Part shown: positions 1-52,606 of the stretch, one piece after another
Layout of the letters: each line of letters begins with the position of its first letter
Position numbering within the stretch: the stretch's first letter is position 1
Source of the DNA: a virus
Taxonomy: Duplodnaviria > Caudoviricetes
Length of the DNA stretch: 52,606 nucleotides
Direction: 5' to 3' (one strand)
IMG/VR virus record: IMGVR_UViG_3300037540_000099
Span: 1 to 52,606 of that record
Program-made: the position numbers and the translations under genes
Notes under the pieces: generated by a model
The model's input: only the letters and a program-made list of their open reading frames with translations
Told to the model about the DNA's origin: nothing
The model's database searches: none

Positions 1-127
1 CGTTGTTCGTCAGCGGGGCTGTTCCATCTGCCTTCCGCCCCGCCTCACATGAGGCAATCAGCGCCTCGCCGTCTGGCATCGGCCGTTCAGCCAAGTACGG
101 GAAGCGGGCCTCGGGCTTGTCCGCAAT
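1..127. repeat. Terminal direct repeat, left copy (circular-contig overlap)
   Basis: 1-127 is identical to 52480-52606. 127 nt is a common maximum assembler k-mer. A CDS reads in frame across the junction. Confidence 0.95.
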
Positions 128-703
128 CTCAGCCGCCGTCGCGTCCGCTGGAATGCGCGGCGACTCGCGGCCATCCCACCAGCCCGTGATGACCGGGACC
201 GCAACCTTCGCCTTCGCGGCGGCGGCGGCTCGGAGATGGGTCGGCTGCTCAATCTCTATAGGGCCAATCTTCGGCGCGCACTGGCCGAAGTGCGTCACCC
301 CAGCCACGGTTATAGCCGCCGCATACATCCCATGCTCCTCGCGGCGCTTCCCGCAGGTCGCGCACTGTGCAGTCACAAGGTGACTGTGCTCCGCAGCCCA
401 CTCAGCCTCGGTTTCGGGCGGCGGCTTGAGTTGCTTCTCCAACTCCGCGATGCGCTTGTTGGCGGTGGCGAGCTGATCCTTGAGTTCCTGGTTCTGTTCA
501 TTCAGGGCATCGAGGTTCCTGCGCAGGAACCTCCCCTTCTTCGTTTGGGTCTCCGCATTCGCCTGCGCCCGCCACTGGTTCCGCAGCCACCTCCCGACAG
601 CGCAGGCGGCCTTCCACAGTTTCCACCCAACGTGATCGGGCGCGGTCTGTTGGCGAGGCGGGTTGTAGGTGACATTCTCGTAATCATCAGTCGGTGTCGG
701 CAT
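1..703 (-). CDS. Hypothetical protein (~250 aa) spanning the circular junction, 5' part; continues 52479->52430
   Basis: Translated by hand and absent from the ORF track. GAGGAG RBS, ATG at 703, MPTPTDDYENVTYNPP... with a coiled-coil stretch (LDALNEQNQELKDQLATANKRIAELEKQL). Open to base 1, then to TAA at 52432-52430 (753 nt in total). Confidence 0.8.
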   Translation of the reverse strand, partial: MPTPTDDYENVTYNPPRQQTAPDHVGWKLWKAACAVGRWLRNQWRAQANAETQTKKGRFLRRNLDALNEQNQELKDQLATANKRIAELEKQLKPPPETEAEWAAEHSHLVTAQCATCGKRREEHGMYAAAITVAGVTHFGQCAPKIGPIEIEQPTHLRAAAAAKAKVAVPVITGWWDGRESPRIPADATAAEIADKPEARFPYLAERPMPDGEALIASCEAGRKADGTAPLTNN

Positions 704-923
704 GGGAGGGCTCCTCTCTGCGATGCGGGTTCAGGCGCTCTACTTTGTTCGTGCATCGAGCCCACACCGAACCAGCAGTAGTAACGGTCCCGTTATGCGG
801 CCACCAACATCTAACCTCAGGAGACCCATCCCGGCGCCTCGCCTTGCTATCGAAGTTGTAGTGGTCGGGGTGTTTGATGCAACGGATGCATGCGCAGTAG
901 TTATGCACTACCCACCTCCTCAC
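687..923 (-). CDS. Small Cys/His-rich hypothetical protein
   Basis: Fills the gap between neighbouring genes; CxxC-type motifs. Confidence 0.5.
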   Translation of the reverse strand: MRRWVVHNYCACIRCIKHPDHYNFDSKARRRDGSPEVRCWWPHNGTVTTAGSVWARCTNKVERLNPHRREEPSHADTD

Positions 924-1080
924 ATCCTTTCCGGGCCTCTCTGGCGGCCCGAATGTCTGGTGCGTCCTCTACCTCGTCGCTGCCCTCGTTCATCCTGGAG
1001 AGTGCCTTCTCGTAGGAGTCATCCCACTCGGCAACGCAGGCCCAGAAGTAGGCCTCCCATTGTTCGTGTGCGCTCTTCAC
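901..1080 (-). CDS. Small acidic hypothetical protein
   Basis: GTG at 1080 overlaps the stop of the ASCH gene (GTGA coupling). Confidence 0.55.
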   Translation of the reverse strand: MKSAHEQWEAYFWACVAEWDDSYEKALSRMNEGSDEVEDAPDIRAAREARKGCEEVGSA

Positions 1081-1520
1081 GAGTCTCCCTCCTGTCTCTC
1101 GACCTCCGCCGCGACCTCGGGCGGCAGGATGGCCCACGTTTGCGCTCCCCGCTTCGGCTTCCACTCCAGCGGTTCGGAGAGGGTCTGCACATCGGAGAGG
1201 ACCCAGGAGTATCCGTAATCCCCATGAGGCCCTGGCTCCATCCATCCAGGTTGTTCCCGGTCGCTGTTTCGAGGTCCCCTGCACTCCGCGATGGTCGCGA
1301 CGGCGAGGATGGAATTGATGTGGTTGTATGGGAGGTCGCGGTCGAATAGCAACTCCCAACCAGCATTGACATTCGGCCCCTCAATGATTGCCGCCCCACT
1401 CCGTATCGCCACTCGCTCCCCGACCTTCCGCGTCGGCTGCGACCGGAACTCAACGGTCTTGACTCCCGCCGCGATGAGACCGGCCCAGGGTTGCAGCACC
1501 GTCAGGCAGCTACGTATCAC
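1077..1520 (-). CDS. ASCH domain protein
   Basis: LTVLQPWAGLIAAGVKTVEFRS matches the ASCH signature (QPWA...GxKxxExR). GGAGG precedes GTG at 1520. Confidence 0.85.
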   Translation of the reverse strand: MIRSCLTVLQPWAGLIAAGVKTVEFRSQPTRKVGERVAIRSGAAIIEGPNVNAGWELLFDRDLPYNHINSILAVATIAECRGPRNSDREQPGWMEPGPHGDYGYSWVLSDVQTLSEPLEWKPKRGAQTWAILPPEVAAEVERQEGDS

Positions 1521-1860
1521 TGGAGGCCTCCTCGGCGGCGGCGATGGCTTCGGCGCAGGTCTCGAAGGGTCCGTTCGTCCCAATCATGTTCGTTCTCCAA
1601 TAGCGCCAGCCTTCGACCTTGCGAGGAATGGTCTCGTGGAGTTGGTAGTAGGCATCGCAGCTATAGTGTACCTGCAGAAGGTCGTCGGCCTGTGTGCGAT
1701 GGAGCGCCAGACATTCCCACCCCTCCGGCACCTGCCGCTCGCGGAGTCGCTCAATCTCCGCTGCCATCGCGTTGATGACCTCGCAGGTGGCCTCGGCCTC
1801 ATACCACCCGTCCCGGTAGCCAACGTCATCCCACCCGAACTCATCAGGAATGTGGCTCAT
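1510..1860 (-). CDS. Hypothetical phage protein
   Basis: Packed between neighbours; GGAGG RBS. Confidence 0.65.
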   Translation of the reverse strand: MSHIPDEFGWDDVGYRDGWYEAEATCEVINAMAAEIERLRERQVPEGWECLALHRTQADDLLQVHYSCDAYYQLHETIPRKVEGWRYWRTNMIGTNGPFETCAEAIAAAEEASSDT

Positions 1861-2374
1861 CGCCGCCTCCCTTCAGCTTGGCGAGGAGGGTGCCTGCCGA
1901 CTTGCGGTGCCTCTCCTTGGTTGTGGTCCCGCCTGCGTCCGCGCAAATCTCCAGTAACATATCGAGTTCGTCCTGAGACACCCCCTCCGCTACCACGCAG
2001 GCGCGGGAGGCGGCTGCCTTGTAGTGCCGCTCAACCATGAACGTTGCCCGTTTCAGACCCTCGACATAGCCGTCAGCCCACTCAATACTCTTCGTCGGAG
2101 CCGTCTTGCCTTCCATCGCCTGCGTTCGCTCCACCTCAAAGTCATCTTCCAGTTCGGCGAGCCACTTGCAGTCGCCGGGCACATAGCGCAATGGCTCAGG
2201 CAACTCCCCCGCCCCCACCACCTGCGCCACGGTGCTACCGTGGGAGCAGGGCTCGAAGACGCTCGGACCGTGGATGCCAGCTAACGTGCCTATTGAGCAT
2301 CCGCCAGGCCTACAGAACGCGGTGCAGTCACACTCCTTCGCTCGCCTCACCACCAACCCGGTCTGCTCAGTCAT
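1844..2374 (-). CDS. Hypothetical protein, Cys-rich N-terminus
   Basis: ATGA coupling with the upstream gene at 2374. Confidence 0.6.
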   Translation of the reverse strand: MTEQTGLVVRRAKECDCTAFCRPGGCSIGTLAGIHGPSVFEPCSHGSTVAQVVGAGELPEPLRYVPGDCKWLAELEDDFEVERTQAMEGKTAPTKSIEWADGYVEGLKRATFMVERHYKAAASRACVVAEGVSQDELDMLLEICADAGGTTTKERHRKSAGTLLAKLKGGGDEPHS

Positions 2375-2586
2375 CGGAACCCCCCATCGTCGCGGGCGTC
2401 TAGCGCAGCCCAACGAGCATCCTCCTGGTTGGCGCCGTGCCCCGTTAGGTAGCTGTACGTTGCCTCTGCATCGCCTCGGAGGTCCGGTGCCTCGGATGCG
2501 TACCGAACCAGGTCGCCCAGTCGGGGACCCGTATCGACCTCGTTGGGCCTGTTGTCCGGGAATGGCAGTCGCAGTTGCTCACTCAT
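2371..2586 (-). CDS. Hypothetical protein
   Basis: ATG at 2586 (MSEQLRLPF) overlaps the upstream stop. Confidence 0.55.
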   Translation of the reverse strand: MSEQLRLPFPDNRPNEVDTGPRLGDLVRYASEAPDLRGDAEATYSYLTGHGANQEDARWAALDARDDGGFR

Positions 2587-3457
2587 CGCCCTGCACCTCC
2601 AGCCAGGCGGCGGGGATGCCGAGGTCACGAAGCATGTTCCGCCGCCCGCTGCAGAAGTTGCATGGGCAAGCTCGCCGCGTACTAAGACTGGCGGGACACT
2701 CGCTATCGCCATACTCCCGCACCTTCTCCTTCGTCATCCACACCCCGTCCCCGCGCGGCTGGGCGGCTTCGAGGGTGGCGGCGAGGGCGTCCAAGGCTCT
2801 CTGCAAGGTGCTTCCGGACGAGGCATCAATGGCTCGCACTCGGAGTATCTGCGCGATGCGCCTGCGTGCCCAGCCATCCTCCGGCACCGCCACCACCGGC
2901 TCCGACCTCAGACGCTCGATCTCGGCCTTCAGTTCGGCGACGCGCTGCTCGGCGGCCTCGGCGCGTTGCCTCTCTTCGTCTATTTCGCCCGCGAGTTCCT
3001 GAATTGCCGCTTCGTCGTGTCGCGTTCGGTCCATCAGGTCCTGTATCGTTCGCCCGGCAGCAATTACTGATTCGTGTGCGCGGTCAGCCCGCTCCTTCTC
3101 AACCACAACCTTGGTCGCCGCCTCGTCCCTCGCGCGGGCGAGGTGATAGCGTTCGCACTTGTACGGCTTCGCACACGAGCGCACCCACTTGCAGGCATCA
3201 TGCAGGTCAAGTCCGAGGCTACGCACAGCCGCGCAAGGAGGCTTCGTCCGCTTCGGTTCGTCGATGATGAACTCACACTCCGGCGCGGGGTCGGGGTCGG
3301 CCTCCGGTTCGGGGGCGTCGGAGAGGAGGGTCTTCGTGCCTTCTATCAGCGCCGCTGTCAGCACAACGTCGCCCTTCGTCAGCGCATAGACTGCGTTCCC
3401 CAGACCGTCAATAGCCTCCCTCGCCTTCTCGTCTACGACCTCAGTCTCCGTCGCCAT
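2579..3457 (-). CDS. Hypothetical coiled-coil protein with Cys clusters
   Basis: Long ORF, GAGGA RBS before MATETE, coiled-coil segment, C-terminal CPCNFC. Confidence 0.7.
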   Translation of the reverse strand: MATETEVVDEKAREAIDGLGNAVYALTKGDVVLTAALIEGTKTLLSDAPEPEADPDPAPECEFIIDEPKRTKPPCAAVRSLGLDLHDACKWVRSCAKPYKCERYHLARARDEAATKVVVEKERADRAHESVIAAGRTIQDLMDRTRHDEAAIQELAGEIDEERQRAEAAEQRVAELKAEIERLRSEPVVAVPEDGWARRRIAQILRVRAIDASSGSTLQRALDALAATLEAAQPRGDGVWMTKEKVREYGDSECPASLSTRRACPCNFCSGRRNMLRDLGIPAAWLEVQGDE

Positions 3458-4646
3458 TGGCTTCCTCGCTTTCGGCGGGCGCTTTCCACTTCCACTCACT
3501 GCCGCCCGCCTTGGTCTTCAGGTGGTCTCCGTATCGGTTGGTCGGATCTTCAGCCAGCTTCTTGCCAGCGCCGCGCTTCAGCCCGCCGATGATCGTATTC
3601 AGATCCACCTTCCCGGCCTGAAGCTTGGGGATCAGCTTGTTCCAGTCCTTGACCTGGATCGTATCGGCCTTCGGGTAACGGTCGCCTACTGTCCCGTCAG
3701 TCGCCGTGATCGGGCCGCCGTGGCCATCCCTCTTCCCATCACGACGGGCCCGGAGTTCGTCCTCCCCCATGTTGCCCTGCGCCCGGTGCAGGCAGACCAG
3801 TTCACGGAGGCGCGGGCTGTCGAGTTGGGCGATGCTGGTGACCTCGCCAGTCTCTGCGGCCATCAGTTCCTCGCGCAGTTCGACGGCCGGGCACAAGTGC
3901 ATGTAGGAACACGCCGTACTACACCACTCGCCCGGGCATGGAGGCCAGTGCTCCTTCTCCAAACCCTCCGCGAGGTTGGCCTCCACGCGCTCGATGTCTG
4001 AGACGATGGACTTCCCGACTCGGAGGGCCTGCTTACGTCCCCAATCCCACTCAACGTCGGAGCGATACAGTCCAGGCCAGACCTCGCCAGTCCTGCAGAA
4101 CTCAAGCTGCAGAGAGACCTCGGTGACCTCCTCAATATCCGAGCAGATCAGCCAAGCCATCTGCTGAAGCTGCTTGATCGGGTGCCGCTTCGGCTTCTTC
4201 TCCTCTGGGCGGCCCTTCCAATCCGTGTAGATCGCCAGTTTGCCGCTACTCTGCCAGGCATCTACCAACCTTAGGTGATCTAATCGGCCGATGAAGGTCC
4301 CCTTCCCATTGGGCAAGTCCGCAGTGAGCTCAAGCTCGAAGCTGGAAGTTCCGTAGTATCCTTCCCAATCCCAGACCTGCCGCTTAGTCCACCAGTGGAA
4401 GTCCTCCTGATTGTCCGGGTCCGTGATGTCGGCGGCGATAATCGGAACCTGGTCGTGATCCTCGTTGACCTTGCGCTCCCAGCAGTGGGCGCCATACTCC
4501 CGGACGGCATTGTGGAACTCGCTTCCGTCGACGAAGATCTTGACCGGGCGCTCGGAGGACTCGTCGATGTAGTTGTGCCACCAGCGACGGCGGCATTCTG
4601 AGAAGGTGCGAAGCCGCGAGTGAGACCAGCGGGTGAGGGGTTTCAT
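3441..4646 (-). CDS. PD-(D/E)XK nuclease (RecB/AddB/Cas4-like exonuclease, probable Fe-S cluster)
   Basis: SHSRL..F.EC; GSEFH; GRLD...DWK; QLQQ; C-terminal C-x3-C-x5-CP cluster. Confidence 0.85.
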   Translation of the reverse strand: MKPLTRWSHSRLRTFSECRRRWWHNYIDESSERPVKIFVDGSEFHNAVREYGAHCWERKVNEDHDQVPIIAADITDPDNQEDFHWWTKRQVWDWEGYYGTSSFELELTADLPNGKGTFIGRLDHLRLVDAWQSSGKLAIYTDWKGRPEEKKPKRHPIKQLQQMAWLICSDIEEVTEVSLQLEFCRTGEVWPGLYRSDVEWDWGRKQALRVGKSIVSDIERVEANLAEGLEKEHWPPCPGEWCSTACSYMHLCPAVELREELMAAETGEVTSIAQLDSPRLRELVCLHRAQGNMGEDELRARRDGKRDGHGGPITATDGTVGDRYPKADTIQVKDWNKLIPKLQAGKVDLNTIIGGLKRGAGKKLAEDPTNRYGDHLKTKAGGSEWKWKAPAESEEANGDGD

Positions 4647-4987
4647 CGGCGGTCCTCCGCTCGACGCCTCTCATATCGCGCTTCGTCTTCGGCCCTTTGG
4701 ACCCGGACCTGCGCGTCCTGGTGTGCCATGAACGCTTGATGCCGCGCCTGGCGAATACCCTCGGCGGCGTCCTGCTCGATCTCGTTCATGCGTTCTTCCA
4801 GGGACTCGACCTCTGCTTCGAGGTCCTCAACACGGGCAGCCTGCTTGGCGTAGGCGCACGCTTCCATCAGTTCAGCCCGCTTCTCCTCGTCAAGCTCCCA
4901 TGCCATCCACGGACAGGCTGGAACCGCACCCGAACCCTCGCACAGCATACATCCGGCATTGATTGGGTCGCAGTGCTTACAGTTCAC
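4643..4987 (-). CDS. Zn-finger/coiled-coil hypothetical protein
   Basis: CKHC...CMLCEGSG followed by a coiled coil; coupled at both ends. Confidence 0.65.
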   Translation of the reverse strand: MNCKHCDPINAGCMLCEGSGAVPACPWMAWELDEEKRAELMEACAYAKQAARVEDLEAEVESLEERMNEIEQDAAEGIRQARHQAFMAHQDAQVRVQRAEDEARYERRRAEDRR

Positions 4988-6348
4988 GACGCACCTCCCG
5001 CCTTCTTCACCAGCTCCTTCGCCTGCTCAATCGTAACGGGCTGCCCTCTCGTCGCGCCGACCTCCTCAAACCATGCCTTCTGCACGTCCTTCGGGATGTC
5101 GGCAACGGCCTCCCGGAAGGTCTCCATGAGGGCTTCGAGCTCGTCCGGTTCCTCCACCGTGAAGTCCGCGTCGATCGGTTCCTCGGACTCAGGCTCCGTC
5201 TTCCCGCTGGCTGCGCGGACCATCGCTTCGGCTGCAGCATCGGCACCGTCGAGGTCTGTGTCGAAGTCGTGCAGGAACTTGTTGATCACGGCCTCGCCCA
5301 GGTGCGGCCGCCACCGCTCGAAGAAGGCCTCCTCGGCACTCATCTGCGCGGCGTGGGCCTCGGGCGTAAACTCAGCATCCGCGGCGAGACGGGACAGCCG
5401 TTCCTCCCGTAGCTCGTGCAGCGACTTCACGCGGACAAGGGCTGCAGGCTCGGGCAGCTCTGCCAACTGCTTCGCCTCCAGTTCGAGCAGCTTCAGATCC
5501 CCGCGATAGTCGATCTTCACAGCAGGCGGGAAGATCGGTTGGCCAGTACCAGGGATCGCCGAGGGGCGGCGCTCGACCTTCAGCCAACAGGTGGCCCGGG
5601 CGAGGGTGCGCTTCGCGGAGCGGAGCAAGTTCTGCACGTCGTTGATGGACGTCGTGAGCCGGTTGAGACTCCCCCACGCCCGGGAGTAGTACGACGCAGT
5701 ACTCTCGTCCGTAGCCCAGTCGACCAGGAAGCTGAAGTCTATCACCGGCTTGCAGGCGATCTCGGCGTCCGGGTTTCGGAAGAACTCACAGAGCAGTGGG
5801 TCGCAGGTGATGATCTTCTTATCCTTGACGGCCTTCCCGATCCAGAACTCCGACAGCTCGGGGTCGATCTCGGAGAAACCCTGCGCCTCCAGCGCGGCGG
5901 CCTGCTCAGGGGTTTCCAGGAACTCAGGGCTCTTTGGGCTGTACGCCCCGCAGAGCATGTGACGCCCGGTGCACTTCTGCGACCACGACGCCAGGTGCAG
6001 GTCGATCCAGTCCATAGGATCAGGACCACGCAGGATGATCGGTACCCGGTCTGGCTCGAAGTCGCCTTCGCCATCCCACTCGACTTCGGCAGCCAAGTCA
6101 TCCTGCCAGGGCTGGTATGTCGGGTAGCCCATTGTGTCGGCAGGATCGCGCCCCTTCCGTGGCATCTTCTGCACATTGACCCTGCCGCACCGGAACCAAC
6201 AGTGGGCCCGTCGATCTTGGATGCGTGGCTCATCGAACATCGACTCAGCTATGGCCAGCCGGACTCCCGGCGACCTGCTCTTCTTGATCATCACGCACTC
6301 TCCTGGTTGACTCCGAGGGGGCCGACTGGTAGACTGGTCGGCGATCAC
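4984..6348 (-). CDS. Putative phiC31 gp3-like (recombination directionality factor-like) recombination protein
   Basis: C-x4-C...CKP motif followed by hydrophobic strand and S..W.S pattern, acidic tail, close to the exonuclease. Family call is from recalled resemblance. Start uncertain. Confidence 0.55.
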   Translation of the reverse strand: MIADQSTSRPPRSQPGECVMIKKSRSPGVRLAIAESMFDEPRIQDRRAHCWFRCGRVNVQKMPRKGRDPADTMGYPTYQPWQDDLAAEVEWDGEGDFEPDRVPIILRGPDPMDWIDLHLASWSQKCTGRHMLCGAYSPKSPEFLETPEQAAALEAQGFSEIDPELSEFWIGKAVKDKKIITCDPLLCEFFRNPDAEIACKPVIDFSFLVDWATDESTASYYSRAWGSLNRLTTSINDVQNLLRSAKRTLARATCWLKVERRPSAIPGTGQPIFPPAVKIDYRGDLKLLELEAKQLAELPEPAALVRVKSLHELREERLSRLAADAEFTPEAHAAQMSAEEAFFERWRPHLGEAVINKFLHDFDTDLDGADAAAEAMVRAASGKTEPESEEPIDADFTVEEPDELEALMETFREAVADIPKDVQKAWFEEVGATRGQPVTIEQAKELVKKAGGAS

Positions 6349-6361
6349 TCCCTCAGTTCCT

Positions 6362-6393
6362 CCGGCCTCGGGTGTCGCAGCATCCGAGGCCGG
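6362..6393. terminator. GC-rich hairpin after the RNase H gene
   Basis: CCGGCCTCGG...CCGAGGCCGG inverted repeat; no U-tract. Confidence 0.35.
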
Positions 6394-6900
6394 TTACGTT
6401 TGGGCTCTGCGTTGGGCGGCCTCCTCCGCTGCGGCCTCGGCTAGTTCACGCGCCCGCGCCTGCCCATCCTTGTTGCCCCGCAGGAACGCAGGCACCTGTT
6501 GCTCTTTGATCTTCGTGATCTCCGCACGGATAAGATCATGGGCCGGGTTGTAGCCGCGCGGGACATAGACCACTTCGATGCTCTTCTCGGCGGCGATTTC
6601 TCGGGCTGCCTCGGCGATTGTCAAGTGATCCGGGTCCTTGAGAGTCCATTCCCCGCTGATACCTTGCGCAGCATACATGGAGTCTGTGTAGACAGCCGAG
6701 AGGTCTCCGCCAACCTTGAGCGCCTGCAGGACCGCTGAGAGTTCGGCGAGGTTGTTCGTGCCCGGCCCGAGGCGAGTGGTCTCGCTTCTGGTGATGCTGA
6801 GTTTTTCTCCCTCGGGTTCTCCGATCACCACCGCGATGATCATCTCGCCAGGGTTTGGGTAACAGCTTCCGTCTACGACGGCTACCAGGTTTGACATCAC
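6394..6900 (-). CDS. rnhA: Ribonuclease HI family protein
   Basis: VDGSCYPNPG, TNNLAE, YTDS and YVPR..N..HDL give the RNase H acidic catalytic set. Confidence 0.88.
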   Translation of the reverse strand: MMSNLVAVVDGSCYPNPGEMIIAVVIGEPEGEKLSITRSETTRLGPGTNNLAELSAVLQALKVGGDLSAVYTDSMYAAQGISGEWTLKDPDHLTIAEAAREIAAEKSIEVVYVPRGYNPAHDLIRAEITKIKEQQVPAFLRGNKDGQARARELAEAAAEEAAQRRAQT

Positions 6901-6922
6901 AGCCTCCCTTGCTCGGTTAGCG

Positions 6923-7081
6923 TCAACGAACTTCCCACAGTTGATGACTCGCCGGATTACTCAGCGCCCTCGCCAGCACCCACAGACACCAAGCTACCAG
7001 CGGGACTCCGGTCAGGGCTGCCAATCCGCAGAGGGCCAGTTTGCAGCGGCGCTCTTGGCGCTTGAGGAGGTCAGGGTGCAT
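6923..7081 (-). CDS. Small membrane protein
   Basis: GAGGAGG RBS, MHPDLL..., one hydrophobic segment. Confidence 0.55.
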   Translation of the reverse strand: MHPDLLKRQERRCKLALCGLAALTGVPLVAWCLWVLARALSNPASHQLWEVR

Positions 7082-7286
7082 TGGCGGCCTCCTCGTCTCC
7101 TGACGGAAAGTGCCCGAGGATCTCCTGCGCGATGGGGCACTCAGCCTGCGGGTCTCGTGCATAAGAATACCGGCAATCGCTCTGCATGGGTGCTCTCGCA
7201 CCGAAGCACTCAGAGAAGACCTCCTCCAGCACCCCGCAGACTGATCCCCGACCTTTCGGGGCAGTGAACTCACAAATCATCGCCAT
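7071..7286 (-). CDS. Small Cys-rich hypothetical protein
   Basis: Packed between neighbours; 5 Cys. Confidence 0.55.
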   Translation of the reverse strand: MAMICEFTAPKGRGSVCGVLEEVFSECFGARAPMQSDCRYSYARDPQAECPIAQEILGHFPSGDEEAANAP

Positions 7287-7554
7287 CGCCCTCTCCGGCG
7301 GCCTCGCCTGCCTCAGCCGCCTCGGCTTCCGCAGTCTCGCGTCGTTCCCGCTCTTCGATGTTCTGCGTCAGATTGGCCACGAGGATCGCCGTCCACTTCT
7401 CCATGTGCGGGGCAGCGTCTACCGCATCTCGCAGCCTGATTCTCTCGCCACCGTGGACACCAAAGCGGAATCCGATCTCCAACTCAAACGGGTAGCCGAT
7501 CACCTCATCGTCACGGCGCAATATGATCTCCAACTGGCTGCTTGCGTCTCGCAT
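7270..7554 (-). CDS. Hypothetical protein
   Basis: AGGAGG RBS. Confidence 0.65.
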   Translation of the reverse strand: MRDASSQLEIILRRDDEVIGYPFELEIGFRFGVHGGERIRLRDAVDAAPHMEKWTAILVANLTQNIEERERRETAEAEAAEAGEAAGEGDGDDL

Positions 7555-7558
7555 GATC

Positions 7559-7921
7559 TCAACCTCCTGGTGTCTGGTTGACGACTGCCTTCGCCTCTTC
7601 GATCCTCCTCTCCCGGTCTTCCGTGATCTGCTCTTCCGTCACCCCGACGCGCCCGCCGTACATGGAGACGAGGCGCTGCGCGTGGGAGAGGACCTTCATG
7701 TTCTCGCGATGCAATTCCCTGGAGGCAGCTCTCTCGCGAGTAGAGGCTTCGGCCTCTATGAGTTCTTCTGTCAGAGCGACCTCGTGATGCTCCATCTCGT
7801 CCTTCATGCAGTCCAGGAACTTCACAGTGAGGTTAGCGAGCGCGTTCGCCCTCGCGGGTGTAGAGCAGAAGGCTTCGACCTCTTCCTTGGTGACGGGTAG
7901 GTCAACGGTACTTGAAGCCAC
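7559..7921 (-). CDS. Hypothetical helical protein
   Basis: GGAGG before GTG at 7921. Confidence 0.6.
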   Translation of the reverse strand: MASSTVDLPVTKEEVEAFCSTPARANALANLTVKFLDCMKDEMEHHEVALTEELIEAEASTRERAASRELHRENMKVLSHAQRLVSMYGGRVGVTEEQITEDRERRIEEAKAVVNQTPGG

Positions 7922-8168
7922 GGGGTACCTCCCTCGGATTGTCGGCGGCAAACTCAACGTGATCGTTGCCGGGCTGCTCGGCCTTCTCCTTGCACTCCCA
8001 GCAGATGTCAAGGTCTACGGGGCCTGCCTGGTCTGCGATGGTCTCGTAAGCCTGATTCTCGGCAGCGCAGAAGGGGCACCACTTCCCGTGACAGTCTTCG
8101 CAGACCCAGGGCGATTGATCGGCCTGGCTGAACTGAGACTTGCAGCCCTTGCAGATATAGCGGCCCAT
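7902..8168 (-). CDS. Zinc-finger hypothetical protein (four CxxC)
   Basis: CKGC, CEDC, CPFC, CWEC; GAGGGAG RBS. Confidence 0.65.
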   Translation of the reverse strand: MGRYICKGCKSQFSQADQSPWVCEDCHGKWCPFCAAENQAYETIADQAGPVDLDICWECKEKAEQPGNDHVEFAADNPREVPRGFKYR

Positions 8169-8169
8169 G

Positions 8170-8559
8170 TCACTCTCCCTCGGCGGCGGCGATGGTCCAC
8201 CACTTGGTTTGTTTGGCTGCATCAAGTACCTGCACCGTTACATCGCCTATCGTTTCCCCTGCGCCTTTGGCGACCTCATCCCCATCGCGCCGCGCAGTCC
8301 ACAGAAGACCGCCTCCGCCTATCTTGGGTAGTACGCAGCAGCGGACACCGTTCTTCATCCAAAGCACCTCGTCGCAATACTCTGGCACTTGTCCCGCCTC
8401 CAACTCGCGGGCCGCTTCGAGGAGGTTGGCCAGCACGAGCCCCCCTATTGCATAGGCAATACCGTCGCTGAATGAGAGGCCCGTGTCGTCCATGTCGCGC
8501 TTGGCTATGAGGTCGTCCCGAAACTCCTCCAGCTTCTCAGCCAGCTTCCCGTCTGCCAT
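8170..8559 (-). CDS. Hypothetical protein
   Basis: Gene packing; GGAG RBS before MADGK. Confidence 0.65.
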   Translation of the reverse strand: MADGKLAEKLEEFRDDLIAKRDMDDTGLSFSDGIAYAIGGLVLANLLEAARELEAGQVPEYCDEVLWMKNGVRCCVLPKIGGGGLLWTARRDGDEVAKGAGETIGDVTVQVLDAAKQTKWWTIAAAEGE

Positions 8560-8560
8560 G

Positions 8561-8977
8561 TCACTCTCCGATCCGAACGTGTTCGACTTCATCCGTCACT
8601 GCAGCCGCCACCCAGAGCCGGTGACAGTCCGCAGGATCGTGCTCCAAACAGAGAAGGAGAACCCGCTTCCCCTCTGCTAGCATGTCTCGAATCTGAAGCG
8701 TGGCTCGGTCGGCCTTGCCCCAGTCCTCAGGATGCCAGCCGGGCTTCTCCCGATCCACATTGCCCAACTGGGGCCAGTGCTGATAATGGTCTCGGCCGAG
8801 GGTGCCGACTAACTGATGGCCCATCCACTCCTCGCGCTCGCTCCATGCCTTCAGCCGAACGTCAATCACCAAGTCGACCTCCTCCATCTCTACCAGCGAC
8901 CTCAGGCCCTCGGGCGTCAGCTTCTGGTAGCCGATGGTGAAGAGCTTCGGAGGGTAGAGGAGGGAGTGGTCAGTCAT
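8561..8977 (-). CDS. DUF488 family protein
   Basis: FTIGY, IDVR, LG, and LLCLE.D...CHR motifs typical of DUF488. Confidence 0.85.
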   Translation of the reverse strand: MTDHSLLYPPKLFTIGYQKLTPEGLRSLVEMEEVDLVIDVRLKAWSEREEWMGHQLVGTLGRDHYQHWPQLGNVDREKPGWHPEDWGKADRATLQIRDMLAEGKRVLLLCLEHDPADCHRLWVAAAVTDEVEHVRIGE

Positions 8978-9155
8978 CAGAGGGTTCCTCAAGCTCGAAT
9001 GTCAGATCCTCCCGGCCCATGCGTACCGCTGCGCGTTCGCCGAGGGCAAGAAGATCCTGCGTTGTTACATGGATCGCAGCGCCATTCTCGGCGCTTTGTA
9101 TGGCCTCCGGGAACCGCGTTATCCAACCGGCGGTCTTGTCGATTAGGATCTTCAT
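8970..9155 (-). CDS. Small hypothetical protein
   Basis: GAGGAG-like RBS; overlaps the next start. Confidence 0.55.
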   Translation of the reverse strand: MKILIDKTAGWITRFPEAIQSAENGAAIHVTTQDLLALGERAAVRMGREDLTFELEEPSDD

Positions 9156-9158
9156 CCC

Positions 9159-9230
9159 TCAACTCCTCGCCTTCAGTCTCCGCGCCCAACGTCGGAGCTT
9201 GGCCTGCGGTTTCTTGGTGAGTGGTCTCAT
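9159..9230 (-). CDS. Possible 23-aa basic peptide (MRPLTKKPQAKLRRWARRLKARS)
   Basis: ATGA-coupled to the upstream gene and fills the gap. Below the ORF track cutoff. Confidence 0.4.
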   Translation of the reverse strand: MRPLTKKPQAKLRRWARRLKARS

Positions 9231-9424
9231 GGGGAGGTCCCGCCCGGGAGAGGTTGTGCCAACACGTCTTTGAGTTCCTGGCGCTTTATCTTGTACGCCA
9301 CGACCTTCCGCCGCGCTTCATCCTCATGCCCTTCAAGCATGTCCGTTGCGATACCATACCTGAGGCTGTGAACCATGTCATCCAGCTTGCGATGCTCGAT
9401 ACTTCCTCGCTTGATTCCATCCAT
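9227..9424 (-). CDS. Small hypothetical protein
   Basis: AAGGGAG RBS. Confidence 0.6.
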   Translation of the reverse strand: MDGIKRGSIEHRKLDDMVHSLRYGIATDMLEGHEDEARRKVVAYKIKRQELKDVLAQPLPGGTSP

Positions 9425-9454
9425 CGTCTCGGCTCCCTTCAGTTGGTGGGGCGG

Positions 9455-9637
9455 TCAGTCGGCCAGGTGCTTCTTCTCTTTGCGCTTGATACGGGCGAGT
9501 TCGCGGCGCAGCGCCCGCTCCATCAGGTCGCGGCGCGAGACGGTTTCGCCTCGGCTTGCGGCTTCCTCTCGGGCTGCCTGGTCAACTTCATCGAGTAGCT
9601 TCCGACTAATGAGTCCCGCCTGCTTGTCGTCTGCCAT
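9455..9637 (-). CDS. Ribbon-helix-helix (Arc/CopG-like) regulator, first early gene
   Basis: ISRKLLDEVDQAA...VSRRDLMERAL pattern; AAGGAGG RBS; directly after the strong promoter. Confidence 0.7.
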   Translation of the reverse strand: MADDKQAGLISRKLLDEVDQAAREEAASRGETVSRRDLMERALRRELARIKRKEKKHLAD

Positions 9638-9666
9638 CAGGTCCTCCTTCCGTACCGCGTTTACGA

Positions 9667-9695
9667 ACTATAGTCTATATACCTTGTAGTGTCAA
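9667..9695 (-). promoter_or_regulatory. Strong sigma70-like early promoter TTGACA-N17-TATAGT
   Basis: Near-consensus -35 at 9695-9690 and -10 at 9672-9667 in a conspicuously AT-rich intergenic stretch. Confidence 0.85.
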
Positions 9696-9729
9696 TAGTC
9701 CAGGGTGAGGTTTCTAGTTTTTACCGCAC

Positions 9730-9770
9730 CCAAAACCGAGCCCCCCGCCGGTTGCTCGGCGAGGGGCTCG
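9730..9770 (-). terminator. Rho-independent terminator ending the late/lysis operon
   Basis: CGAGCCCC..GCCG-loop-CGGC..GGGGCTCG stem followed by GTTTT on the minus strand. Confidence 0.7.
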
Positions 9771-9800
9771 CGATTCGGACGAACGAAAGGGGCGAACAGT

Positions 9801-10115
9801 CTATGAGGCACCACCTCCGGGAGATGTAGCGGGCGGCTCCGTCTTCGCCTGTTCCTCCGCAACGAACCAAGCAATGACCGCCGTCACCGGGGCTGCGCTC
9901 CAAGTGAGCAGGCCGACAGAGGCGCAGAGACTCGTTGAGAGAACAGCGCAGACGAAGCCCGCGATAGGTTGGATGGTCTTCCGGCCCTTCAGCTTGAGGG
10001 TGCGCTTGAGGAAGCCGACGATGCTCTTGCCGATCATGCCAGAGAGCACGCCCATCACGGCTACTACTAGGAGCACCTGCAGGCTGTCGCCGTCAACGAG
10101 GTCTATGATGCTCAT
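9801..10115 (-). CDS. Putative holin
   Basis: 104 aa, about 3 hydrophobic segments with a basic loop, directly after the endolysin. Confidence 0.65.
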   Translation of the reverse strand: MSIIDLVDGDSLQVLLVVAVMGVLSGMIGKSIVGFLKRTLKLKGRKTIQPIAGFVCAVLSTSLCASVGLLTWSAAPVTAVIAWFVAEEQAKTEPPATSPGGGAS

Positions 10116-10118
10116 CGA

Positions 10119-10790
10119 TCAGCCCTCCAAGGCGCGGCGAAGCATCGTCACGACTTCCGCGCGGGTCGCTGGGTCATCAGCTCGCGTTCCGTCCATGATG
10201 CCATTCTCGACTGCCCAGTCAATCTCCGCTTGCGCCCAGTGCGGCTGTTCGGGAGGTGCGTCCAATGCCGCTGCTACTCGTGCGCGAACGCTTGCCAAGT
10301 TGATTGCGCTGCCAGGGCATGTCTTCGAGGAGAACTCGGTGTGGAAACGGACGTTGGTCTCCGTCAGCGCGAACCGCTTACAGAGGATGGCCATCACCTT
10401 GACGGCAGTCGGCAGGCAAGCCTCTGGGTCTTCCTCGCCCACGTCGTAGTTGCCTATCATAGCAACGCCGATGCTGTACCCGTTATAACCTTGGCAATGG
10501 GCACCCGTCTTCTGTACGGGCCGTAAGAGCCACACACTTCCGTCCGGGCCAACACCGACGTGATAGCCGATGTCACTCCAGCCCTTCGCGTCAACGTGGT
10601 AGTCTTGAATGCCTTCCCACGTTGCAAGGTCGTCGTACCACTCAGCCCTCGGCTTCCAGGTATGGTGCAGGAAGACCTCATCCATCCTGCGGTTCGGCGG
10701 TGCCTCCATCACGAGGTCATGGAACGTCTCGACCGTCACAGGTTCCAGCCGCGACCTTCCCGGCGCTATGTCAGTCCACCAGTGGGCCAT
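10119..10790 (-). CDS. Endolysin: N-acetylmuramoyl-L-alanine amidase (Amidase_2) plus C-terminal SLH domain
   Basis: LHHT, GWSDIGYH, GAHC.G.N..SIG, H...SKTCPG; C-terminal HWAQAEIDWAVENGIMDG...ATRAE is SLH-like. Confidence 0.92.
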   Translation of the reverse strand: MAHWWTDIAPGRSRLEPVTVETFHDLVMEAPPNRRMDEVFLHHTWKPRAEWYDDLATWEGIQDYHVDAKGWSDIGYHVGVGPDGSVWLLRPVQKTGAHCQGYNGYSIGVAMIGNYDVGEEDPEACLPTAVKVMAILCKRFALTETNVRFHTEFSSKTCPGSAINLASVRARVAAALDAPPEQPHWAQAEIDWAVENGIMDGTRADDPATRAEVVTMLRRALEG

Positions 10791-10793
10791 CCC

Positions 10794-11210
10794 TCACTCC
10801 TCCTGTCGTCGTCCCCCGGCGCCGGTTGGAGCACTGCCGGCACCGTTGGGGCGATGACCGTTCAGCGGGCCGGCGCCAGGGGACTTCTCGGGTGCGACCA
10901 TCTTCTTCAGATCCTTGACGCGCTGCTCTATGTCTACCAGTTCCTCGGCAATGTCCTCCAGCGGGTCGGCGATCATATCGCGCACCTGCTGCTCGGTGAT
11001 GTGCGGATCAGCTTCGTGCTCAATCTGGCGGTCAACAACCGCGCGGTCCTGCTGGACTGCCGCCCAGCCGCAGAGCAACGTGCCGACGAACAGCCCGATC
11101 TGCCAGAGCGTGCAGACCCACCGCTTCCGGTAGGTGCAGACTTCATCGACATCCGTGAAATAACTGACGGGGGATTCGGTCTCAGGTTCTGGTTCGGGAA
11201 GAGCCGACAC
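10794..11210 (-). CDS. Membrane protein with coiled coil (lysis cassette, possibly spanin-like)
   Basis: One TM segment plus heptad-rich region and a Pro/Gly tail. Confidence 0.55.
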   Translation of the reverse strand: MSALPEPEPETESPVSYFTDVDEVCTYRKRWVCTLWQIGLFVGTLLCGWAAVQQDRAVVDRQIEHEADPHITEQQVRDMIADPLEDIAEELVDIEQRVKDLKKMVAPEKSPGAGPLNGHRPNGAGSAPTGAGGRRQEE

Positions 11211-11221
11211 ATCGCACCCAC

Positions 11222-11512
11222 CTAACCTTTTACGGCGGCTTCGATGTCAGCGAGGTCCTGCTGAATCCGTTCCAGCGAGTCGTCGATGTTATCGAGCTTG
11301 GCTTCGACCTCGGTCCGGGGGACGTAGACAGTGGGGAGGTCGCTCATGTCATCACGAAGCTCGTCGGTCGTGTTGCCATTGGCCTCCACCTTCATGTACG
11401 TCACCCCACTGGCGAAGGATAGCCCGACGAGAAGCACCAGGACAGCCACGGTGACGGGGGTGTTCTTGGAGATCGGGCGCTGCACCTCGGGAGCTTCGGC
11501 CATTCTGAGCAC
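11222..11512 (-). CDS. Single-TM coiled-coil protein (holin/antiholin-like)
   Basis: TM VTVAVLVLLVGLSFASGV then KLDNIDDSLERIQQDL. Confidence 0.6.
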   Translation of the reverse strand: MLRMAEAPEVQRPISKNTPVTVAVLVLLVGLSFASGVTYMKVEANGNTTDELRDDMSDLPTVYVPRTEVEAKLDNIDDSLERIQQDLADIEAAVKG

Positions 11513-11605
11513 TCCTCACAGAATCGATTCTAGGCGCCTTTCATCCTGCCCGCCACCCTAGCCCGATCAGATGCCCAAACGCCGCGAGAGGGGCCTTCTC
11601 GACGG

Positions 11606-11983
11606 TCAAATCGGGTTCGTAACGGTGATTGTGCCGGACCAGATAGTCTTAGTGGCACCATCTACCATTACCGGATCATCGGAATCGATCACGGCTTCTA
11701 CGCCGTACTTATAGGAACCATCCCAAGTTGCAGAGTCTGTTGCCGTGATCAGAATGCGGATCTCGTTGCTATTGTCCCCGCTCGCACTGATCGTCGGGTT
11801 CTGGAGGGTCTGTGCTGCCCCGTCCGCGTCCTCTACCCGAAGCGTGATGCTCGTCCACCCGCTCGCATCCCATGCGGTTCCGTCAGCCGTGAGCGCGAGG
11901 GTATCGTCTATCGTCTGGCCCTGCTCCAGATCGTAATTGCGAGGCTCTGGCAGCTTGTTGAATCTCCGCGTCAGCGTGGCCAT
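11606..11983 (-). CDS. Virion protein, BppU-N-like beta domain
   Basis: QGQT....L..DG.A.D pattern, Y.Y.VE, final G.ITV. Confidence 0.6.
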   Translation of the reverse strand: MATLTRRFNKLPEPRNYDLEQGQTIDDTLALTADGTAWDASGWTSITLRVEDADGAAQTLQNPTISASGDNSNEIRILITATDSATWDGSYKYGVEAVIDSDDPVMVDGATKTIWSGTITVTNPI

Positions 11984-11987
11984 GAGA

Positions 11988-12845
11988 TCACTCCACGTTC
12001 AGCGTGTCGGCGGCTGTAAGCACATCGAGGGCATCCGCGGCCGTCGTCACGTCAAGGGTATCTGCTGCAGTGAGGATGTCAAGGGTGTCGAGGGGGAGCG
12101 GAAGGACGGCCCCGCTGAAGAGCCAGGCCAAGTCAGCCACCCGCAGCATCGCGTACCTGTCGCGATAGAGGGTACGCGCCTCCCCTGCCGTGAGTGCTCG
12201 ATTCCAGTAGCGGCAGTACCCGATGTCCCCGTAGTGCCGGAGGGTCCCGCCGCTATGGGAGCCGATGAAGAATGAGGTGAAGCTGTCGGCGTCCAGCGCA
12301 CCCGCGACCGAGTTCGTATCTGTCTGTAGGACCCCATCGCGATACATATGCTGCGTGCTGCCATCGTAGATGCAAACCAGATGCGCCCACTCATCGGTGA
12401 CTGCGTTGGTGTCTGAGTCGATCCTCCGAGCGGTGCTCTCTGAGCCATCGAGGCGAATCTGAAACTGCCAGTCACTCGACGTGTTCGATCGATAGACGCT
12501 GACGGTGGCCGCGTTAGCATTCTTGCGGTCGATGGCGTAGCTGGTCTGTGCAGTACCATCCCAGGCCAGGAACAGCTCGACGCTCACGAGTCCCGTGTTG
12601 AGACTCGCCCCGGTGCCACAGTCCACGTACCGCCCTGTTCCGCCCGATGGCCGGAGTGCATATCCTTCACGCCCACCGACCCAGGTCGGCGGGGTTGCCG
12701 TGAGGGTCCCGTGGTTCCCGCGCCCGCTGGCGTCCTGCGCGTTCAGTCCGGCGCCCTCGGTAAACATCCATGCGCCAACGAGCCCCCTCGTGAGCGGGTC
12801 GCCCGGCACAAGGATGGCCGGATGTGACGGCTTCCACTGGGCCAT
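11988..12845 (-). CDS. LamG/concanavalin-A-like domain virion protein (possible receptor binding)
   Basis: GLVGAWMF.EG.G....DASGRGNHGTL; W.HLVCIYDG....MYRDG; IG...G.I...RYWNRAL. Confidence 0.85.
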   Translation of the reverse strand: MAQWKPSHPAILVPGDPLTRGLVGAWMFTEGAGLNAQDASGRGNHGTLTATPPTWVGGREGYALRPSGGTGRYVDCGTGASLNTGLVSVELFLAWDGTAQTSYAIDRKNANAATVSVYRSNTSSDWQFQIRLDGSESTARRIDSDTNAVTDEWAHLVCIYDGSTQHMYRDGVLQTDTNSVAGALDADSFTSFFIGSHSGGTLRHYGDIGYCRYWNRALTAGEARTLYRDRYAMLRVADLAWLFSGAVLPLPLDTLDILTAADTLDVTTAADALDVLTAADTLNVE

Positions 12846-13207
12846 TAGATCCCGGTGACCTCGCTGACCTCGATACGGACAGTAACGTCCTGGCCGGTAT
12901 TACTGCCCGAGACGGAGCGGATGTATAGCGTCCCCATATCAATGGGGACGGGCCACGACACTACCTCGTTGTTGCCCGTGCTGCCCACGAGAGGGCCACC
13001 CAGATCGTACCAGTTGGAGTTATCGGCGCTCTCCTGCAACTGCACTTGCGCGGCGACAGTCGGGCCGGTGGCACCATTGGTTAGTTTGACGAATGCCTTG
13101 CCGCCATATCCATCCGTGAGGTTTACTCCGGTAGAGGTGTCGTCACCCGCGCCCGCAGTCAACGTCACATCGTCCTCTACGACTGTCACGACCTTGGTGC
13201 TCGCCAT
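12845..13207 (-). CDS. Virion structural protein
   Basis: T/G/V-rich beta composition, VQLQESAD..NW motif; located in the tail module. Confidence 0.65.
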   Translation of the reverse strand: MASTKVVTVVEDDVTLTAGAGDDTSTGVNLTDGYGGKAFVKLTNGATGPTVAAQVQLQESADNSNWYDLGGPLVGSTGNNEVVSWPVPIDMGTLYIRSVSGSNTGQDVTVRIEVSEVTGI

Positions 13208-13446
13208 TAGGGAGTCACCCCCTCAGGGAAGCGTTCGGTGATGCGGTTCGCAAGCTGTGTCTGCCTCGCCTCGCGCTGCGTCCATTCCGTGTGAGCAGCT
13301 TGGGCATCGGTCACGAAGTCGCCGACGCTACCTTCCTTGTCGCCGTTGAGCCGCCGCGAGAAGTTGAAGCCATCCGGCCAAGTTGCTGCTACCCTTCCGA
13401 CTTTGGCCTTGTCTTCGTCGAGTGCTACCGTGATCGTTGGCCTCAT
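13207..13446 (-). CDS. Hypothetical tail-module protein
   Basis: TAATG coupling at both ends. Confidence 0.6.
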   Translation of the reverse strand: MRPTITVALDEDKAKVGRVAATWPDGFNFSRRLNGDKEGSVGDFVTDAQAAHTEWTQREARQTQLANRITERFPEGVTP

Positions 13447-14324
13447 TAGACCAGCCTCCCATAGGCTACCAGCCAAGCATCTGCCGCGCCGGCTGCTACG
13501 GCGCCATTGGCGGCATTGTCTACTCGGGCCCGCACGCTATCGCCTGCGGCAAACGTGCGGTTCTGCACAGGCTCTGCGCCGGACTTGGTGGCCTTGTCGG
13601 TGTCATCGTGCGCGAAGAACAGGCGCTGCCCTGCCGCGTTCCATACTGCGGCCTCGCTACCGTCAGAGCCAGACACCTTGTAAACGGAGTGATAAGTCGG
13701 CCCGTTGCCTGTGCCGCAGTTCTCCATTATCCCCTTTACGCCCTCAAGCCAGAAGCTCCGACCATCGCTGCCACCGTACACGCCGAAGGCATCGTCGCCG
13801 TCGCTCAGACTGCCTGGGATGTTGAGCTGGAACTCATGGTATACGAGGCCCATGCGCTTGTAATCGACGAGGCCGCTGAGAGTGTCGCTGCCATTCCAGG
13901 TGACCTCGCCGAGCAGCAGATAGCCCGCGCCCGGATCGGCGGTTGCCTTCTGGTAGGGCGTCGTGTCGTTCGTCGGGTCGATGTAGAGGTAATGAAGGAC
14001 GGCGCTGTCGCTTGCCGAGAAGCTGATCGTCGAGTTAGCGGGCTCATACCTCTTCCCCTCGCACCAGGCCACACCCGAGGCGATCACGATGGTCGTTGTG
14101 CTGATGGAGATCGCACAGCCAGACTCAACCCCGTTGAGGGTGTGGGCCTCCATGCGCTCTTCGAACTCAGCCTGTAGCCCGGTCTGCAGCGTGTTGATGA
14201 AGGAGCTCGTGGCAGTCTGCTTCGCTGCCTGAGTGGTCTTGCCATCGATCTCCTTGCGTGAGGCCATGATGCAGAGGATTGCAGCCACGACCCACGGCAG
14301 GATTATTGTCAGCATTGCGTTCAC
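13446..14324 (-). CDS. Tail/baseplate-associated structural protein
   Basis: NGVESGCAIS...VIASGVAWCEG motif typical of tail fibre/baseplate N-domains; hydrophobic N-terminus; start uncertain. Confidence 0.65.
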   Translation of the reverse strand: MNAMLTIILPWVVAAILCIMASRKEIDGKTTQAAKQTATSSFINTLQTGLQAEFEERMEAHTLNGVESGCAISISTTTIVIASGVAWCEGKRYEPANSTISFSASDSAVLHYLYIDPTNDTTPYQKATADPGAGYLLLGEVTWNGSDTLSGLVDYKRMGLVYHEFQLNIPGSLSDGDDAFGVYGGSDGRSFWLEGVKGIMENCGTGNGPTYHSVYKVSGSDGSEAAVWNAAGQRLFFAHDDTDKATKSGAEPVQNRTFAAGDSVRARVDNAANGAVAAGAADAWLVAYGRLV

Positions 14325-14334
14325 CTCGCGCCTT

Positions 14335-14616
14335 TTATTCCCACATGAAGTCGTCCCAGGCCGCTACATCCCAGTACCCGATCCAAGGCGTCTTCTCGCT
14401 ATCCCAGTAGTTCACATCCCACTGCCCTGCATCCCACTCCAACGGTTCGGCCTCGCCATAGGCCCAGCCGTGGTCATCCCACCGGCCAAGATCCCAAATC
14501 AGGATGTCCTGATTGTTCTCCGTGCCTTCGCTGCCTCCCAAGTGGGGGCCTGCCGCGCCGGTCCTCACCGTCGCGCTCACTACCCGCCGTACCCCTCGCG
14601 CTCGTTTGTAGCTCAC
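14335..14616 (-). CDS. Small Trp-Asp repeat tail protein
   Basis: Repeated WDxxx units; GTGA-coupled to the upstream gene. Confidence 0.6.
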   Translation of the reverse strand: MSYKRARGVRRVVSATVRTGAAGPHLGGSEGTENNQDILIWDLGRWDDHGWAYGEAEPLEWDAGQWDVNYWDSEKTPWIGYWDVAAWDDFMWE

Positions 14617-16793
14617 GAGGCCACCTCATACTTGAGTTCCAGCCAGAAGGTCGACTTTGCATTCATGTTGCCAGCCTGTTGGTTGCCCTGGTCTTGAATC
14701 ACGCGGTAAATCGTGTTTGCGGGCACGCCCACGTTCGGGACCGTCACGTCTACCCACGAACCAGGCGGCAAGTCCGTCTTCAGGTCGCGCGTCCACTTGA
14801 AGAGCCGCTTGGTACGCATCGCTTGAGTGAGCCGGACAGCCGCCTGCACCTCTGGGTCCCGCGCATCGTCGGCACTCAGAATCTCCATCCACACATCGGC
14901 GATGAAGAAGTCATCGGTTTCGTCCGCGATGCTATCCTCGTCGAAGGCGACGTGGGCTGTCCCGTCCTTCGCGAGCGCGACGATGAAGTTGCGGAAGTCG
15001 TCGTCTTCGACCTCGGCTTTGACGCGGTTGATCAGATCATCGCCCGTCGCCGTGCTCTCGTCAAGCGTGAAGTCGGCCGACGAGTAGATCGCATCTTCCT
15101 CCGTGTAGAGGTTGCCGCTCGTGTCGACCGACAGCGGACTGAGGCCCATAGATCGGAAGACCGCATCGAGCCCCTTGTGAACCTCGGTCTCCTGGTCAAA
15201 ATCCCAGGCCAGCTCCTTCACGCCCTGATCATCGATAGCACGGACCTCGTAGTCAGCCGGGCAGGTGAATGTCCCTCCGAAGCCGCATCGTGTCAGCCAC
15301 CACTGCGCCCATTCGTCCAGATACCAGCGGCCGTTGACGCGGCTGGGAGGCCCATCGCTCAGAGGGGAGCAAGGCCACAGCATGTACTTCTTCCCCTGCA
15401 TCCGAGCGCCGATGAAATCGCGCCCGCTGATTCTCCAGGTTGGAGTGATCCCCTGTTCCCGCGTGGCCTGCTTTACAGCCTTCGGGCGCTCAATGTAGCC
15501 CTTCATGATCGCGGTCTTCAGACCAGCCCAACCTGCCGTGATGTCAACCGGCATGTTCGGCTTCAGATATGCAGCCCAGATTCCGTGAGGGTCTCGCAGG
15601 TTCGCAGAGAACGTCCAGCCACGCCGCCAGGTGCGCCGCCAAGTGAGGCTCTGAAGTTCGGCCGGGTCCTTGTCCGCTGCGACCATAGCCGTCGCCTGCG
15701 TCTGTGTCGTCTTCGGATCGGATCGTGGAGCACTCAAGGTAGCATCGCGGACTTCGTGAACCACCGAGACCAGCGGCCGGTCGTTCACGCTGTCGCCTCG
15801 CGTGAGCGTGATGATTGGACGGGTGAACCAAGTCTCAGGTCCCCCGCCGATGCTCTCTTCGACGCCGACCGTGCCATTCGAGTAGAACGATTCCGACCAC
15901 TTGTACGTACCCGCTGCAGCATCGATGAATGTGGGCCGACTCGCGCTTCGGTAGGGTTCGGCGGTTCCGGTCTCGGGGTAGACGATCTGCGCGAGGTTGG
16001 CCATGCCGGCATGGCCCTCGAATTCCACCGCGACAAGCCCCGCAGTCGGTATCGCAAAGGCGTCGGGCCTGTAGATCCACGGCTCCTTCAGGTCACCGTA
16101 CATGATCACAAGGCAACCATCCGTCGACTCGATCCATACCGAGCGTCGGCGCGGCCTCGTTTCGAGTCCGGCACTCATGGCCGCGACGCGCTCCATGCGA
16201 TCCACCTGTGTCCAGGTCGTGCTATCGTCTATCGCACCTTCGGCGTAGCTGAGTGTCGGCCACTTCGCGGCTGCGCTCTGGTGAGGGATCTTCAGCCGGT
16301 AGCTAATCGCATCCTCTTCACCGACACCCCGAAGCTCGATGATCGTGGAGACCTCTAGCGTTTGGCTCGGCGGGGGCACGAAGTCGATCAGGTGAACGCA
16401 GTAACGGGGGGCTGTTTCGGGTGCGCCTCGCACCGCTACCCCTCGCTCATTGGGCTCACTCCGCGTGTAACTCAACCAGGTCACTGAGGGGTTGCTGTCC
16501 GGTCGTTCGAGCCGCCAGTTACCGTAACGCCCGGAGGTGCCGACAGGGAAGGACCAATCATCGAGCGACTGATCTTCGGGAAGTGCCGTGCCCTGGAGGC
16601 CGAGAAGGTCAAGCCCGGGCACGATCTCACAGCCGTCCAGCTTCCACAGTGGGGAGAATGACCTGCGCTCGGAGGGGCGTTGCTGACGGTCGGCGGGGAA
16701 CGTCCAATCGAAGCCGAAGCCGTGCTTATCGATTCGGCCGAGCTCATCGGCTACATCGAATGAGAGCTCTGCCGTCGGGCGGGTGTTGGCCAT
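14613..16793 (-). CDS. Minor tail / baseplate hub (Tal-like) protein
   Basis: C-terminal half has FSANLRDP..LKPNMPVDITAGW..GYIE..ISGRD and LPPGSWVDV, typical of tail hub proteins. Start uncertain (16793 or 16901). Confidence 0.7.
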   Translation of the reverse strand: MANTRPTAELSFDVADELGRIDKHGFGFDWTFPADRQQRPSERRSFSPLWKLDGCEIVPGLDLLGLQGTALPEDQSLDDWSFPVGTSGRYGNWRLERPDSNPSVTWLSYTRSEPNERGVAVRGAPETAPRYCVHLIDFVPPPSQTLEVSTIIELRGVGEEDAISYRLKIPHQSAAAKWPTLSYAEGAIDDSTTWTQVDRMERVAAMSAGLETRPRRRSVWIESTDGCLVIMYGDLKEPWIYRPDAFAIPTAGLVAVEFEGHAGMANLAQIVYPETGTAEPYRSASRPTFIDAAAGTYKWSESFYSNGTVGVEESIGGGPETWFTRPIITLTRGDSVNDRPLVSVVHEVRDATLSAPRSDPKTTQTQATAMVAADKDPAELQSLTWRRTWRRGWTFSANLRDPHGIWAAYLKPNMPVDITAGWAGLKTAIMKGYIERPKAVKQATREQGITPTWRISGRDFIGARMQGKKYMLWPCSPLSDGPPSRVNGRWYLDEWAQWWLTRCGFGGTFTCPADYEVRAIDDQGVKELAWDFDQETEVHKGLDAVFRSMGLSPLSVDTSGNLYTEEDAIYSSADFTLDESTATGDDLINRVKAEVEDDDFRNFIVALAKDGTAHVAFDEDSIADETDDFFIADVWMEILSADDARDPEVQAAVRLTQAMRTKRLFKWTRDLKTDLPPGSWVDVTVPNVGVPANTIYRVIQDQGNQQAGNMNAKSTFWLELKYEVAS

Positions 16794-16866
16794 ATCCGAA
16801 GGCACCTCGCGCGACCGTACTGTTGTGGCTATCGGGGAGGCCCGCCGGAGCCGACCATCCGTTACC

Positions 16867-17169
16867 CTATGCGACCCCTCCACCGACCCAGGACTTGCCA
16901 CCGTCTTGCGAGTAGTAGCTGACCATGTTGCCCTGCCTGCTGAACCACACCTGAAGATCCCTCGTCTCGAAGCTCAGGATCGTTGGCTTGACGCGACTGG
17001 CCACCGAGCAGATCATCTTCTCCGTCTCACCGTCGCTGAAGAGGCCGTCCGTGCTACCCTTATCGATGGAGACTCGACACCAGAGCTTCCCGCCCCGGTA
17101 GCCTGCTCCGAATAGCGTCCCCATGTGCTCCGCCACGTCAGCCTGCTCAAGGTCGCTGCAGAAGGGCAT
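16867..17169 (-). CDS. Small BNR/Asp-box tail protein
   Basis: SIDKGST and YSQDGGKSW Asp-box motifs. Confidence 0.65.
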   Translation of the reverse strand: MPFCSDLEQADVAEHMGTLFGAGYRGGKLWCRVSIDKGSTDGLFSDGETEKMICSVASRVKPTILSFETRDLQVWFSRQGNMVSYYSQDGGKSWVGGGVA

Positions 17170-20066
17170 CAGACGATCCGCTCCCAGCGGGTTCCGCGTT
17201 CGTCACTCTGCCAGTGTACCGTCTCATTCGCCCGAACGTCAAGGGCAGTCATCTGTAGGCCGCCGTCAGACATTGCCCGAATGCGAGGGTAGGCGAAGCC
17301 GCTCAGATCATCCACCCTCTCCTCGTCAGTCCACTCCAGGCGCGGGTTGGGGACCGAGCGAACGTAGATAGTCCGCTCCCTGGTGTACGTGATCCAAGCG
17401 ATGCCCGCTGCGTCGAGGACCGAATCCACGTCGTCACTTCCGAAGTCCACGTCGCACGCCCACGGTGAGCTCTTCCCCCGCTCGATTTCGATCCCCGAGG
17501 TGCTGCGCCAACCAGGTCCGTCGTTTACGATGCTGAACTCCGCGTCCCCGTTCGTGGCCGCCGTGACGTCGATGTAGTAGCCGCGCGGGTAGTTGTGGTG
17601 CGCCCATTGATCGAGGAACAGCGGGAGGGCTGTCTGCCAGCCGACAGGCATTGTTGTGGTCAACACGACGGAGACGCCCGTGGTATCGGTCGCCGTCACC
17701 GTCACGCTTCCGCCCCCGTCGCTGGTGCCGATGATCTTCAGCATCACAGGACCGACCGTGCGCCCCAAAGTACCCTCCGCGCCCGCGATGCTCTCCCCGT
17801 CAGCGAAACCGCCGAGAGTCCACTGACCGAGCGTTAGGTGAGTCGCCACCCAGCGGGAGAGCCCCAGGCCCAACCAGTTCGCGACGAGGTAGGCATCGGT
17901 CTCCTCATAGGCAACCGGCGCCGGCCAGCCGGAGACCTCCACATCGAAGGTCAGTCCCGAGGTCATCGTCTTCACGACGCGGTTCCGCCAGACCTGAAGG
18001 ACCGAGAGGGTCCGGGTGCGGAACGAACTGATCATCTCCGTGTGGTAGCCGTTGTCCGTGCCTTCGATGCAGTGACCGCGCGTGTAACCGCCGTGCGTAG
18101 GATCGACCCAGACGGGTCCTCCGCAAGTCGAGCAGACCCAGGACTCGAAGGTCAGCGCCCGATTGATCAGCTTGTCTTCGAGGCCGACTGATACGGTTCG
18201 GTGCTCAAGCGGTTGCAGCCACTCACCGGATTGGAGACCGAGGCGGAAGGCCTCCTTGGGGCCCTCGGTCGCGGTGATCAGCTCCCCGAAGTTCGACTCC
18301 ACGGCAGAGCCATGCGCCTTGCCGCCTACGTAGGCGTAGACCGTCCGGCCGAAGCTCCCCTCGAAGTTCGGATCACCCGTTACCCACGGCGCGTTATCAT
18401 CTGCTACGAGGCTAAGGGGTGCCTGAATCTCCTCGCCGCTCGCATCATGGACGGAGTAGAGCTTCAGCGCCACCGCGTCGTTCTCTCCCTGCGTCAATGA
18501 GCTGCTACCGACCCAGCGGGGGAGTGGATCAGTCCAGACTCCTACGCCATTCGGCGTCTCGCGGAAGTCGAACTGCTCCCCCGTCCCCTCGTCCTCCACG
18601 TAGGCTGCCCTCTCGGTGACCGGCAAGTGTTCGTGAGGCCCGTCCGCTCCCCAGGGGCGAAGGCCCTCAGCCCCGGTCGGCGGCGCGGCCCCGCTGTTAC
18701 ACGCGGCGAAGCTACCGGCAACACCCACATCCCACCAGAAGCCGCTGAGATCGAGGGCTGTCGCTGGCTGTACCATACAGGACCCCTGTGAGTCCAGGAT
18801 CGCGATGAAGCCGATAGAGGGTTCGTGGTTAGTCGTGGCCTCGAAGGAGCCGTCAGCACCCGTCGTCGCCAGCGCCACCCAGCCCGTGTTGCCGAGCTCC
18901 GTCTTCCAGCCGTAGATCGTAGCGCCTGCCAGCGGCTCCGAGCCGTAGTGATAGGCTATCCCCTGAATCTTGTAGGTAGGCGCGCTGTAGTCAGTCCAGG
19001 CGCCGGCAAAGGTCACCGTGTACTGCCCGCCGCTGACCGTCTCAATGGACTGCCGGGGGATACCCCCCTGCGTATCATCGTTCGGATGATAGAGCGCGAC
19101 GTGGTACTTCCCCGGGGGCAGGTTCGTGTTCTCCGTCGCGGTCCCGGCGCCGTCGAGAGTGCCCTGCTTGCGGAGTAGGCCGCCATACCACATGATGCTG
19201 TACTTCGCGTCGGCCGGCCCGTTGATTGTGATGGAGACTGCGGCGATGTCAAGCTCCGAATCAACGCCCTCTTCGATCTCCACGAACTCCTGCTTGTAGT
19301 ACATGCGGAGCGATGAGAGAGTGCGCTCAGGCGTCGGTGCCGAAGGCCAGCCGTCTTCGTCCTCTCCCCGGTAGCCCTGGGCACCGAAGCCGCGCGGGAC
19401 CATGATCGGCTCAGTGGTCCCGTTCGGATAGACGCTCTCCACCACTCCATCGGCGTTCGTGCGAAACATCCCCCGGGCAGCCCCGTATCCATCCCACGGG
19501 TAGACCGCCTCCCACCAACAGAGGTGTGAGTCCTGCTCGGTGTCATAGATCATCGCAAGGTCGACCCAGGTATTCGCCTTGAGGACCCCGCCCTCGCTGA
19601 GTGTCACGCTTCCCGGCACCCAGGCCATGCGGAAGATCACCGAGTCGATGTCAGCGAACTCCGTTGCGGGTTGCCAGGTGTTGAAACTGCCGCCGATGTC
19701 CCGGCCCCAACTTGGCGCCGGAAGATCATCGAACATGAGGGCATAGACGGCGTTCCCGTCACCGTCGAGGCGACCGAGAAGTGAGACCGTCGTGTAGGGG
19801 TCGTTCTCAAAGGGGAGAGGGTAATCCGTCTCGCCAATGGTTGCCTTCAGCACGCGGAAGAAGAACTCGCTGCCTCCGTAGATGATCGAACCGCGACCGT
19901 CAGCGTTGACCGTGTTGGTGATCCCAACGACCTCGCCAACCTCACCGTCGAAGAGGTCCTCATGGGCAAGGGCAGTCCGCTGAAGACCGGAGGGCCAGAC
20001 CACCGGCACAGCAGGCACCGGAAGCGTGTTGTACGCAGGCTCGTTGTACGCCCCGCGATTGTACAT
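17169..20066 (-). CDS. Large minor tail protein (~965 aa)
   Basis: T/G-rich beta composition, carboxypeptidase-regulatory-like segment (ATTGADGSF), C-terminal Asp-box (SDERGTRW); coupled start MYNRG. Confidence 0.7.
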   Translation of the reverse strand: MYNRGAYNEPAYNTLPVPAVPVVWPSGLQRTALAHEDLFDGEVGEVVGITNTVNADGRGSIIYGGSEFFFRVLKATIGETDYPLPFENDPYTTVSLLGRLDGDGNAVYALMFDDLPAPSWGRDIGGSFNTWQPATEFADIDSVIFRMAWVPGSVTLSEGGVLKANTWVDLAMIYDTEQDSHLCWWEAVYPWDGYGAARGMFRTNADGVVESVYPNGTTEPIMVPRGFGAQGYRGEDEDGWPSAPTPERTLSSLRMYYKQEFVEIEEGVDSELDIAAVSITINGPADAKYSIMWYGGLLRKQGTLDGAGTATENTNLPPGKYHVALYHPNDDTQGGIPRQSIETVSGGQYTVTFAGAWTDYSAPTYKIQGIAYHYGSEPLAGATIYGWKTELGNTGWVALATTGADGSFEATTNHEPSIGFIAILDSQGSCMVQPATALDLSGFWWDVGVAGSFAACNSGAAPPTGAEGLRPWGADGPHEHLPVTERAAYVEDEGTGEQFDFRETPNGVGVWTDPLPRWVGSSSLTQGENDAVALKLYSVHDASGEEIQAPLSLVADDNAPWVTGDPNFEGSFGRTVYAYVGGKAHGSAVESNFGELITATEGPKEAFRLGLQSGEWLQPLEHRTVSVGLEDKLINRALTFESWVCSTCGGPVWVDPTHGGYTRGHCIEGTDNGYHTEMISSFRTRTLSVLQVWRNRVVKTMTSGLTFDVEVSGWPAPVAYEETDAYLVANWLGLGLSRWVATHLTLGQWTLGGFADGESIAGAEGTLGRTVGPVMLKIIGTSDGGGSVTVTATDTTGVSVVLTTTMPVGWQTALPLFLDQWAHHNYPRGYYIDVTAATNGDAEFSIVNDGPGWRSTSGIEIERGKSSPWACDVDFGSDDVDSVLDAAGIAWITYTRERTIYVRSVPNPRLEWTDEERVDDLSGFAYPRIRAMSDGGLQMTALDVRANETVHWQSDERGTRWERIV

Positions 20067-20941
20067 CAGGTCTTCGAGAGCTCCTGGTCGCTGCCCCACC
20101 CGTCGTTCTGGTAGTGGAAGTCGATCTCCAGCAGGAAGGCATCGGCGGCGTAGTCATCCCCATCGCTCACGTCTCGATAGATGCGGCACATCAGGGTCGG
20201 GGAGACACTCGTAATCCCACTCATGTCGATAGCAGCCAGGGCCGCGTATTGGTGCTTGTGGGCCACTCCGTCTCCGGCCTGGGTCACGTCAAGTGTGCTG
20301 GTCGCTCCAAACGTGCCGTCGATCTCGGCGAGCGTATACTCCAGTTTCCAGGTCACGCTCCCCGTGTCGGTATCGGAGGGCGCCCAGTGGATATGAGGGC
20401 GGAGCTCGGTCTCGACTGCCCAGCCATGAGGAACCTGCACAGTGAAGTACATCTCCTCGTCTTGATTCTTGTCGAAGGCATAGGCCTTCACAGTCCCCTG
20501 AAAGGTCTCCAGGTCTGGGGCGCTCGCACCGATGACTGCGGATGTGGCGGGGAAGCGGATGTCCTCCCACGAGAGGCCGTCCCCTGTCGTGCGGGTGACA
20601 CCAGTGATCGGTGAGTTCCCGGCGTCAAGGCTGAACTTCTCGTCCATGTGCTCTGCCATCACCAGGGCGGCCACGCGCGAGGCCGCGGCGTGATCGGCGG
20701 CGACCGTCCCCGACTGCGCCCGAACAACCGTGAGCACATTCCCCGCCTTGTTGGTACACTCCATCACCTCCATCCCCGGATCGTCGCCCGGGTCGCCATA
20801 GTTGGCGTCGTTCCAGACGGTCAGCCAGAACGGGGTTGCGGGGAGGAGTGATCCGTCGCCAACCGTCAGCGAGGTCTCGGAGCTGGTGATTACGTAGGTG
20901 AGGCGCGTCTTGGCGTTGTTGAGGACTTGGTGAGTGGCCAT
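20066..20941 (-). CDS. Tail fibre-like structural protein
   Basis: N-terminal LT..ITSSETSLTV.DGS.LP...EVM.CT....NVLTVVRAQSGT.A..H motif common in phage tail proteins. Confidence 0.7.
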   Translation of the reverse strand: MATHQVLNNAKTRLTYVITSSETSLTVGDGSLLPATPFWLTVWNDANYGDPGDDPGMEVMECTNKAGNVLTVVRAQSGTVAADHAAASRVAALVMAEHMDEKFSLDAGNSPITGVTRTTGDGLSWEDIRFPATSAVIGASAPDLETFQGTVKAYAFDKNQDEEMYFTVQVPHGWAVETELRPHIHWAPSDTDTGSVTWKLEYTLAEIDGTFGATSTLDVTQAGDGVAHKHQYAALAAIDMSGITSVSPTLMCRIYRDVSDGDDYAADAFLLEIDFHYQNDGWGSDQELSKT

Positions 20942-20950
20942 GCCCGCATT

Positions 20951-21295
20951 CTACTGCGAGGGGTGAGACTGCGCAAGGGCTGAGGGGTGCGCGGGGATGC
21001 CGGCGAGGGAGCCGGGCGCTTCCGAAGCATCGATGATGGAGACCGAAGGGCGCCCGTCGATCACAGCCACTTCGATGCACTCACCGGAAGCCGTGAGGTA
21101 GCGGCCGGTAGGGATGTGCGTCTCGGTTGCTGCGACCGTCTGACGCTCTGCGCGGAGCTGTGCTCGCTTGGCTTCGGCAACTCGTTGGCCCGCCGTCCAC
21201 TCACCGAGCCAGACGCCGAGGCAGACCATCACGAGCAGGCCGAGCACGCAGAGGGCTGGCTTCAGGATGGAAGGGCGGCGGAGGGAGGTCATCAT
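20951..21295 (-). CDS. Single-TM hypothetical protein
   Basis: Hydrophobic ALCVLGLLVMVCLGVWL; ATGA coupling. Confidence 0.65.
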   Translation of the reverse strand: MMTSLRRPSILKPALCVLGLLVMVCLGVWLGEWTAGQRVAEAKRAQLRAERQTVAATETHIPTGRYLTASGECIEVAVIDGRPSVSIIDASEAPGSLAGIPAHPSALAQSHPSQ

Positions 21296-22209
21296 ATCGT
21301 CCCGTTTGGTAGCTGCCCGATGATACCTGCATCGAAGCCGCCCTTGAATAGACGGCTCGGGTGCTGCTTCATCAGACCGTCTACGTAGTCAACACCCGAC
21401 CATGCTTCGAGGCCGGACAGCCACTCCGTCAGCATCGGGTACGGTGGCTGGTCGAGCAACTTCTTCGGCAGGATGCGCTCTTCCCGGTCGTGATCGTAGA
21501 GGGGCTTCATCTTGGGCCAGAACTTGAATCCGAGGAGAGCCCCCGTCAATACATTGTGCTCAATCAGCTTCGCCCTGAGCGGTTGGCCACTTGCCCAGTA
21601 GCAGTCCAGGATGATCTGATAGTCGATCAGCATCAGGGCCAAGCGCCCGCCAACGGAGCGGACCATCGCGGCCGCCTCGTCTACGAAGGTGCAGATCCGA
21701 TGGCTGCTTTCGGCCCGCATCGCATCATCATTCTGGGAGATCGTCTGACAGTAACCCGTCTCAGCGTAGCGGTTGCCAACCAGGATCGCCCGGACCTGGG
21801 GCGCCACGTCGCGGAGAACCTCCAAGTTATGATCATAGGCGATGGTCGGCGCCGGCGGGAACGGGCCATCGTTGAATTGGGTGCCCTCGTACATCGGCGC
21901 GTAGAGCACATCTTGCGTGCAGGCAACCTTGTGTAGATCGGAACGGAAGAGCCAGTCGGTCTCCACACCGTTCGGCGCGGTCCCGTAGCCGGTCGTGCAA
22001 ACGAGGATGCGCCCGGGCTCATAGTTGATGGACTGCCACGTTGCCCTGCCCGAGCAGCAGATCAGGTAGAGCGGGAACGGGCACTCATAGGGTGTGCTGT
22101 ACTCCTGGGCATTGCGGACTATCCGCGTCGGCTTGTCCGTCTCGATCTCATGTCCTGCTGCTCCCAGCCCGGTTACGCTTGGCGCAGATATGAGCCCCAT
22201 GTTTCCCAA
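21292..22209 (-). CDS. Hypothetical protein (possible TIM-barrel-like fold)
   Basis: 305-aa ORF in the coupled operon; VRAILVGN resembles a glycosidase strand. Confidence 0.65.
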   Translation of the reverse strand: MGNMGLISAPSVTGLGAAGHEIETDKPTRIVRNAQEYSTPYECPFPLYLICCSGRATWQSINYEPGRILVCTTGYGTAPNGVETDWLFRSDLHKVACTQDVLYAPMYEGTQFNDGPFPPAPTIAYDHNLEVLRDVAPQVRAILVGNRYAETGYCQTISQNDDAMRAESSHRICTFVDEAAAMVRSVGGRLALMLIDYQIILDCYWASGQPLRAKLIEHNVLTGALLGFKFWPKMKPLYDHDREERILPKKLLDQPPYPMLTEWLSGLEAWSGVDYVDGLMKQHPSRLFKGGFDAGIIGQLPNGTI

Positions 22210-23006
22210 CTCCAGACGTGCGGCTGAGGATCGAGGTTCTGAACGTCTACAGGTTGCCCGATTGCGGACAGCGGGTCAAGGGGATTGGCGGCCGTAGCCA
22301 GCAAGTAGGTCCGCGCGTCTTCGACTGAGGCAGCCTGCATCGCATCCCACGGGACCCCGCCGACAGACTTGCTCATCCCCGCCCCGTAGTCATCGGTGAT
22401 CATCGGCAGGGAGAGCTGCAGGTGCTCGCGCCCGGCCGCCTCGAAGACGGCCTTCTCAAGGGCGATCATCTTTTGGATGCCCACCGAGCTGTCGGCTTCC
22501 GGCGGCCACTCCGGCGCATAGTCCGCGCCCTCGGCGAACTCCATCCCGCGAATCATCAGGCTCGGGTAGTAGTCAACCAGATCATCCATGATCAGGTTGC
22601 GGAACTCCACCCCCAGGCTTGCGAGGTGGTCTATGGTCTCTCTGATCCTGGCCCACACAGTCGGGCCGACCTGCTGTGCGTACTGGGTGTCAGGACGCGG
22701 GCGAACGCCAATCGGCGCCCTGTAGACCTTCGCCGCGCGAATGCCGAACCACGCCATGCAGCCGGCCAGGTCGATCACTCCCCCGTAGTGATACTCCGGG
22801 CGCTCCCAACTGCCGTCAAGCCTGATGTGGAACGGGATGCCCTCGCGCTCGCAGTGGAGCGCACCGAGCAGCAGCGTCCGCACATGGCCGACGTGAATCC
22901 GCGACCGAGGGTACTGCCAGAGGCGCAGGTTGACCGCCTGGTAAGGATCGTGCGGGGAGGGATCGCTCTGGATGGTGATGGCCACGCGGGCTCGTCGGTA
23001 AGTCAT
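22173..23006 (-). CDS. Minimal GluRS/GluQ-RS-like class I aaRS catalytic domain protein
   Basis: RLWQYPRSRIHVGH (HIGH), FHIRLD, MAWFGI, IMDD...MIRGMEF, FEAAG, LPMITDDYGAGMSKS (KMSKS), all collinear with GluRS. Confidence 0.75.
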   Translation of the reverse strand: MTYRRARVAITIQSDPSPHDPYQAVNLRLWQYPRSRIHVGHVRTLLLGALHCEREGIPFHIRLDGSWERPEYHYGGVIDLAGCMAWFGIRAAKVYRAPIGVRPRPDTQYAQQVGPTVWARIRETIDHLASLGVEFRNLIMDDLVDYYPSLMIRGMEFAEGADYAPEWPPEADSSVGIQKMIALEKAVFEAAGREHLQLSLPMITDDYGAGMSKSVGGVPWDAMQAASVEDARTYLLATAANPLDPLSAIGQPVDVQNLDPQPHVWSWETWGSYLRQA

Positions 23007-23200
23007 TTCGGATGTTGCCTTTCCGTCTCCTCGAGGATCTCAAACCAGAGCTGATCAATGGCTTCCGGTGGGGCCTGCAGTATCAGGGCCGCCGTCATGT
23101 GGCGGCCTCGCTTCTGCAGGGTGCTCACAAGGTGGCTGCGCTTCCTCTCGGGCGTCCAGTTCACGATAGCGTCCGCAACACCGGCAGTCTTCGGATTCAT
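23003..23200 (-). CDS. Small hypothetical protein
   Basis: ATGA-coupled at both ends. Confidence 0.65.
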   Translation of the reverse strand: MNPKTAGVADAIVNWTPERKRSHLVSTLQKRGRHMTAALILQAPPEAIDQLWFEILEETERQHPK

Positions 23201-24990
23201 CCCTGCTCCCTTTGCAGCGCCTCGATCTCCCGCACGACCTCGGCCCGCAGGTCGTCGAGGTTGCGCTCGCAGAGCTCGTTCATGTGTTTACCCTCGAGCC
23301 ACGCGCCGCCGTCAAGCGCGTTCAGCGTGGCAACGTACCGGGCGTCGTCTACGCCTTCCCTGAAACCTTCCCAGCCGATGGTATCGAACATCGCCTCCGG
23401 CCCTCTGCAACTCAGGAACCCGTTGACGATGCCGGTGTCTACCGGGTCGCCGACCTTCAGCGGGGGATCGAAGCCGCAGTAAGCCCACGTCATCGTCCCA
23501 TCGGTTCCGCGCACGTAGAGGCCGAAGCCCCTGTTCCTCCGGTGACTCTCCGGGTCGGGCCAGTTGCCCGGGGGGTCCATGTAGGAGAGGACCTCGTTCC
23601 CCGCCGCGTGAGAGGCCGTGATGCCCTTCTCGAAGCGCGGGTCTGCCTGGTACTTGCCGCCGTCTGTGACCCAGAGCCTCGGGTCGCACCTCGACCGACT
23701 GTATGGGTTGCGCAAGAACTCGTCGGAGTTCGACTTCGCGTGGTCGAGGCAGGTCCCGTAGCCGTAGCCGGGGTCCATGATTACGGCGGTGCGGAGCGAG
23801 TCAGCGACAGCCGGTGCCCAGTCGTGATTGCATGCCACCCAGCACCCGCCACCGTTCGGGGTTCGGCAGGAGTGGAATGACTCGCGCTCGCCCATGAGGA
23901 TGTCAATGGGTGCCTCGTCCATCCCCATCCACAGGACGGACGTGTATCCTCGGTCCATCGCCCAGGCGTTGATCTTCAGCGCCCGGGCCTTGTTGAGTGC
24001 CTGTTCGTCGTGGGTCAGCGGGCGGTTGTAGACGATGGTCATGCCGCCGTCCATCGTATAGAGGCGGCCCTTCGGCATTCCCGCCTGCTCGCGCAAGTCG
24101 AGGATGCGCCCGAGCAGCTCGAAGTCCATGATGCCAGTCTCAATGCCCGGCGTGTCCTTTGGCAGCACCCTCGCGCCGTCGTAGGTGTTCGGGTTGGTGC
24201 AGCCGTGCGCCACCATGTTCCGGAAGTCACTGAGCATCTGCGCTTCGGTCAGCATCTCCGACGCCTTCGGGGCATCGGGGGGCAGCGCCCCTTCGAGTCG
24301 CTTCGGGTAGTAGATGGAGTATGTGAACGGCGCGTCGATCAGGTCGATGTCCGGCACCCGAACGGTGAGCGTGATGACCGTCTTCGGCTTGCCCTCCACG
24401 GTGACGGTGACTCGCCCTTTGTAGGTGCCCGCCGTCGCGTCCTCGGGGACGTGGACGGTCAGCCAATACTGTTCGCGCCCATCGCTATCCACGGGCAGCA
24501 TCGTCGGCGAGTCGATGGCCTCCTTCACCACCTTCATAAATGCCCAGTGTTCACCCTCTGACGGACGGGCCCGAAGGCCTGCAGGCGTCGGGAGGTCTGG
24601 GCTCCCGTAGGTAAGCTCGAAGATGCCGGGATCGTGTACCAGCGTCCACGGGAAGATGCCCATGCTCGCCCGGGTCACGTCGTGCGCGGTCATCTGAGCG
24701 AGTCGGATGTCAACGCAGGAGGAAGGCAACCGCCCCTCTTCCCCGCGCAGGCCAGAGCACGTCACGCGGATGCCCGTCAACGGTTCCTCTGAGTCCACGA
24801 CGAAGGTCGCCGGTTCGTATTCACCCCGGCAAGCGGTCACGGCCAATGACCGGCCCTCTCTGTACTCAACAGGGAGCGGGCCATCCGGCATGACCGATGC
24901 CAGGGTGAACGGATGGTCGGTCGTGTAGACCTCGTAGGCGCCGGCCGAAGAGCCGACACCTACGAGGGTGAGCAGTGCGAGGGTTCTCAT
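23197..24990 (-). CDS. Secreted glycoside-hydrolase-like protein (GH123/DUF4091-like)
   Basis: Signal peptide MRTLALLTLVGVGSSAGA; RGEYEPATF; YWLTVHVPEDATAGTYKG; DEA acidic pair; WEGFREGVDDARY C-terminal motif; AAGGAG RBS. Confidence 0.75.
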   Translation of the reverse strand: MRTLALLTLVGVGSSAGAYEVYTTDHPFTLASVMPDGPLPVEYREGRSLAVTACRGEYEPATFVVDSEEPLTGIRVTCSGLRGEEGRLPSSCVDIRLAQMTAHDVTRASMGIFPWTLVHDPGIFELTYGSPDLPTPAGLRARPSEGEHWAFMKVVKEAIDSPTMLPVDSDGREQYWLTVHVPEDATAGTYKGRVTVTVEGKPKTVITLTVRVPDIDLIDAPFTYSIYYPKRLEGALPPDAPKASEMLTEAQMLSDFRNMVAHGCTNPNTYDGARVLPKDTPGIETGIMDFELLGRILDLREQAGMPKGRLYTMDGGMTIVYNRPLTHDEQALNKARALKINAWAMDRGYTSVLWMGMDEAPIDILMGERESFHSCRTPNGGGCWVACNHDWAPAVADSLRTAVIMDPGYGYGTCLDHAKSNSDEFLRNPYSRSRCDPRLWVTDGGKYQADPRFEKGITASHAAGNEVLSYMDPPGNWPDPESHRRNRGFGLYVRGTDGTMTWAYCGFDPPLKVGDPVDTGIVNGFLSCRGPEAMFDTIGWEGFREGVDDARYVATLNALDGGAWLEGKHMNELCERNLDDLRAEVVREIEALQREQG

Positions 24991-25175
24991 ATTGCGCTCC
25001 TTGTGGGTGCGTTTCGTCGCGCGATAGCAGCAAGGCGAACGATGGCGCCAGCTATGATGACGGCCTCTGCGGCCTTGAACGTGACGCACCCGCCTGCAGC
25101 GTCTCGTATCTCAACCTTATCGAGTCTTTGCACGACCGTCCCGGCGGTTGTGCCGTCGTCAGATATGACCTCCAT
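24987..25175 (-). CDS. Small hypothetical protein
   Basis: GGAGGAG RBS; stop overlaps the next ATG. Confidence 0.55.
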   Translation of the reverse strand: MEVISDDGTTAGTVVQRLDKVEIRDAAGGCVTFKAAEAVIIAGAIVRLAAIARRNAPTRSAI

Positions 25176-25212
25176 CGCTACGCTCCTCCGTCAGATGCCC
25201 CCGCTCGTGCGG

Positions 25213-25932
25213 CTACCAGGGGAAGTCGCCGGGCTGGTGCAGGCACAGGTTGCGGGCGTGCCATCGGTAGTGACTCGCGCCGGTTGAATCCCAGTCCGTA
25301 GGCCACTTCAGTCGGCCTGCGTGCCCGTCGAGGAAGACGGCGTTGGAGCCCATGCTGTGCCGGTCGGGGCTGAACCTGCGATACGGGTAGTACAGGTAAG
25401 GGGTCGGGTTGCCGTCGCCGCGATTGCACCCCTGGTTGTCGGCGATCATCACGATGTCACTCATTCCCGTCAGGGTGCCATTGGGCAGCATACGAGTCCA
25501 CACGTTCTCGGGGAAGATGCCGGTGATGCAGATGTTGGGCGCGTAGCTCAAGAACCGGGCCTTCGCGTTGTACGGCTGTCGCCGCGTCAGCCACGAACAG
25601 TTTTTCCAGTCGGGGCAAACGAGCACGGACTCGTTCGCGATGTACGGGGTGAGGATGCCACCCCAGGGCACCAGGCTCTCAAGGTTCGGCCCGTAGTAGA
25701 CGAACCACACATTCTCCCCGCCGCCGTTGCTCGACGGAGGCAGGGCACCATCCTCGTCCGAAGCATACGTCAGGGCCGCCATCCCAAGTTGGCGGATGTT
25801 CATGAGGCAGTTCGTCGTCCGCGCCTTCTTGCGGACCTGGGCGAACACTGGGAAAAGGATCGCAGCCAGGATGCAGATGATCGCGATCACGATCAACAGC
25901 TCTATGAGGGTGAAGCCTTGTCTGCGTCTCAT
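25213..25932 (-). CDS. Prepilin-type N-terminal cleavage/methylation protein, DUF1559/H-X9-DG family
   Basis: MRRRQG|FTLIELLIVIAIICILAAILFPVFAQ.R.KAR...C..N..QLG; C-terminal H-SMGSNAVFL-DG; AAGGAG RBS. Confidence 0.93.
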   Translation of the reverse strand: MRRRQGFTLIELLIVIAIICILAAILFPVFAQVRKKARTTNCLMNIRQLGMAALTYASDEDGALPPSSNGGGENVWFVYYGPNLESLVPWGGILTPYIANESVLVCPDWKNCSWLTRRQPYNAKARFLSYAPNICITGIFPENVWTRMLPNGTLTGMSDIVMIADNQGCNRGDGNPTPYLYYPYRRFSPDRHSMGSNAVFLDGHAGRLKWPTDWDSTGASHYRWHARNLCLHQPGDFPW

Positions 25933-25967
25933 TGCGGAAGGTCTCCTTTGTTGTCTGTGGTTACCAG

Positions 25968-26177
25968 CTATCGAGCCAAGCCCGGCGCCGGTCCTCCCGT
26001 CTCTGGCGTTGCCCCGTCAGCGGTGCCAGGAATGGGTGCAGGCGAACCTGGCGTGGCTTCCACGCCCTCACTCGGCTTGTCGCGCAAAGCGGCCCATACG
26101 AAACAGCCGACGAGCACGACTGCGGCAACGACTATCGCGATCACTATCCTCGGGTCGACTGCCTTCTTCTCGTTCAC
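25968..26177 (-). CDS. Small single-TM protein with Pro/Gly tail
   Basis: VDPRIVIAIVVAAVVLVGCFVW; GTGA-coupled; AAGGAGG RBS. Confidence 0.7.
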   Translation of the reverse strand: MNEKKAVDPRIVIAIVVAAVVLVGCFVWAALRDKPSEGVEATPGSPAPIPGTADGATPETGGPAPGLAR

Positions 26178-26764
26178 GGTGTCCCTCCTTCGGGTACATG
26201 CCCCCGCGCTCGGGGGTCGTAGCTTGACAGCGTGCTCCCGTCTGCCATGCACTCGGGTCTCCACTTGTTCTCTCCACGGATGAAGCCGAGCTTCTCGCGA
26301 CTGATTGCCACCTCCCTTGCAACTGCCGTGCTGTCGTCTGTATGGGCTGCCTTGATCTCCGCATCGGCCTTCCGGTCACCGATCTCGGCCATCACCCAGA
26401 CAGCCTTCGCGCGAAGGTCCGCGTCAACGTTGCTGCCGGCCGCGATTTCCCCCATGCCCATGATCACACGGTTCGTGTGGGGCTCGCCCTTCTTGCGCTT
26501 GTGCCTCGTCTTCGCGAACCAGCGCCGCCCGCGAATCACGAGTGCCGATGCGGTTGCCTCTCGGGGAGCCAGGTCATGCTTGAAGGCGTGAATGAGGGCC
26601 TCCGCGCTCTCCCGAGAGTCAAGCGCACAGAGGCTCTCTACGGCGTCCACCTTCCCCTGCGGGGCAGGACGGTCAAGCGCATCCCGAAGCTCAGGCACAG
26701 GCGACACAGAGCAGCCTGAGAGCACGAGGAAGGCGGCGAGGGGGAGGAGTCTCATGGGGTTCAC
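26174..26764 (-). CDS. HEAT-repeat-like lipoprotein
   Basis: Lipobox LSG|C; REATASAL and LRAKAVWVMAEIGD HEAT-like helices. Confidence 0.7.
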   Translation of the reverse strand: MNPMRLLPLAAFLVLSGCSVSPVPELRDALDRPAPQGKVDAVESLCALDSRESAEALIHAFKHDLAPREATASALVIRGRRWFAKTRHKRKKGEPHTNRVIMGMGEIAAGSNVDADLRAKAVWVMAEIGDRKADAEIKAAHTDDSTAVAREVAISREKLGFIRGENKWRPECMADGSTLSSYDPRARGHVPEGGTP

Positions 26765-27627
26765 CAGTGGGCATCCCTATAGACGCCAGGCAGGCGGGTG
26801 CATTGTGAACGCCAGCCTTCGTATGTGTGCTGATAGGTGCGGATTGGATTGGGGAGCAACGCTTGCCCCGTGACGCGCTCTTCACCTCGGTGCGTGATGC
26901 AGTAGCAGGCCCCGCCGTCATTCCGCTGCCACACCTGCCCGACCTCGATGGGCTCGGGTTCGGGGGCGGCCAGAATGCACTTCTTCTGCACAGCGGACCA
27001 GTACTTGCACTTGGGCTCGGCTTCCTCCGCGAACTCCTGGCGCTGCTCGGGCTCGATGCCCTCGTGAGGGTCGGGCTTCTTGGTGCGCCGCTTCCCTATC
27101 ACCTGCGGCTCGGTGTCCTTGCGCGGGTCATCCTTCGCCTCGGCGGGTGGGGCTGTCTCGTCGCTTGACAATTCTTCGAGCTTGGCACGGAGTTCTTCTT
27201 CGGTGAGACCAGCCGCTTTCAGCTTCCAGAAGAGCGCCATCACACGGGCCATGCCATCCTCTTCTGCCTCGGTTGATCCACGCGGCTCCTCGGCGGGCGC
27301 CGCTGTTACGCCATGCCGCATATTGAAGGCAACAAGTTCGGGATGGATGGCTTCGCACTTGATGCAGCGTTGTCCGTGGTAATGCCAAACCTCATACTGA
27401 TGCTCGCACTTCTCGCGGCCTGCTTCCTCGGCAGGCGGGTCTTCGCGCTCAAGGTCCTCAGCCACCACGACCATTGCGTTCTCGCCCAGCGCCGTCGGCA
27501 TCACTGTACCGACAAGCCGTAGCGCCTTCGCTATCCTCAGGTCGACCTCTCGCTCGGTCAGGCCGGGCGAAGGTGCCTTCGCTGCAATGCCCTCTCTCTC
27601 ACGGATGGGTGGTAGGTCAGTCATCAC
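26761..27627 (-). CDS. Mosaic hypothetical phage protein
   Basis: Coupled at both ends; small Cys domains with Pro/Glu linkers; IEVGQVWQ motif. Confidence 0.65.
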   Translation of the reverse strand: MMTDLPPIREREGIAAKAPSPGLTEREVDLRIAKALRLVGTVMPTALGENAMVVVAEDLEREDPPAEEAGREKCEHQYEVWHYHGQRCIKCEAIHPELVAFNMRHGVTAAPAEEPRGSTEAEEDGMARVMALFWKLKAAGLTEEELRAKLEELSSDETAPPAEAKDDPRKDTEPQVIGKRRTKKPDPHEGIEPEQRQEFAEEAEPKCKYWSAVQKKCILAAPEPEPIEVGQVWQRNDGGACYCITHRGEERVTGQALLPNPIRTYQHTYEGWRSQCTRLPGVYRDAHW

Positions 27628-28457
27628 GCCTCCAGTATTCTGAGCAGGCTCTCACCGTGTTCGAGTTCTTGGGCTAGTGGCCTCGCCGTGTCTCGGAGCC
27701 GCTTCAGCCTCTCTGCCTTCAGCGCCCGGAAGCCTTCTACATTGCGGGCGACCCTCATCGTTTCCCATCCCCGAGCCGACAGGTCTGGGCGCCGTCGCGG
27801 GAAGCCGATCTTGGCGAGTATGTCCGGCCAGCGAACGTCCTTGTCGATCTCGTCCGCAAGATCATCGAAGAGGATCGACTGACCTCCGGCTTCCTCTACA
27901 TCGCGAGCATCCTGGCAGGTCGCTGCCAGCCAGATCAGGAAGAGGGTTTCCAGGTCATCCTTCGGATCGAACAGGTGGTAGATGGCCTCCGCCGCTGTCC
28001 CCTTCGAGCCCTCCCGCTGTGAGTCGAATGTCTGCACTACCCAGAACCAGAAGTCCCGCTTTGCGAAGCTCGCTGCCACTCCATCGAAACCACGCCAGAG
28101 GTGGATCACTCTCGGCTCGGCGCCGCCGGCACGGAGGCCTTCCAGGGCGAGGGGGATCTTGTAGCAGAGGTACACTTCCTTGAATCCGTTGTGCCCCCAC
28201 TTGTGCTCCCCGAGATCCTCGAAGAGCTTCGGCATGTTGTCCTGCATGTTGGCGCTCGGGGTCGGCTGCATGTAGTCTCCACGGTAGGCGCCCTTCCCCT
28301 CGAAGAAGGTGCTGTGCCGGTTGCCCAGCCACCTCTCGATGCGATGCCCCCGCAGACCGTAAACAGGCTCGTTGCAGATGTCGATCCCCTCTATCGTGTT
28401 GAGGGACTCCAGAAACCAGGTGCTGCCCGAGCGGGGGAAGGAGAAGATGGAGATCAT
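27624..28457 (-). CDS. PAPS-dependent sulfotransferase
   Basis: FPRSGSTW (5'-PSB loop), NEP, GFKE, HLWR....AAS (3'-PB), FDDL. Real start is ATG at 28457 (ATGA coupling), not 28961. Confidence 0.85.
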   Translation of the reverse strand: MISIFSFPRSGSTWFLESLNTIEGIDICNEPVYGLRGHRIERWLGNRHSTFFEGKGAYRGDYMQPTPSANMQDNMPKLFEDLGEHKWGHNGFKEVYLCYKIPLALEGLRAGGAEPRVIHLWRGFDGVAASFAKRDFWFWVVQTFDSQREGSKGTAAEAIYHLFDPKDDLETLFLIWLAATCQDARDVEEAGGQSILFDDLADEIDKDVRWPDILAKIGFPRRRPDLSARGWETMRVARNVEGFRALKAERLKRLRDTARPLAQELEHGESLLRILEA

Positions 28458-28669
28458 CGGAGCCGCGCCCTTCGTCGTTCCTCCCACAGACCGAGAAGGT
28501 ACGGGATGCTCTTGCGCAGACGCCCCTCCTGCTTCGGAGCCGTTGAGGGAGTCCGTCGTGCGTGCGCGAGGATAGCCTTCGCGGTTCGCCGCAGGTCCGC
28601 TCGCGACGGAGGCCCGTACTGCTTGAGCACTCGCCGGATAGCCTCGGGATCGACCTTGAGTCGGATCAC
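28454..28669 (-). CDS. Small basic hypothetical protein
   Basis: Coupled at both ends. Confidence 0.6.
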   Translation of the reverse strand: MIRLKVDPEAIRRVLKQYGPPSRADLRRTAKAILAHARRTPSTAPKQEGRLRKSIPYLLGLWEERRRARLR

Positions 28670-30261
28670 TCCTCTGCCTCCCCGCTGACTTCAGCCTGCG
28701 CATCCGCCTCCCGATCTCGTCTCGCCTCTTCCGCCAACCTCGCGGCCATTTCCGCCGCGGTCTCACGCTCGCCGATCTTCTCGACGAGGAGTTCGTGGAA
28801 CTGGCCGGCCATCCGCTCGGCTGCGAACATCTCTGCGACCTGCAGGCTGAACTCAGGAGGGACCCGACCGTCGTGCAGGTGAGCCACAACGGTGTCGGCC
28901 ATCTCGTCCAAGTCGCCCGGCTCGCACAGGTCAACATACGGAGGGAGCCCGAGCAGATCATAGATCTCAGGGATGCCCCCGCCGATCATGGCCACAACCG
29001 GACACCTGCACATCAGAGCCTCGGGGATGATCAGCCCGAACGGTTCGTCGGTCCTTGTGTGCATCAGGCAATCCATCGCTCCGTACATCGCCGGCATCTG
29101 ATCGGGGCTGACGTGCGCGTGGATGATGTCGGCCTCGGCGAGCTCCGCTCTCTGCATGTACTTCGTCTTCTGATCCGTGAATTCGTCAACATCATCGGGA
29201 GGGATCACCGAGGCCCAGGTGAGGCCACGCTTTTCGGCCCGCTCGCGCGAGGCCACATAGACTTCCGGCTCCCACATCGGCCCGACCATCAGGCCACGGA
29301 CTCGCGACTCGCGATGCGCCTTCATGGATGCCAAGCAGGAGACCCACTCAACCGGCTTCTTCTCCTGGCTGAAACGCCCCGAGAAACCAACGATGAGATC
29401 ATCAGGCCGAATGCCCAGCGACTCACGCACCTTCGTCCGCGACTCCTCATCACACGGCCGGAAGACCTCGGAGTCGATCCCGTTGTAGATCAGGTAGACA
29501 GGCACTTGAGGCATTCGGCCGGACGTATGGACGCGGTTGGCGGAGTGATCGGAGACGGCTATGATGAAGTCGCTCGGATGTTCCTGCGCATCCCAGTTCC
29601 AGCCGCAATGATTGTATTCGCCGATCAGCGGGACACGCAGGTCGTTGGCTGCGAAGAGAGGGGCATGTGCGAGCTGACCAATCACGATGTCCGGCGCCAC
29701 ATCCCGCAGGACCTTCGTGGCCTCCGCCCGGGCCCGCTGGAACGGGCCAGGCATCGGCGGGAAGTCCCACTCAAACATCAGATAGTGCTCTATGAGTTCG
29801 ACGCCTTCAGGGAGCGAGTCATCCATGTCCTTCACTTGGCCGGTCACCACGACAGGCGTGAAGAGGTCCCGGTCAAGATGCTTGATGTGGGTGATGGTGA
29901 CGACTTCGAGGCCGCCCCGGTGCCAGCAGGGCGACACGAACGCGATCTTGTAGGGCGGGGAGTCGGGCTTCGGGCCGACCTGTCTCGTGAGGGGAAAGCC
30001 GATGGGCTCGTGATGAGGGATGATCTTCTGCGCGGCCATTAGCGGTTCGTCCTCCTGCGGTACTGGTGCGCCGCTTGGGCGTGGCGTCGGACCCCGACTG
30101 ACGAGCGCCTCCAAGTCCTCCCGCCGGTAGCGGGTCTGCTTCCCCACCCGAACGGCTGGCAGCGTGCCCTGCTTGGCCCATCGCCGAACCGTGCGCGGGG
30201 TCACGTCGAGAAACCGTGCTGTCTCTGCGCATGTCATCAGGGGAGTCTTGCTACCCAACAT
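28666..30261 (-). CDS. Excisionase-type HTH fused to GT4 (GT-B) glycosyltransferase
   Basis: N-terminal LMTCAETARFLDVTPRTVRRWAKQGTLPAVRVGKQTRYRREDL. Then GGLE, IAVS, IYNGID, GRFSQEK and EPFGLIIPEA (EX7E). Confidence 0.9.
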   Translation of the reverse strand: MLGSKTPLMTCAETARFLDVTPRTVRRWAKQGTLPAVRVGKQTRYRREDLEALVSRGPTPRPSGAPVPQEDEPLMAAQKIIPHHEPIGFPLTRQVGPKPDSPPYKIAFVSPCWHRGGLEVVTITHIKHLDRDLFTPVVVTGQVKDMDDSLPEGVELIEHYLMFEWDFPPMPGPFQRARAEATKVLRDVAPDIVIGQLAHAPLFAANDLRVPLIGEYNHCGWNWDAQEHPSDFIIAVSDHSANRVHTSGRMPQVPVYLIYNGIDSEVFRPCDEESRTKVRESLGIRPDDLIVGFSGRFSQEKKPVEWVSCLASMKAHRESRVRGLMVGPMWEPEVYVASRERAEKRGLTWASVIPPDDVDEFTDQKTKYMQRAELAEADIIHAHVSPDQMPAMYGAMDCLMHTRTDEPFGLIIPEALMCRCPVVAMIGGGIPEIYDLLGLPPYVDLCEPGDLDEMADTVVAHLHDGRVPPEFSLQVAEMFAAERMAGQFHELLVEKIGERETAAEMAARLAEEARRDREADAQAEVSGEAEE

Positions 30262-30268
30262 GGGGGAG

Positions 30269-30298
30269 AATGTACCACAAACGGACAGAAGCGGTCAA
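30269..30298 (-). promoter_or_regulatory. Promoter TTGACC-N18-TACATT (TGn-extended) for the accessory operon, probably leaderless
   Basis: -35 at 30298-30293, -10 at 30274-30269; 7 nt between the -10 and the ATG, with no RBS. Confidence 0.65.
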
Positions 30299-30305
30299 GA
30301 GGGTC

Positions 30306-31895
30306 CTATTCCTGCAGGGCCGCATCGCGATCATAACCTGCGGCTTGGTCCTCAAACCAGCCCTCGCCATTCTCAAGGTTGATGTTGAGGGTACCAGGGA
30401 TATTGGTCGCTGCTTGAGCTTGCCGAGCTTCGTGGGCCTCACGAATAGCCTCGGCGTGACGACGAGAACCCGGGGTGACGCCTGGAGGTACTGTCGTGAC
30501 TGGGGCAAAGGTCTCTACGCCTAGCACTCCAGGGAATACGGCTTCAGGTGGCTGGGCCATCACTGGAGCATCGAGAGGGGCGATTGCTTCAGTAGGCCCA
30601 ACAGGGCGAGCGCCTCGACGTCTTATGCTACGGCGTTGTGCTTGCAGCCTGCCGAACACTTCTCCGATCTGCTCGCCCAGTTGCTTTTCTGTCTCTGCCG
30701 CTATTGCAATCTCCCGCGTTTCCTGACGTCTCTCAATCTGATGGACCGCAAAGAGACCAAGTATACCTGCCCCACCGGGCACTGCCCTACCGGCTGCCCC
30801 CCGAGCGCCCGCAAGAGCACCACCGCCACCGGGCACTCTACCGCCGCCGCGAGCGCCGGGACCAATCGGGATTATGGCGCCGCCTCCACCTCCCACACCG
30901 GCTACACCAGCCGCGCCGGCAGTTGCTCCCGCCCTGGCCATTCGACTGGCGGCGACTTCCGTGGCTGCCGCCGCCTGAGTAGCAGCCACGCCCGTCCGCG
31001 TGAACCAGCCGATCACCATTCTGAGTCCATTGATCAGGAACGGAAGCGCCATAAGGATCGGCCCGCCGACGCCGAATGCGATCCCGATAGCGAAGGAGGC
31101 CTTGATGATCTTCTCCGCCAGCTTGGGATGTTCGTCTGCCCACTCGCGGAAGGAGGCGATGGCCTCGGCGAAGTTCTCCGCCGCCTCAGCGATACCCGGG
31201 CCAAGCGTGGTGACGAGGGTCTGCCCGAGCCCCTGCGCTGCCAACTTGACTTCGTTGAGGGCATCGTTGTAACGCTCTGCCGCTTGGGCCGCGTCCTTAT
31301 CCCAGACGATGCCCAGCTCTTCGGCCCGCTCGGTGAGCTCCTTGACGCCCTCGGAGCCCTGGTTCAGCATCGTAAGGAGCGCGACTCCACGCCCGCCGAA
31401 GATCTCCTGCGCCGTCGCTGCCTTGAGCGTGCCCTCCTCCATCTTCGAGAAGCCGTCGGCGAGGTCATTGATCAGCTCTTCGGCGCTCTTGATCGTGCCG
31501 TCTGCCTTCTTCACGGAGACGCCCACGCGCTCGTAGGCTTGCTCATACTGCTCCATGCCATCAGCCGCTTCAGCCGCCGACCGTTGCATTCCCCGAAGGC
31601 TCATCTGCAGGGCGCCGAACTCAAGGCCGGACTGCTCGGCTGCGAACCGGAGCTTGCTCAGTTCCTCTACTGCGACACCCGTAATCTGAGCCGCCTTCGC
31701 TATTTCGTCCCCGTACCGCGCGGCGCTGGTGAGCGAGGCCATCATGGTTCCGGTGATGGCTGCACCCACAGCCGTCATCACCCGGCCGACCCCGGCGGCC
31801 TTGTTGGCGAGCGAGTCCAAGCGGCTCTCCGTCTGACTGAAGCCGCGACCGGACTGATCGACGTAACCAAGAAGGACCTTCAGGTCGAGTGGCAT
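30306..31895 (-). CDS. Tail tape measure protein
   Basis: Follows the tail chaperones; Ala/Gly-rich helical TMP motifs (AQITGVAVEELSKLRFAAEQSG, AQEIFG) and hydrophobic segments. Confidence 0.88.
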   Translation of the reverse strand: MPLDLKVLLGYVDQSGRGFSQTESRLDSLANKAAGVGRVMTAVGAAITGTMMASLTSAARYGDEIAKAAQITGVAVEELSKLRFAAEQSGLEFGALQMSLRGMQRSAAEAADGMEQYEQAYERVGVSVKKADGTIKSAEELINDLADGFSKMEEGTLKAATAQEIFGGRGVALLTMLNQGSEGVKELTERAEELGIVWDKDAAQAAERYNDALNEVKLAAQGLGQTLVTTLGPGIAEAAENFAEAIASFREWADEHPKLAEKIIKASFAIGIAFGVGGPILMALPFLINGLRMVIGWFTRTGVAATQAAAATEVAASRMARAGATAGAAGVAGVGGGGGAIIPIGPGARGGGRVPGGGGALAGARGAAGRAVPGGAGILGLFAVHQIERRQETREIAIAAETEKQLGEQIGEVFGRLQAQRRSIRRRGARPVGPTEAIAPLDAPVMAQPPEAVFPGVLGVETFAPVTTVPPGVTPGSRRHAEAIREAHEARQAQAATNIPGTLNINLENGEGWFEDQAAGYDRDAALQE

Positions 31896-31896
31896 A

Positions 31897-32193
31897 CTAC
31901 CTGCCTGCTTCCAGTGCCGCCTGCTCGCGGGCGGCGGTCCTGCCTATCGCCATGCCCTCGCTGTAATCGTGGAGGACGAGGGCCGCCTGATCCAATGCCA
32001 TGAGTTCAGCCGGGGTGATCTCAAGGGAGAGACAGAGGTGTGCCCAGAGAAACTCATCGGGAATGGGGACCCCCTCGCTGCCCGCCGCCGACGTCCGCTT
32101 CACGTACTGCTCCAGCGTGTGCCTCAGGCGCCCGGTGTTGTGACGAGGTGCCGTTATGGCGTATCCGGCTGCCCGGGCGCGGTCTCTTCCCCC
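31897..32193 (-). CDS. Tail assembly chaperone gpGT C-terminal part, reached by -1 frameshift
   Basis: The -1 frame is open from the G GGG GAA site (32193-32187) to the stop at 31897 (checked by hand). Confidence 0.75.
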   Translation of the reverse strand, partial: GGRDRARAAGYAITAPRHNTGRLRHTLEQYVKRTSAAGSEGVPIPDEFLWAHLCLSLEITPAELMALDQAALVLHDYSEGMAIGRTAAREQAALEAGR

Positions 32194-32615
32194 AGCAGGC
32201 GCCGCCTCTCATTGAAGAACTCACAGGTGACCTTGACCTTCTGGTCGGTGGGGAAGGTAGCGATGCCTGGGGGAATGCACTGCACCTCAGCGCCTTCGTC
32301 ATCGGTCACGCCCTCCCATTCCACGACGGCCGCAGTGAAGAGCTCGCAGAAGATACGCTTCACATCGCCCGTCAGGTGCCGCTCTCCAATCTCAATGTCC
32401 TTCGCCCTCTCCGCAATCTCCTCTACAGTCATGTCATTGAGCTTCTTCAGGATCTCCTCGGCGCTTTCGCCAGTCTCCTCGCGCAGGGCCTCGCTGAGGA
32501 TCAGCGGCCAAGCAGCGTTGAGCACATCGCACGCCAAGAGCAACTCCGCGTCCGCTGTCCCGAACCAGAACGTCGCTCCGTCGACCTCCGCCCTTGTCCG
32601 TAGTCTGATCTGCAC
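32154..32615 (-). CDS. Tail assembly chaperone (gpG-like)
   Basis: Between major tail and TMP; VVEWEGVTDDEG motif; slippery site near the end. Confidence 0.8.
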   Translation of the reverse strand: MQIRLRTRAEVDGATFWFGTADAELLLACDVLNAAWPLILSEALREETGESAEEILKKLNDMTVEEIAERAKDIEIGERHLTGDVKRIFCELFTAAVVEWEGVTDDEGAEVQCIPPGIATFPTDQKVKVTCEFFNERRRLLGEETAPGQPDTP

Positions 32616-32626
32616 GGCTGACCTCC

Positions 32627-33481
32627 TTAGGCTGTCGATATGGCCAGGTTGCCGCTGTTGGCATCATGGCCCATCCGGTAGTTGATCTCTTTCAGGGCAT
32701 CATGTGCAGTCGGTCCCGTATCCCAGGCGTAGACCTCGGGCGTCGTGCTGGTGATCGTGATGGTCTCGGGCGTATCTGCGGCGTTGACTGCGGTGCCGAT
32801 CACCGTGGCCACCGTGATCAGTTCGTCGGCGGTCAGATCGGCGGCGGTCTCGACGAGGGCAACGATGTCAAGCGTGGCCATCTCATTGCCCTTGACGCCA
32901 TACTCAGGGAACCGCTCACTGCCGGAGGCTACCTCGTTCAGCGACCAGAATGGCACGATCCGGTTGTCTACCGTCCACGCGCATCGACGGAGACCGGCGT
33001 TGCTGGACGCGATTTTGACATGGCCACGATGCCACTCGAAGGTGGTCTTGGGACAACTCGAATGATCGAGCCCGCCCCCCGTGCGCGTGTGCTTCCCGGT
33101 GGTGAGAAGGGCCGTCAGAGCCATTTGGAAGGCAGCCCCGGCCTCTATCGTCATCACCGTACGCTGGGCCTCCCAGACAGCCGACCGAATACCCCGCTCA
33201 TCGTCGCCCACGTCCAGCGGAATGTCGGTGAGCGCACCGTTCGGGTAAGATGCGCGGAGGATCTTGTCGATAGCGCAGGAGTCCTTGTCGATCGGCAGGT
33301 ATGTGAGGCCATCGATCACGGTGGCCTGCTGCCCACCGACCATAGTCCCCGTGCCCCCGGTCCCGCCGCGTTCCTGCACGTTGACATCCTCACCCCATCG
33401 GCCCGAGAGCAACTGGCCAATCGGGGTATCGTAGCCCGCTGCACCCATCGCGTAGTGTACTAGACCTGTTGCGCCGGCCAT
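32627..33481 (-). CDS. Major tail tube protein
   Basis: Position, size (284 aa) and T/G-rich composition. Confidence 0.7.
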   Translation of the reverse strand: MAGATGLVHYAMGAAGYDTPIGQLLSGRWGEDVNVQERGGTGGTGTMVGGQQATVIDGLTYLPIDKDSCAIDKILRASYPNGALTDIPLDVGDDERGIRSAVWEAQRTVMTIEAGAAFQMALTALLTTGKHTRTGGGLDHSSCPKTTFEWHRGHVKIASSNAGLRRCAWTVDNRIVPFWSLNEVASGSERFPEYGVKGNEMATLDIVALVETAADLTADELITVATVIGTAVNAADTPETITITSTTPEVYAWDTGPTAHDALKEINYRMGHDANSGNLAISTA

Positions 33482-33493
33482 GTCAGCACCTCT

Positions 33494-33949
33494 CTAGACT
33501 CGCCAGGAACAGCGGAGCGTTCGTCCTTTGATCCATGATTCGGGATGGCCCGGATATGTGGCCATGAAAGGCGTCCATCCATCGAAGCGACCGACTGCCG
33601 CGTCCACGCTGTCATCGGCGTCAATGTCGCGGTTCGCCTGTACGGTGTCGATGATCGTCTCGACGGCTGCGTTGATGCTGGCCATCGTTGCCTCGTCTTC
33701 ATCCCAGGGGATCTCGACCGTACAGGCCAAGTGCATCCGGTAGAAGCTGCTACCTCCCGACACCTCGTCGAGGTCTACCGCCCACTCAGCTTCGACTCCA
33801 GCGTCTCCTTCGTAGACCATCACGCGAAGGCCGTTCGTATTGGTAGGCGTTATGGCCGGCGGGCCGACCCGTTGCCCCTCTATGACCGGGCAGGAGAGCT
33901 GCGCTCGGAGCAATACCACGAAGTCCCCGAGCAGCTCGTCGAAGGTCAC
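33494..33949 (-). CDS. Tail terminator-like protein
   Basis: Position and size; acidic. Confidence 0.6.
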   Translation of the reverse strand: MTFDELLGDFVVLLRAQLSCPVIEGQRVGPPAITPTNTNGLRVMVYEGDAGVEAEWAVDLDEVSGGSSFYRMHLACTVEIPWDEDEATMASINAAVETIIDTVQANRDIDADDSVDAAVGRFDGWTPFMATYPGHPESWIKGRTLRCSWRV

Positions 33950-34416
33950 GGAAGCACCTTCCCTATCGCGTTACTCATGTTGTTCCGAACCTCGTTCTGT
34001 GTGCTCTTCAGCGCAGGTGCCAGGAAGGGCCGCGCGGGGATCTCCGAACCAGGATGCTCGACCCTCGTAGCGAAGACCATATTCCCGGCGACCTCGAAGG
34101 CCAGCACGCTCGCGTTGACGGGGACGATGGTTCGGGCATTGGTCCTGCCGCCCTCTTCGTGGATGCGGCCATAGACCACGTTTGTCCCGACTGCCGCGAA
34201 GCCCTCGTGAACCTCGTGAGTGATCGACTGCCTCAGCCTACCGCTATCGCCGACAAGGTGATCCGGTCGGCCACCGTAGATGATGCGCTTGGCTTCCGAC
34301 TCGACCATCACAGCGGACTTCTTGAGGGCTCGCTGCAGGGCCTCCCGCACCTCGCGCGGCAGGGCGCGTAGCTGACGAATGGCCTCCTTGTCGCCAACCA
34401 ACTCCATCCTGAGCAT
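33946..34416 (-). CDS. HK97 gp10-like / virion morphogenesis neck protein
   Basis: SGRLRQSI, VGTNVVYGRIHEEG, IPARPFLAPAL. Confidence 0.85.
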   Translation of the reverse strand: MLRMELVGDKEAIRQLRALPREVREALQRALKKSAVMVESEAKRIIYGGRPDHLVGDSGRLRQSITHEVHEGFAAVGTNVVYGRIHEEGGRTNARTIVPVNASVLAFEVAGNMVFATRVEHPGSEIPARPFLAPALKSTQNEVRNNMSNAIGKVLP

Positions 34417-34418
34417 GG

Positions 34419-34631
34419 CTATCCCTGTGATTCGGCTATCGCTTCGCACGCCTCGGCGGTTCGTCGTAGCAAGTCATTCCTGCTCTGCATACAGCATGTG
34501 CCTGCTTCACTATCCCACCATGTACAGCATTCGCCCCCACAGCGTGCTTCCTTGCGCCCGTTTGGCCACGGGAAACAACTGCCCCAAGATCGGCCGACGA
34601 GAAGCGGACAATGTCTTTGGTTCCAGTCCAT
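34419..34631 (-). CDS. Small Cys-rich protein inserted in the head-tail module
   Basis: CPLL...C.GECCTWW...CC; GGAG RBS; fills the gap. Confidence 0.6.
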   Translation of the reverse strand: MDWNQRHCPLLVGRSWGSCFPWPNGRKEARCGGECCTWWDSEAGTCCMQSRNDLLRRTAEACEAIAESQG

Positions 34632-34635
34632 GATG

Positions 34636-34977
34636 TCACTCCGCTACCGTTCCGGGCACGTTCGCCACCGTCACCCTCAGGTTGCCTGGCCTCGGTTTCT
34701 CGCGCCACCGGCTGCCCTGCACGAGGTACTCTTCACCGTCTGCGATGTCCCGAAGGCGCCTTCCACCGAGCACATCTGTCTGCGCCTCGTTGCCCATGCG
34801 GATCACATGGGAGACAGTCGGCTCCGTGACGCCTGCTCCCATTTCTCGCCGAGCTCCTTCAGGAGTGAGTTGCCTGAGTGAACCCTTCAGCCCGTCGTTC
34901 ACGAGAGTCCAGGTGTCGGCCTCGTCGTCTCCGAGCCAGACCTGAAACGTGTGGGTCATATCGGAATGGATGCTCAC
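34636..34977 (-). CDS. Head closure (stopper) protein
   Basis: Position and size (113 aa); GEEYLV beta pattern. Confidence 0.65.
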   Translation of the reverse strand: MSIHSDMTHTFQVWLGDDEADTWTLVNDGLKGSLRQLTPEGARREMGAGVTEPTVSHVIRMGNEAQTDVLGGRRLRDIADGEEYLVQGSRWREKPRPGNLRVTVANVPGTVAE

Positions 34978-35543
34978 TAGACCGTCTCCAGAAGCACGTA
35001 ATCCTGCAGGGAGCTCGCGATGCTTTCGGGCACGCCTCGGATCATGGCCTCGCGCGTCTCGCTGGCTCCATCCACGCTGTCCTGCTTCACGCCCCGGTCG
35101 CCGCGCCGGTCAAGCAACCAGCCTACGAGGTCGAGCATCGCATCGCGGAGATCGTCTGGCAGCGTGCTCGCCGAATAGCCTGCCGTATACTGCACCCGCA
35201 CCTGCTCGAAGCCTGTCGCCCAACTCGTGCCGTCGCGGTAGAGGAGACCTGCGTCCGCATCAAGGATGTAGCCCGTTGACGCGACCTCCGAAGTGGTGGT
35301 CTCTTGGGCGTTCTCCGTGACGGTCGTAACGGCCGTGACCGGATAGCTCGGGAGTTGGATCACGCGGACACCTTGAGGCACCGTGAAGTAATGATCACGG
35401 GCAGCCGAATCGAAGGTGCCCTTGCGGTTGCAGAAGCGAGCGGCCCGGGCCTCGGCACGGTCGATGGCCTGCTGCAACAGGCGCTCATTCCCGCTTGCCT
35501 GAGGCAGCCACTCCTGGACTTCCTGTAGCGTGAGCAGGGCCAT
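34977..35543 (-). CDS. Head-tail connector (gp6/gp15-like adaptor)
   Basis: LLTLQEV..WL, LPSYPV..V, VQYTAGY...LPDDLR.A. Confidence 0.85.
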   Translation of the reverse strand: MALLTLQEVQEWLPQASGNERLLQQAIDRAEARAARFCNRKGTFDSAARDHYFTVPQGVRVIQLPSYPVTAVTTVTENAQETTTSEVASTGYILDADAGLLYRDGTSWATGFEQVRVQYTAGYSASTLPDDLRDAMLDLVGWLLDRRGDRGVKQDSVDGASETREAMIRGVPESIASSLQDYVLLETV

Positions 35544-35545
35544 CT

Positions 35546-35812
35546 CTAGTCCTCCGGCGAAGACTCACTCTCGACTTCACCTTTGCTCGGCTGTCGGTCT
35601 GGCAGTCGCACTACGTCCTCCCGTATCTCCAGCTCGTGAAGGCGTTCGCGCATCCGTTCCTTCTGCCGGTCGGTCATCTTCTCACCCTCGGGCCGAAGCT
35701 CAAGGATGGCATCTTTAGAGAAGTAGTAGTCAAGCGACCCGTCAGCGTTGAGCTTCCGAATGGGCTGGCCGCCGACGTTTTGCAGCGTGACGATGGGTGC
35801 CTCTTTTGGCAT
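35546..35812 (-). CDS. Small hypothetical protein after the capsid gene
   Basis: AGGAAGG before MPKEAP; start could be 35842. Confidence 0.6.
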   Translation of the reverse strand: MPKEAPIVTLQNVGGQPIRKLNADGSLDYYFSKDAILELRPEGEKMTDRQKERMRERLHELEIREDVVRLPDRQPSKGEVESESSPED

Positions 35813-35927
35813 GACAGGCCTTCCTGTGACGAGGCCACTCATGGGCCCGGATGTCTTGGTCGCAGTGAGGGCAGTGCTTCGGTCGATCTCTGCCCGGTGG
35901 TCTTGGTCTGTGCGGCTTGTCTCGCAT
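35742..35927 (-). CDS. Possible small basic C2HC zinc-finger protein
   Basis: MRDKPH...CPHC-x11-HRKAC; AAGGTG RBS; overlaps the next gene by ~70 nt. Confidence 0.4.
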   Translation of the reverse strand: MRDKPHRPRPPGRDRPKHCPHCDQDIRAHEWPRHRKACHAKRGTHRHAAKRRRPAHSEAQR

Positions 35928-35944
35928 GATGCTCACCTTCGGGC

Positions 35945-35982
35945 GGGGCGCCGGAGCCGGAGGTCGCCAACCCCGGCGCCCC
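35945..35982 (-). terminator. GC hairpin downstream of the capsid gene
   Basis: GGGGCGCCGG...CCGGCGCCCC inverted repeat; no U-tract. Confidence 0.4.
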
Positions 35983-36004
35983 TGTGGGCGACCGGGCGCG
36001 GTTT

Positions 36005-37651
36005 CTAGGTATCCATGTTGATGCCACGCCACGCGCACTTGTAACTGGTGTTGCAGGCGATGGCCGGGGCAAAGCCCCAACGGCTCTTCGCTACCACGAG
36101 GATGTAGTCACCCAAGATAAATCGGTCCTGGTCAATCCTCAGCGGGCGACGGTTCCCCAACCAGAACATCCCCTTGTTGATGAGGATGATGGAGCTCTGG
36201 GTGTACGCGGAGGGCGTACCACCGGAGTCTCCGTAGGCTCCAGAGCTGTCCTCCCACTCCGGGTACTGACCGGAGATCAGGACAGGCATACCGTCGATGG
36301 AGGCGACCATGCCGGTGACGATAGTAGCGTTCGGGCCGAGCTTATCCATCGTCAGGACAGCCGGGTTGTTCTGGTCGTCCTTCAGGCCCAGGAGCTTGAC
36401 CCGGATCTTCGGGCCGGTGAGCCAGAAGCACTGCTTCGGGTTGGCCGCGTACTTCCCCATCTCGCTCGTGAGTCCCCGCAGGGTATCTACATTGAGCGTG
36501 TTGAGGTCGGTGGTCAGCGACGAGGTATAGGTCAAAAACCGGAAGCCATCCCAAGCGTTTCTTACGTCACCCGAACCGCCGTCTACTGCGGCCCCATCGA
36601 AGTGCGTCCCGTCATCACCGTTGATCAGCGCCGACTCCAGGCTCTCGGCCTGGTCTTCGATCAGCGACTGCCGAACGACGGGCATCACGGCCGCGAGGGA
36701 GTCCTCTTCCATCTCCGTAGAGAACTCCATTGCCGTCCCGAAGCCGAGGGCCGTCAACGTGGGCGTACCCGTATCGAAGGCCTTGGGCGTCTGGTCGGTC
36801 GCCTGGCTGGTGAGGTAGGTGGTCGGCTCGCCCGACCTGTAGGGCGGCTGGAACGTCCGCGTCGGCATGTTGATCTGCATGAGCTGCTGCGCCACGACGG
36901 TCGCGAGGCGAATGTCGGAGAAGATCGACTGCGACATGCCGACCGGAGCCCAATCGCCACCAGCCGAAGCGGAGTCAGAGACCAACGCATCGGTCGCCGT
37001 CCTCTCGTGCTCGGGCACGCCCTGCGCGAGCTTCTCGTTGCCGGCGCTCTTCCAGTATGCGCGAGGGGTCTCGTTGACCATCTTGCGGACGGCAGGCGAG
37101 GTCTCCAGGACGTCTGTCCACAGGCGCAGGTGCGTCGGCGGGACCTCGAAGGCGCGGCTCATGATGTAGAGGTCATCGTTCCAGTGCTGCATCGCGAGCT
37201 GAACCTCGTCCTGCGCGTCCTGCTCGTGGATCGGATGCTCCCGCCGGAAGTTCGTGCTGAACATCTGAGCGCCAACCTTAGGCACGGATCGAGCGCCGGT
37301 CAGCACGTCCTTGATCTGATCCACCCGCTCGGGATCGAGGCCGCGCTTCTCCTGCTCGGCTGCGAGGGCGCCAGGGTCAACCTCGATCTCGGCCTTGCCC
37401 TCGATGCCAGCGCCAGCGGCAAGCGCCTCGCGGGAGCCCTGGGCTTGGATCTGTGTCACGGCATCGCCCAGTGACGCCTGCAGGGCAAGGGTCTCCTGGC
37501 TCAGACCGTCGACCTGACCGCCCTTCTCTTGGTTATCCTTATCCATCGCCGTGAGGACTGCCGCCATAGTGCCGCGCGGGTCCTCAGCGTTGATAGGCAC
37601 ACCGTACTTCTCCGCCAATACAGCAATGTCGATGTCAGCCAATTGGCTCAC
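36005..37651 (-). CDS. Major capsid protein (HK97 fold, with N-terminal scaffold domain)
   Basis: Follows the protease; GG...P, FSTEMEEDS, ESALINGD and IDGMPV motifs. Confidence 0.88.
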   Translation of the reverse strand: MSQLADIDIAVLAEKYGVPINAEDPRGTMAAVLTAMDKDNQEKGGQVDGLSQETLALQASLGDAVTQIQAQGSREALAAGAGIEGKAEIEVDPGALAAEQEKRGLDPERVDQIKDVLTGARSVPKVGAQMFSTNFRREHPIHEQDAQDEVQLAMQHWNDDLYIMSRAFEVPPTHLRLWTDVLETSPAVRKMVNETPRAYWKSAGNEKLAQGVPEHERTATDALVSDSASAGGDWAPVGMSQSIFSDIRLATVVAQQLMQINMPTRTFQPPYRSGEPTTYLTSQATDQTPKAFDTGTPTLTALGFGTAMEFSTEMEEDSLAAVMPVVRQSLIEDQAESLESALINGDDGTHFDGAAVDGGSGDVRNAWDGFRFLTYTSSLTTDLNTLNVDTLRGLTSEMGKYAANPKQCFWLTGPKIRVKLLGLKDDQNNPAVLTMDKLGPNATIVTGMVASIDGMPVLISGQYPEWEDSSGAYGDSGGTPSAYTQSSIILINKGMFWLGNRRPLRIDQDRFILGDYILVVAKSRWGFAPAIACNTSYKCAWRGINMDT

Positions 37652-38654
37652 CTCTCAGTATGGCCTCCGCTCCTGCCGTGAAGAAATCAACAGGCTTAGA
37701 AAGCTCCTGCCACATCTCGCTGATTAGCTCTTCGGAAGAGAGCAGGTCGAAGGCCTTGGTGTCGTCTTCACCGTCTACGGCTTCGGCTTCTGCCTGAGGA
37801 TCACGGCGGGCCCGGGCTGCCTCGTGCCGTCCGGTTACGGACTCAAGCGCCCGTTGGGCCTCCATGATGTCAGACAGGTTCGCGGCAGATAGGACCTCAC
37901 CCGCTTTCACCACTTCGCACAGTGTCAGGATGGGGCTCCCGATGGCGTCCAGAACGCGGGGGGATGGGGCTCCCTCCTCTGTCGCCCAGTGCTTCACGAT
38001 GTTGCGGATGGACTCAGCGGCGCCGCGTAGCCGCTCGATGTCATTCAGACAGCGTTCGTCTTCGGTGGGTTTGACGGCCGGCCACTCCGGCGGGGGCTCG
38101 ATCAAAAGACCCATCGCCTTCGCGACCTCGAAGCCAGCGCCCGGGTTGCTGGGGATAGTGCAGATGGAGCACTCGATCAGCTCCCCGTTCTCGCGCCAAT
38201 GCCACTTGTCGGCCTTGTCGCGGTCCCCCCAGCGTTCGGTATAGTCGCCGTCGAAGCCGACCGAAAGCATGCTCACATCCCCTTCTTCGACCTGCGCAAG
38301 GCGCCGCTCGTCGAAGTCAGTCCCGTAGTGATGTAGCTCACCCTTGAAAGCGTAGCCCTTCCCCTCGACAGGTTCTACCGAGAGCCAGCGGCCCTGCACA
38401 TCACCGTACTGGTGGTTCCAGGGCATCACCGGGTTCTGCATGAATGCCTTCAGTGACCCATCGAAGAAGCCAACGTGGATGAATTCCTTGTCGCGGTCCT
38501 CTTCCTCGGTCGACCCCCAGCCCTCAATCGTGAGTTTCTTCCGGCCGCTCGCAGTCGTGTCCGCCTCAGCCTTCTCCATCTGGAAAGGGAGCGGCTTTAT
38601 GCGCTGGAACGCGGGCTTCCGCAGGGCGGTCTCGGTGGGTGTTGGCATCGTCAC
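37635..38654 (-). CDS. HK97-family prohead protease
   Basis: IEGWGST...DRDKE, WNHQ, LSVGF, LIECSICTIPSNPGA. Confidence 0.9.
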   Translation of the reverse strand: MTMPTPTETALRKPAFQRIKPLPFQMEKAEADTTASGRKKLTIEGWGSTEEEDRDKEFIHVGFFDGSLKAFMQNPVMPWNHQYGDVQGRWLSVEPVEGKGYAFKGELHHYGTDFDERRLAQVEEGDVSMLSVGFDGDYTERWGDRDKADKWHWRENGELIECSICTIPSNPGAGFEVAKAMGLLIEPPPEWPAVKPTEDERCLNDIERLRGAAESIRNIVKHWATEEGAPSPRVLDAIGSPILTLCEVVKAGEVLSAANLSDIMEAQRALESVTGRHEAARARRDPQAEAEAVDGEDDTKAFDLLSSEELISEMWQELSKPVDFFTAGAEAILRGEPIG

Positions 38655-38660
38655 GCCTCC

Positions 38661-38837
38661 TCAACGACAGATAGCCCAAACGATCAGGACTCCGTAGTAA
38701 ATCAGCATTCCCAGGCCTGCTAATCCATGCACCCATCGCTCTCGAAGGCGCTTCTGCTGCGCCTCATATTCCGAGTAGAACTCGGCCGGCAGGCCTCCGA
38801 TAGTTACTTCCGTGCGCGGCGGCTCGCGATCTTTCAC
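38661..38837 (-). CDS. 58-aa membrane protein between portal and protease
   Basis: Translated by hand: MKDREPP...GLAGLGMLIYYGVLIVWAICR. Fills the gap; absent from the ORF track. Confidence 0.6.
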   Translation of the reverse strand: MKDREPPRTEVTIGGLPAEFYSEYEAQQKRLRERWVHGLAGLGMLIYYGVLIVWAICR

Positions 38838-38838
38838 C

Positions 38839-41130
38839 TCACGCCTCCTCGCTGAATACAGCCGCCGAGGTACAGCGGCAGTTCACCACGTTCGCGGCCG
38901 AGAGGTCCGGATCCATCGGGCGGTCAGCGTACTCAAGACCGATGGGTCCTTCGAGCTCGAACTTCCCCTCAAGCGGGACGATCTCACCGTCAAGCTCGAT
39001 GTGGTTCGTCAAGTCCTCCGCATCGCCGCCCCGCGTCCGGTCGTCTACGATGGAGAGCCATTCCTTGTGTGTCGCGCCGGACTGACGGTAGCCCTCCATC
39101 GAGGCCGCATTCATCGCCGAGCCGACCTCGGTTCGGGCGACAGCCTGCGCGTAACGCTCCTTGCCATTGGCCGCCCAAGCCTCCACGCGCTTCGTGAGGT
39201 CCTTGACCGTCTCGCCTTTCGCGAGGCCTTCGGCAAGGGCTGTCCGCGCGGTCGACTGCACCTTCTCACCCACGCTCTGCATGTAGCGCCGGCGCCCCTT
39301 GAGCAACTCCTGCATCCGCGTTGTGTCCGGGTTGAATGTGATGCCAAGTCCGGTTGACGCGATGGCCTCCTGGCCAGTGCGAGCGGCGAGATCATTCAGG
39401 AACGGTAGCACTACATCCTCGAAGGCCGCCCCTGCATCCGCTGCCTCGAAGAGCAGGGCGTCAACCCTCGGGTCCTTCACGCGGCCCGGCTGAAGACCGC
39501 TCTTCAGTTCTTGCAGCTTGGCGATGATCAGATCCGCCAAGTCATCGAAGATCGGGGCGAGCTGCGAGCGAAGCTGTTTCTCTTGCCGCAGGCGTTCGGT
39601 GTTGAAAGCCTTGTATCGGTTGGCTCGCAGCTCAGGCCCCATGCGGCGGAGGCCCTTCATCACCAGCCAGCCCCCGCGTTTCTCAGGCTCTTCCTCGGGC
39701 TCGATCTCTTCCTCTTCCTCCGCTTCCGGCTCCGTCTCAATCTCCTGCTCTTCGGGTTCGGCAGGCTCGGAACTCGTGGCGCCCGGTCCCTCGGGAATCT
39801 GATTCATGCTCAGATACCAGACCTGCCCCATGTCATCGGGGAGGGGTTCCTTGCCCAGAAACTCACGGGCCTCGTCGACCATGAGGACCGGGCCGCCGGT
39901 AGCCGTATTCAGCGCCGGCAGGATCGCAGAAATGTCGGGCCGCAACGCGGGCACCAGATCCCACTGCCAGAAGAACTCCGCGGCATCGTCGATGCGCAGA
40001 ACGAGCTGATCGGTGACGTCGGCGGCGATGCTTTCCAGGCGAGGCATCAGTGCCTCTTCCCAGAAGAGCTTCTTCTGCTCACGGATCGTCACGCCGAACT
40101 TCTCGTCGAAGGCGCCGACGATGGCCGGGGGGACCCCGAAGACTGCGAGGATGTCCTCTCTGAGCTGACCGCGCAGATCCATCACTTCGCTGCCAGGACC
40201 CCTGCCGATGTCGGTGGTCTTGAGTCCGCTGTGAAGGATCGCTGGCTTGAAGAAATGGCCGAGTCCCTTATAGCCCTCGGTCCACTGTGCCCTGAGTTGG
40301 TCGACCGTTGAGGGCTGCAGTACCTGGTCCGTGGTCAGCGCGAACGCATGATGCCCTCGCTCGAAGAAGGTCTCCTGTTGCCGGATGCTGGAGAGGTCGG
40401 TCTGGATCACCTGCCGCGCCGCGTCCATCGGGGCCGAGGTCGACAGCCAGTTGCCCGGTCCCGTGTTGGGCATCCAGACAATCTCGTCGGCAGGGAACCG
40501 GATGATCTTCCCGTCCCCCGTGGCGTACCCGTACTCCGTGGGGACTCCCTTGACGACCTTGGTGATCTTCATCGGCAGTGGGGGGATGGGCCAGAGGGCG
40601 GTCAGCTTCCCGTTGACAAACTCCATGTTCCAGAAGGCCTCGGGCCAGAGCTCACGGTTCAGGAGAGTGGTACCGAAGAGGGCCACATCATTCTGCACGG
40701 GGTTGGCGAACTTGATGATCGCCTCGGCTGGGTGACCTTCAAGGATCATCTTGTCGCGCGTGCGCCGGATGCCCCACGGGGCGCGTGATCCGCTGGAGAC
40801 AATGTGACTGATCGCAGCATAGGTCCATGAGTGGGCGCCATAGCCCTGCGATCCGTAGTTGGCTGGCGTCAGCTTGGGAGGACGGGGGAGGTCATCGAGG
40901 CTGTCGTTCGCCCAGGCGAACCGCTCATTCGTCCATCGATCAATGCTGCCAGCCCATTCGCGTTGATGCTCTGCGTTGCCGGCCTGAAGCTGTGTAGGAT
41001 CGATGTGAGCGAGTTCGGATGATGATGCGAGGGCAGAGCCAGGATCGGTGATTGTGCTCTCTGTGAGCCACGAGAGGACGCCTAGTGCACGCTCACGGAG
41101 GGATGTGCGAACTGGCGTAGCGTCAGCCAC
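38839..41130 (-). CDS. Portal protein fused to MuF/SPP1 gp7-like head morphogenesis domain
   Basis: Portal motifs (ALWPIP, ILAVFGVPP..VG, DEAREFLG.EPL), an acidic linker, then ARTE, KEWLS..DDRTR, H..LDG and NCRC. Start probably GTG at 41130, because promoter-like motifs lie inside the longer ORF. Confidence 0.9.
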   Translation of the reverse strand: MADATPVRTSLRERALGVLSWLTESTITDPGSALASSSELAHIDPTQLQAGNAEHQREWAGSIDRWTNERFAWANDSLDDLPRPPKLTPANYGSQGYGAHSWTYAAISHIVSSGSRAPWGIRRTRDKMILEGHPAEAIIKFANPVQNDVALFGTTLLNRELWPEAFWNMEFVNGKLTALWPIPPLPMKITKVVKGVPTEYGYATGDGKIIRFPADEIVWMPNTGPGNWLSTSAPMDAARQVIQTDLSSIRQQETFFERGHHAFALTTDQVLQPSTVDQLRAQWTEGYKGLGHFFKPAILHSGLKTTDIGRGPGSEVMDLRGQLREDILAVFGVPPAIVGAFDEKFGVTIREQKKLFWEEALMPRLESIAADVTDQLVLRIDDAAEFFWQWDLVPALRPDISAILPALNTATGGPVLMVDEAREFLGKEPLPDDMGQVWYLSMNQIPEGPGATSSEPAEPEEQEIETEPEAEEEEEIEPEEEPEKRGGWLVMKGLRRMGPELRANRYKAFNTERLRQEKQLRSQLAPIFDDLADLIIAKLQELKSGLQPGRVKDPRVDALLFEAADAGAAFEDVVLPFLNDLAARTGQEAIASTGLGITFNPDTTRMQELLKGRRRYMQSVGEKVQSTARTALAEGLAKGETVKDLTKRVEAWAANGKERYAQAVARTEVGSAMNAASMEGYRQSGATHKEWLSIVDDRTRGGDAEDLTNHIELDGEIVPLEGKFELEGPIGLEYADRPMDPDLSAANVVNCRCTSAAVFSEEA

Positions 41131-41252
41131 GAAGGCCGTCCCATCAGCAGGAGTCGCCAGTTTGCCTGCGGCGGGCCCCCGGGCAGGCCGGCCTGGCGAG
41201 ACCGATGTCCGGGGACCCAGGCACGCCTTTACGACGTACCAGTACCAGCCGT

Positions 41253-41282
41253 AGACTACAACCTTCGGGGGAAGGGGGTCAA
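41253..41282 (-). promoter_or_regulatory. Promoter-like TTGACC-N18-TAGTCT
   Basis: Near-duplicate of 41428-41457, including the spacer (CCCTT..CCCCGA). Confidence 0.6.
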
Positions 41283-41427
41283 GTGCTGAGGGCGTGGTGA
41301 GGTCTTCCAATCCTCCAAACGGGGAGCCTATGCCCTCTGTCCCGGCGTGTTACCAGGAAGCGCTGGGCGTCGCACGAGCTGGATGTCTCGGCTGGCTTTA
41401 CACAACTTGACCCGTTCCCACGGCGTC

Positions 41428-41457
41428 AGACTACACGCTCGGGGGAAAGGGCGTCAA
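41428..41457 (-). promoter_or_regulatory. Promoter-like TTGACG-N18-TAGTCT
   Basis: Overlaps the MTase stop; near-duplicate of 41253-41282. Confidence 0.6.
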
Positions 41458-42872
41458 GGGGCTGCTACGTCAGCGAGACTGAGTTGCGCCTCTTCGCCCG
41501 GCGCTTCTATCGCTTCCACGCGCCGCCTCGCGACCTCGCACCAGGGTTCGTCTTCGGTGTTGTTGAGTTCTATCCCGATGGCCCGCATCCCGAGCGCCTT
41601 CGCCGCGCAGAGCGTCGTGCCCGAACCGAGAAACGGGTCAAGCGCCACGCCTCCCGGCGGCAGCCCTAGCGTCAGCAACCAGCACATGAGGGCGAGCGGC
41701 TTGCAGGTGGGATGACCGTTGCGTGATGGGTTGGTTGTCCCGCGTCTCGTTCGAGGGATGCCGTCTGGCGGAGTGAACTCATAGTCGCCCGCATTGATCG
41801 ACCCATGCTTCTGCCCCTCACCCATCTGCTCGGTTAGCCCCCTCTCCTTCTCCGCCTTCGGGGCCTTCGGGCAGTACACGGCCGCGCTGTCTTCGGTGAA
41901 CGTGACGTGTTCGGCAGCCCAAGCGTCCGCGTCGAAGTACTTCGAGCGAGGCCCGAGGGCGCCGCCTGTCACCACGAGGTTCGCGGGGAAGCGGCCTTCT
42001 ATGCTGCCCGTGACTATAGGCGCATCCGGGGACGTGAATGCGCTGGGCCTTGTGTTGCGGTGAGGGATACACCCCCGCGCATTGCGCACCATCGGGTTGC
42101 TCGCACTATCCCCGTCCGCCTCAAACGGCACCCTCGCCGCGTCCACGTTGAACGCCCCGGTGCCGTGCTTCACCACGTTCGCAGCGTAGGTCTTCTCGCT
42201 GAGAGGCTTCTGCGCTACCACAATCGCCTCCCACGCTGGCTTCAGCGCCTGCCTCCCGGCCTTCCAGCCATCCCACTGCTGCGCGAGGGGAGTGGAGGGG
42301 GCGGTTGTCTCGCGAGGGCCCTCAGCCTCAGTCGTCCATCCGCCCTTGTATTCGGCACCGTGGAATGTGGTCTCGCATCGGTTGGCGGAGTGCTCACTTT
42401 CGCCCACCACTTCCCTCTCCGCCCCGGCCGCGCGGTCGACGGCCTTCCCGATGTCGTGCGCCTTGGGGAAGCCGGAGAGGTAGTACCAGGCCATCGTCGA
42501 GAAGCTAACGTCGAAGCCCGATTCCTCCAGATCGCGGAGGGTCCGCCAGAGGGAGTCGCCGCGCGTGGTCATAAAGACGAAGGCGAAGCCACCTGGCTTG
42601 AGGACGCGCAGGCATTCTTCCCAGACGGCGGGGTCGGCGAGGGAGCCATCCCACTCCTTGCCCATGAAACCCCTCGGCGCGAGGTTGTGTCTGCCCTGCG
42701 GCTTGCTCGGATCGTTCACCCGCCGCGACCCATTCCGAGAGCCGCCGGTGAGCGCATACGGCGGGTCAGTCAGCACGAGGTCAACCGACTCCGCCTCCAT
42801 CTCCCGAAGCACGGGCAGACAGTCGGAGTGGTAGATGGTGCGCTCGCCGTCTGACCAGAAGGGCTTCATCAC
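41454..42872 (-). CDS. DNA methyltransferase (N6-adenine/N4-cytosine, beta class)
   Basis: LTDPPY, HPTCKP, LDPFLGSGTT, GIE motifs. Confidence 0.93.
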   Translation of the reverse strand: MMKPFWSDGERTIYHSDCLPVLREMEAESVDLVLTDPPYALTGGSRNGSRRVNDPSKPQGRHNLAPRGFMGKEWDGSLADPAVWEECLRVLKPGGFAFVFMTTRGDSLWRTLRDLEESGFDVSFSTMAWYYLSGFPKAHDIGKAVDRAAGAEREVVGESEHSANRCETTFHGAEYKGGWTTEAEGPRETTAPSTPLAQQWDGWKAGRQALKPAWEAIVVAQKPLSEKTYAANVVKHGTGAFNVDAARVPFEADGDSASNPMVRNARGCIPHRNTRPSAFTSPDAPIVTGSIEGRFPANLVVTGGALGPRSKYFDADAWAAEHVTFTEDSAAVYCPKAPKAEKERGLTEQMGEGQKHGSINAGDYEFTPPDGIPRTRRGTTNPSRNGHPTCKPLALMCWLLTLGLPPGGVALDPFLGSGTTLCAAKALGMRAIGIELNNTEDEPWCEVARRRVEAIEAPGEEAQLSLADVAAP

Positions 42873-42877
42873 TCACC

Positions 42878-44251
42878 TCACAGGAAGTCCAGCCCAGGCG
42901 ATACCTCGCCTCCCGACAGCTCGATCTGCCCGTATCGCCAGGCGTCCATCGCGTGATCAAACTCCTTGGCTGGGTCAGCGTCTTCCTTCGGATTTCCGTC
43001 GCGGTCCTCCTGCCAGTGATACTGACCGATCTCGGCAAGCCAGTTGGGGGCCGCATCTTCGAGCACTCGAAATGTGTTGCCCGTGATGACCGCCTGGCAG
43101 GCACGGACTCCAGGGATGCGCTTGTTGTTGGCCTTCTCGATGGGCAGTCCCGCACGGCGGAAGGTCTCGATGGCATTGGCATCTTCGGGGTCGGCGTAGA
43201 ACTTGAGCTCGGGGAAACGCGCGTGGATGTCCTTCGCCTCGGAGAGCCAGTCGTTACCTTTGGCGCCCGCGATGATCTTGCCGCGTTCGTAGACCTCCTC
43301 GATCAGGTACGTCACCCCGTCAGCGAGGCCAAGGACCTCGAAGGCGCCCGGCGAGGTGACTCCCCAGTCTACCCCGCAGGCCATCCGGTCGAAGGTCTTG
43401 GGGAGTTGGTCCTTGGTGACGATCATCGTCTCTGCATCCCACGCCCCGTAGACGAGGCCTGCGAAGCTCACGAACTCCGCTTCAACCTCCTGTCGCCAGA
43501 AGTCTGAGCCTTCGCCATAGGCGACCTTGAGGGCATCGATGAAGTCCGGGTCTGTTTCATAGAGCGGGTTGTCCTTCGTCTGCCAGTGGTGCAGGCCATA
43601 CTGCGCTTGCTTCCCCTCAGTCCACTCGTCGCGGCCGGCCACGAATGTCCGGTACAGCCAGTTCTGCCCCTTGGGCGTCGAACACAACCAGCCCCTGTGA
43701 GGATAGCCCGGCTGCCTTGTGCGACCAAGGAGCACCATCCATGTCTCCTCGCGGTAGAGCGCCGCCTCGTCACCGAAGAAGAAGGCGACGTCCGGGCCGC
43801 GGAGTGTGTCGGGGTCTTGGCAGTGGGCGAGGAGAAGCGTGGAGGGCTCACCGTTCGGGCCAACGTGATCGGGGAAGACGATCTTCTGCTCCGACTTCGC
43901 GTGCTCCCAATTCAGTGAGTCGCCCCACCACCGGAGCACCTTGCGCATAGCAAGGAGCGTGGATCGATTGAGCATCCGATGGGAGGGCGCTATGACCATT
44001 CCGAAGATACCCGGATAGCGGAGGCACATGCGGACGGACTCAAAGCAGCCGACCTCTGACTTCCCGCCGCCAACGCCAGAGCAGGCGAAGCGATAGCGGG
44101 CCGGGTCAAGCATGAAGGCGAGCTGGGATGGGTGTGAGCGATAGTGACGCGCGATAAACTCAGCAGGGTCTTCGTCGGGGCCTGGTCGGTCGGGAGGGAG
44201 ATCGGGGTCAGTCGGTCGTGTCATCGTCGGCCACGTCGTCTGTGTCGCCAC
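42878..44251 (-). CDS. terL: Terminase large subunit
   Basis: Walker A GVGGGKS, Walker B FFGDEA, STPKG, nuclease GVDWG and DHAMDAWRY. Confidence 0.95.
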   Translation of the reverse strand: MATQTTWPTMTRPTDPDLPPDRPGPDEDPAEFIARHYRSHPSQLAFMLDPARYRFACSGVGGGKSEVGCFESVRMCLRYPGIFGMVIAPSHRMLNRSTLLAMRKVLRWWGDSLNWEHAKSEQKIVFPDHVGPNGEPSTLLLAHCQDPDTLRGPDVAFFFGDEAALYREETWMVLLGRTRQPGYPHRGWLCSTPKGQNWLYRTFVAGRDEWTEGKQAQYGLHHWQTKDNPLYETDPDFIDALKVAYGEGSDFWRQEVEAEFVSFAGLVYGAWDAETMIVTKDQLPKTFDRMACGVDWGVTSPGAFEVLGLADGVTYLIEEVYERGKIIAGAKGNDWLSEAKDIHARFPELKFYADPEDANAIETFRRAGLPIEKANNKRIPGVRACQAVITGNTFRVLEDAAPNWLAEIGQYHWQEDRDGNPKEDADPAKEFDHAMDAWRYGQIELSGGEVSPGLDFL

Positions 44252-44723
44252 CGTCCTCCTCCTCTACGTGGTTCAGCGGATCGTTCTCAGCGAAAACGGG
44301 AATGAGGGCGACGGGAGGGGCGCCGGGGAGGCCGCCGTGCCGATGATCCTTCTTCTCGGTCGCTATGCCCTTCGCGACAGCCAGCTTCTCACAGGCCTTG
44401 AGGTTCGTGTTGAGGGCAGCCACTTTGTCGGCGTCTCGGCCGCCCCCAGTGACGATCTCCTGGGTCTGCCGCTTGATGCCCTGCATGGATGCGATCAGCT
44501 CTGCCCGGGCGTGGATGGGATCTTCGTCGTCAGCCACTTCGCCGAGGATCTTGGAGTATGCTGTCACCCACTTCTTAGCGGTCTCCCAATGACATCCGAC
44601 CTCCGAGGCGATGTCCTCCCAGGACTTCATCTGCACAACGCGCATTTCCCAAGCCTTCGGGACCCATTCAGGAAGGGCCGGGCTCTCGCGTTTCCTCGCT
44701 TCCTTTCCAGGTTCCGCATCCAT
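44208..44723 (-). CDS. terS: Terminase small subunit (HTH)
   Basis: Directly upstream of terL; N-terminal HTH (SWEDIASEVGCHWETAKKW). Confidence 0.75.
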   Translation of the reverse strand: MDAEPGKEARKRESPALPEWVPKAWEMRVVQMKSWEDIASEVGCHWETAKKWVTAYSKILGEVADDEDPIHARAELIASMQGIKRQTQEIVTGGGRDADKVAALNTNLKACEKLAVAKGIATEKKDHRHGGLPGAPPVALIPVFAENDPLNHVEEEDGGDTDDVADDDTTD

Positions 44724-44729
44724 GCCCTG

Positions 44730-44758
44730 AGTCTACCCATCCGCGAGGGGGAGGTCAA
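44730..44758 (-). promoter_or_regulatory. Promoter TTGACC-N17-TAGACT, leaderless terS transcript
   Basis: 6 nt between the -10 and the ATG, no RBS; same hexamers as 50936-50964. Confidence 0.7.
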
Positions 44759-44764
44759 GTGGAA

Positions 44765-44792
44765 GGGCCGCCCCGTTGCGTTGAGGCGGCCC
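44765..44792 (-). terminator. Hairpin ending the early/middle operon
   Basis: GGGCCGCC...GGCGGCCC stem; weak U-tract. Confidence 0.45.
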
Positions 44793-44809
44793 GGTTGCTC
44801 GTCCGTCGG

Positions 44810-45328
44810 CTACTCGTCTTCATCGCCTTCGTTGATCCCGTTGGTGCCCGGCAGCTTGCCTTGTGCCGTCGCCTTCTCTGCGTCTCGCACATCCGGCAGG
44901 TTGCGGCCATGTCGTTCGGCGACCTCGGGATGCACTCCGCGAGGCGGCGGCCCGTGGAGAATGCCGAAGAGCTCCCGGTCGATCACGGCGAGCTTCGTCT
45001 CCTCCGGCAGGTCGTTCCACTGGTCATGATCGAGGGTGAGCTGGTGCGTCGGCCACACAAGGCCCTCGTCGGTCTCAGCCTGGAGTTCCTCATTGTAGAA
45101 CGGCTGGCTCCGCATGTGAAGCGGTTCGGCCTTCGCCAAGACGAGCCGCCCCTTGTCATTCCACGGCTTCGACGGGTGACTGCGGAAGACGACCGGCGGA
45201 AGCGCCGGAAACTGCGTTCGGCCATCGGGAGTGTAGTACGCCTTGACGACCTTCACGACAAGTCTTCCCGGCTCTCGTGTGCCCGGCGTGTAGCTGAGTT
45301 CTTGTCCTTCGTCCTTATCGGTCGGCAT
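44810..45328 (-). CDS. Putative phage metallopeptidase-like protein (degenerate)
   Basis: AGGAGG RBS; W..L....LAVIDREL...EVAERHG resembles the family pattern but lacks HExxH. Confidence 0.5.
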   Translation of the reverse strand: MPTDKDEGQELSYTPGTREPGRLVVKVVKAYYTPDGRTQFPALPPVVFRSHPSKPWNDKGRLVLAKAEPLHMRSQPFYNEELQAETDEGLVWPTHQLTLDHDQWNDLPEETKLAVIDRELFGILHGPPPRGVHPEVAERHGRNLPDVRDAEKATAQGKLPGTNGINEGDEDE

Positions 45329-45408
45329 GTCTGTGACCTCCTGGTTTGGTGGCGCTCCGGGCCAGCGGGCCGCGTCGGGGGTCGGGTTACCGGCCCGGGC
45401 ACCGTGCG

Positions 45409-46020
45409 TTATGGCAGTCGTCCCTCCTGATACGCCTTTGCGATCACGGCTCGGTGTTTGGCGTCGGTCTTCCTGAACTTCCCTCCGCCCCACTCGCGAG
45501 GTCGCGAGGGCAGGAACGTGTAGCGGCACAAGCCCTGCCCCCGGTAGCCTCGTTTCCAGCCAGTCCACATCTGCCCGACGTGGTGTGCGATGTGCGCCCG
45601 CGTGTCGGTCCTCATTCTCTGGTGCATCGCGGCGCTCGTGCTCTTCACGTCTAACGGCCCAGAGCAGGATCCGGGGGCTGTAGCGCCGACTTTGAGGCCG
45701 AAGTTCGCTCCACCGTAGACGAGGCTGTACCACCAGGCCGCCGCGAAGCCCTCGTCTCCGTACTTCTCGTGTTCCCGTATCAGCGTGCCCAGCCACGGGT
45801 ACATGCCGCTATCCGGGTAGAGGTCCTCCACAATCACCCGCGCCTTGGCGAGGCGCACATCATGGAGTTCGTCTCCGTGCGCTGCCCGCATCCCTACGAT
45901 CAGGCACCAGGCCGCGACCACGATCAACGCGCCCACGAACAGCGCGAGGTACAGCCGGTTCGCCGACCTCTCCGACTCCCGCTTCGTCGGCGCGTCAGGA
46001 TCAACGGGGACCTGTCTCAT
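45409..46020 (-). CDS. Membrane-anchored hypothetical protein
   Basis: N-terminal TM LYLALFVGALIVVAAWCLIV; GAGGAG RBS. Confidence 0.65.
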   Translation of the reverse strand: MRQVPVDPDAPTKRESERSANRLYLALFVGALIVVAAWCLIVGMRAAHGDELHDVRLAKARVIVEDLYPDSGMYPWLGTLIREHEKYGDEGFAAAWWYSLVYGGANFGLKVGATAPGSCSGPLDVKSTSAAMHQRMRTDTRAHIAHHVGQMWTGWKRGYRGQGLCRYTFLPSRPREWGGGKFRKTDAKHRAVIAKAYQEGRLP

Positions 46021-46277
46021 GGGGATGGCTCCTCGGGTTCCGATTCCTCACCCGGCTCGCCGATGGACTCGCGACCATAGACCTCGATCACATGCCGCAG
46101 GACCTTCAACGAATCACGGAGTTGCCGCATTGACACGGCCTCAGTCCGGGTGATCATGGCGTATATTCGGAAGCCATCCCGTTCGCTTTCTATCGCCGAT
46201 CGCTCCTGCTCTTCACGGCCCTCTTCGATTAGCGCATCAATATACTCCAGCACTTGCTCCTTGGTCGTGACCATCAT
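46017..46277 (-). CDS. Hypothetical protein
   Basis: GGAGG RBS; ATGA coupling. Confidence 0.65.
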   Translation of the reverse strand: MMVTTKEQVLEYIDALIEEGREEQERSAIESERDGFRIYAMITRTEAVSMRQLRDSLKVLRHVIEVYGRESIGEPGEESEPEEPSP

Positions 46278-46295
46278 CGCCTCCCTCTGGCCCGT

Positions 46296-46874
46296 CTAAC
46301 GGGCCTCCCCGATCTTCTCCTCGGCCGCTATGCCGATGCCGAGGGCGTGGCATTCATCGATGGACGCCTTCCCGCTGAGGCCTCGTTCTCCATAGAGATC
46401 AAGCGCCGCCCGGTGCATCTCCGAATCGCCCGCGCGACCGTTGCCCGTCAACGCCTTCTTCCCGGTTGCCGGTGCGATCTTGACGGGCGTCAAGCCTGCC
46501 TGCAGGAGAAGGGCACGGAGGGCTCCGCTGAAGTTACTCAGGCGGACCATCGACTGCGCCCGCCCCTGTTGGGCCTTCCGCTCCTTGCGACTGCCTCCGC
46601 TAGCCAGAGGCGCGAACTGGTCTTCGACGCCGACCACTTCCACATCCCACCGTTGGAGTATGCCGATGATCAGCGCCGCCTCGCGTACCGCCAGATGATC
46701 GTCGGTTGCAGCCTTCGGCAACCTGGGCGTCGTCTCGACGTGAACGATGTCCTGCTCAAAGTCCAGGATCGCGACAGCACACCCTCGGGCGAGGGATGGG
46801 TCGATGCCGGCAACCCGATCCATCGCCCGGGTGCCCTTTTCAATGTGCTGGAAGAGCTTGGCTTGAGGCATCAA
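46296..46874 (-). CDS. ruvC: RuvC-like Holliday junction resolvase
   Basis: GIDPS, VGVED, KKALTGNGRA, DE.HAL.I. Confidence 0.88.
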   Translation of the reverse strand: MMPQAKLFQHIEKGTRAMDRVAGIDPSLARGCAVAILDFEQDIVHVETTPRLPKAATDDHLAVREAALIIGILQRWDVEVVGVEDQFAPLASGGSRKERKAQQGRAQSMVRLSNFSGALRALLLQAGLTPVKIAPATGKKALTGNGRAGDSEMHRAALDLYGERGLSGKASIDECHALGIGIAAEEKIGEAR

Positions 46875-47293
46875 TCATCACCCGTCGCCGGCTTCTTCGG
46901 ATCGGCAACGGCTACCTTGGTGGATCTGTAGAGCGTCTCAGCCGCTTCAGTCACGTTGCGCCGCACCCGAGCCGCCTCTATGTTGAATGCCGTTAGCCAG
47001 GCCTTGACCGCCTTGTTGTAGCCGATCCTAGCGAGCGTTAGCTTGGCCCGGGCCGCAAGTCGATCCTCCTGCGTCTCTGGAGGCGGCTTGGCCGCAGCAG
47101 CTACGTCTTCAGCCGCAGCCAAGATCGCATCCGTGTTCGGCGGCGAGAACAGCTTCGCTTTCGCCACCAAGTCGACCACTTCCGGATTCGGCTCCTGCTT
47201 CTCCGCCTTCAGTCCTGGCGTACCTGCGCCTGTCATCGTCTCGACCTCCTGTGGTCTGATCGGCCCGAAGGCCGTTGTGCCTCTGTTGATCAT
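46871..47293 (-). CDS. Hypothetical protein
   Basis: ATGA coupling. Confidence 0.6.
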   Translation of the reverse strand: MINRGTTAFGPIRPQEVETMTGAGTPGLKAEKQEPNPEVVDLVAKAKLFSPPNTDAILAAAEDVAAAAKPPPETQEDRLAARAKLTLARIGYNKAVKAWLTAFNIEAARVRRNVTEAAETLYRSTKVAVADPKKPATGDD

Positions 47294-47550
47294 GCGTCGG
47301 CGAGCTCCCTCGCCAGCTCTTCCTTCAGTTCGAGTGCGATTGGCTGCATGTCGCGCGTGGCCTCGGCCAGCCGCCTTATCGTCGTCAGCCGCTTCATGCC
47401 GGATCGGTAGGCCGTCGGGTCTACCATCGGACCCAGTGCATCACAGCGTTCGATCCGCTGCAGGAAACCGCTCAAGTCCATGTCGCTAACGATTGCGGCG
47501 ATTGCCAAGAGCTGCTGTTGGGTTGCGGCATACTCAGCGTCCGTCATCAC
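47290..47550 (-). CDS. Hypothetical phage protein
   Basis: GGGGAG RBS; LGPMVDPT.YR motif. Confidence 0.65.
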   Translation of the reverse strand: MMTDAEYAATQQQLLAIAAIVSDMDLSGFLQRIERCDALGPMVDPTAYRSGMKRLTTIRRLAEATRDMQPIALELKEELARELADA

Positions 47551-47653
47551 TCCCCCTTTCTCCGGCTGGACGGATCACGGCGCCCTTTGCTAACCCGGTA
47601 GACGCCACCCACGGGCCGCACACATGGGCGCTACCGCCCAGCCGGAAGACGGG

Positions 47654-48073
47654 CTACAAGATCGACGCCTTGCATCGGGCGATGAGCTCAAGGTCGTGCG
47701 GTTCACCGTCCGCATCAGTCCACTCCACGCTGTAGGTGACTGCGAGCTTGACCTGGCCCTTCCAGGTGAAGCCGCGTGTTCCCCAGTGGAGATCCACGTC
47801 GGGGTCGGCGACCTCCTCGCTATTGATGATCACCTTCGCGTTTTCCGGCTCACCGATCAAGCGGCGTGTTGCGGTGACCTTCAGCTCCGCGCCATCGGCC
47901 AGCGTAACCGTGGCATGGATTCCAAGGCCCCCTCCGTCGATCACGGCTAACGGATCGACTGCTGCCATGCCCTGTACGCCAGGCAGAACCACATCGTCCA
48001 ACCGTGCCTTCACAAACGTGCGTGCTTCCTCCGTACTCTGAATGATCTTCAGCACTCTGGCTAATCCTGGCAT
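47654..48073 (-). CDS. Hypothetical protein
   Basis: AAGGAG RBS. Confidence 0.65.
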   Translation of the reverse strand: MPGLARVLKIIQSTEEARTFVKARLDDVVLPGVQGMAAVDPLAVIDGGGLGIHATVTLADGAELKVTATRRLIGEPENAKVIINSEEVADPDVDLHWGTRGFTWKGQVKLAVTYSVEWTDADGEPHDLELIARCKASIL

Positions 48074-48097
48074 CGTCTTCAGCTCCTTTCGGGTTGC

Positions 48098-48337
48098 CTA
48101 CTTGGGCGGCTGCCTCATTGAGGCGCCGCCGAACTCCACAGCCTCGGCCATGTCCGCTCTTCCGTGCGCGGCGTGGGCCTCACGGAGTTGGGCCTTGTAA
48201 TCCGCCCGCGTCAGTTGCCCGGTGAGCCGCCTGCGTATCAGCGAACGGATGGCCGCGATATGGTCCTTCTCCCGCTGGCCTCGGTGTCTCCACCGTGCCG
48301 GGTATTCAGAGGTCGCCATGTACTTGTGGTAGCCCAT
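48098..48337 (-). CDS. Small basic hypothetical protein
   Basis: TGATG coupling to dnaB. Confidence 0.55.
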   Translation of the reverse strand: MGYHKYMATSEYPARWRHRGQREKDHIAAIRSLIRRRLTGQLTRADYKAQLREAHAAHGRADMAEAVEFGGASMRQPPK

Positions 48338-49734
48338 CAGAACCGCCTCCCATCGTCCCGTACTGGAACGGGCGGCGGTTCGCGCTCTTCTTCGATGGCC
48401 GTCCAGCGGAGATCATCCCCGAGCCTACAGGGGACCTGAGCGACCGGCCCGTTGCGGTTCTTCTCCAGCGAGACTACGGCGTTCGGGTTGCCGCGTTGCT
48501 CTACCTGGGTCTTCCCATCGCGGCGGATGCTGACCACGGCGTCCGCAACCTCCTCCACGGCTTTTGCCCACTTGGTCACCTCGGTCCCGTCTTCGCGCAC
48601 GGTCACCTGCGAGACGGCCACGATAGCGAGCTTGAGCCTCTCGGCCTCGTTCTTCAGCGCATCGGCCAGGCCGCGCACAGACGCCTCGCTCGGCCCCTCG
48701 CCCGCGAAGGAAACCCGTTGGATGTAGTCTACGATCACGAGGCTCACATCGCGCTCGCGGGTCATCGAGCGTACTTGGGACAGGATGGCTGAGGGCGACA
48801 TGCGAAAGGCATTGATGTGGGTCACGTTGGCTTCGAGCACCTTCTGCGTAGCAGCCCGCACATCTGCTGTGAACATCGAGCCCTGTCTGCTTGCTTCGTA
48901 CACGTCAACCCCGCAGGCCATCTTCGCGAGGCGCGGGAGTGTCTGCTCGTGGAGGCTCATCTCCAGGCTGAACAGGGCGGTCGGTTCCCGGTGCTCAATA
49001 TCCATCGCCCAGTGCAGAAGGAGCTGGTAGGCGAGTGCCGTCTTCCCGCTGCTTGACCGACCCTTGAGGACCGTCAAACCCGGTCGCGGTAGCCCACACA
49101 TGAGTCGGTCGATCCGGGGAATGCCGAAGTGAGGTCGGTTGTTCTCCCAGTCGCCGAGTTCAAGGGCGAGTGATGCGACGCGCTCCTCGGCGTGGTGAAG
49201 CTCCGCGAAGTGTTGGACTGCGCCCCGCTGGAATGTGTGGTTCTCTAGCTCGGCGATCTCTGCTGCAGCCGTAGCCAGCACCGCCTCCGAACTCTCCGGC
49301 CCCCGGTAGCACTCAACGGCTACCCGACCCGCAAGGGCCGCGAGGCTCCGCAGGAGGGCGAGGTCCTTGAGGATCTGGCAGTAACGCTTGACGTGTGCGG
49401 CGGTCACGACTTCGCCGATGGTGGCCGTCAAGTACTCGGCCGAAATGCCTGTCTCGGTTTCTAGCTCCCCAACTCGACGTAGTTCCTCGGTGACGGTTAT
49501 CAGGTCGATCGGCTCCATGCGCCGATGGACCGTCAGCATGGACCGAAAGATCCGCACATGGGCGTCCCTGTAGAAGTCCCACTCGGTGACCATGCCGAAC
49601 GCGGCCTCCGCGGCCCGGCCGTCTATCAGAATGCTGCCCAGCACCACCTGCTCCGCCTGGAGGTTTTGAGGCGGGCGCAGATCCGCAAGCTCATGCTCTT
49701 CGAGACCGGCAAACAGGTTCAGTCCGCGGGCCAC
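48337..49734 (-). CDS. dnaB: Replicative DNA helicase DnaB-like
   Basis: PPQNLQAEQVVLGSIL N-domain, GRSSSGKT, FSLEMS, IVDYIQ, SQ, KNRNGP. GGAGG precedes GTG at 49734. Confidence 0.93.
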   Translation of the reverse strand: MARGLNLFAGLEEHELADLRPPQNLQAEQVVLGSILIDGRAAEAAFGMVTEWDFYRDAHVRIFRSMLTVHRRMEPIDLITVTEELRRVGELETETGISAEYLTATIGEVVTAAHVKRYCQILKDLALLRSLAALAGRVAVECYRGPESSEAVLATAAAEIAELENHTFQRGAVQHFAELHHAEERVASLALELGDWENNRPHFGIPRIDRLMCGLPRPGLTVLKGRSSSGKTALAYQLLLHWAMDIEHREPTALFSLEMSLHEQTLPRLAKMACGVDVYEASRQGSMFTADVRAATQKVLEANVTHINAFRMSPSAILSQVRSMTRERDVSLVIVDYIQRVSFAGEGPSEASVRGLADALKNEAERLKLAIVAVSQVTVREDGTEVTKWAKAVEEVADAVVSIRRDGKTQVEQRGNPNAVVSLEKNRNGPVAQVPCRLGDDLRWTAIEEEREPPPVPVRDDGRRF

Positions 49735-50756
49735 TCGCTTCCCTCCAAGTGCGCACGTCGCGCTGCCTTGACCGCTTGCGTCGTCAGCCCGTCCAGACAT
49801 GCCGCTAGTACCGGGAAGTCCTGTGAGTCGTAGGCCGGGTGAGCGGCTATCGCGCGGACAACATCCACGTCCGTCTCACGCAAGGTCATCGGGTCGGCTG
49901 GCATTCCCGGAATGGACTGAAGGATGCCATCCCCCTTCGGCCTAGGAGGACTGTTATCACCCTTCCCCTGCCAGTTGAATGCGCGGCGCATGTTCTCAGG
50001 TGCCATGACGAAGTACCATCCTACCAGGTCCTTCGCGTCCTTCGGGTCTGTTGACTCGTGCCCGCTCGCAGCCCACTCAAGCAGTAGTGCGGCGCCGCGC
50101 CGAAGCACTTCCTTGTGCAGGCCGCTATAGCCCTTCGGAGATCCACCCGGCCAGTCAAGTCCAGTGAGCTTCTCGAAGGTCTCTCGGATAGCGAGTTGCT
50201 CGGGTGTTTCCTTTCGCCGCTTCTTCTGCTTCTGAGAGCCCGCGTCGCTAGACGCGGAGGTTCTAGACGTAGACGTATTGTCTTTACTGTCTTTGACGTC
50301 TTGTGAGGCCCGGCCTTCCGCTTTTTCAGGAGGCCCGGCCTTCCTCTCCTCCTCGGGAAACAGCGTTTCGGAAGCGGAGGCCCGGCCTTCCGCTTTAGAG
50401 GAGGCCCGGCCTTCCCATTTGGGCCGCCTGTAACCGGAGGCCCGGCCTTCCGGTTTGGCCCACTTGGTGTAGTCCTTTTGGACTCCCAATTTGCGGCCTT
50501 CCTTGAGCAGTAATCCCCACGCCACAGCTTCGTCTACTGCCTGCCTCGCACGCCTCTCTGAGATGCCCATGTGCTTCGCGACTCGTGCCCGCGGGCAGGG
50601 CGCCACCTTCTCGTTCCAACCGTATGTCTCACGCGCCACGGCGAGCAATGCGGCCATCACAGACGGCGGGCAACGGAGCTTGCACATCGCCTCAAGTAAC
50701 TCATTGGCGAAGGCCGTGAACCCGTCCTCAAGTTGTGGAGAGGCTCCCTCTGACAC
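49719..50756 (-). CDS. Lambda O-like replication initiator
   Basis: QLEDGFTAFANELLEA...RETYGWN N-domain; internal iterons; upstream of dnaB; GGAGG before GTG at 50756. Confidence 0.88.
   Translation of the reverse strand: MSEGASPQLEDGFTAFANELLEAMCKLRCPPSVMAALLAVARETYGWNEKVAPCPRARVAKHMGISERRARQAVDEAVAWGLLLKEGRKLGVQKDYTKWAKPEGRASGYRRPKWEGRASSKAEGRASASETLFPEEERKAGPPEKAEGRASQDVKDSKDNTSTSRTSASSDAGSQKQKKRRKETPEQLAIRETFEKLTGLDWPGGSPKGYSGLHKEVLRRGAALLLEWAASGHESTDPKDAKDLVGWYFVMAPENMRRAFNWQGKGDNSPPRPKGDGILQSIPGMPADPMTLRETDVDVVRAIAAHPAYDSQDFPVLAACLDGLTTQAVKAARRAHLEGSEWPAD
50305..50451. repeat. Five 15-bp iterons GAGGCCCGGCCTTCC (probable replication origin)
   Basis: Exact copies start at 50305, 50330, 50377, 50401 and 50437. 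Each has a dyad AGGCC-C-GGCCT core. Confidence 0.88.
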
Positions 50757-50935
50757 GCCGGCCTCCAGACGCAGAGAAGCCCCGGCACTGCATCGCACCG
50801 GGGCTCTCATACGTGGAAAGACCCACGTCGGGAAGGACCGCCGAAGCGGGACCAATGATCGTGGGTCGTTTCGCCTGAGTTGGTCGGTTGTAGGAGCTGC
50901 TCATCATTGGTCTGCCCCTTCCCGAGGGCACCTCT

Positions 50936-50964
50936 AGTCTACCCTACATCCCATCCGAGGTCAA
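50936..50964 (-). promoter_or_regulatory. Promoter TTGACC-N17-TAGACT for the replication operon
   Basis: -35 at 50964-50959, -10 at 50941-50936. Confidence 0.7.
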
Positions 50965-50984
50965 GCCCGACACCCGCCCGCAAG

Positions 50985-51224
50985 TCAAGCGGGGTCGGTC
51001 TCGCTTTGTGCATACTGCTCGGCCGCGTGGAGACTCTCCGTCAGCTCGTCAATGCAGTCTAGCGGTATCCTGAGTCGAGTCACGACTTCCTGTGTCCCTC
51101 GGCGCGTCGTGCGCTCGCGAGACAGCCGCAGTTCTACCCAGCCAATATCCGCATCCACTTGCAGAAGCGGCGCACGCTCACCGCCGATGCAGAAGAACTC
51201 GCAGCCATATTGGAAGGCCATCAC
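50985..51224 (-). CDS. Hypothetical protein
   Basis: GGAGG RBS; GTGA coupling. Confidence 0.55.
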   Translation of the reverse strand: MMAFQYGCEFFCIGGERAPLLQVDADIGWVELRLSRERTTRRGTQEVVTRLRIPLDCIDELTESLHAAEQYAQSETDPA

Positions 51225-51460
51225 TCACCTCCCAGCGCGTCGGCGAGTATCGCGACCGGCTCAACCTCATGCTTGGGGCCGCCCGCCGATTGGTGGGCCA
51301 TCGCGCATTTCTCCAGCGCCTCCCGCAACCTGGTCGCGTCGTGGGAGGTGACGGTGCAGTCCACCCGCGTGAGCATATCAGCAAGGCTCTGTTCGAGTCC
51401 ATCCTGTGCGATGTTCTCCTCCCATGCGTCGTGGTACTTCACTACCAGCACCCGTTTCAT
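51221..51460 (-). CDS. Hypothetical protein
   Basis: ATGA coupling. Confidence 0.6.
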   Translation of the reverse strand: MKRVLVVKYHDAWEENIAQDGLEQSLADMLTRVDCTVTSHDATRLREALEKCAMAHQSAGGPKHEVEPVAILADALGGE

Positions 51461-51729
51461 GGCTTCTCCAATCCCGCGCCCGCGAGGTCAATGCGTGCTA
51501 CCGTTTTCTTCGCGAGCTTCGTGGTCTGCGTACTCGTCGAGACCTTGACGGTTCGCTCGTAGACAGTCACCTTGCCGCGAAACGTCCTCCCGCCATTCAG
51601 CGTAACGGTCGCCTCGCCTAACTCGTGCGAGAAGTCGAAGCCAGCGAAGGCGCCGAGCAATAGGACAACCGCGATACACAAGATCACGCTGACAATCGCA
51701 CCTTCAATCACGCCTTGCCAGAAACTCAT
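51457..51729 (-). CDS. Small membrane protein
   Basis: GGAGG RBS; TM AIVSVILCIAVVLLLGAFAG. Confidence 0.65.
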   Translation of the reverse strand: MSFWQGVIEGAIVSVILCIAVVLLLGAFAGFDFSHELGEATVTLNGGRTFRGKVTVYERTVKVSTSTQTTKLAKKTVARIDLAGAGLEKP

Positions 51730-51730
51730 G

Positions 51731-52015
51731 TCAGTCCTCCAGTCCCGCCATGCGGCGGAGGGCGGCGGCGTCTGCCTTGAATGCGTTGGCCTCCGCGTTC
51801 TCACTGATACCACGGGAGAAACGTTCGGCGCAGTCGAGGTCAGTTATGAGTCGCACGAACAGCGCCCTCTCCTCCTCCGTGAACCTCTCGCCGGGGTCGA
51901 GGCGGCGGAGGGTCCAACCGGGCAGCAACTCCTCTGCTAGCTTCCCAGCCTCAAAGGCGACTTCTGCCTCGCCTTGCCCTTCCGGCACCGTCAACTCCAG
52001 CAGGTGCTTAGGCAT
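51731..52015 (-). CDS. Hypothetical protein
   Basis: AAGGAGG RBS. Confidence 0.65.
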   Translation of the reverse strand: MPKHLLELTVPEGQGEAEVAFEAGKLAEELLPGWTLRRLDPGERFTEEERALFVRLITDLDCAERFSRGISENAEANAFKADAAALRRMAGLED

Positions 52016-52253
52016 CGGGGGCCTCCTTCTGCGCGGCTAGACGTTTTTCTTCTCGGCCGTCCAGGGCCTTCTGCGTGTGTTCGTCGGGCGAACTTGTCCC
52101 GTCCTTGTTGAGCACCTCGTAGCAGCCCAGGCATCGCCCGCTATTGGCTCGGCGATAGACTATCTTGGCCTTCCGATAGCTCCACATTCTCGTATACCAT
52201 TTCCCGCGCTCGATAAAGCACTTGCCGCACGTGCAAGAACCCTCGTCACTCAT
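52008..52253 (-). CDS. Small Cys-rich hypothetical protein
   Basis: GGAGGAGG RBS; CTCGKC...CLGC. Confidence 0.6.
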   Translation of the reverse strand: MSDEGSCTCGKCFIERGKWYTRMWSYRKAKIVYRRANSGRCLGCYEVLNKDGTSSPDEHTQKALDGREEKRLAAQKEAPDA

Positions 52254-52440
52254 CTCCTCCTCCTTCCCTCGGCTCCGTCTCCCCGCCCGGCAGGAGGCGC
52301 GTGCCGCAGTCGGGGCAGAAGTGGAGCCAATCACCGAATGCGTAGCGGATGTAACCTGGCAACTCCTCGGCAATCTCAATGACCCAGCTATTGTCAAAGA
52401 GGCACCTCCCACAATCCTCCGAGCAGACCTTAGTCGCCAT
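52246..52440 (-). CDS. Small zinc-ribbon protein
   Basis: AAGGAGG RBS; C..DC and FCPDCGTRL. Confidence 0.65.
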   Translation of the reverse strand: MATKVCSEDCGRCLFDNSWVIEIAEELPGYIRYAFGDWLHFCPDCGTRLLPGGETEPREGGGDE

Positions 52441-52479
52441 GAGGGGCCTCCTTCGGCTTGCCAATCAGCCGCGCGATGT
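52430..52479 (-). CDS. 3' end of the junction-spanning gene that starts at 703
   Basis: In-frame continuation ...DIARLIGKPKEAPHGD*. Confidence 0.75.
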
Positions 52480-52606
52480 CGTTGTTCGTCAGCGGGGCTG
52501 TTCCATCTGCCTTCCGCCCCGCCTCACATGAGGCAATCAGCGCCTCGCCGTCTGGCATCGGCCGTTCAGCCAAGTACGGGAAGCGGGCCTCGGGCTTGTC
52601 CGCAAT
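52480..52606. repeat. Terminal direct repeat, right copy
   Basis: Identical to 1-127. Confidence 0.95.

Follow-up and report, generated by a model that had tools for sequence, protein, structure and literature searches.

A phage cassette of prepilin, glycosidase and GluRS-like genes within a tail module, and its probable role in remodelling the infected-cell surface

Introduction

P-FimU, judged by analogy, is the closest precedent for the locus described here. It is a minor pilin encoded by Pseudomonas F10-like prophages, with a gene placed inside the tail gene cluster. In the available part of the report (PMC12952977), experiments show that P-FimU becomes part of the host pilus and that adsorption of tip-binding phages is blocked; PilA-like genes are also ascribed to virulent phages. 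In mycobacteriophages, capsid glycosylation has been linked to glycosyltransferase genes that adjoin the structural genes (PMC11256854, accessible portion). Two relatives of aminoacyl-tRNA synthetases are also relevant. GluQRS has the catalytic domain of GluRS but lacks the anticodon-binding domain, and it activates glutamate without tRNA; MshC is a class I synthetase paralogue able to join an amino acid to an amino-sugar (both from the accessible portion of PMC9437257).

The locus belongs to a tailed phage from marine sediment. The window, that is, the whole stretch of DNA analysed, is an entire IMG/VR record of 52.6 kb with direct terminal repeats. No published description of the cassette that it carries was found in the literature.

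A composite island within the tail module

Thirteen co-oriented ORFs, all free of internal stops and with GC3 values of 0.60-0.85, occupy the minus strand at positions 20951-30261 (Table 1). At nine of the 12 internal junctions, the genes overlap by 4 nt (ATGA/GTGA); of the remaining three, one is a 28-nt overlap and two are gaps (35 nt and 37 nt). The sequence-only reading had placed this tightly packed array inside the tail module, between the tape measure and the distal tail genes, and the PHROG matches of both flanks agree. A tape-measure gene is found upstream and tail-fibre-like genes downstream, and beyond the nearest of these lie tail proteins of 976, 100 and 762 aa, the first of which has a homologue in the cassette phage G003. 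A promoter belonging to the island had also been proposed. One sigma-70-like site does fall within the 44 nt that separate the tape-measure stop from the GT4 start, but such sites are not enriched across the region (2 observed vs 1.7 +/- 1.3 in shuffles). A separate endolysin (Amidase_2) is encoded at 10119-10790 of the window.

Since PVC bacteria typically carry DUF1559 and GH123-like genes, and since CheckV estimates completeness at 68% despite the terminal repeats, an assembly chimera or a join of bacterial DNA to a phage contig has to be considered. It is hardly credible. Logan contigs of run X1 span the two borders with 0 mismatches and an even depth of 12.8-13.4, so that no chimeric join is indicated; as X1 is possibly the source sample, this adds an independent assembler but no further sample. 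Furthermore, GC content has no step at the borders, the island genes and the flanking tail genes have overlapping GC3 ranges, and seven other viral contigs contain the same cassette.

Table 1. Features of the island and its flanks, in window coordinates
Feature	Position	Strand	Length	Details
Tail-fibre-like protein (flank)	20066..20941	-	291 aa	PHROG tail-fibre N-termini, E 1e-5 to 5e-8
Single-pass membrane protein (TM114)	20951..21295	-	114 aa	Membrane helix
u305, partner of GluRS-like gene, cytoplasmic	21292..22200	-	302 aa	4 clusters + G001 copy
GluRS-like class I synthetase, catalytic domain only	22173..23006	-	277 aa	HVGH 38-41, IRGME 152-156, GMSKS 210-214
Small ORF	23003..23200	-	65 aa	4-nt overlaps at both ends
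Sec-signal GH123-related glycosidase	23197..24990	-	597 aa	PF22680 36.2 bits; D358-E359
Small ORF	24987..25175	-	62 aa	Stop overlaps GH start; GC3 0.60
Type IV prepilin, DUF1559/H-X9-DG kind	25213..25932	-	239 aa	G6-F7...E11 cleavage motif; H192-x9-DG
Single-pass membrane protein	25968..26177	-	69 aa	Kyte-Doolittle 19-residue maximum 3.05
Lipoprotein with weak HEAT repeats	26174..26764	-	196 aa	LSGC lipobox 15-18
Acidic protein with Cys pairs	26761..27627	-	288 aa	No family found in family searches
Sulfotransferase-like protein	27624..28457	-	277 aa	PRSGST 8-13; R122-x7-S130
Small basic ORF	28454..28669	-	71 aa	4-nt overlaps at both ends; weak HTH_Tnp_Tc5 match, E 0.034
HTH_17 (excisionase/MerR-type) fused to GT4 glycosyltransferase	28666..30261	-	531 aa	E-x7-E at residues 406-414
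Sigma-70-like promoter site TTGACC-18-TACATT, TG-extended	30269..30298	-		Consensus match only
Tape-measure protein (flank)	30306..31895	-	529 aa	phrog_8462 E 1e-41; second search 6.9e-44

A core cassette shared between phages

A core cassette with the conserved order prepilin, exported GH123-like glycosidase, GluRS-like enzyme and cytoplasmic partner (u305) was found in eight viral contigs and three metagenome fragments, and recurs in phages otherwise unrelated to each other. In a BLASTP comparison, the window and G001 have five genes in common, four of which are the core genes in the same order; outside the core, they share one weak match. The order pilin, signal-peptide GH-like and GluRS-like also occurs in G002, G003, G004-G007, L005 and L007+L003, and in L006 the C-terminus of the GH is followed by the GluRS-like gene. 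Wherever a locus shows both ends, the pilin and Sec-signal GH genes are strictly adjacent. In seven of the eight viral contigs, the core is embedded in structural or packaging genes or adjoins them, for example, directly after the capsid gene in G003-G006 (with a tape-measure gene downstream in G006) and after a tail protein in G001.

All 13 genes had been read as one system, with the combination of GT4, sulfotransferase, GluRS-like and DUF1559 genes expected to recur. The four-gene core does recur, but the wider combination does not. PF00534 matches the GT4 of the window, a GT4 is present in one of four cassette phages tested, and the sulfotransferase has no relatives in IMG/VR; these two genes are accessories of the window phage. 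One other cassette phage carries different glycan genes (GT2 and UDP-glucose dehydrogenase), and the HEAT lipoprotein has a single further occurrence, in the L182 cassette (BLASTP E 4e-15 to L182:1980-2474). Because the core recurs and the GT4 and sulfotransferase do not, the 13 genes form a composite island around a mobile core, and not a fixed pathway.

The GH belongs to a large family of 2045 representatives, which is common among the polysaccharide degraders of the PVC, Armatimonadota and Poribacteria groups, whose genomes carry several paralogues each. DUF1559 proteins, in turn, are given as the largest paralogue family of a planctomycete, with 68 copies, in the accessible portion of PMC10632474. 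Both observations would suit an auxiliary metabolic role, where the pilin fibre and glycosidase raise polysaccharide capture and breakdown and the cytoplasmic enzymes process the products, feeding phage replication. Such a role is improbable given that a prepilin motif lies near the GH at only 6 of 78 bacterial GH loci, none of the 78 has a GluRS-like or u305 gene, and a metabolic benefit explains neither the fixed four-gene order nor the placement in structural operons.

The exported pair: prepilin and glycosidase

The identities proposed for both exported core proteins are borne out. The prepilin scores 39.4 bits with N_methyl, 25.4 bits with DUF1559 and 35.2 bits with TIGR02532, PF07963 also matches, and the expected motifs are in place. 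Each of the four phage records tested has one prepilin gene, always the GH neighbour. The glycosidase has a signal peptide, found in all six homologues checked as well, together with PF22680 and a D-E pair (encoded at window 23914-23919) that is invariant in 17/17 and 16/16 rows. PF13320 misses the catalytic domain of the window GH. A profile of the family built with G001 excluded matches only GH123-type beta-GalNAcases in the PDB (best E 3.9e-12), and hhalign relates the window GH to the G001 GH123 with a probability of 97%.

Substrates of type II secretion are folded enzymes exported via Sec, which is what the glycosidase is predicted to be. A phage pseudopilin might thus let the host type II secretion system export the enzyme, which would digest capsule or matrix late in infection so that progeny escape, acting as a soluble depolymerase and not as a receptor mask. 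The strict pilin-GH adjacency, the location within late structural operons and sub-threshold GspG/H/I/J matches of the pilin all point this way. These matches are confined to the N-terminal helix, however, membership of TM114 in T2SSM was rejected (18.4 bits vs a cut-off of 27.8), and the GluRS-like gene is left without explanation. We regard dispersal of this kind as unlikely.

The GluRS-like enzyme and its partner

The GluRS-like domain was likewise recognised correctly. Besides the HVGH and GMSKS motifs, a profile of the family matches PDB GluRS (E 4.3e-10), and an AF2 model (pLDDT 81) retrieves GluRS chains from E 2e-7 in Foldseek, with one CysRS at rank 33 as the sole exception among the matches listed to rank 40. 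The family comprises 10 clusters in which H38, G40, H41, S212, K213 and S214 are invariant; in the window copy, G replaces the first K of KMSKS. Pfam and NCBIfam searches detect neither this protein (PF00749 included) nor the sulfotransferase of the window, and no GluRS-like relatives were found in genome_contigs. The likeliest role of the enzyme is the ATP-dependent activation of glutamate or a similar amino acid, which it would then transfer to an acceptor other than the standard tRNA 3' end. For u305 (AF2 pLDDT 47; Atlas score 0.80), VIA gives Z scores of at most 6, mostly to TIM-barrel glycosidases, so the modelled fold is possibly a TIM barrel.

The cassette could also hold two unrelated functions gathered at one insertion hot-spot, the pilin-GH pair acting on the envelope and the GluRS-like enzyme with its partner modifying tRNA (compare GluQRS and the queuosine of tRNA-Asp), another nucleic acid or a small molecule. 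GluQRS has the same architecture and, according to the accessible portion of PMC9437257, activates glutamate without tRNA. TIGR03838 matches five of five type-2 copies (E 1e-5 to 1e-9), and Foldseek matches the model to GluQRS 4a91 (E 6e-4). The TIGR03838 scores are nevertheless 20-30 bits vs an equivalog cut-off of 276.7, and equivalog identity was rejected. TGT/DpdA-type genes are absent from all four cassette phage records, and no tRNA genes were found. The GluRS-like gene keeps its linkage to the pilin-GH pair at ~30% identity and in both of the two GluRS-like subtypes; this speaks for a joint function and makes two unrelated functions unlikely.

Accessory and other genes of the window phage

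The HTH-GT4 identity stands, with HTH_17 (55.3 bits), Glycos_transf_1 (51.4) and Glyco_transf_4 (49.3) all above their cut-offs. The sulfotransferase assignment agrees with the motifs and fold leads but has no match in Pfam or NCBIfam. R122/S130 is kept in 3/3 homologues and PRSGST in 2/2 rows covering the site, the third row being without the N-terminus. ESM Atlas gives a feature score of 0.97 and TM 0.58-0.73 to sulfotransferase clusters, and only two relatives exist among 5.8 billion protein clusters. The HEAT-like lipoprotein has its lipobox, but its repeats are weak (HEAT_2 27.3 bits vs a cut-off of 27.7; HEAT_PBS 21.8 vs 20.9). The 69-aa membrane protein has a GTG start overlapping the preceding stop, and the coding status of the 62-aa ORF is uncertain because its GC3 is only 0.60.

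Site and mode of action

Export or membrane signals occur in 5 of the 13 products (a lipobox, two single-pass helices, the prepilin signal and the Sec signal), which favours action on the envelope over decoration of the virion. In the latter case, the GT4, sulfotransferase and GluRS-like enzyme would modify capsid or tail proteins, and the absence of export signals from these three and from u305, the location among structural genes and the mycobacteriophage precedent of glycosyltransferase genes beside structural genes (accessible portion of PMC11256854) are consistent with this. Yet the conserved pilin and GH are exported, and so unable to meet cytoplasmic virions, and the GT4 and sulfotransferase are the non-conserved part; virion decoration is accordingly a distant prospect. 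Of the two outcomes that the sequence-only reading had left open, the envelope is favoured, though not through a single fixed pathway.

The preferred reading, with a probability of about 0.4, is that of a composite accessory island around a horizontally mobile, phage-specific, late-expressed cassette with exported products that target the infected cell's envelope and not the virion, a pilus or glycan receptor being replaced or trimmed. That the cassette remodels the infected-cell surface is probable. The phage pilin would be processed by the host prepilin peptidase and join host pilus or pseudopilus fibres, and may also aid the adjacent glycosidase in reaching the surface. The glycosidase would remove sugars of the HexNAc type from the fibre or the surface glycan, while the GluRS-like ligase and its partner, with the GT4 and sulfotransferase in the window phage, would change the displayed material; that a sulfated, possibly aminoacylated glycan is written stays an inference of the sequence-only reading. 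The adsorption receptor would thereby be replaced or destroyed, which could exclude rival phages and save progeny from being trapped on cells already infected or lysed, as for P-FimU. Far from being catalytically dead, the enzymes look active from their intact D-E, HxGH/MSKS, E-x7-E and PRSGST motifs.

Several points count against envelope remodelling. Firstly, classic superinfection exclusion is typically early or prophage-expressed, so placement in a late structural operon is unusual; with no tyrosine integrase in the four cassette phage records, lysogenic expression is doubtful. Secondly, the GluRS-like enzyme and its partner are given no necessary role. Thirdly, the GT4 and sulfotransferase fail to recur with the core, and the window GluRS-like copy has the altered KMSKS noted above.

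Comparison with known systems

GtrABC-type seroconversion morons and mycobacteriophage virion glycosylation operons have phage glycosyltransferases beside structural genes, as here, and the GT2 of G001 matches the PHROG 'GtrB-like O-antigen conversion'. Unlike in GtrABC-type morons, no flippase or GtrA/GtrC-type partner is seen in the island, and its conserved part holds no glycosyltransferase.

The window GH shares its N-terminal domain (PF22680) with GH123 beta-N-acetylgalactosaminidases (PDB 5l7v, 5fqe, 8k2f-8k2n), and its D-E pair aligns with that of 8k2j via the G001 copy. In contrast to known GH123 enzymes, it belongs to a distant subfamily with no characterised members among the matches. 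The GluRS-like protein resembles GluQRS/YadB in having no anticodon-binding domain and in keeping the HxGH, MSKS and IRGxE motifs. It differs in its smaller size (277 aa) and in the reduced insertion that separates the Rossmann halves, and its type is found only in phage cassettes. MshC offers an analogue, as a synthetase paralogue with an amino-sugar acceptor (PMC9437257, accessible portion).

P-FimU and the window phage are alike, within the available part of the P-FimU report, in having a type IV pilin gene inside a tail gene cluster. Unlike P-FimU, the window pilin is of the DUF1559/H-X9-DG kind, and, unlike in the P-FimU prophages, a tyrosine integrase was not found in the four cassette phage records. 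The cassette pilin further differs from P-FimU in that it is always coupled to exported GH123-like and GluRS-like enzymes.

Phage genome and island borders

The viral record comprises 52,606 bases with a GC content of 63%, and the minus strand holds nearly all of its genes. The window is an entire IMG/VR record, for which direct terminal repeats are reported, despite which CheckV estimates its completeness at 68%. Neither a tyrosine integrase nor a tRNA gene was found in the window. Among public runs, only a marine sediment metagenome contains the region; it is possibly the source sample of the window.

Features identified in the window and in related loci (G, viral contigs with the core genes; L, loci or fragments with flanks)
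Feature	Position	Remark
Large terminase, portal, protease, HK97-type capsid, head-tail adaptor, tail completion, tape measure		Head and tail genes of the window
DnaB-type helicase, lambda-O-like replication protein, PD-(D/E)XK nuclease, RNase H		Replication and nuclease genes of the window
Amidase_2 endolysin	window 10119-10790	
Tail-fibre-like gene	window 20066-20941	Flank of the island opposite the tape-measure gene
Two-allele bubble	window 28320-28443	6 SNPs; depth of minor variant 3.7 vs 13.3
Sigma-70-like site	window 30298-30269	Minus strand; in the 44-nt gap ahead of the first island gene
Tape-measure gene	window 30306-31895	Upstream flank of the island
DNA methyltransferase	window 41454-42872	472 aa; between portal and large terminase genes
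TnpB/IS605-family gene	L002 6283-7560 (G001 50557-51834)	Between the double-GT2 gene and the pilin gene
Tandem GluRS-like duplicates	L007 2416-3758 with L003; L129 9458-11395 (G004)	Two cassettes
Large terminase with LAGLIDADG_3 domain	L093 2517-4865 (G002)	782 aa

The island is the co-oriented, overlap-joined block that the sequence-only reading had described: it consists of 13 minus-strand ORFs, which are joined at nine of 12 internal junctions by ATGA/GTGA overlaps of 4 nt. The same reading had given the block its own promoter. The end coordinate of that proposal matches the only minus-strand sigma-70-like site of the region, but such sites are no more frequent here than in shuffled sequence. 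No terminator-like site was found between the island and the tail genes. The cassette is probably transcribed with the late genes.

A chimeric join at the island borders is very unlikely, because contigs of an independent assembler span the two borders without a single mismatch and at even depth, although these contigs possibly come from the same sample and thus represent a second assembler rather than a second sample. The sole break in the bridging contigs (Logan assembly) is the two-allele bubble, which covers the end of a 71-aa ORF and reaches into the first part of the sulfotransferase-like gene, adjoining its PRSGST loop.

In the tape-measure protein, PHROG profile matches are confined to the first ~340 residues, and the C-terminal third is Gly/Ala-rich; the GC3 of the gene, 0.68, is below that of its neighbours. 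A scan of viral contigs with this protein as a single query gave no match. The idea that the island splits a tape-measure gene was rejected, since the sequence downstream of it has no fragment resembling a tape measure.

A recurrent core and lineage-specific accessories

Four genes form the core of the island, in the order prepilin, exported GH123-like protein, GluRS-like protein and u305, a cytoplasmic protein. The viral contig G001 (80 kb) has all four in this order, at 31-36% identity, and they make up four of the only five genes common to the window and this contig that are detectable by BLASTP. Searches from the GH, pilin and GluRS-like sides revealed further loci. The order prepilin, signal-peptide GH-like, GluRS-like is also present in viral contigs G002, G003, G004, G005, G006 and G007 and in metagenome fragments (L005, and L007 with L003), and another fragment, L006, has the C-terminus of the GH followed by a GluRS-like gene.

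Neither a GluRS-like nor a u305 gene occurs at any of 78 bacterial loci that encode a GH homologue, and in only six of them does a prepilin motif lie at most about 6 kb away. No GluRS-like relative turned up when species-representative genomes were scanned with a sequence pattern. From this distribution, the core is a phage-specific, horizontally mobile unit.

Relatives carrying mere subsets of the genes had been named as the observation that would speak against a single system. This is what is seen for the 13-gene unit, since a sulfotransferase alignment found no relative among IMG/VR viral contigs and the GT4 gene is present in the window alone among four cassette-phage records tested. It is not what is seen for the core, where the pilin, GH and GluRS-like order recurs across viral contigs. 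The apparent 13-gene system is, therefore, a mobile core combined with lineage-specific glycan enzymes.

The prepilin and the exported glycosidase

The prepilin had been recognised as a DUF1559/H-X9-DG protein, and this is upheld by a canonical GFTLIE site (residues 6-11), the N-terminal part of DUF1559 and a C-terminal H192-x9-DG motif. The cleavage/methylation motif scores 39.4 bits with PF07963 (cut-off 21.2) and 35.2 bits with TIGR02532 (cut-off 16.3). DUF1559 itself (PF07596) is matched at 25.4 vs 23.3 bits over profile positions 2-60 only, and TIGR04294 at 17 vs 19 bits, under its cut-off.

Phage-borne prepilins seem to be widespread: relatives are encoded in 208 viral stretches of IMG/VR, and among the best 80 of these 208 loci seven have a GluRS-like gene within the flank. 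About 15 near-identical viral loci (L107-L121) have a 211-residue prepilin match and lack the GH/GluRS-like cassette. In a planctomycete, DUF1559/H-X9-DG prepilins are the largest paralogue family (PMC10632474); the coupling of one such pilin to a specific exported glycosidase in a phage cassette offers a handle on fibre function and on a possible use of the fibres as phage receptors.

The 597-aa product of the adjacent gene has a Sec signal peptide and a GH123 N-terminal domain (PF22680, 36.2 vs 27 bits), the latter being detected in 17/17 family members scanned. The family has 2045 representatives. The profile of the GH123 catalytic domain (PF13320) does not recognise the window protein and matches one of the 17 members, the G001 copy. 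Residues D358-E359 are invariant in two alignments (17/17 and 16/16 rows); an adjacent D-E pair is catalytic in GH123 enzymes. The PDB matches of a family profile built without the G001 copy are all beta-N-acetylgalactosaminidases of the GH123 type, the best having E 3.9e-12. The window protein aligns with the G001 GH123 over its full length (hhalign, 97%), and its D358-E359 falls on the D-E of that copy; the latter pair is itself aligned with that of 8k2j. The secreted GH123-like glycosidase of the sequence-only reading is, thus, recovered, and the link to GH123 is an indirect one that runs through the family profile and the G001 copy. No GH homologue was found in 50,697 GenBank phage records.

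Pilin and GH are adjacent in all cases and both have export signals, an arrangement that would also suit a rival explanation in which the pilin assists a secreted depolymerase serving egress. That the GH is itself the endolysin was rejected, because the window has a separate Amidase_2 gene. Another rival makes the cassette an auxiliary module for polysaccharide foraging. In a few Armatimonadota and candidate-phylum MAGs (L072, L078, L081 and L082), a GH homologue is preceded at 1-3 kb by one or two prepilin genes; the pilin-GH pair may, therefore, have a bacterial source.

The GluRS-like enzyme

The GluRS-like family is very rare, with ten clusters among 5.8 billion protein clusters. The call of a GluRS-like domain stands: the family profile matches GluRS in the PDB (E 4.3e-10), the fold agrees, and the HxGH and SKS motifs are invariant (H38, G40, H41, S212, K213 and S214 in 10/10 sequences). 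The first K of KMSKS is found in nine of the ten sequences; the window copy has G. In an AF2 model of the window protein (pLDDT 81), the Foldseek matches listed to rank 40 are all GluRS chains except one CysRS (8qhp, rank 33), with E-values from 2e-7. The protein has 277 aa and is without the C-terminal anticodon-binding domain; its sequence alignments span GluRS residues about 4-270 only, and the target-normalised TM of the model to GluRS is 0.3-0.35. In a viral structure library, the only proteins that resemble it are synthetases of full length, encoded by giant viruses and by a few phages. A scan of viral contigs with the protein as a single query gave no match.

Two subtypes are encountered, the window type and a second type that is nearer to canonical GluRS at the N-terminus and has the motifs TRFRPTP...HLGH and ESKS/CSKS. 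PF00749 misses the window copy and matches the G003 copy at 39.2 vs 23.4 bits; one member of the second type passes this profile. Tandem duplicates of the gene are seen in two cassettes. In the G002 copy (L093), the HIGH motif is degenerate (LLSH).

The window enzyme retains an IRGxE motif. Its counterpart in GluRS is the 'VIRGxD/E' segment, which is in contact with the side chain of glutamate, and this amino acid is, therefore, a reasonable guess for the substrate of the window enzyme.

It could be argued that the cassette combines two unrelated functions, with a GluQRS-like enzyme acting as a tRNA modifier. GluQRS does appear among the Foldseek matches of the window model, ranked lower than GluRS. 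The window copy has no NCBIfam match, including the GluQRS equivalog TIGR03838, and copies of the second type reach 20-30 bits with this model, whose cut-off is 276.7 bits. GluQRS and MshC illustrate that synthetase paralogues of this kind can use acceptors that are not a tRNA 3' end (PMC9437257). As the family always occurs with the cassette, it may have a new synthetase function outside translation. The TGT/DpdA idea was rejected, as PF01702 matches in none of four cassette-phage records.

The fourth cassette gene

The gene after the GluRS-like gene, u305 (302 aa), could not be placed in a family. Its fold may be a TIM barrel, a suggestion that comes from modelling in which the AF2 model is poor (pLDDT 47), the VIA-align Z is at most 6, under the noise bar, and the ESM Atlas score of 0.80 is at chance level. 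A complex prediction of u305 with the GluRS-like protein scored 0.01. The fourth gene is u305-like in the window, G001, G002 and L003. In G003, G006 and G007, it belongs to another cytoplasmic family with a weak PslG-like match. With hhalign, u305 could be linked neither to the GluRS-like family nor to A7, an alternative fourth-gene family.

Accessory genes

The HTH-GT4 assignment is confirmed by a clear HTH_17-GT4 fusion. The protein matches Glycos_transf_1 (51.4 bits, cut-off 26.4), Glyco_transf_4 (49.3 bits, cut-off 28.5) and PF00534 (52.2 bits). GT4 enzymes, which are of the GT-B type, have an E-x7-E motif in the C-terminal half, and this is present here as EPFGLIIPE (residues 406-414). 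A search of the 50,697 GenBank phage records with GT4 gave a single weak match. Instead of GT4, G001 has a double GT2, two weak GT2-like genes and a UDP-glucose dehydrogenase fragment; neither GT2 nor GT4 was found in G002 and G003, both of which are incomplete contigs. Glycosyltransferases next to a structural module also raise the rival possibility of virion glycosylation. Next to the pilin gene of the G001 cassette, there is also a TnpB/IS605-family transposase gene with a Cas12f1-like TNB domain (E 5e-24).

PAPS sulfotransferases have a 5'-phosphosulfate loop, P-[KR]-x-G-[ST]-[ST], and a 3'-phosphate motif, R-x7-S. The proposed PAPS sulfotransferase of the island has both, as PRSGST (residues 8-13) and R122...S130, and matches sulfotransferase clusters in the ESM Atlas (feature score 0.97, TM 0.58-0.73, using the Atlas's own model with pLDDT 0.72), these matches being leads rather than alignments with E-values. 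However, no Pfam/NCBIfam profile matches it (E up to 10 in one scan and 0.1 in another), nor does PF13469 at E up to 1. Only two relatives were found. R122 and S130 are conserved in 3/3 homologues, and PRSGST in 2/2 rows with an N-terminus, since that of the homologue P0017 is missing.

The proposed HEAT-like lipoprotein has a lipobox, but its HEAT matches are at or slightly under the cut-offs; it recurs in G007 (E 4e-15). The island further encodes a 288-aa protein that matches no family and three small ORFs. TM114, the 114-aa single-pass membrane protein encoded by the last island gene, is not a T2SS protein M member (PF04612, 18.4 bits, cut-off 27.8).

Position within structural modules

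The location of the cassette varies from phage to phage. In G003, G004, G005 and G006, it begins at most about 2 kb behind the capsid gene, and in G006 a tape-measure gene is downstream of it. It is preceded by a tail protein in G001 and, at a distance of a few kb, by the terminase in G002; in G007 it is cut by the contig end. The cassette, therefore, moves about within structural modules.

The view that the island separates genes that are normally adjacent fits the order in G003, where an 845-aa ORF is directly followed by a homologue of the 976-aa tail protein found in the window; size and position alone make this ORF a candidate tape measure, as phrog_8462 gave no match. The large terminase of G002 bears a LAGLIDADG_3 domain, which suggests an intein or a homing endonuclease insertion.

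Possible role and comparison with known systems

Five of the 13 island products are exported or membrane-anchored according to their sequence signals. Dead enzymes would have spoken against a working system; the catalytic motifs are intact. The exported pilin and GH pair would act on the cell envelope, and the cytoplasmic enzymes would alter what the cell displays. By analogy, the cassette might serve receptor replacement or trimming, to which we give a probability of roughly 40%; this is favoured because the phage minor pilin P-FimU is the best precedent.

A more specific version appears rather improbable: a self-contained surface-editing kit, carried by phages that infect PVC-type bacteria, in which the GluRS paralogue, lacking an anticodon-binding domain, would aminoacylate (probably glutamylate) the pilin itself, a sugar or the precursor of a glycan, and in which a matched GH123-like eraser would reach the cell surface by means of the phage-encoded pseudopilin. 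If it were true, it would represent a new use of the aminoacyl-tRNA-synthetase fold in glycan or pilus modification, together with a 'bring-your-own pilin' secretion adaptor.

In the literature searched, no link was found between phages and DUF1559, GH123 or GluQRS-like genes, nor was this combination. In the case of P-FimU, the gene lies inside the tail gene cluster, and the pilin that it encodes becomes part of the host pilus, where it blocks the adsorption of competing phages; PilA-like genes are also noted in virulent phages (PMC12952977). Similarly, the window pilin gene is within a structural cluster, between the tape-measure and tail-fibre genes, and the pilin genes of G003-G006 come after the capsid gene. 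Receptor replacement or trimming would extend the recently shown phage replacement of host pilus components to uncultivated marine-sediment phages. The cassette is best called a variant of the known phage envelope-modifying accessory modules, with an undescribed family of synthetase paralogues.
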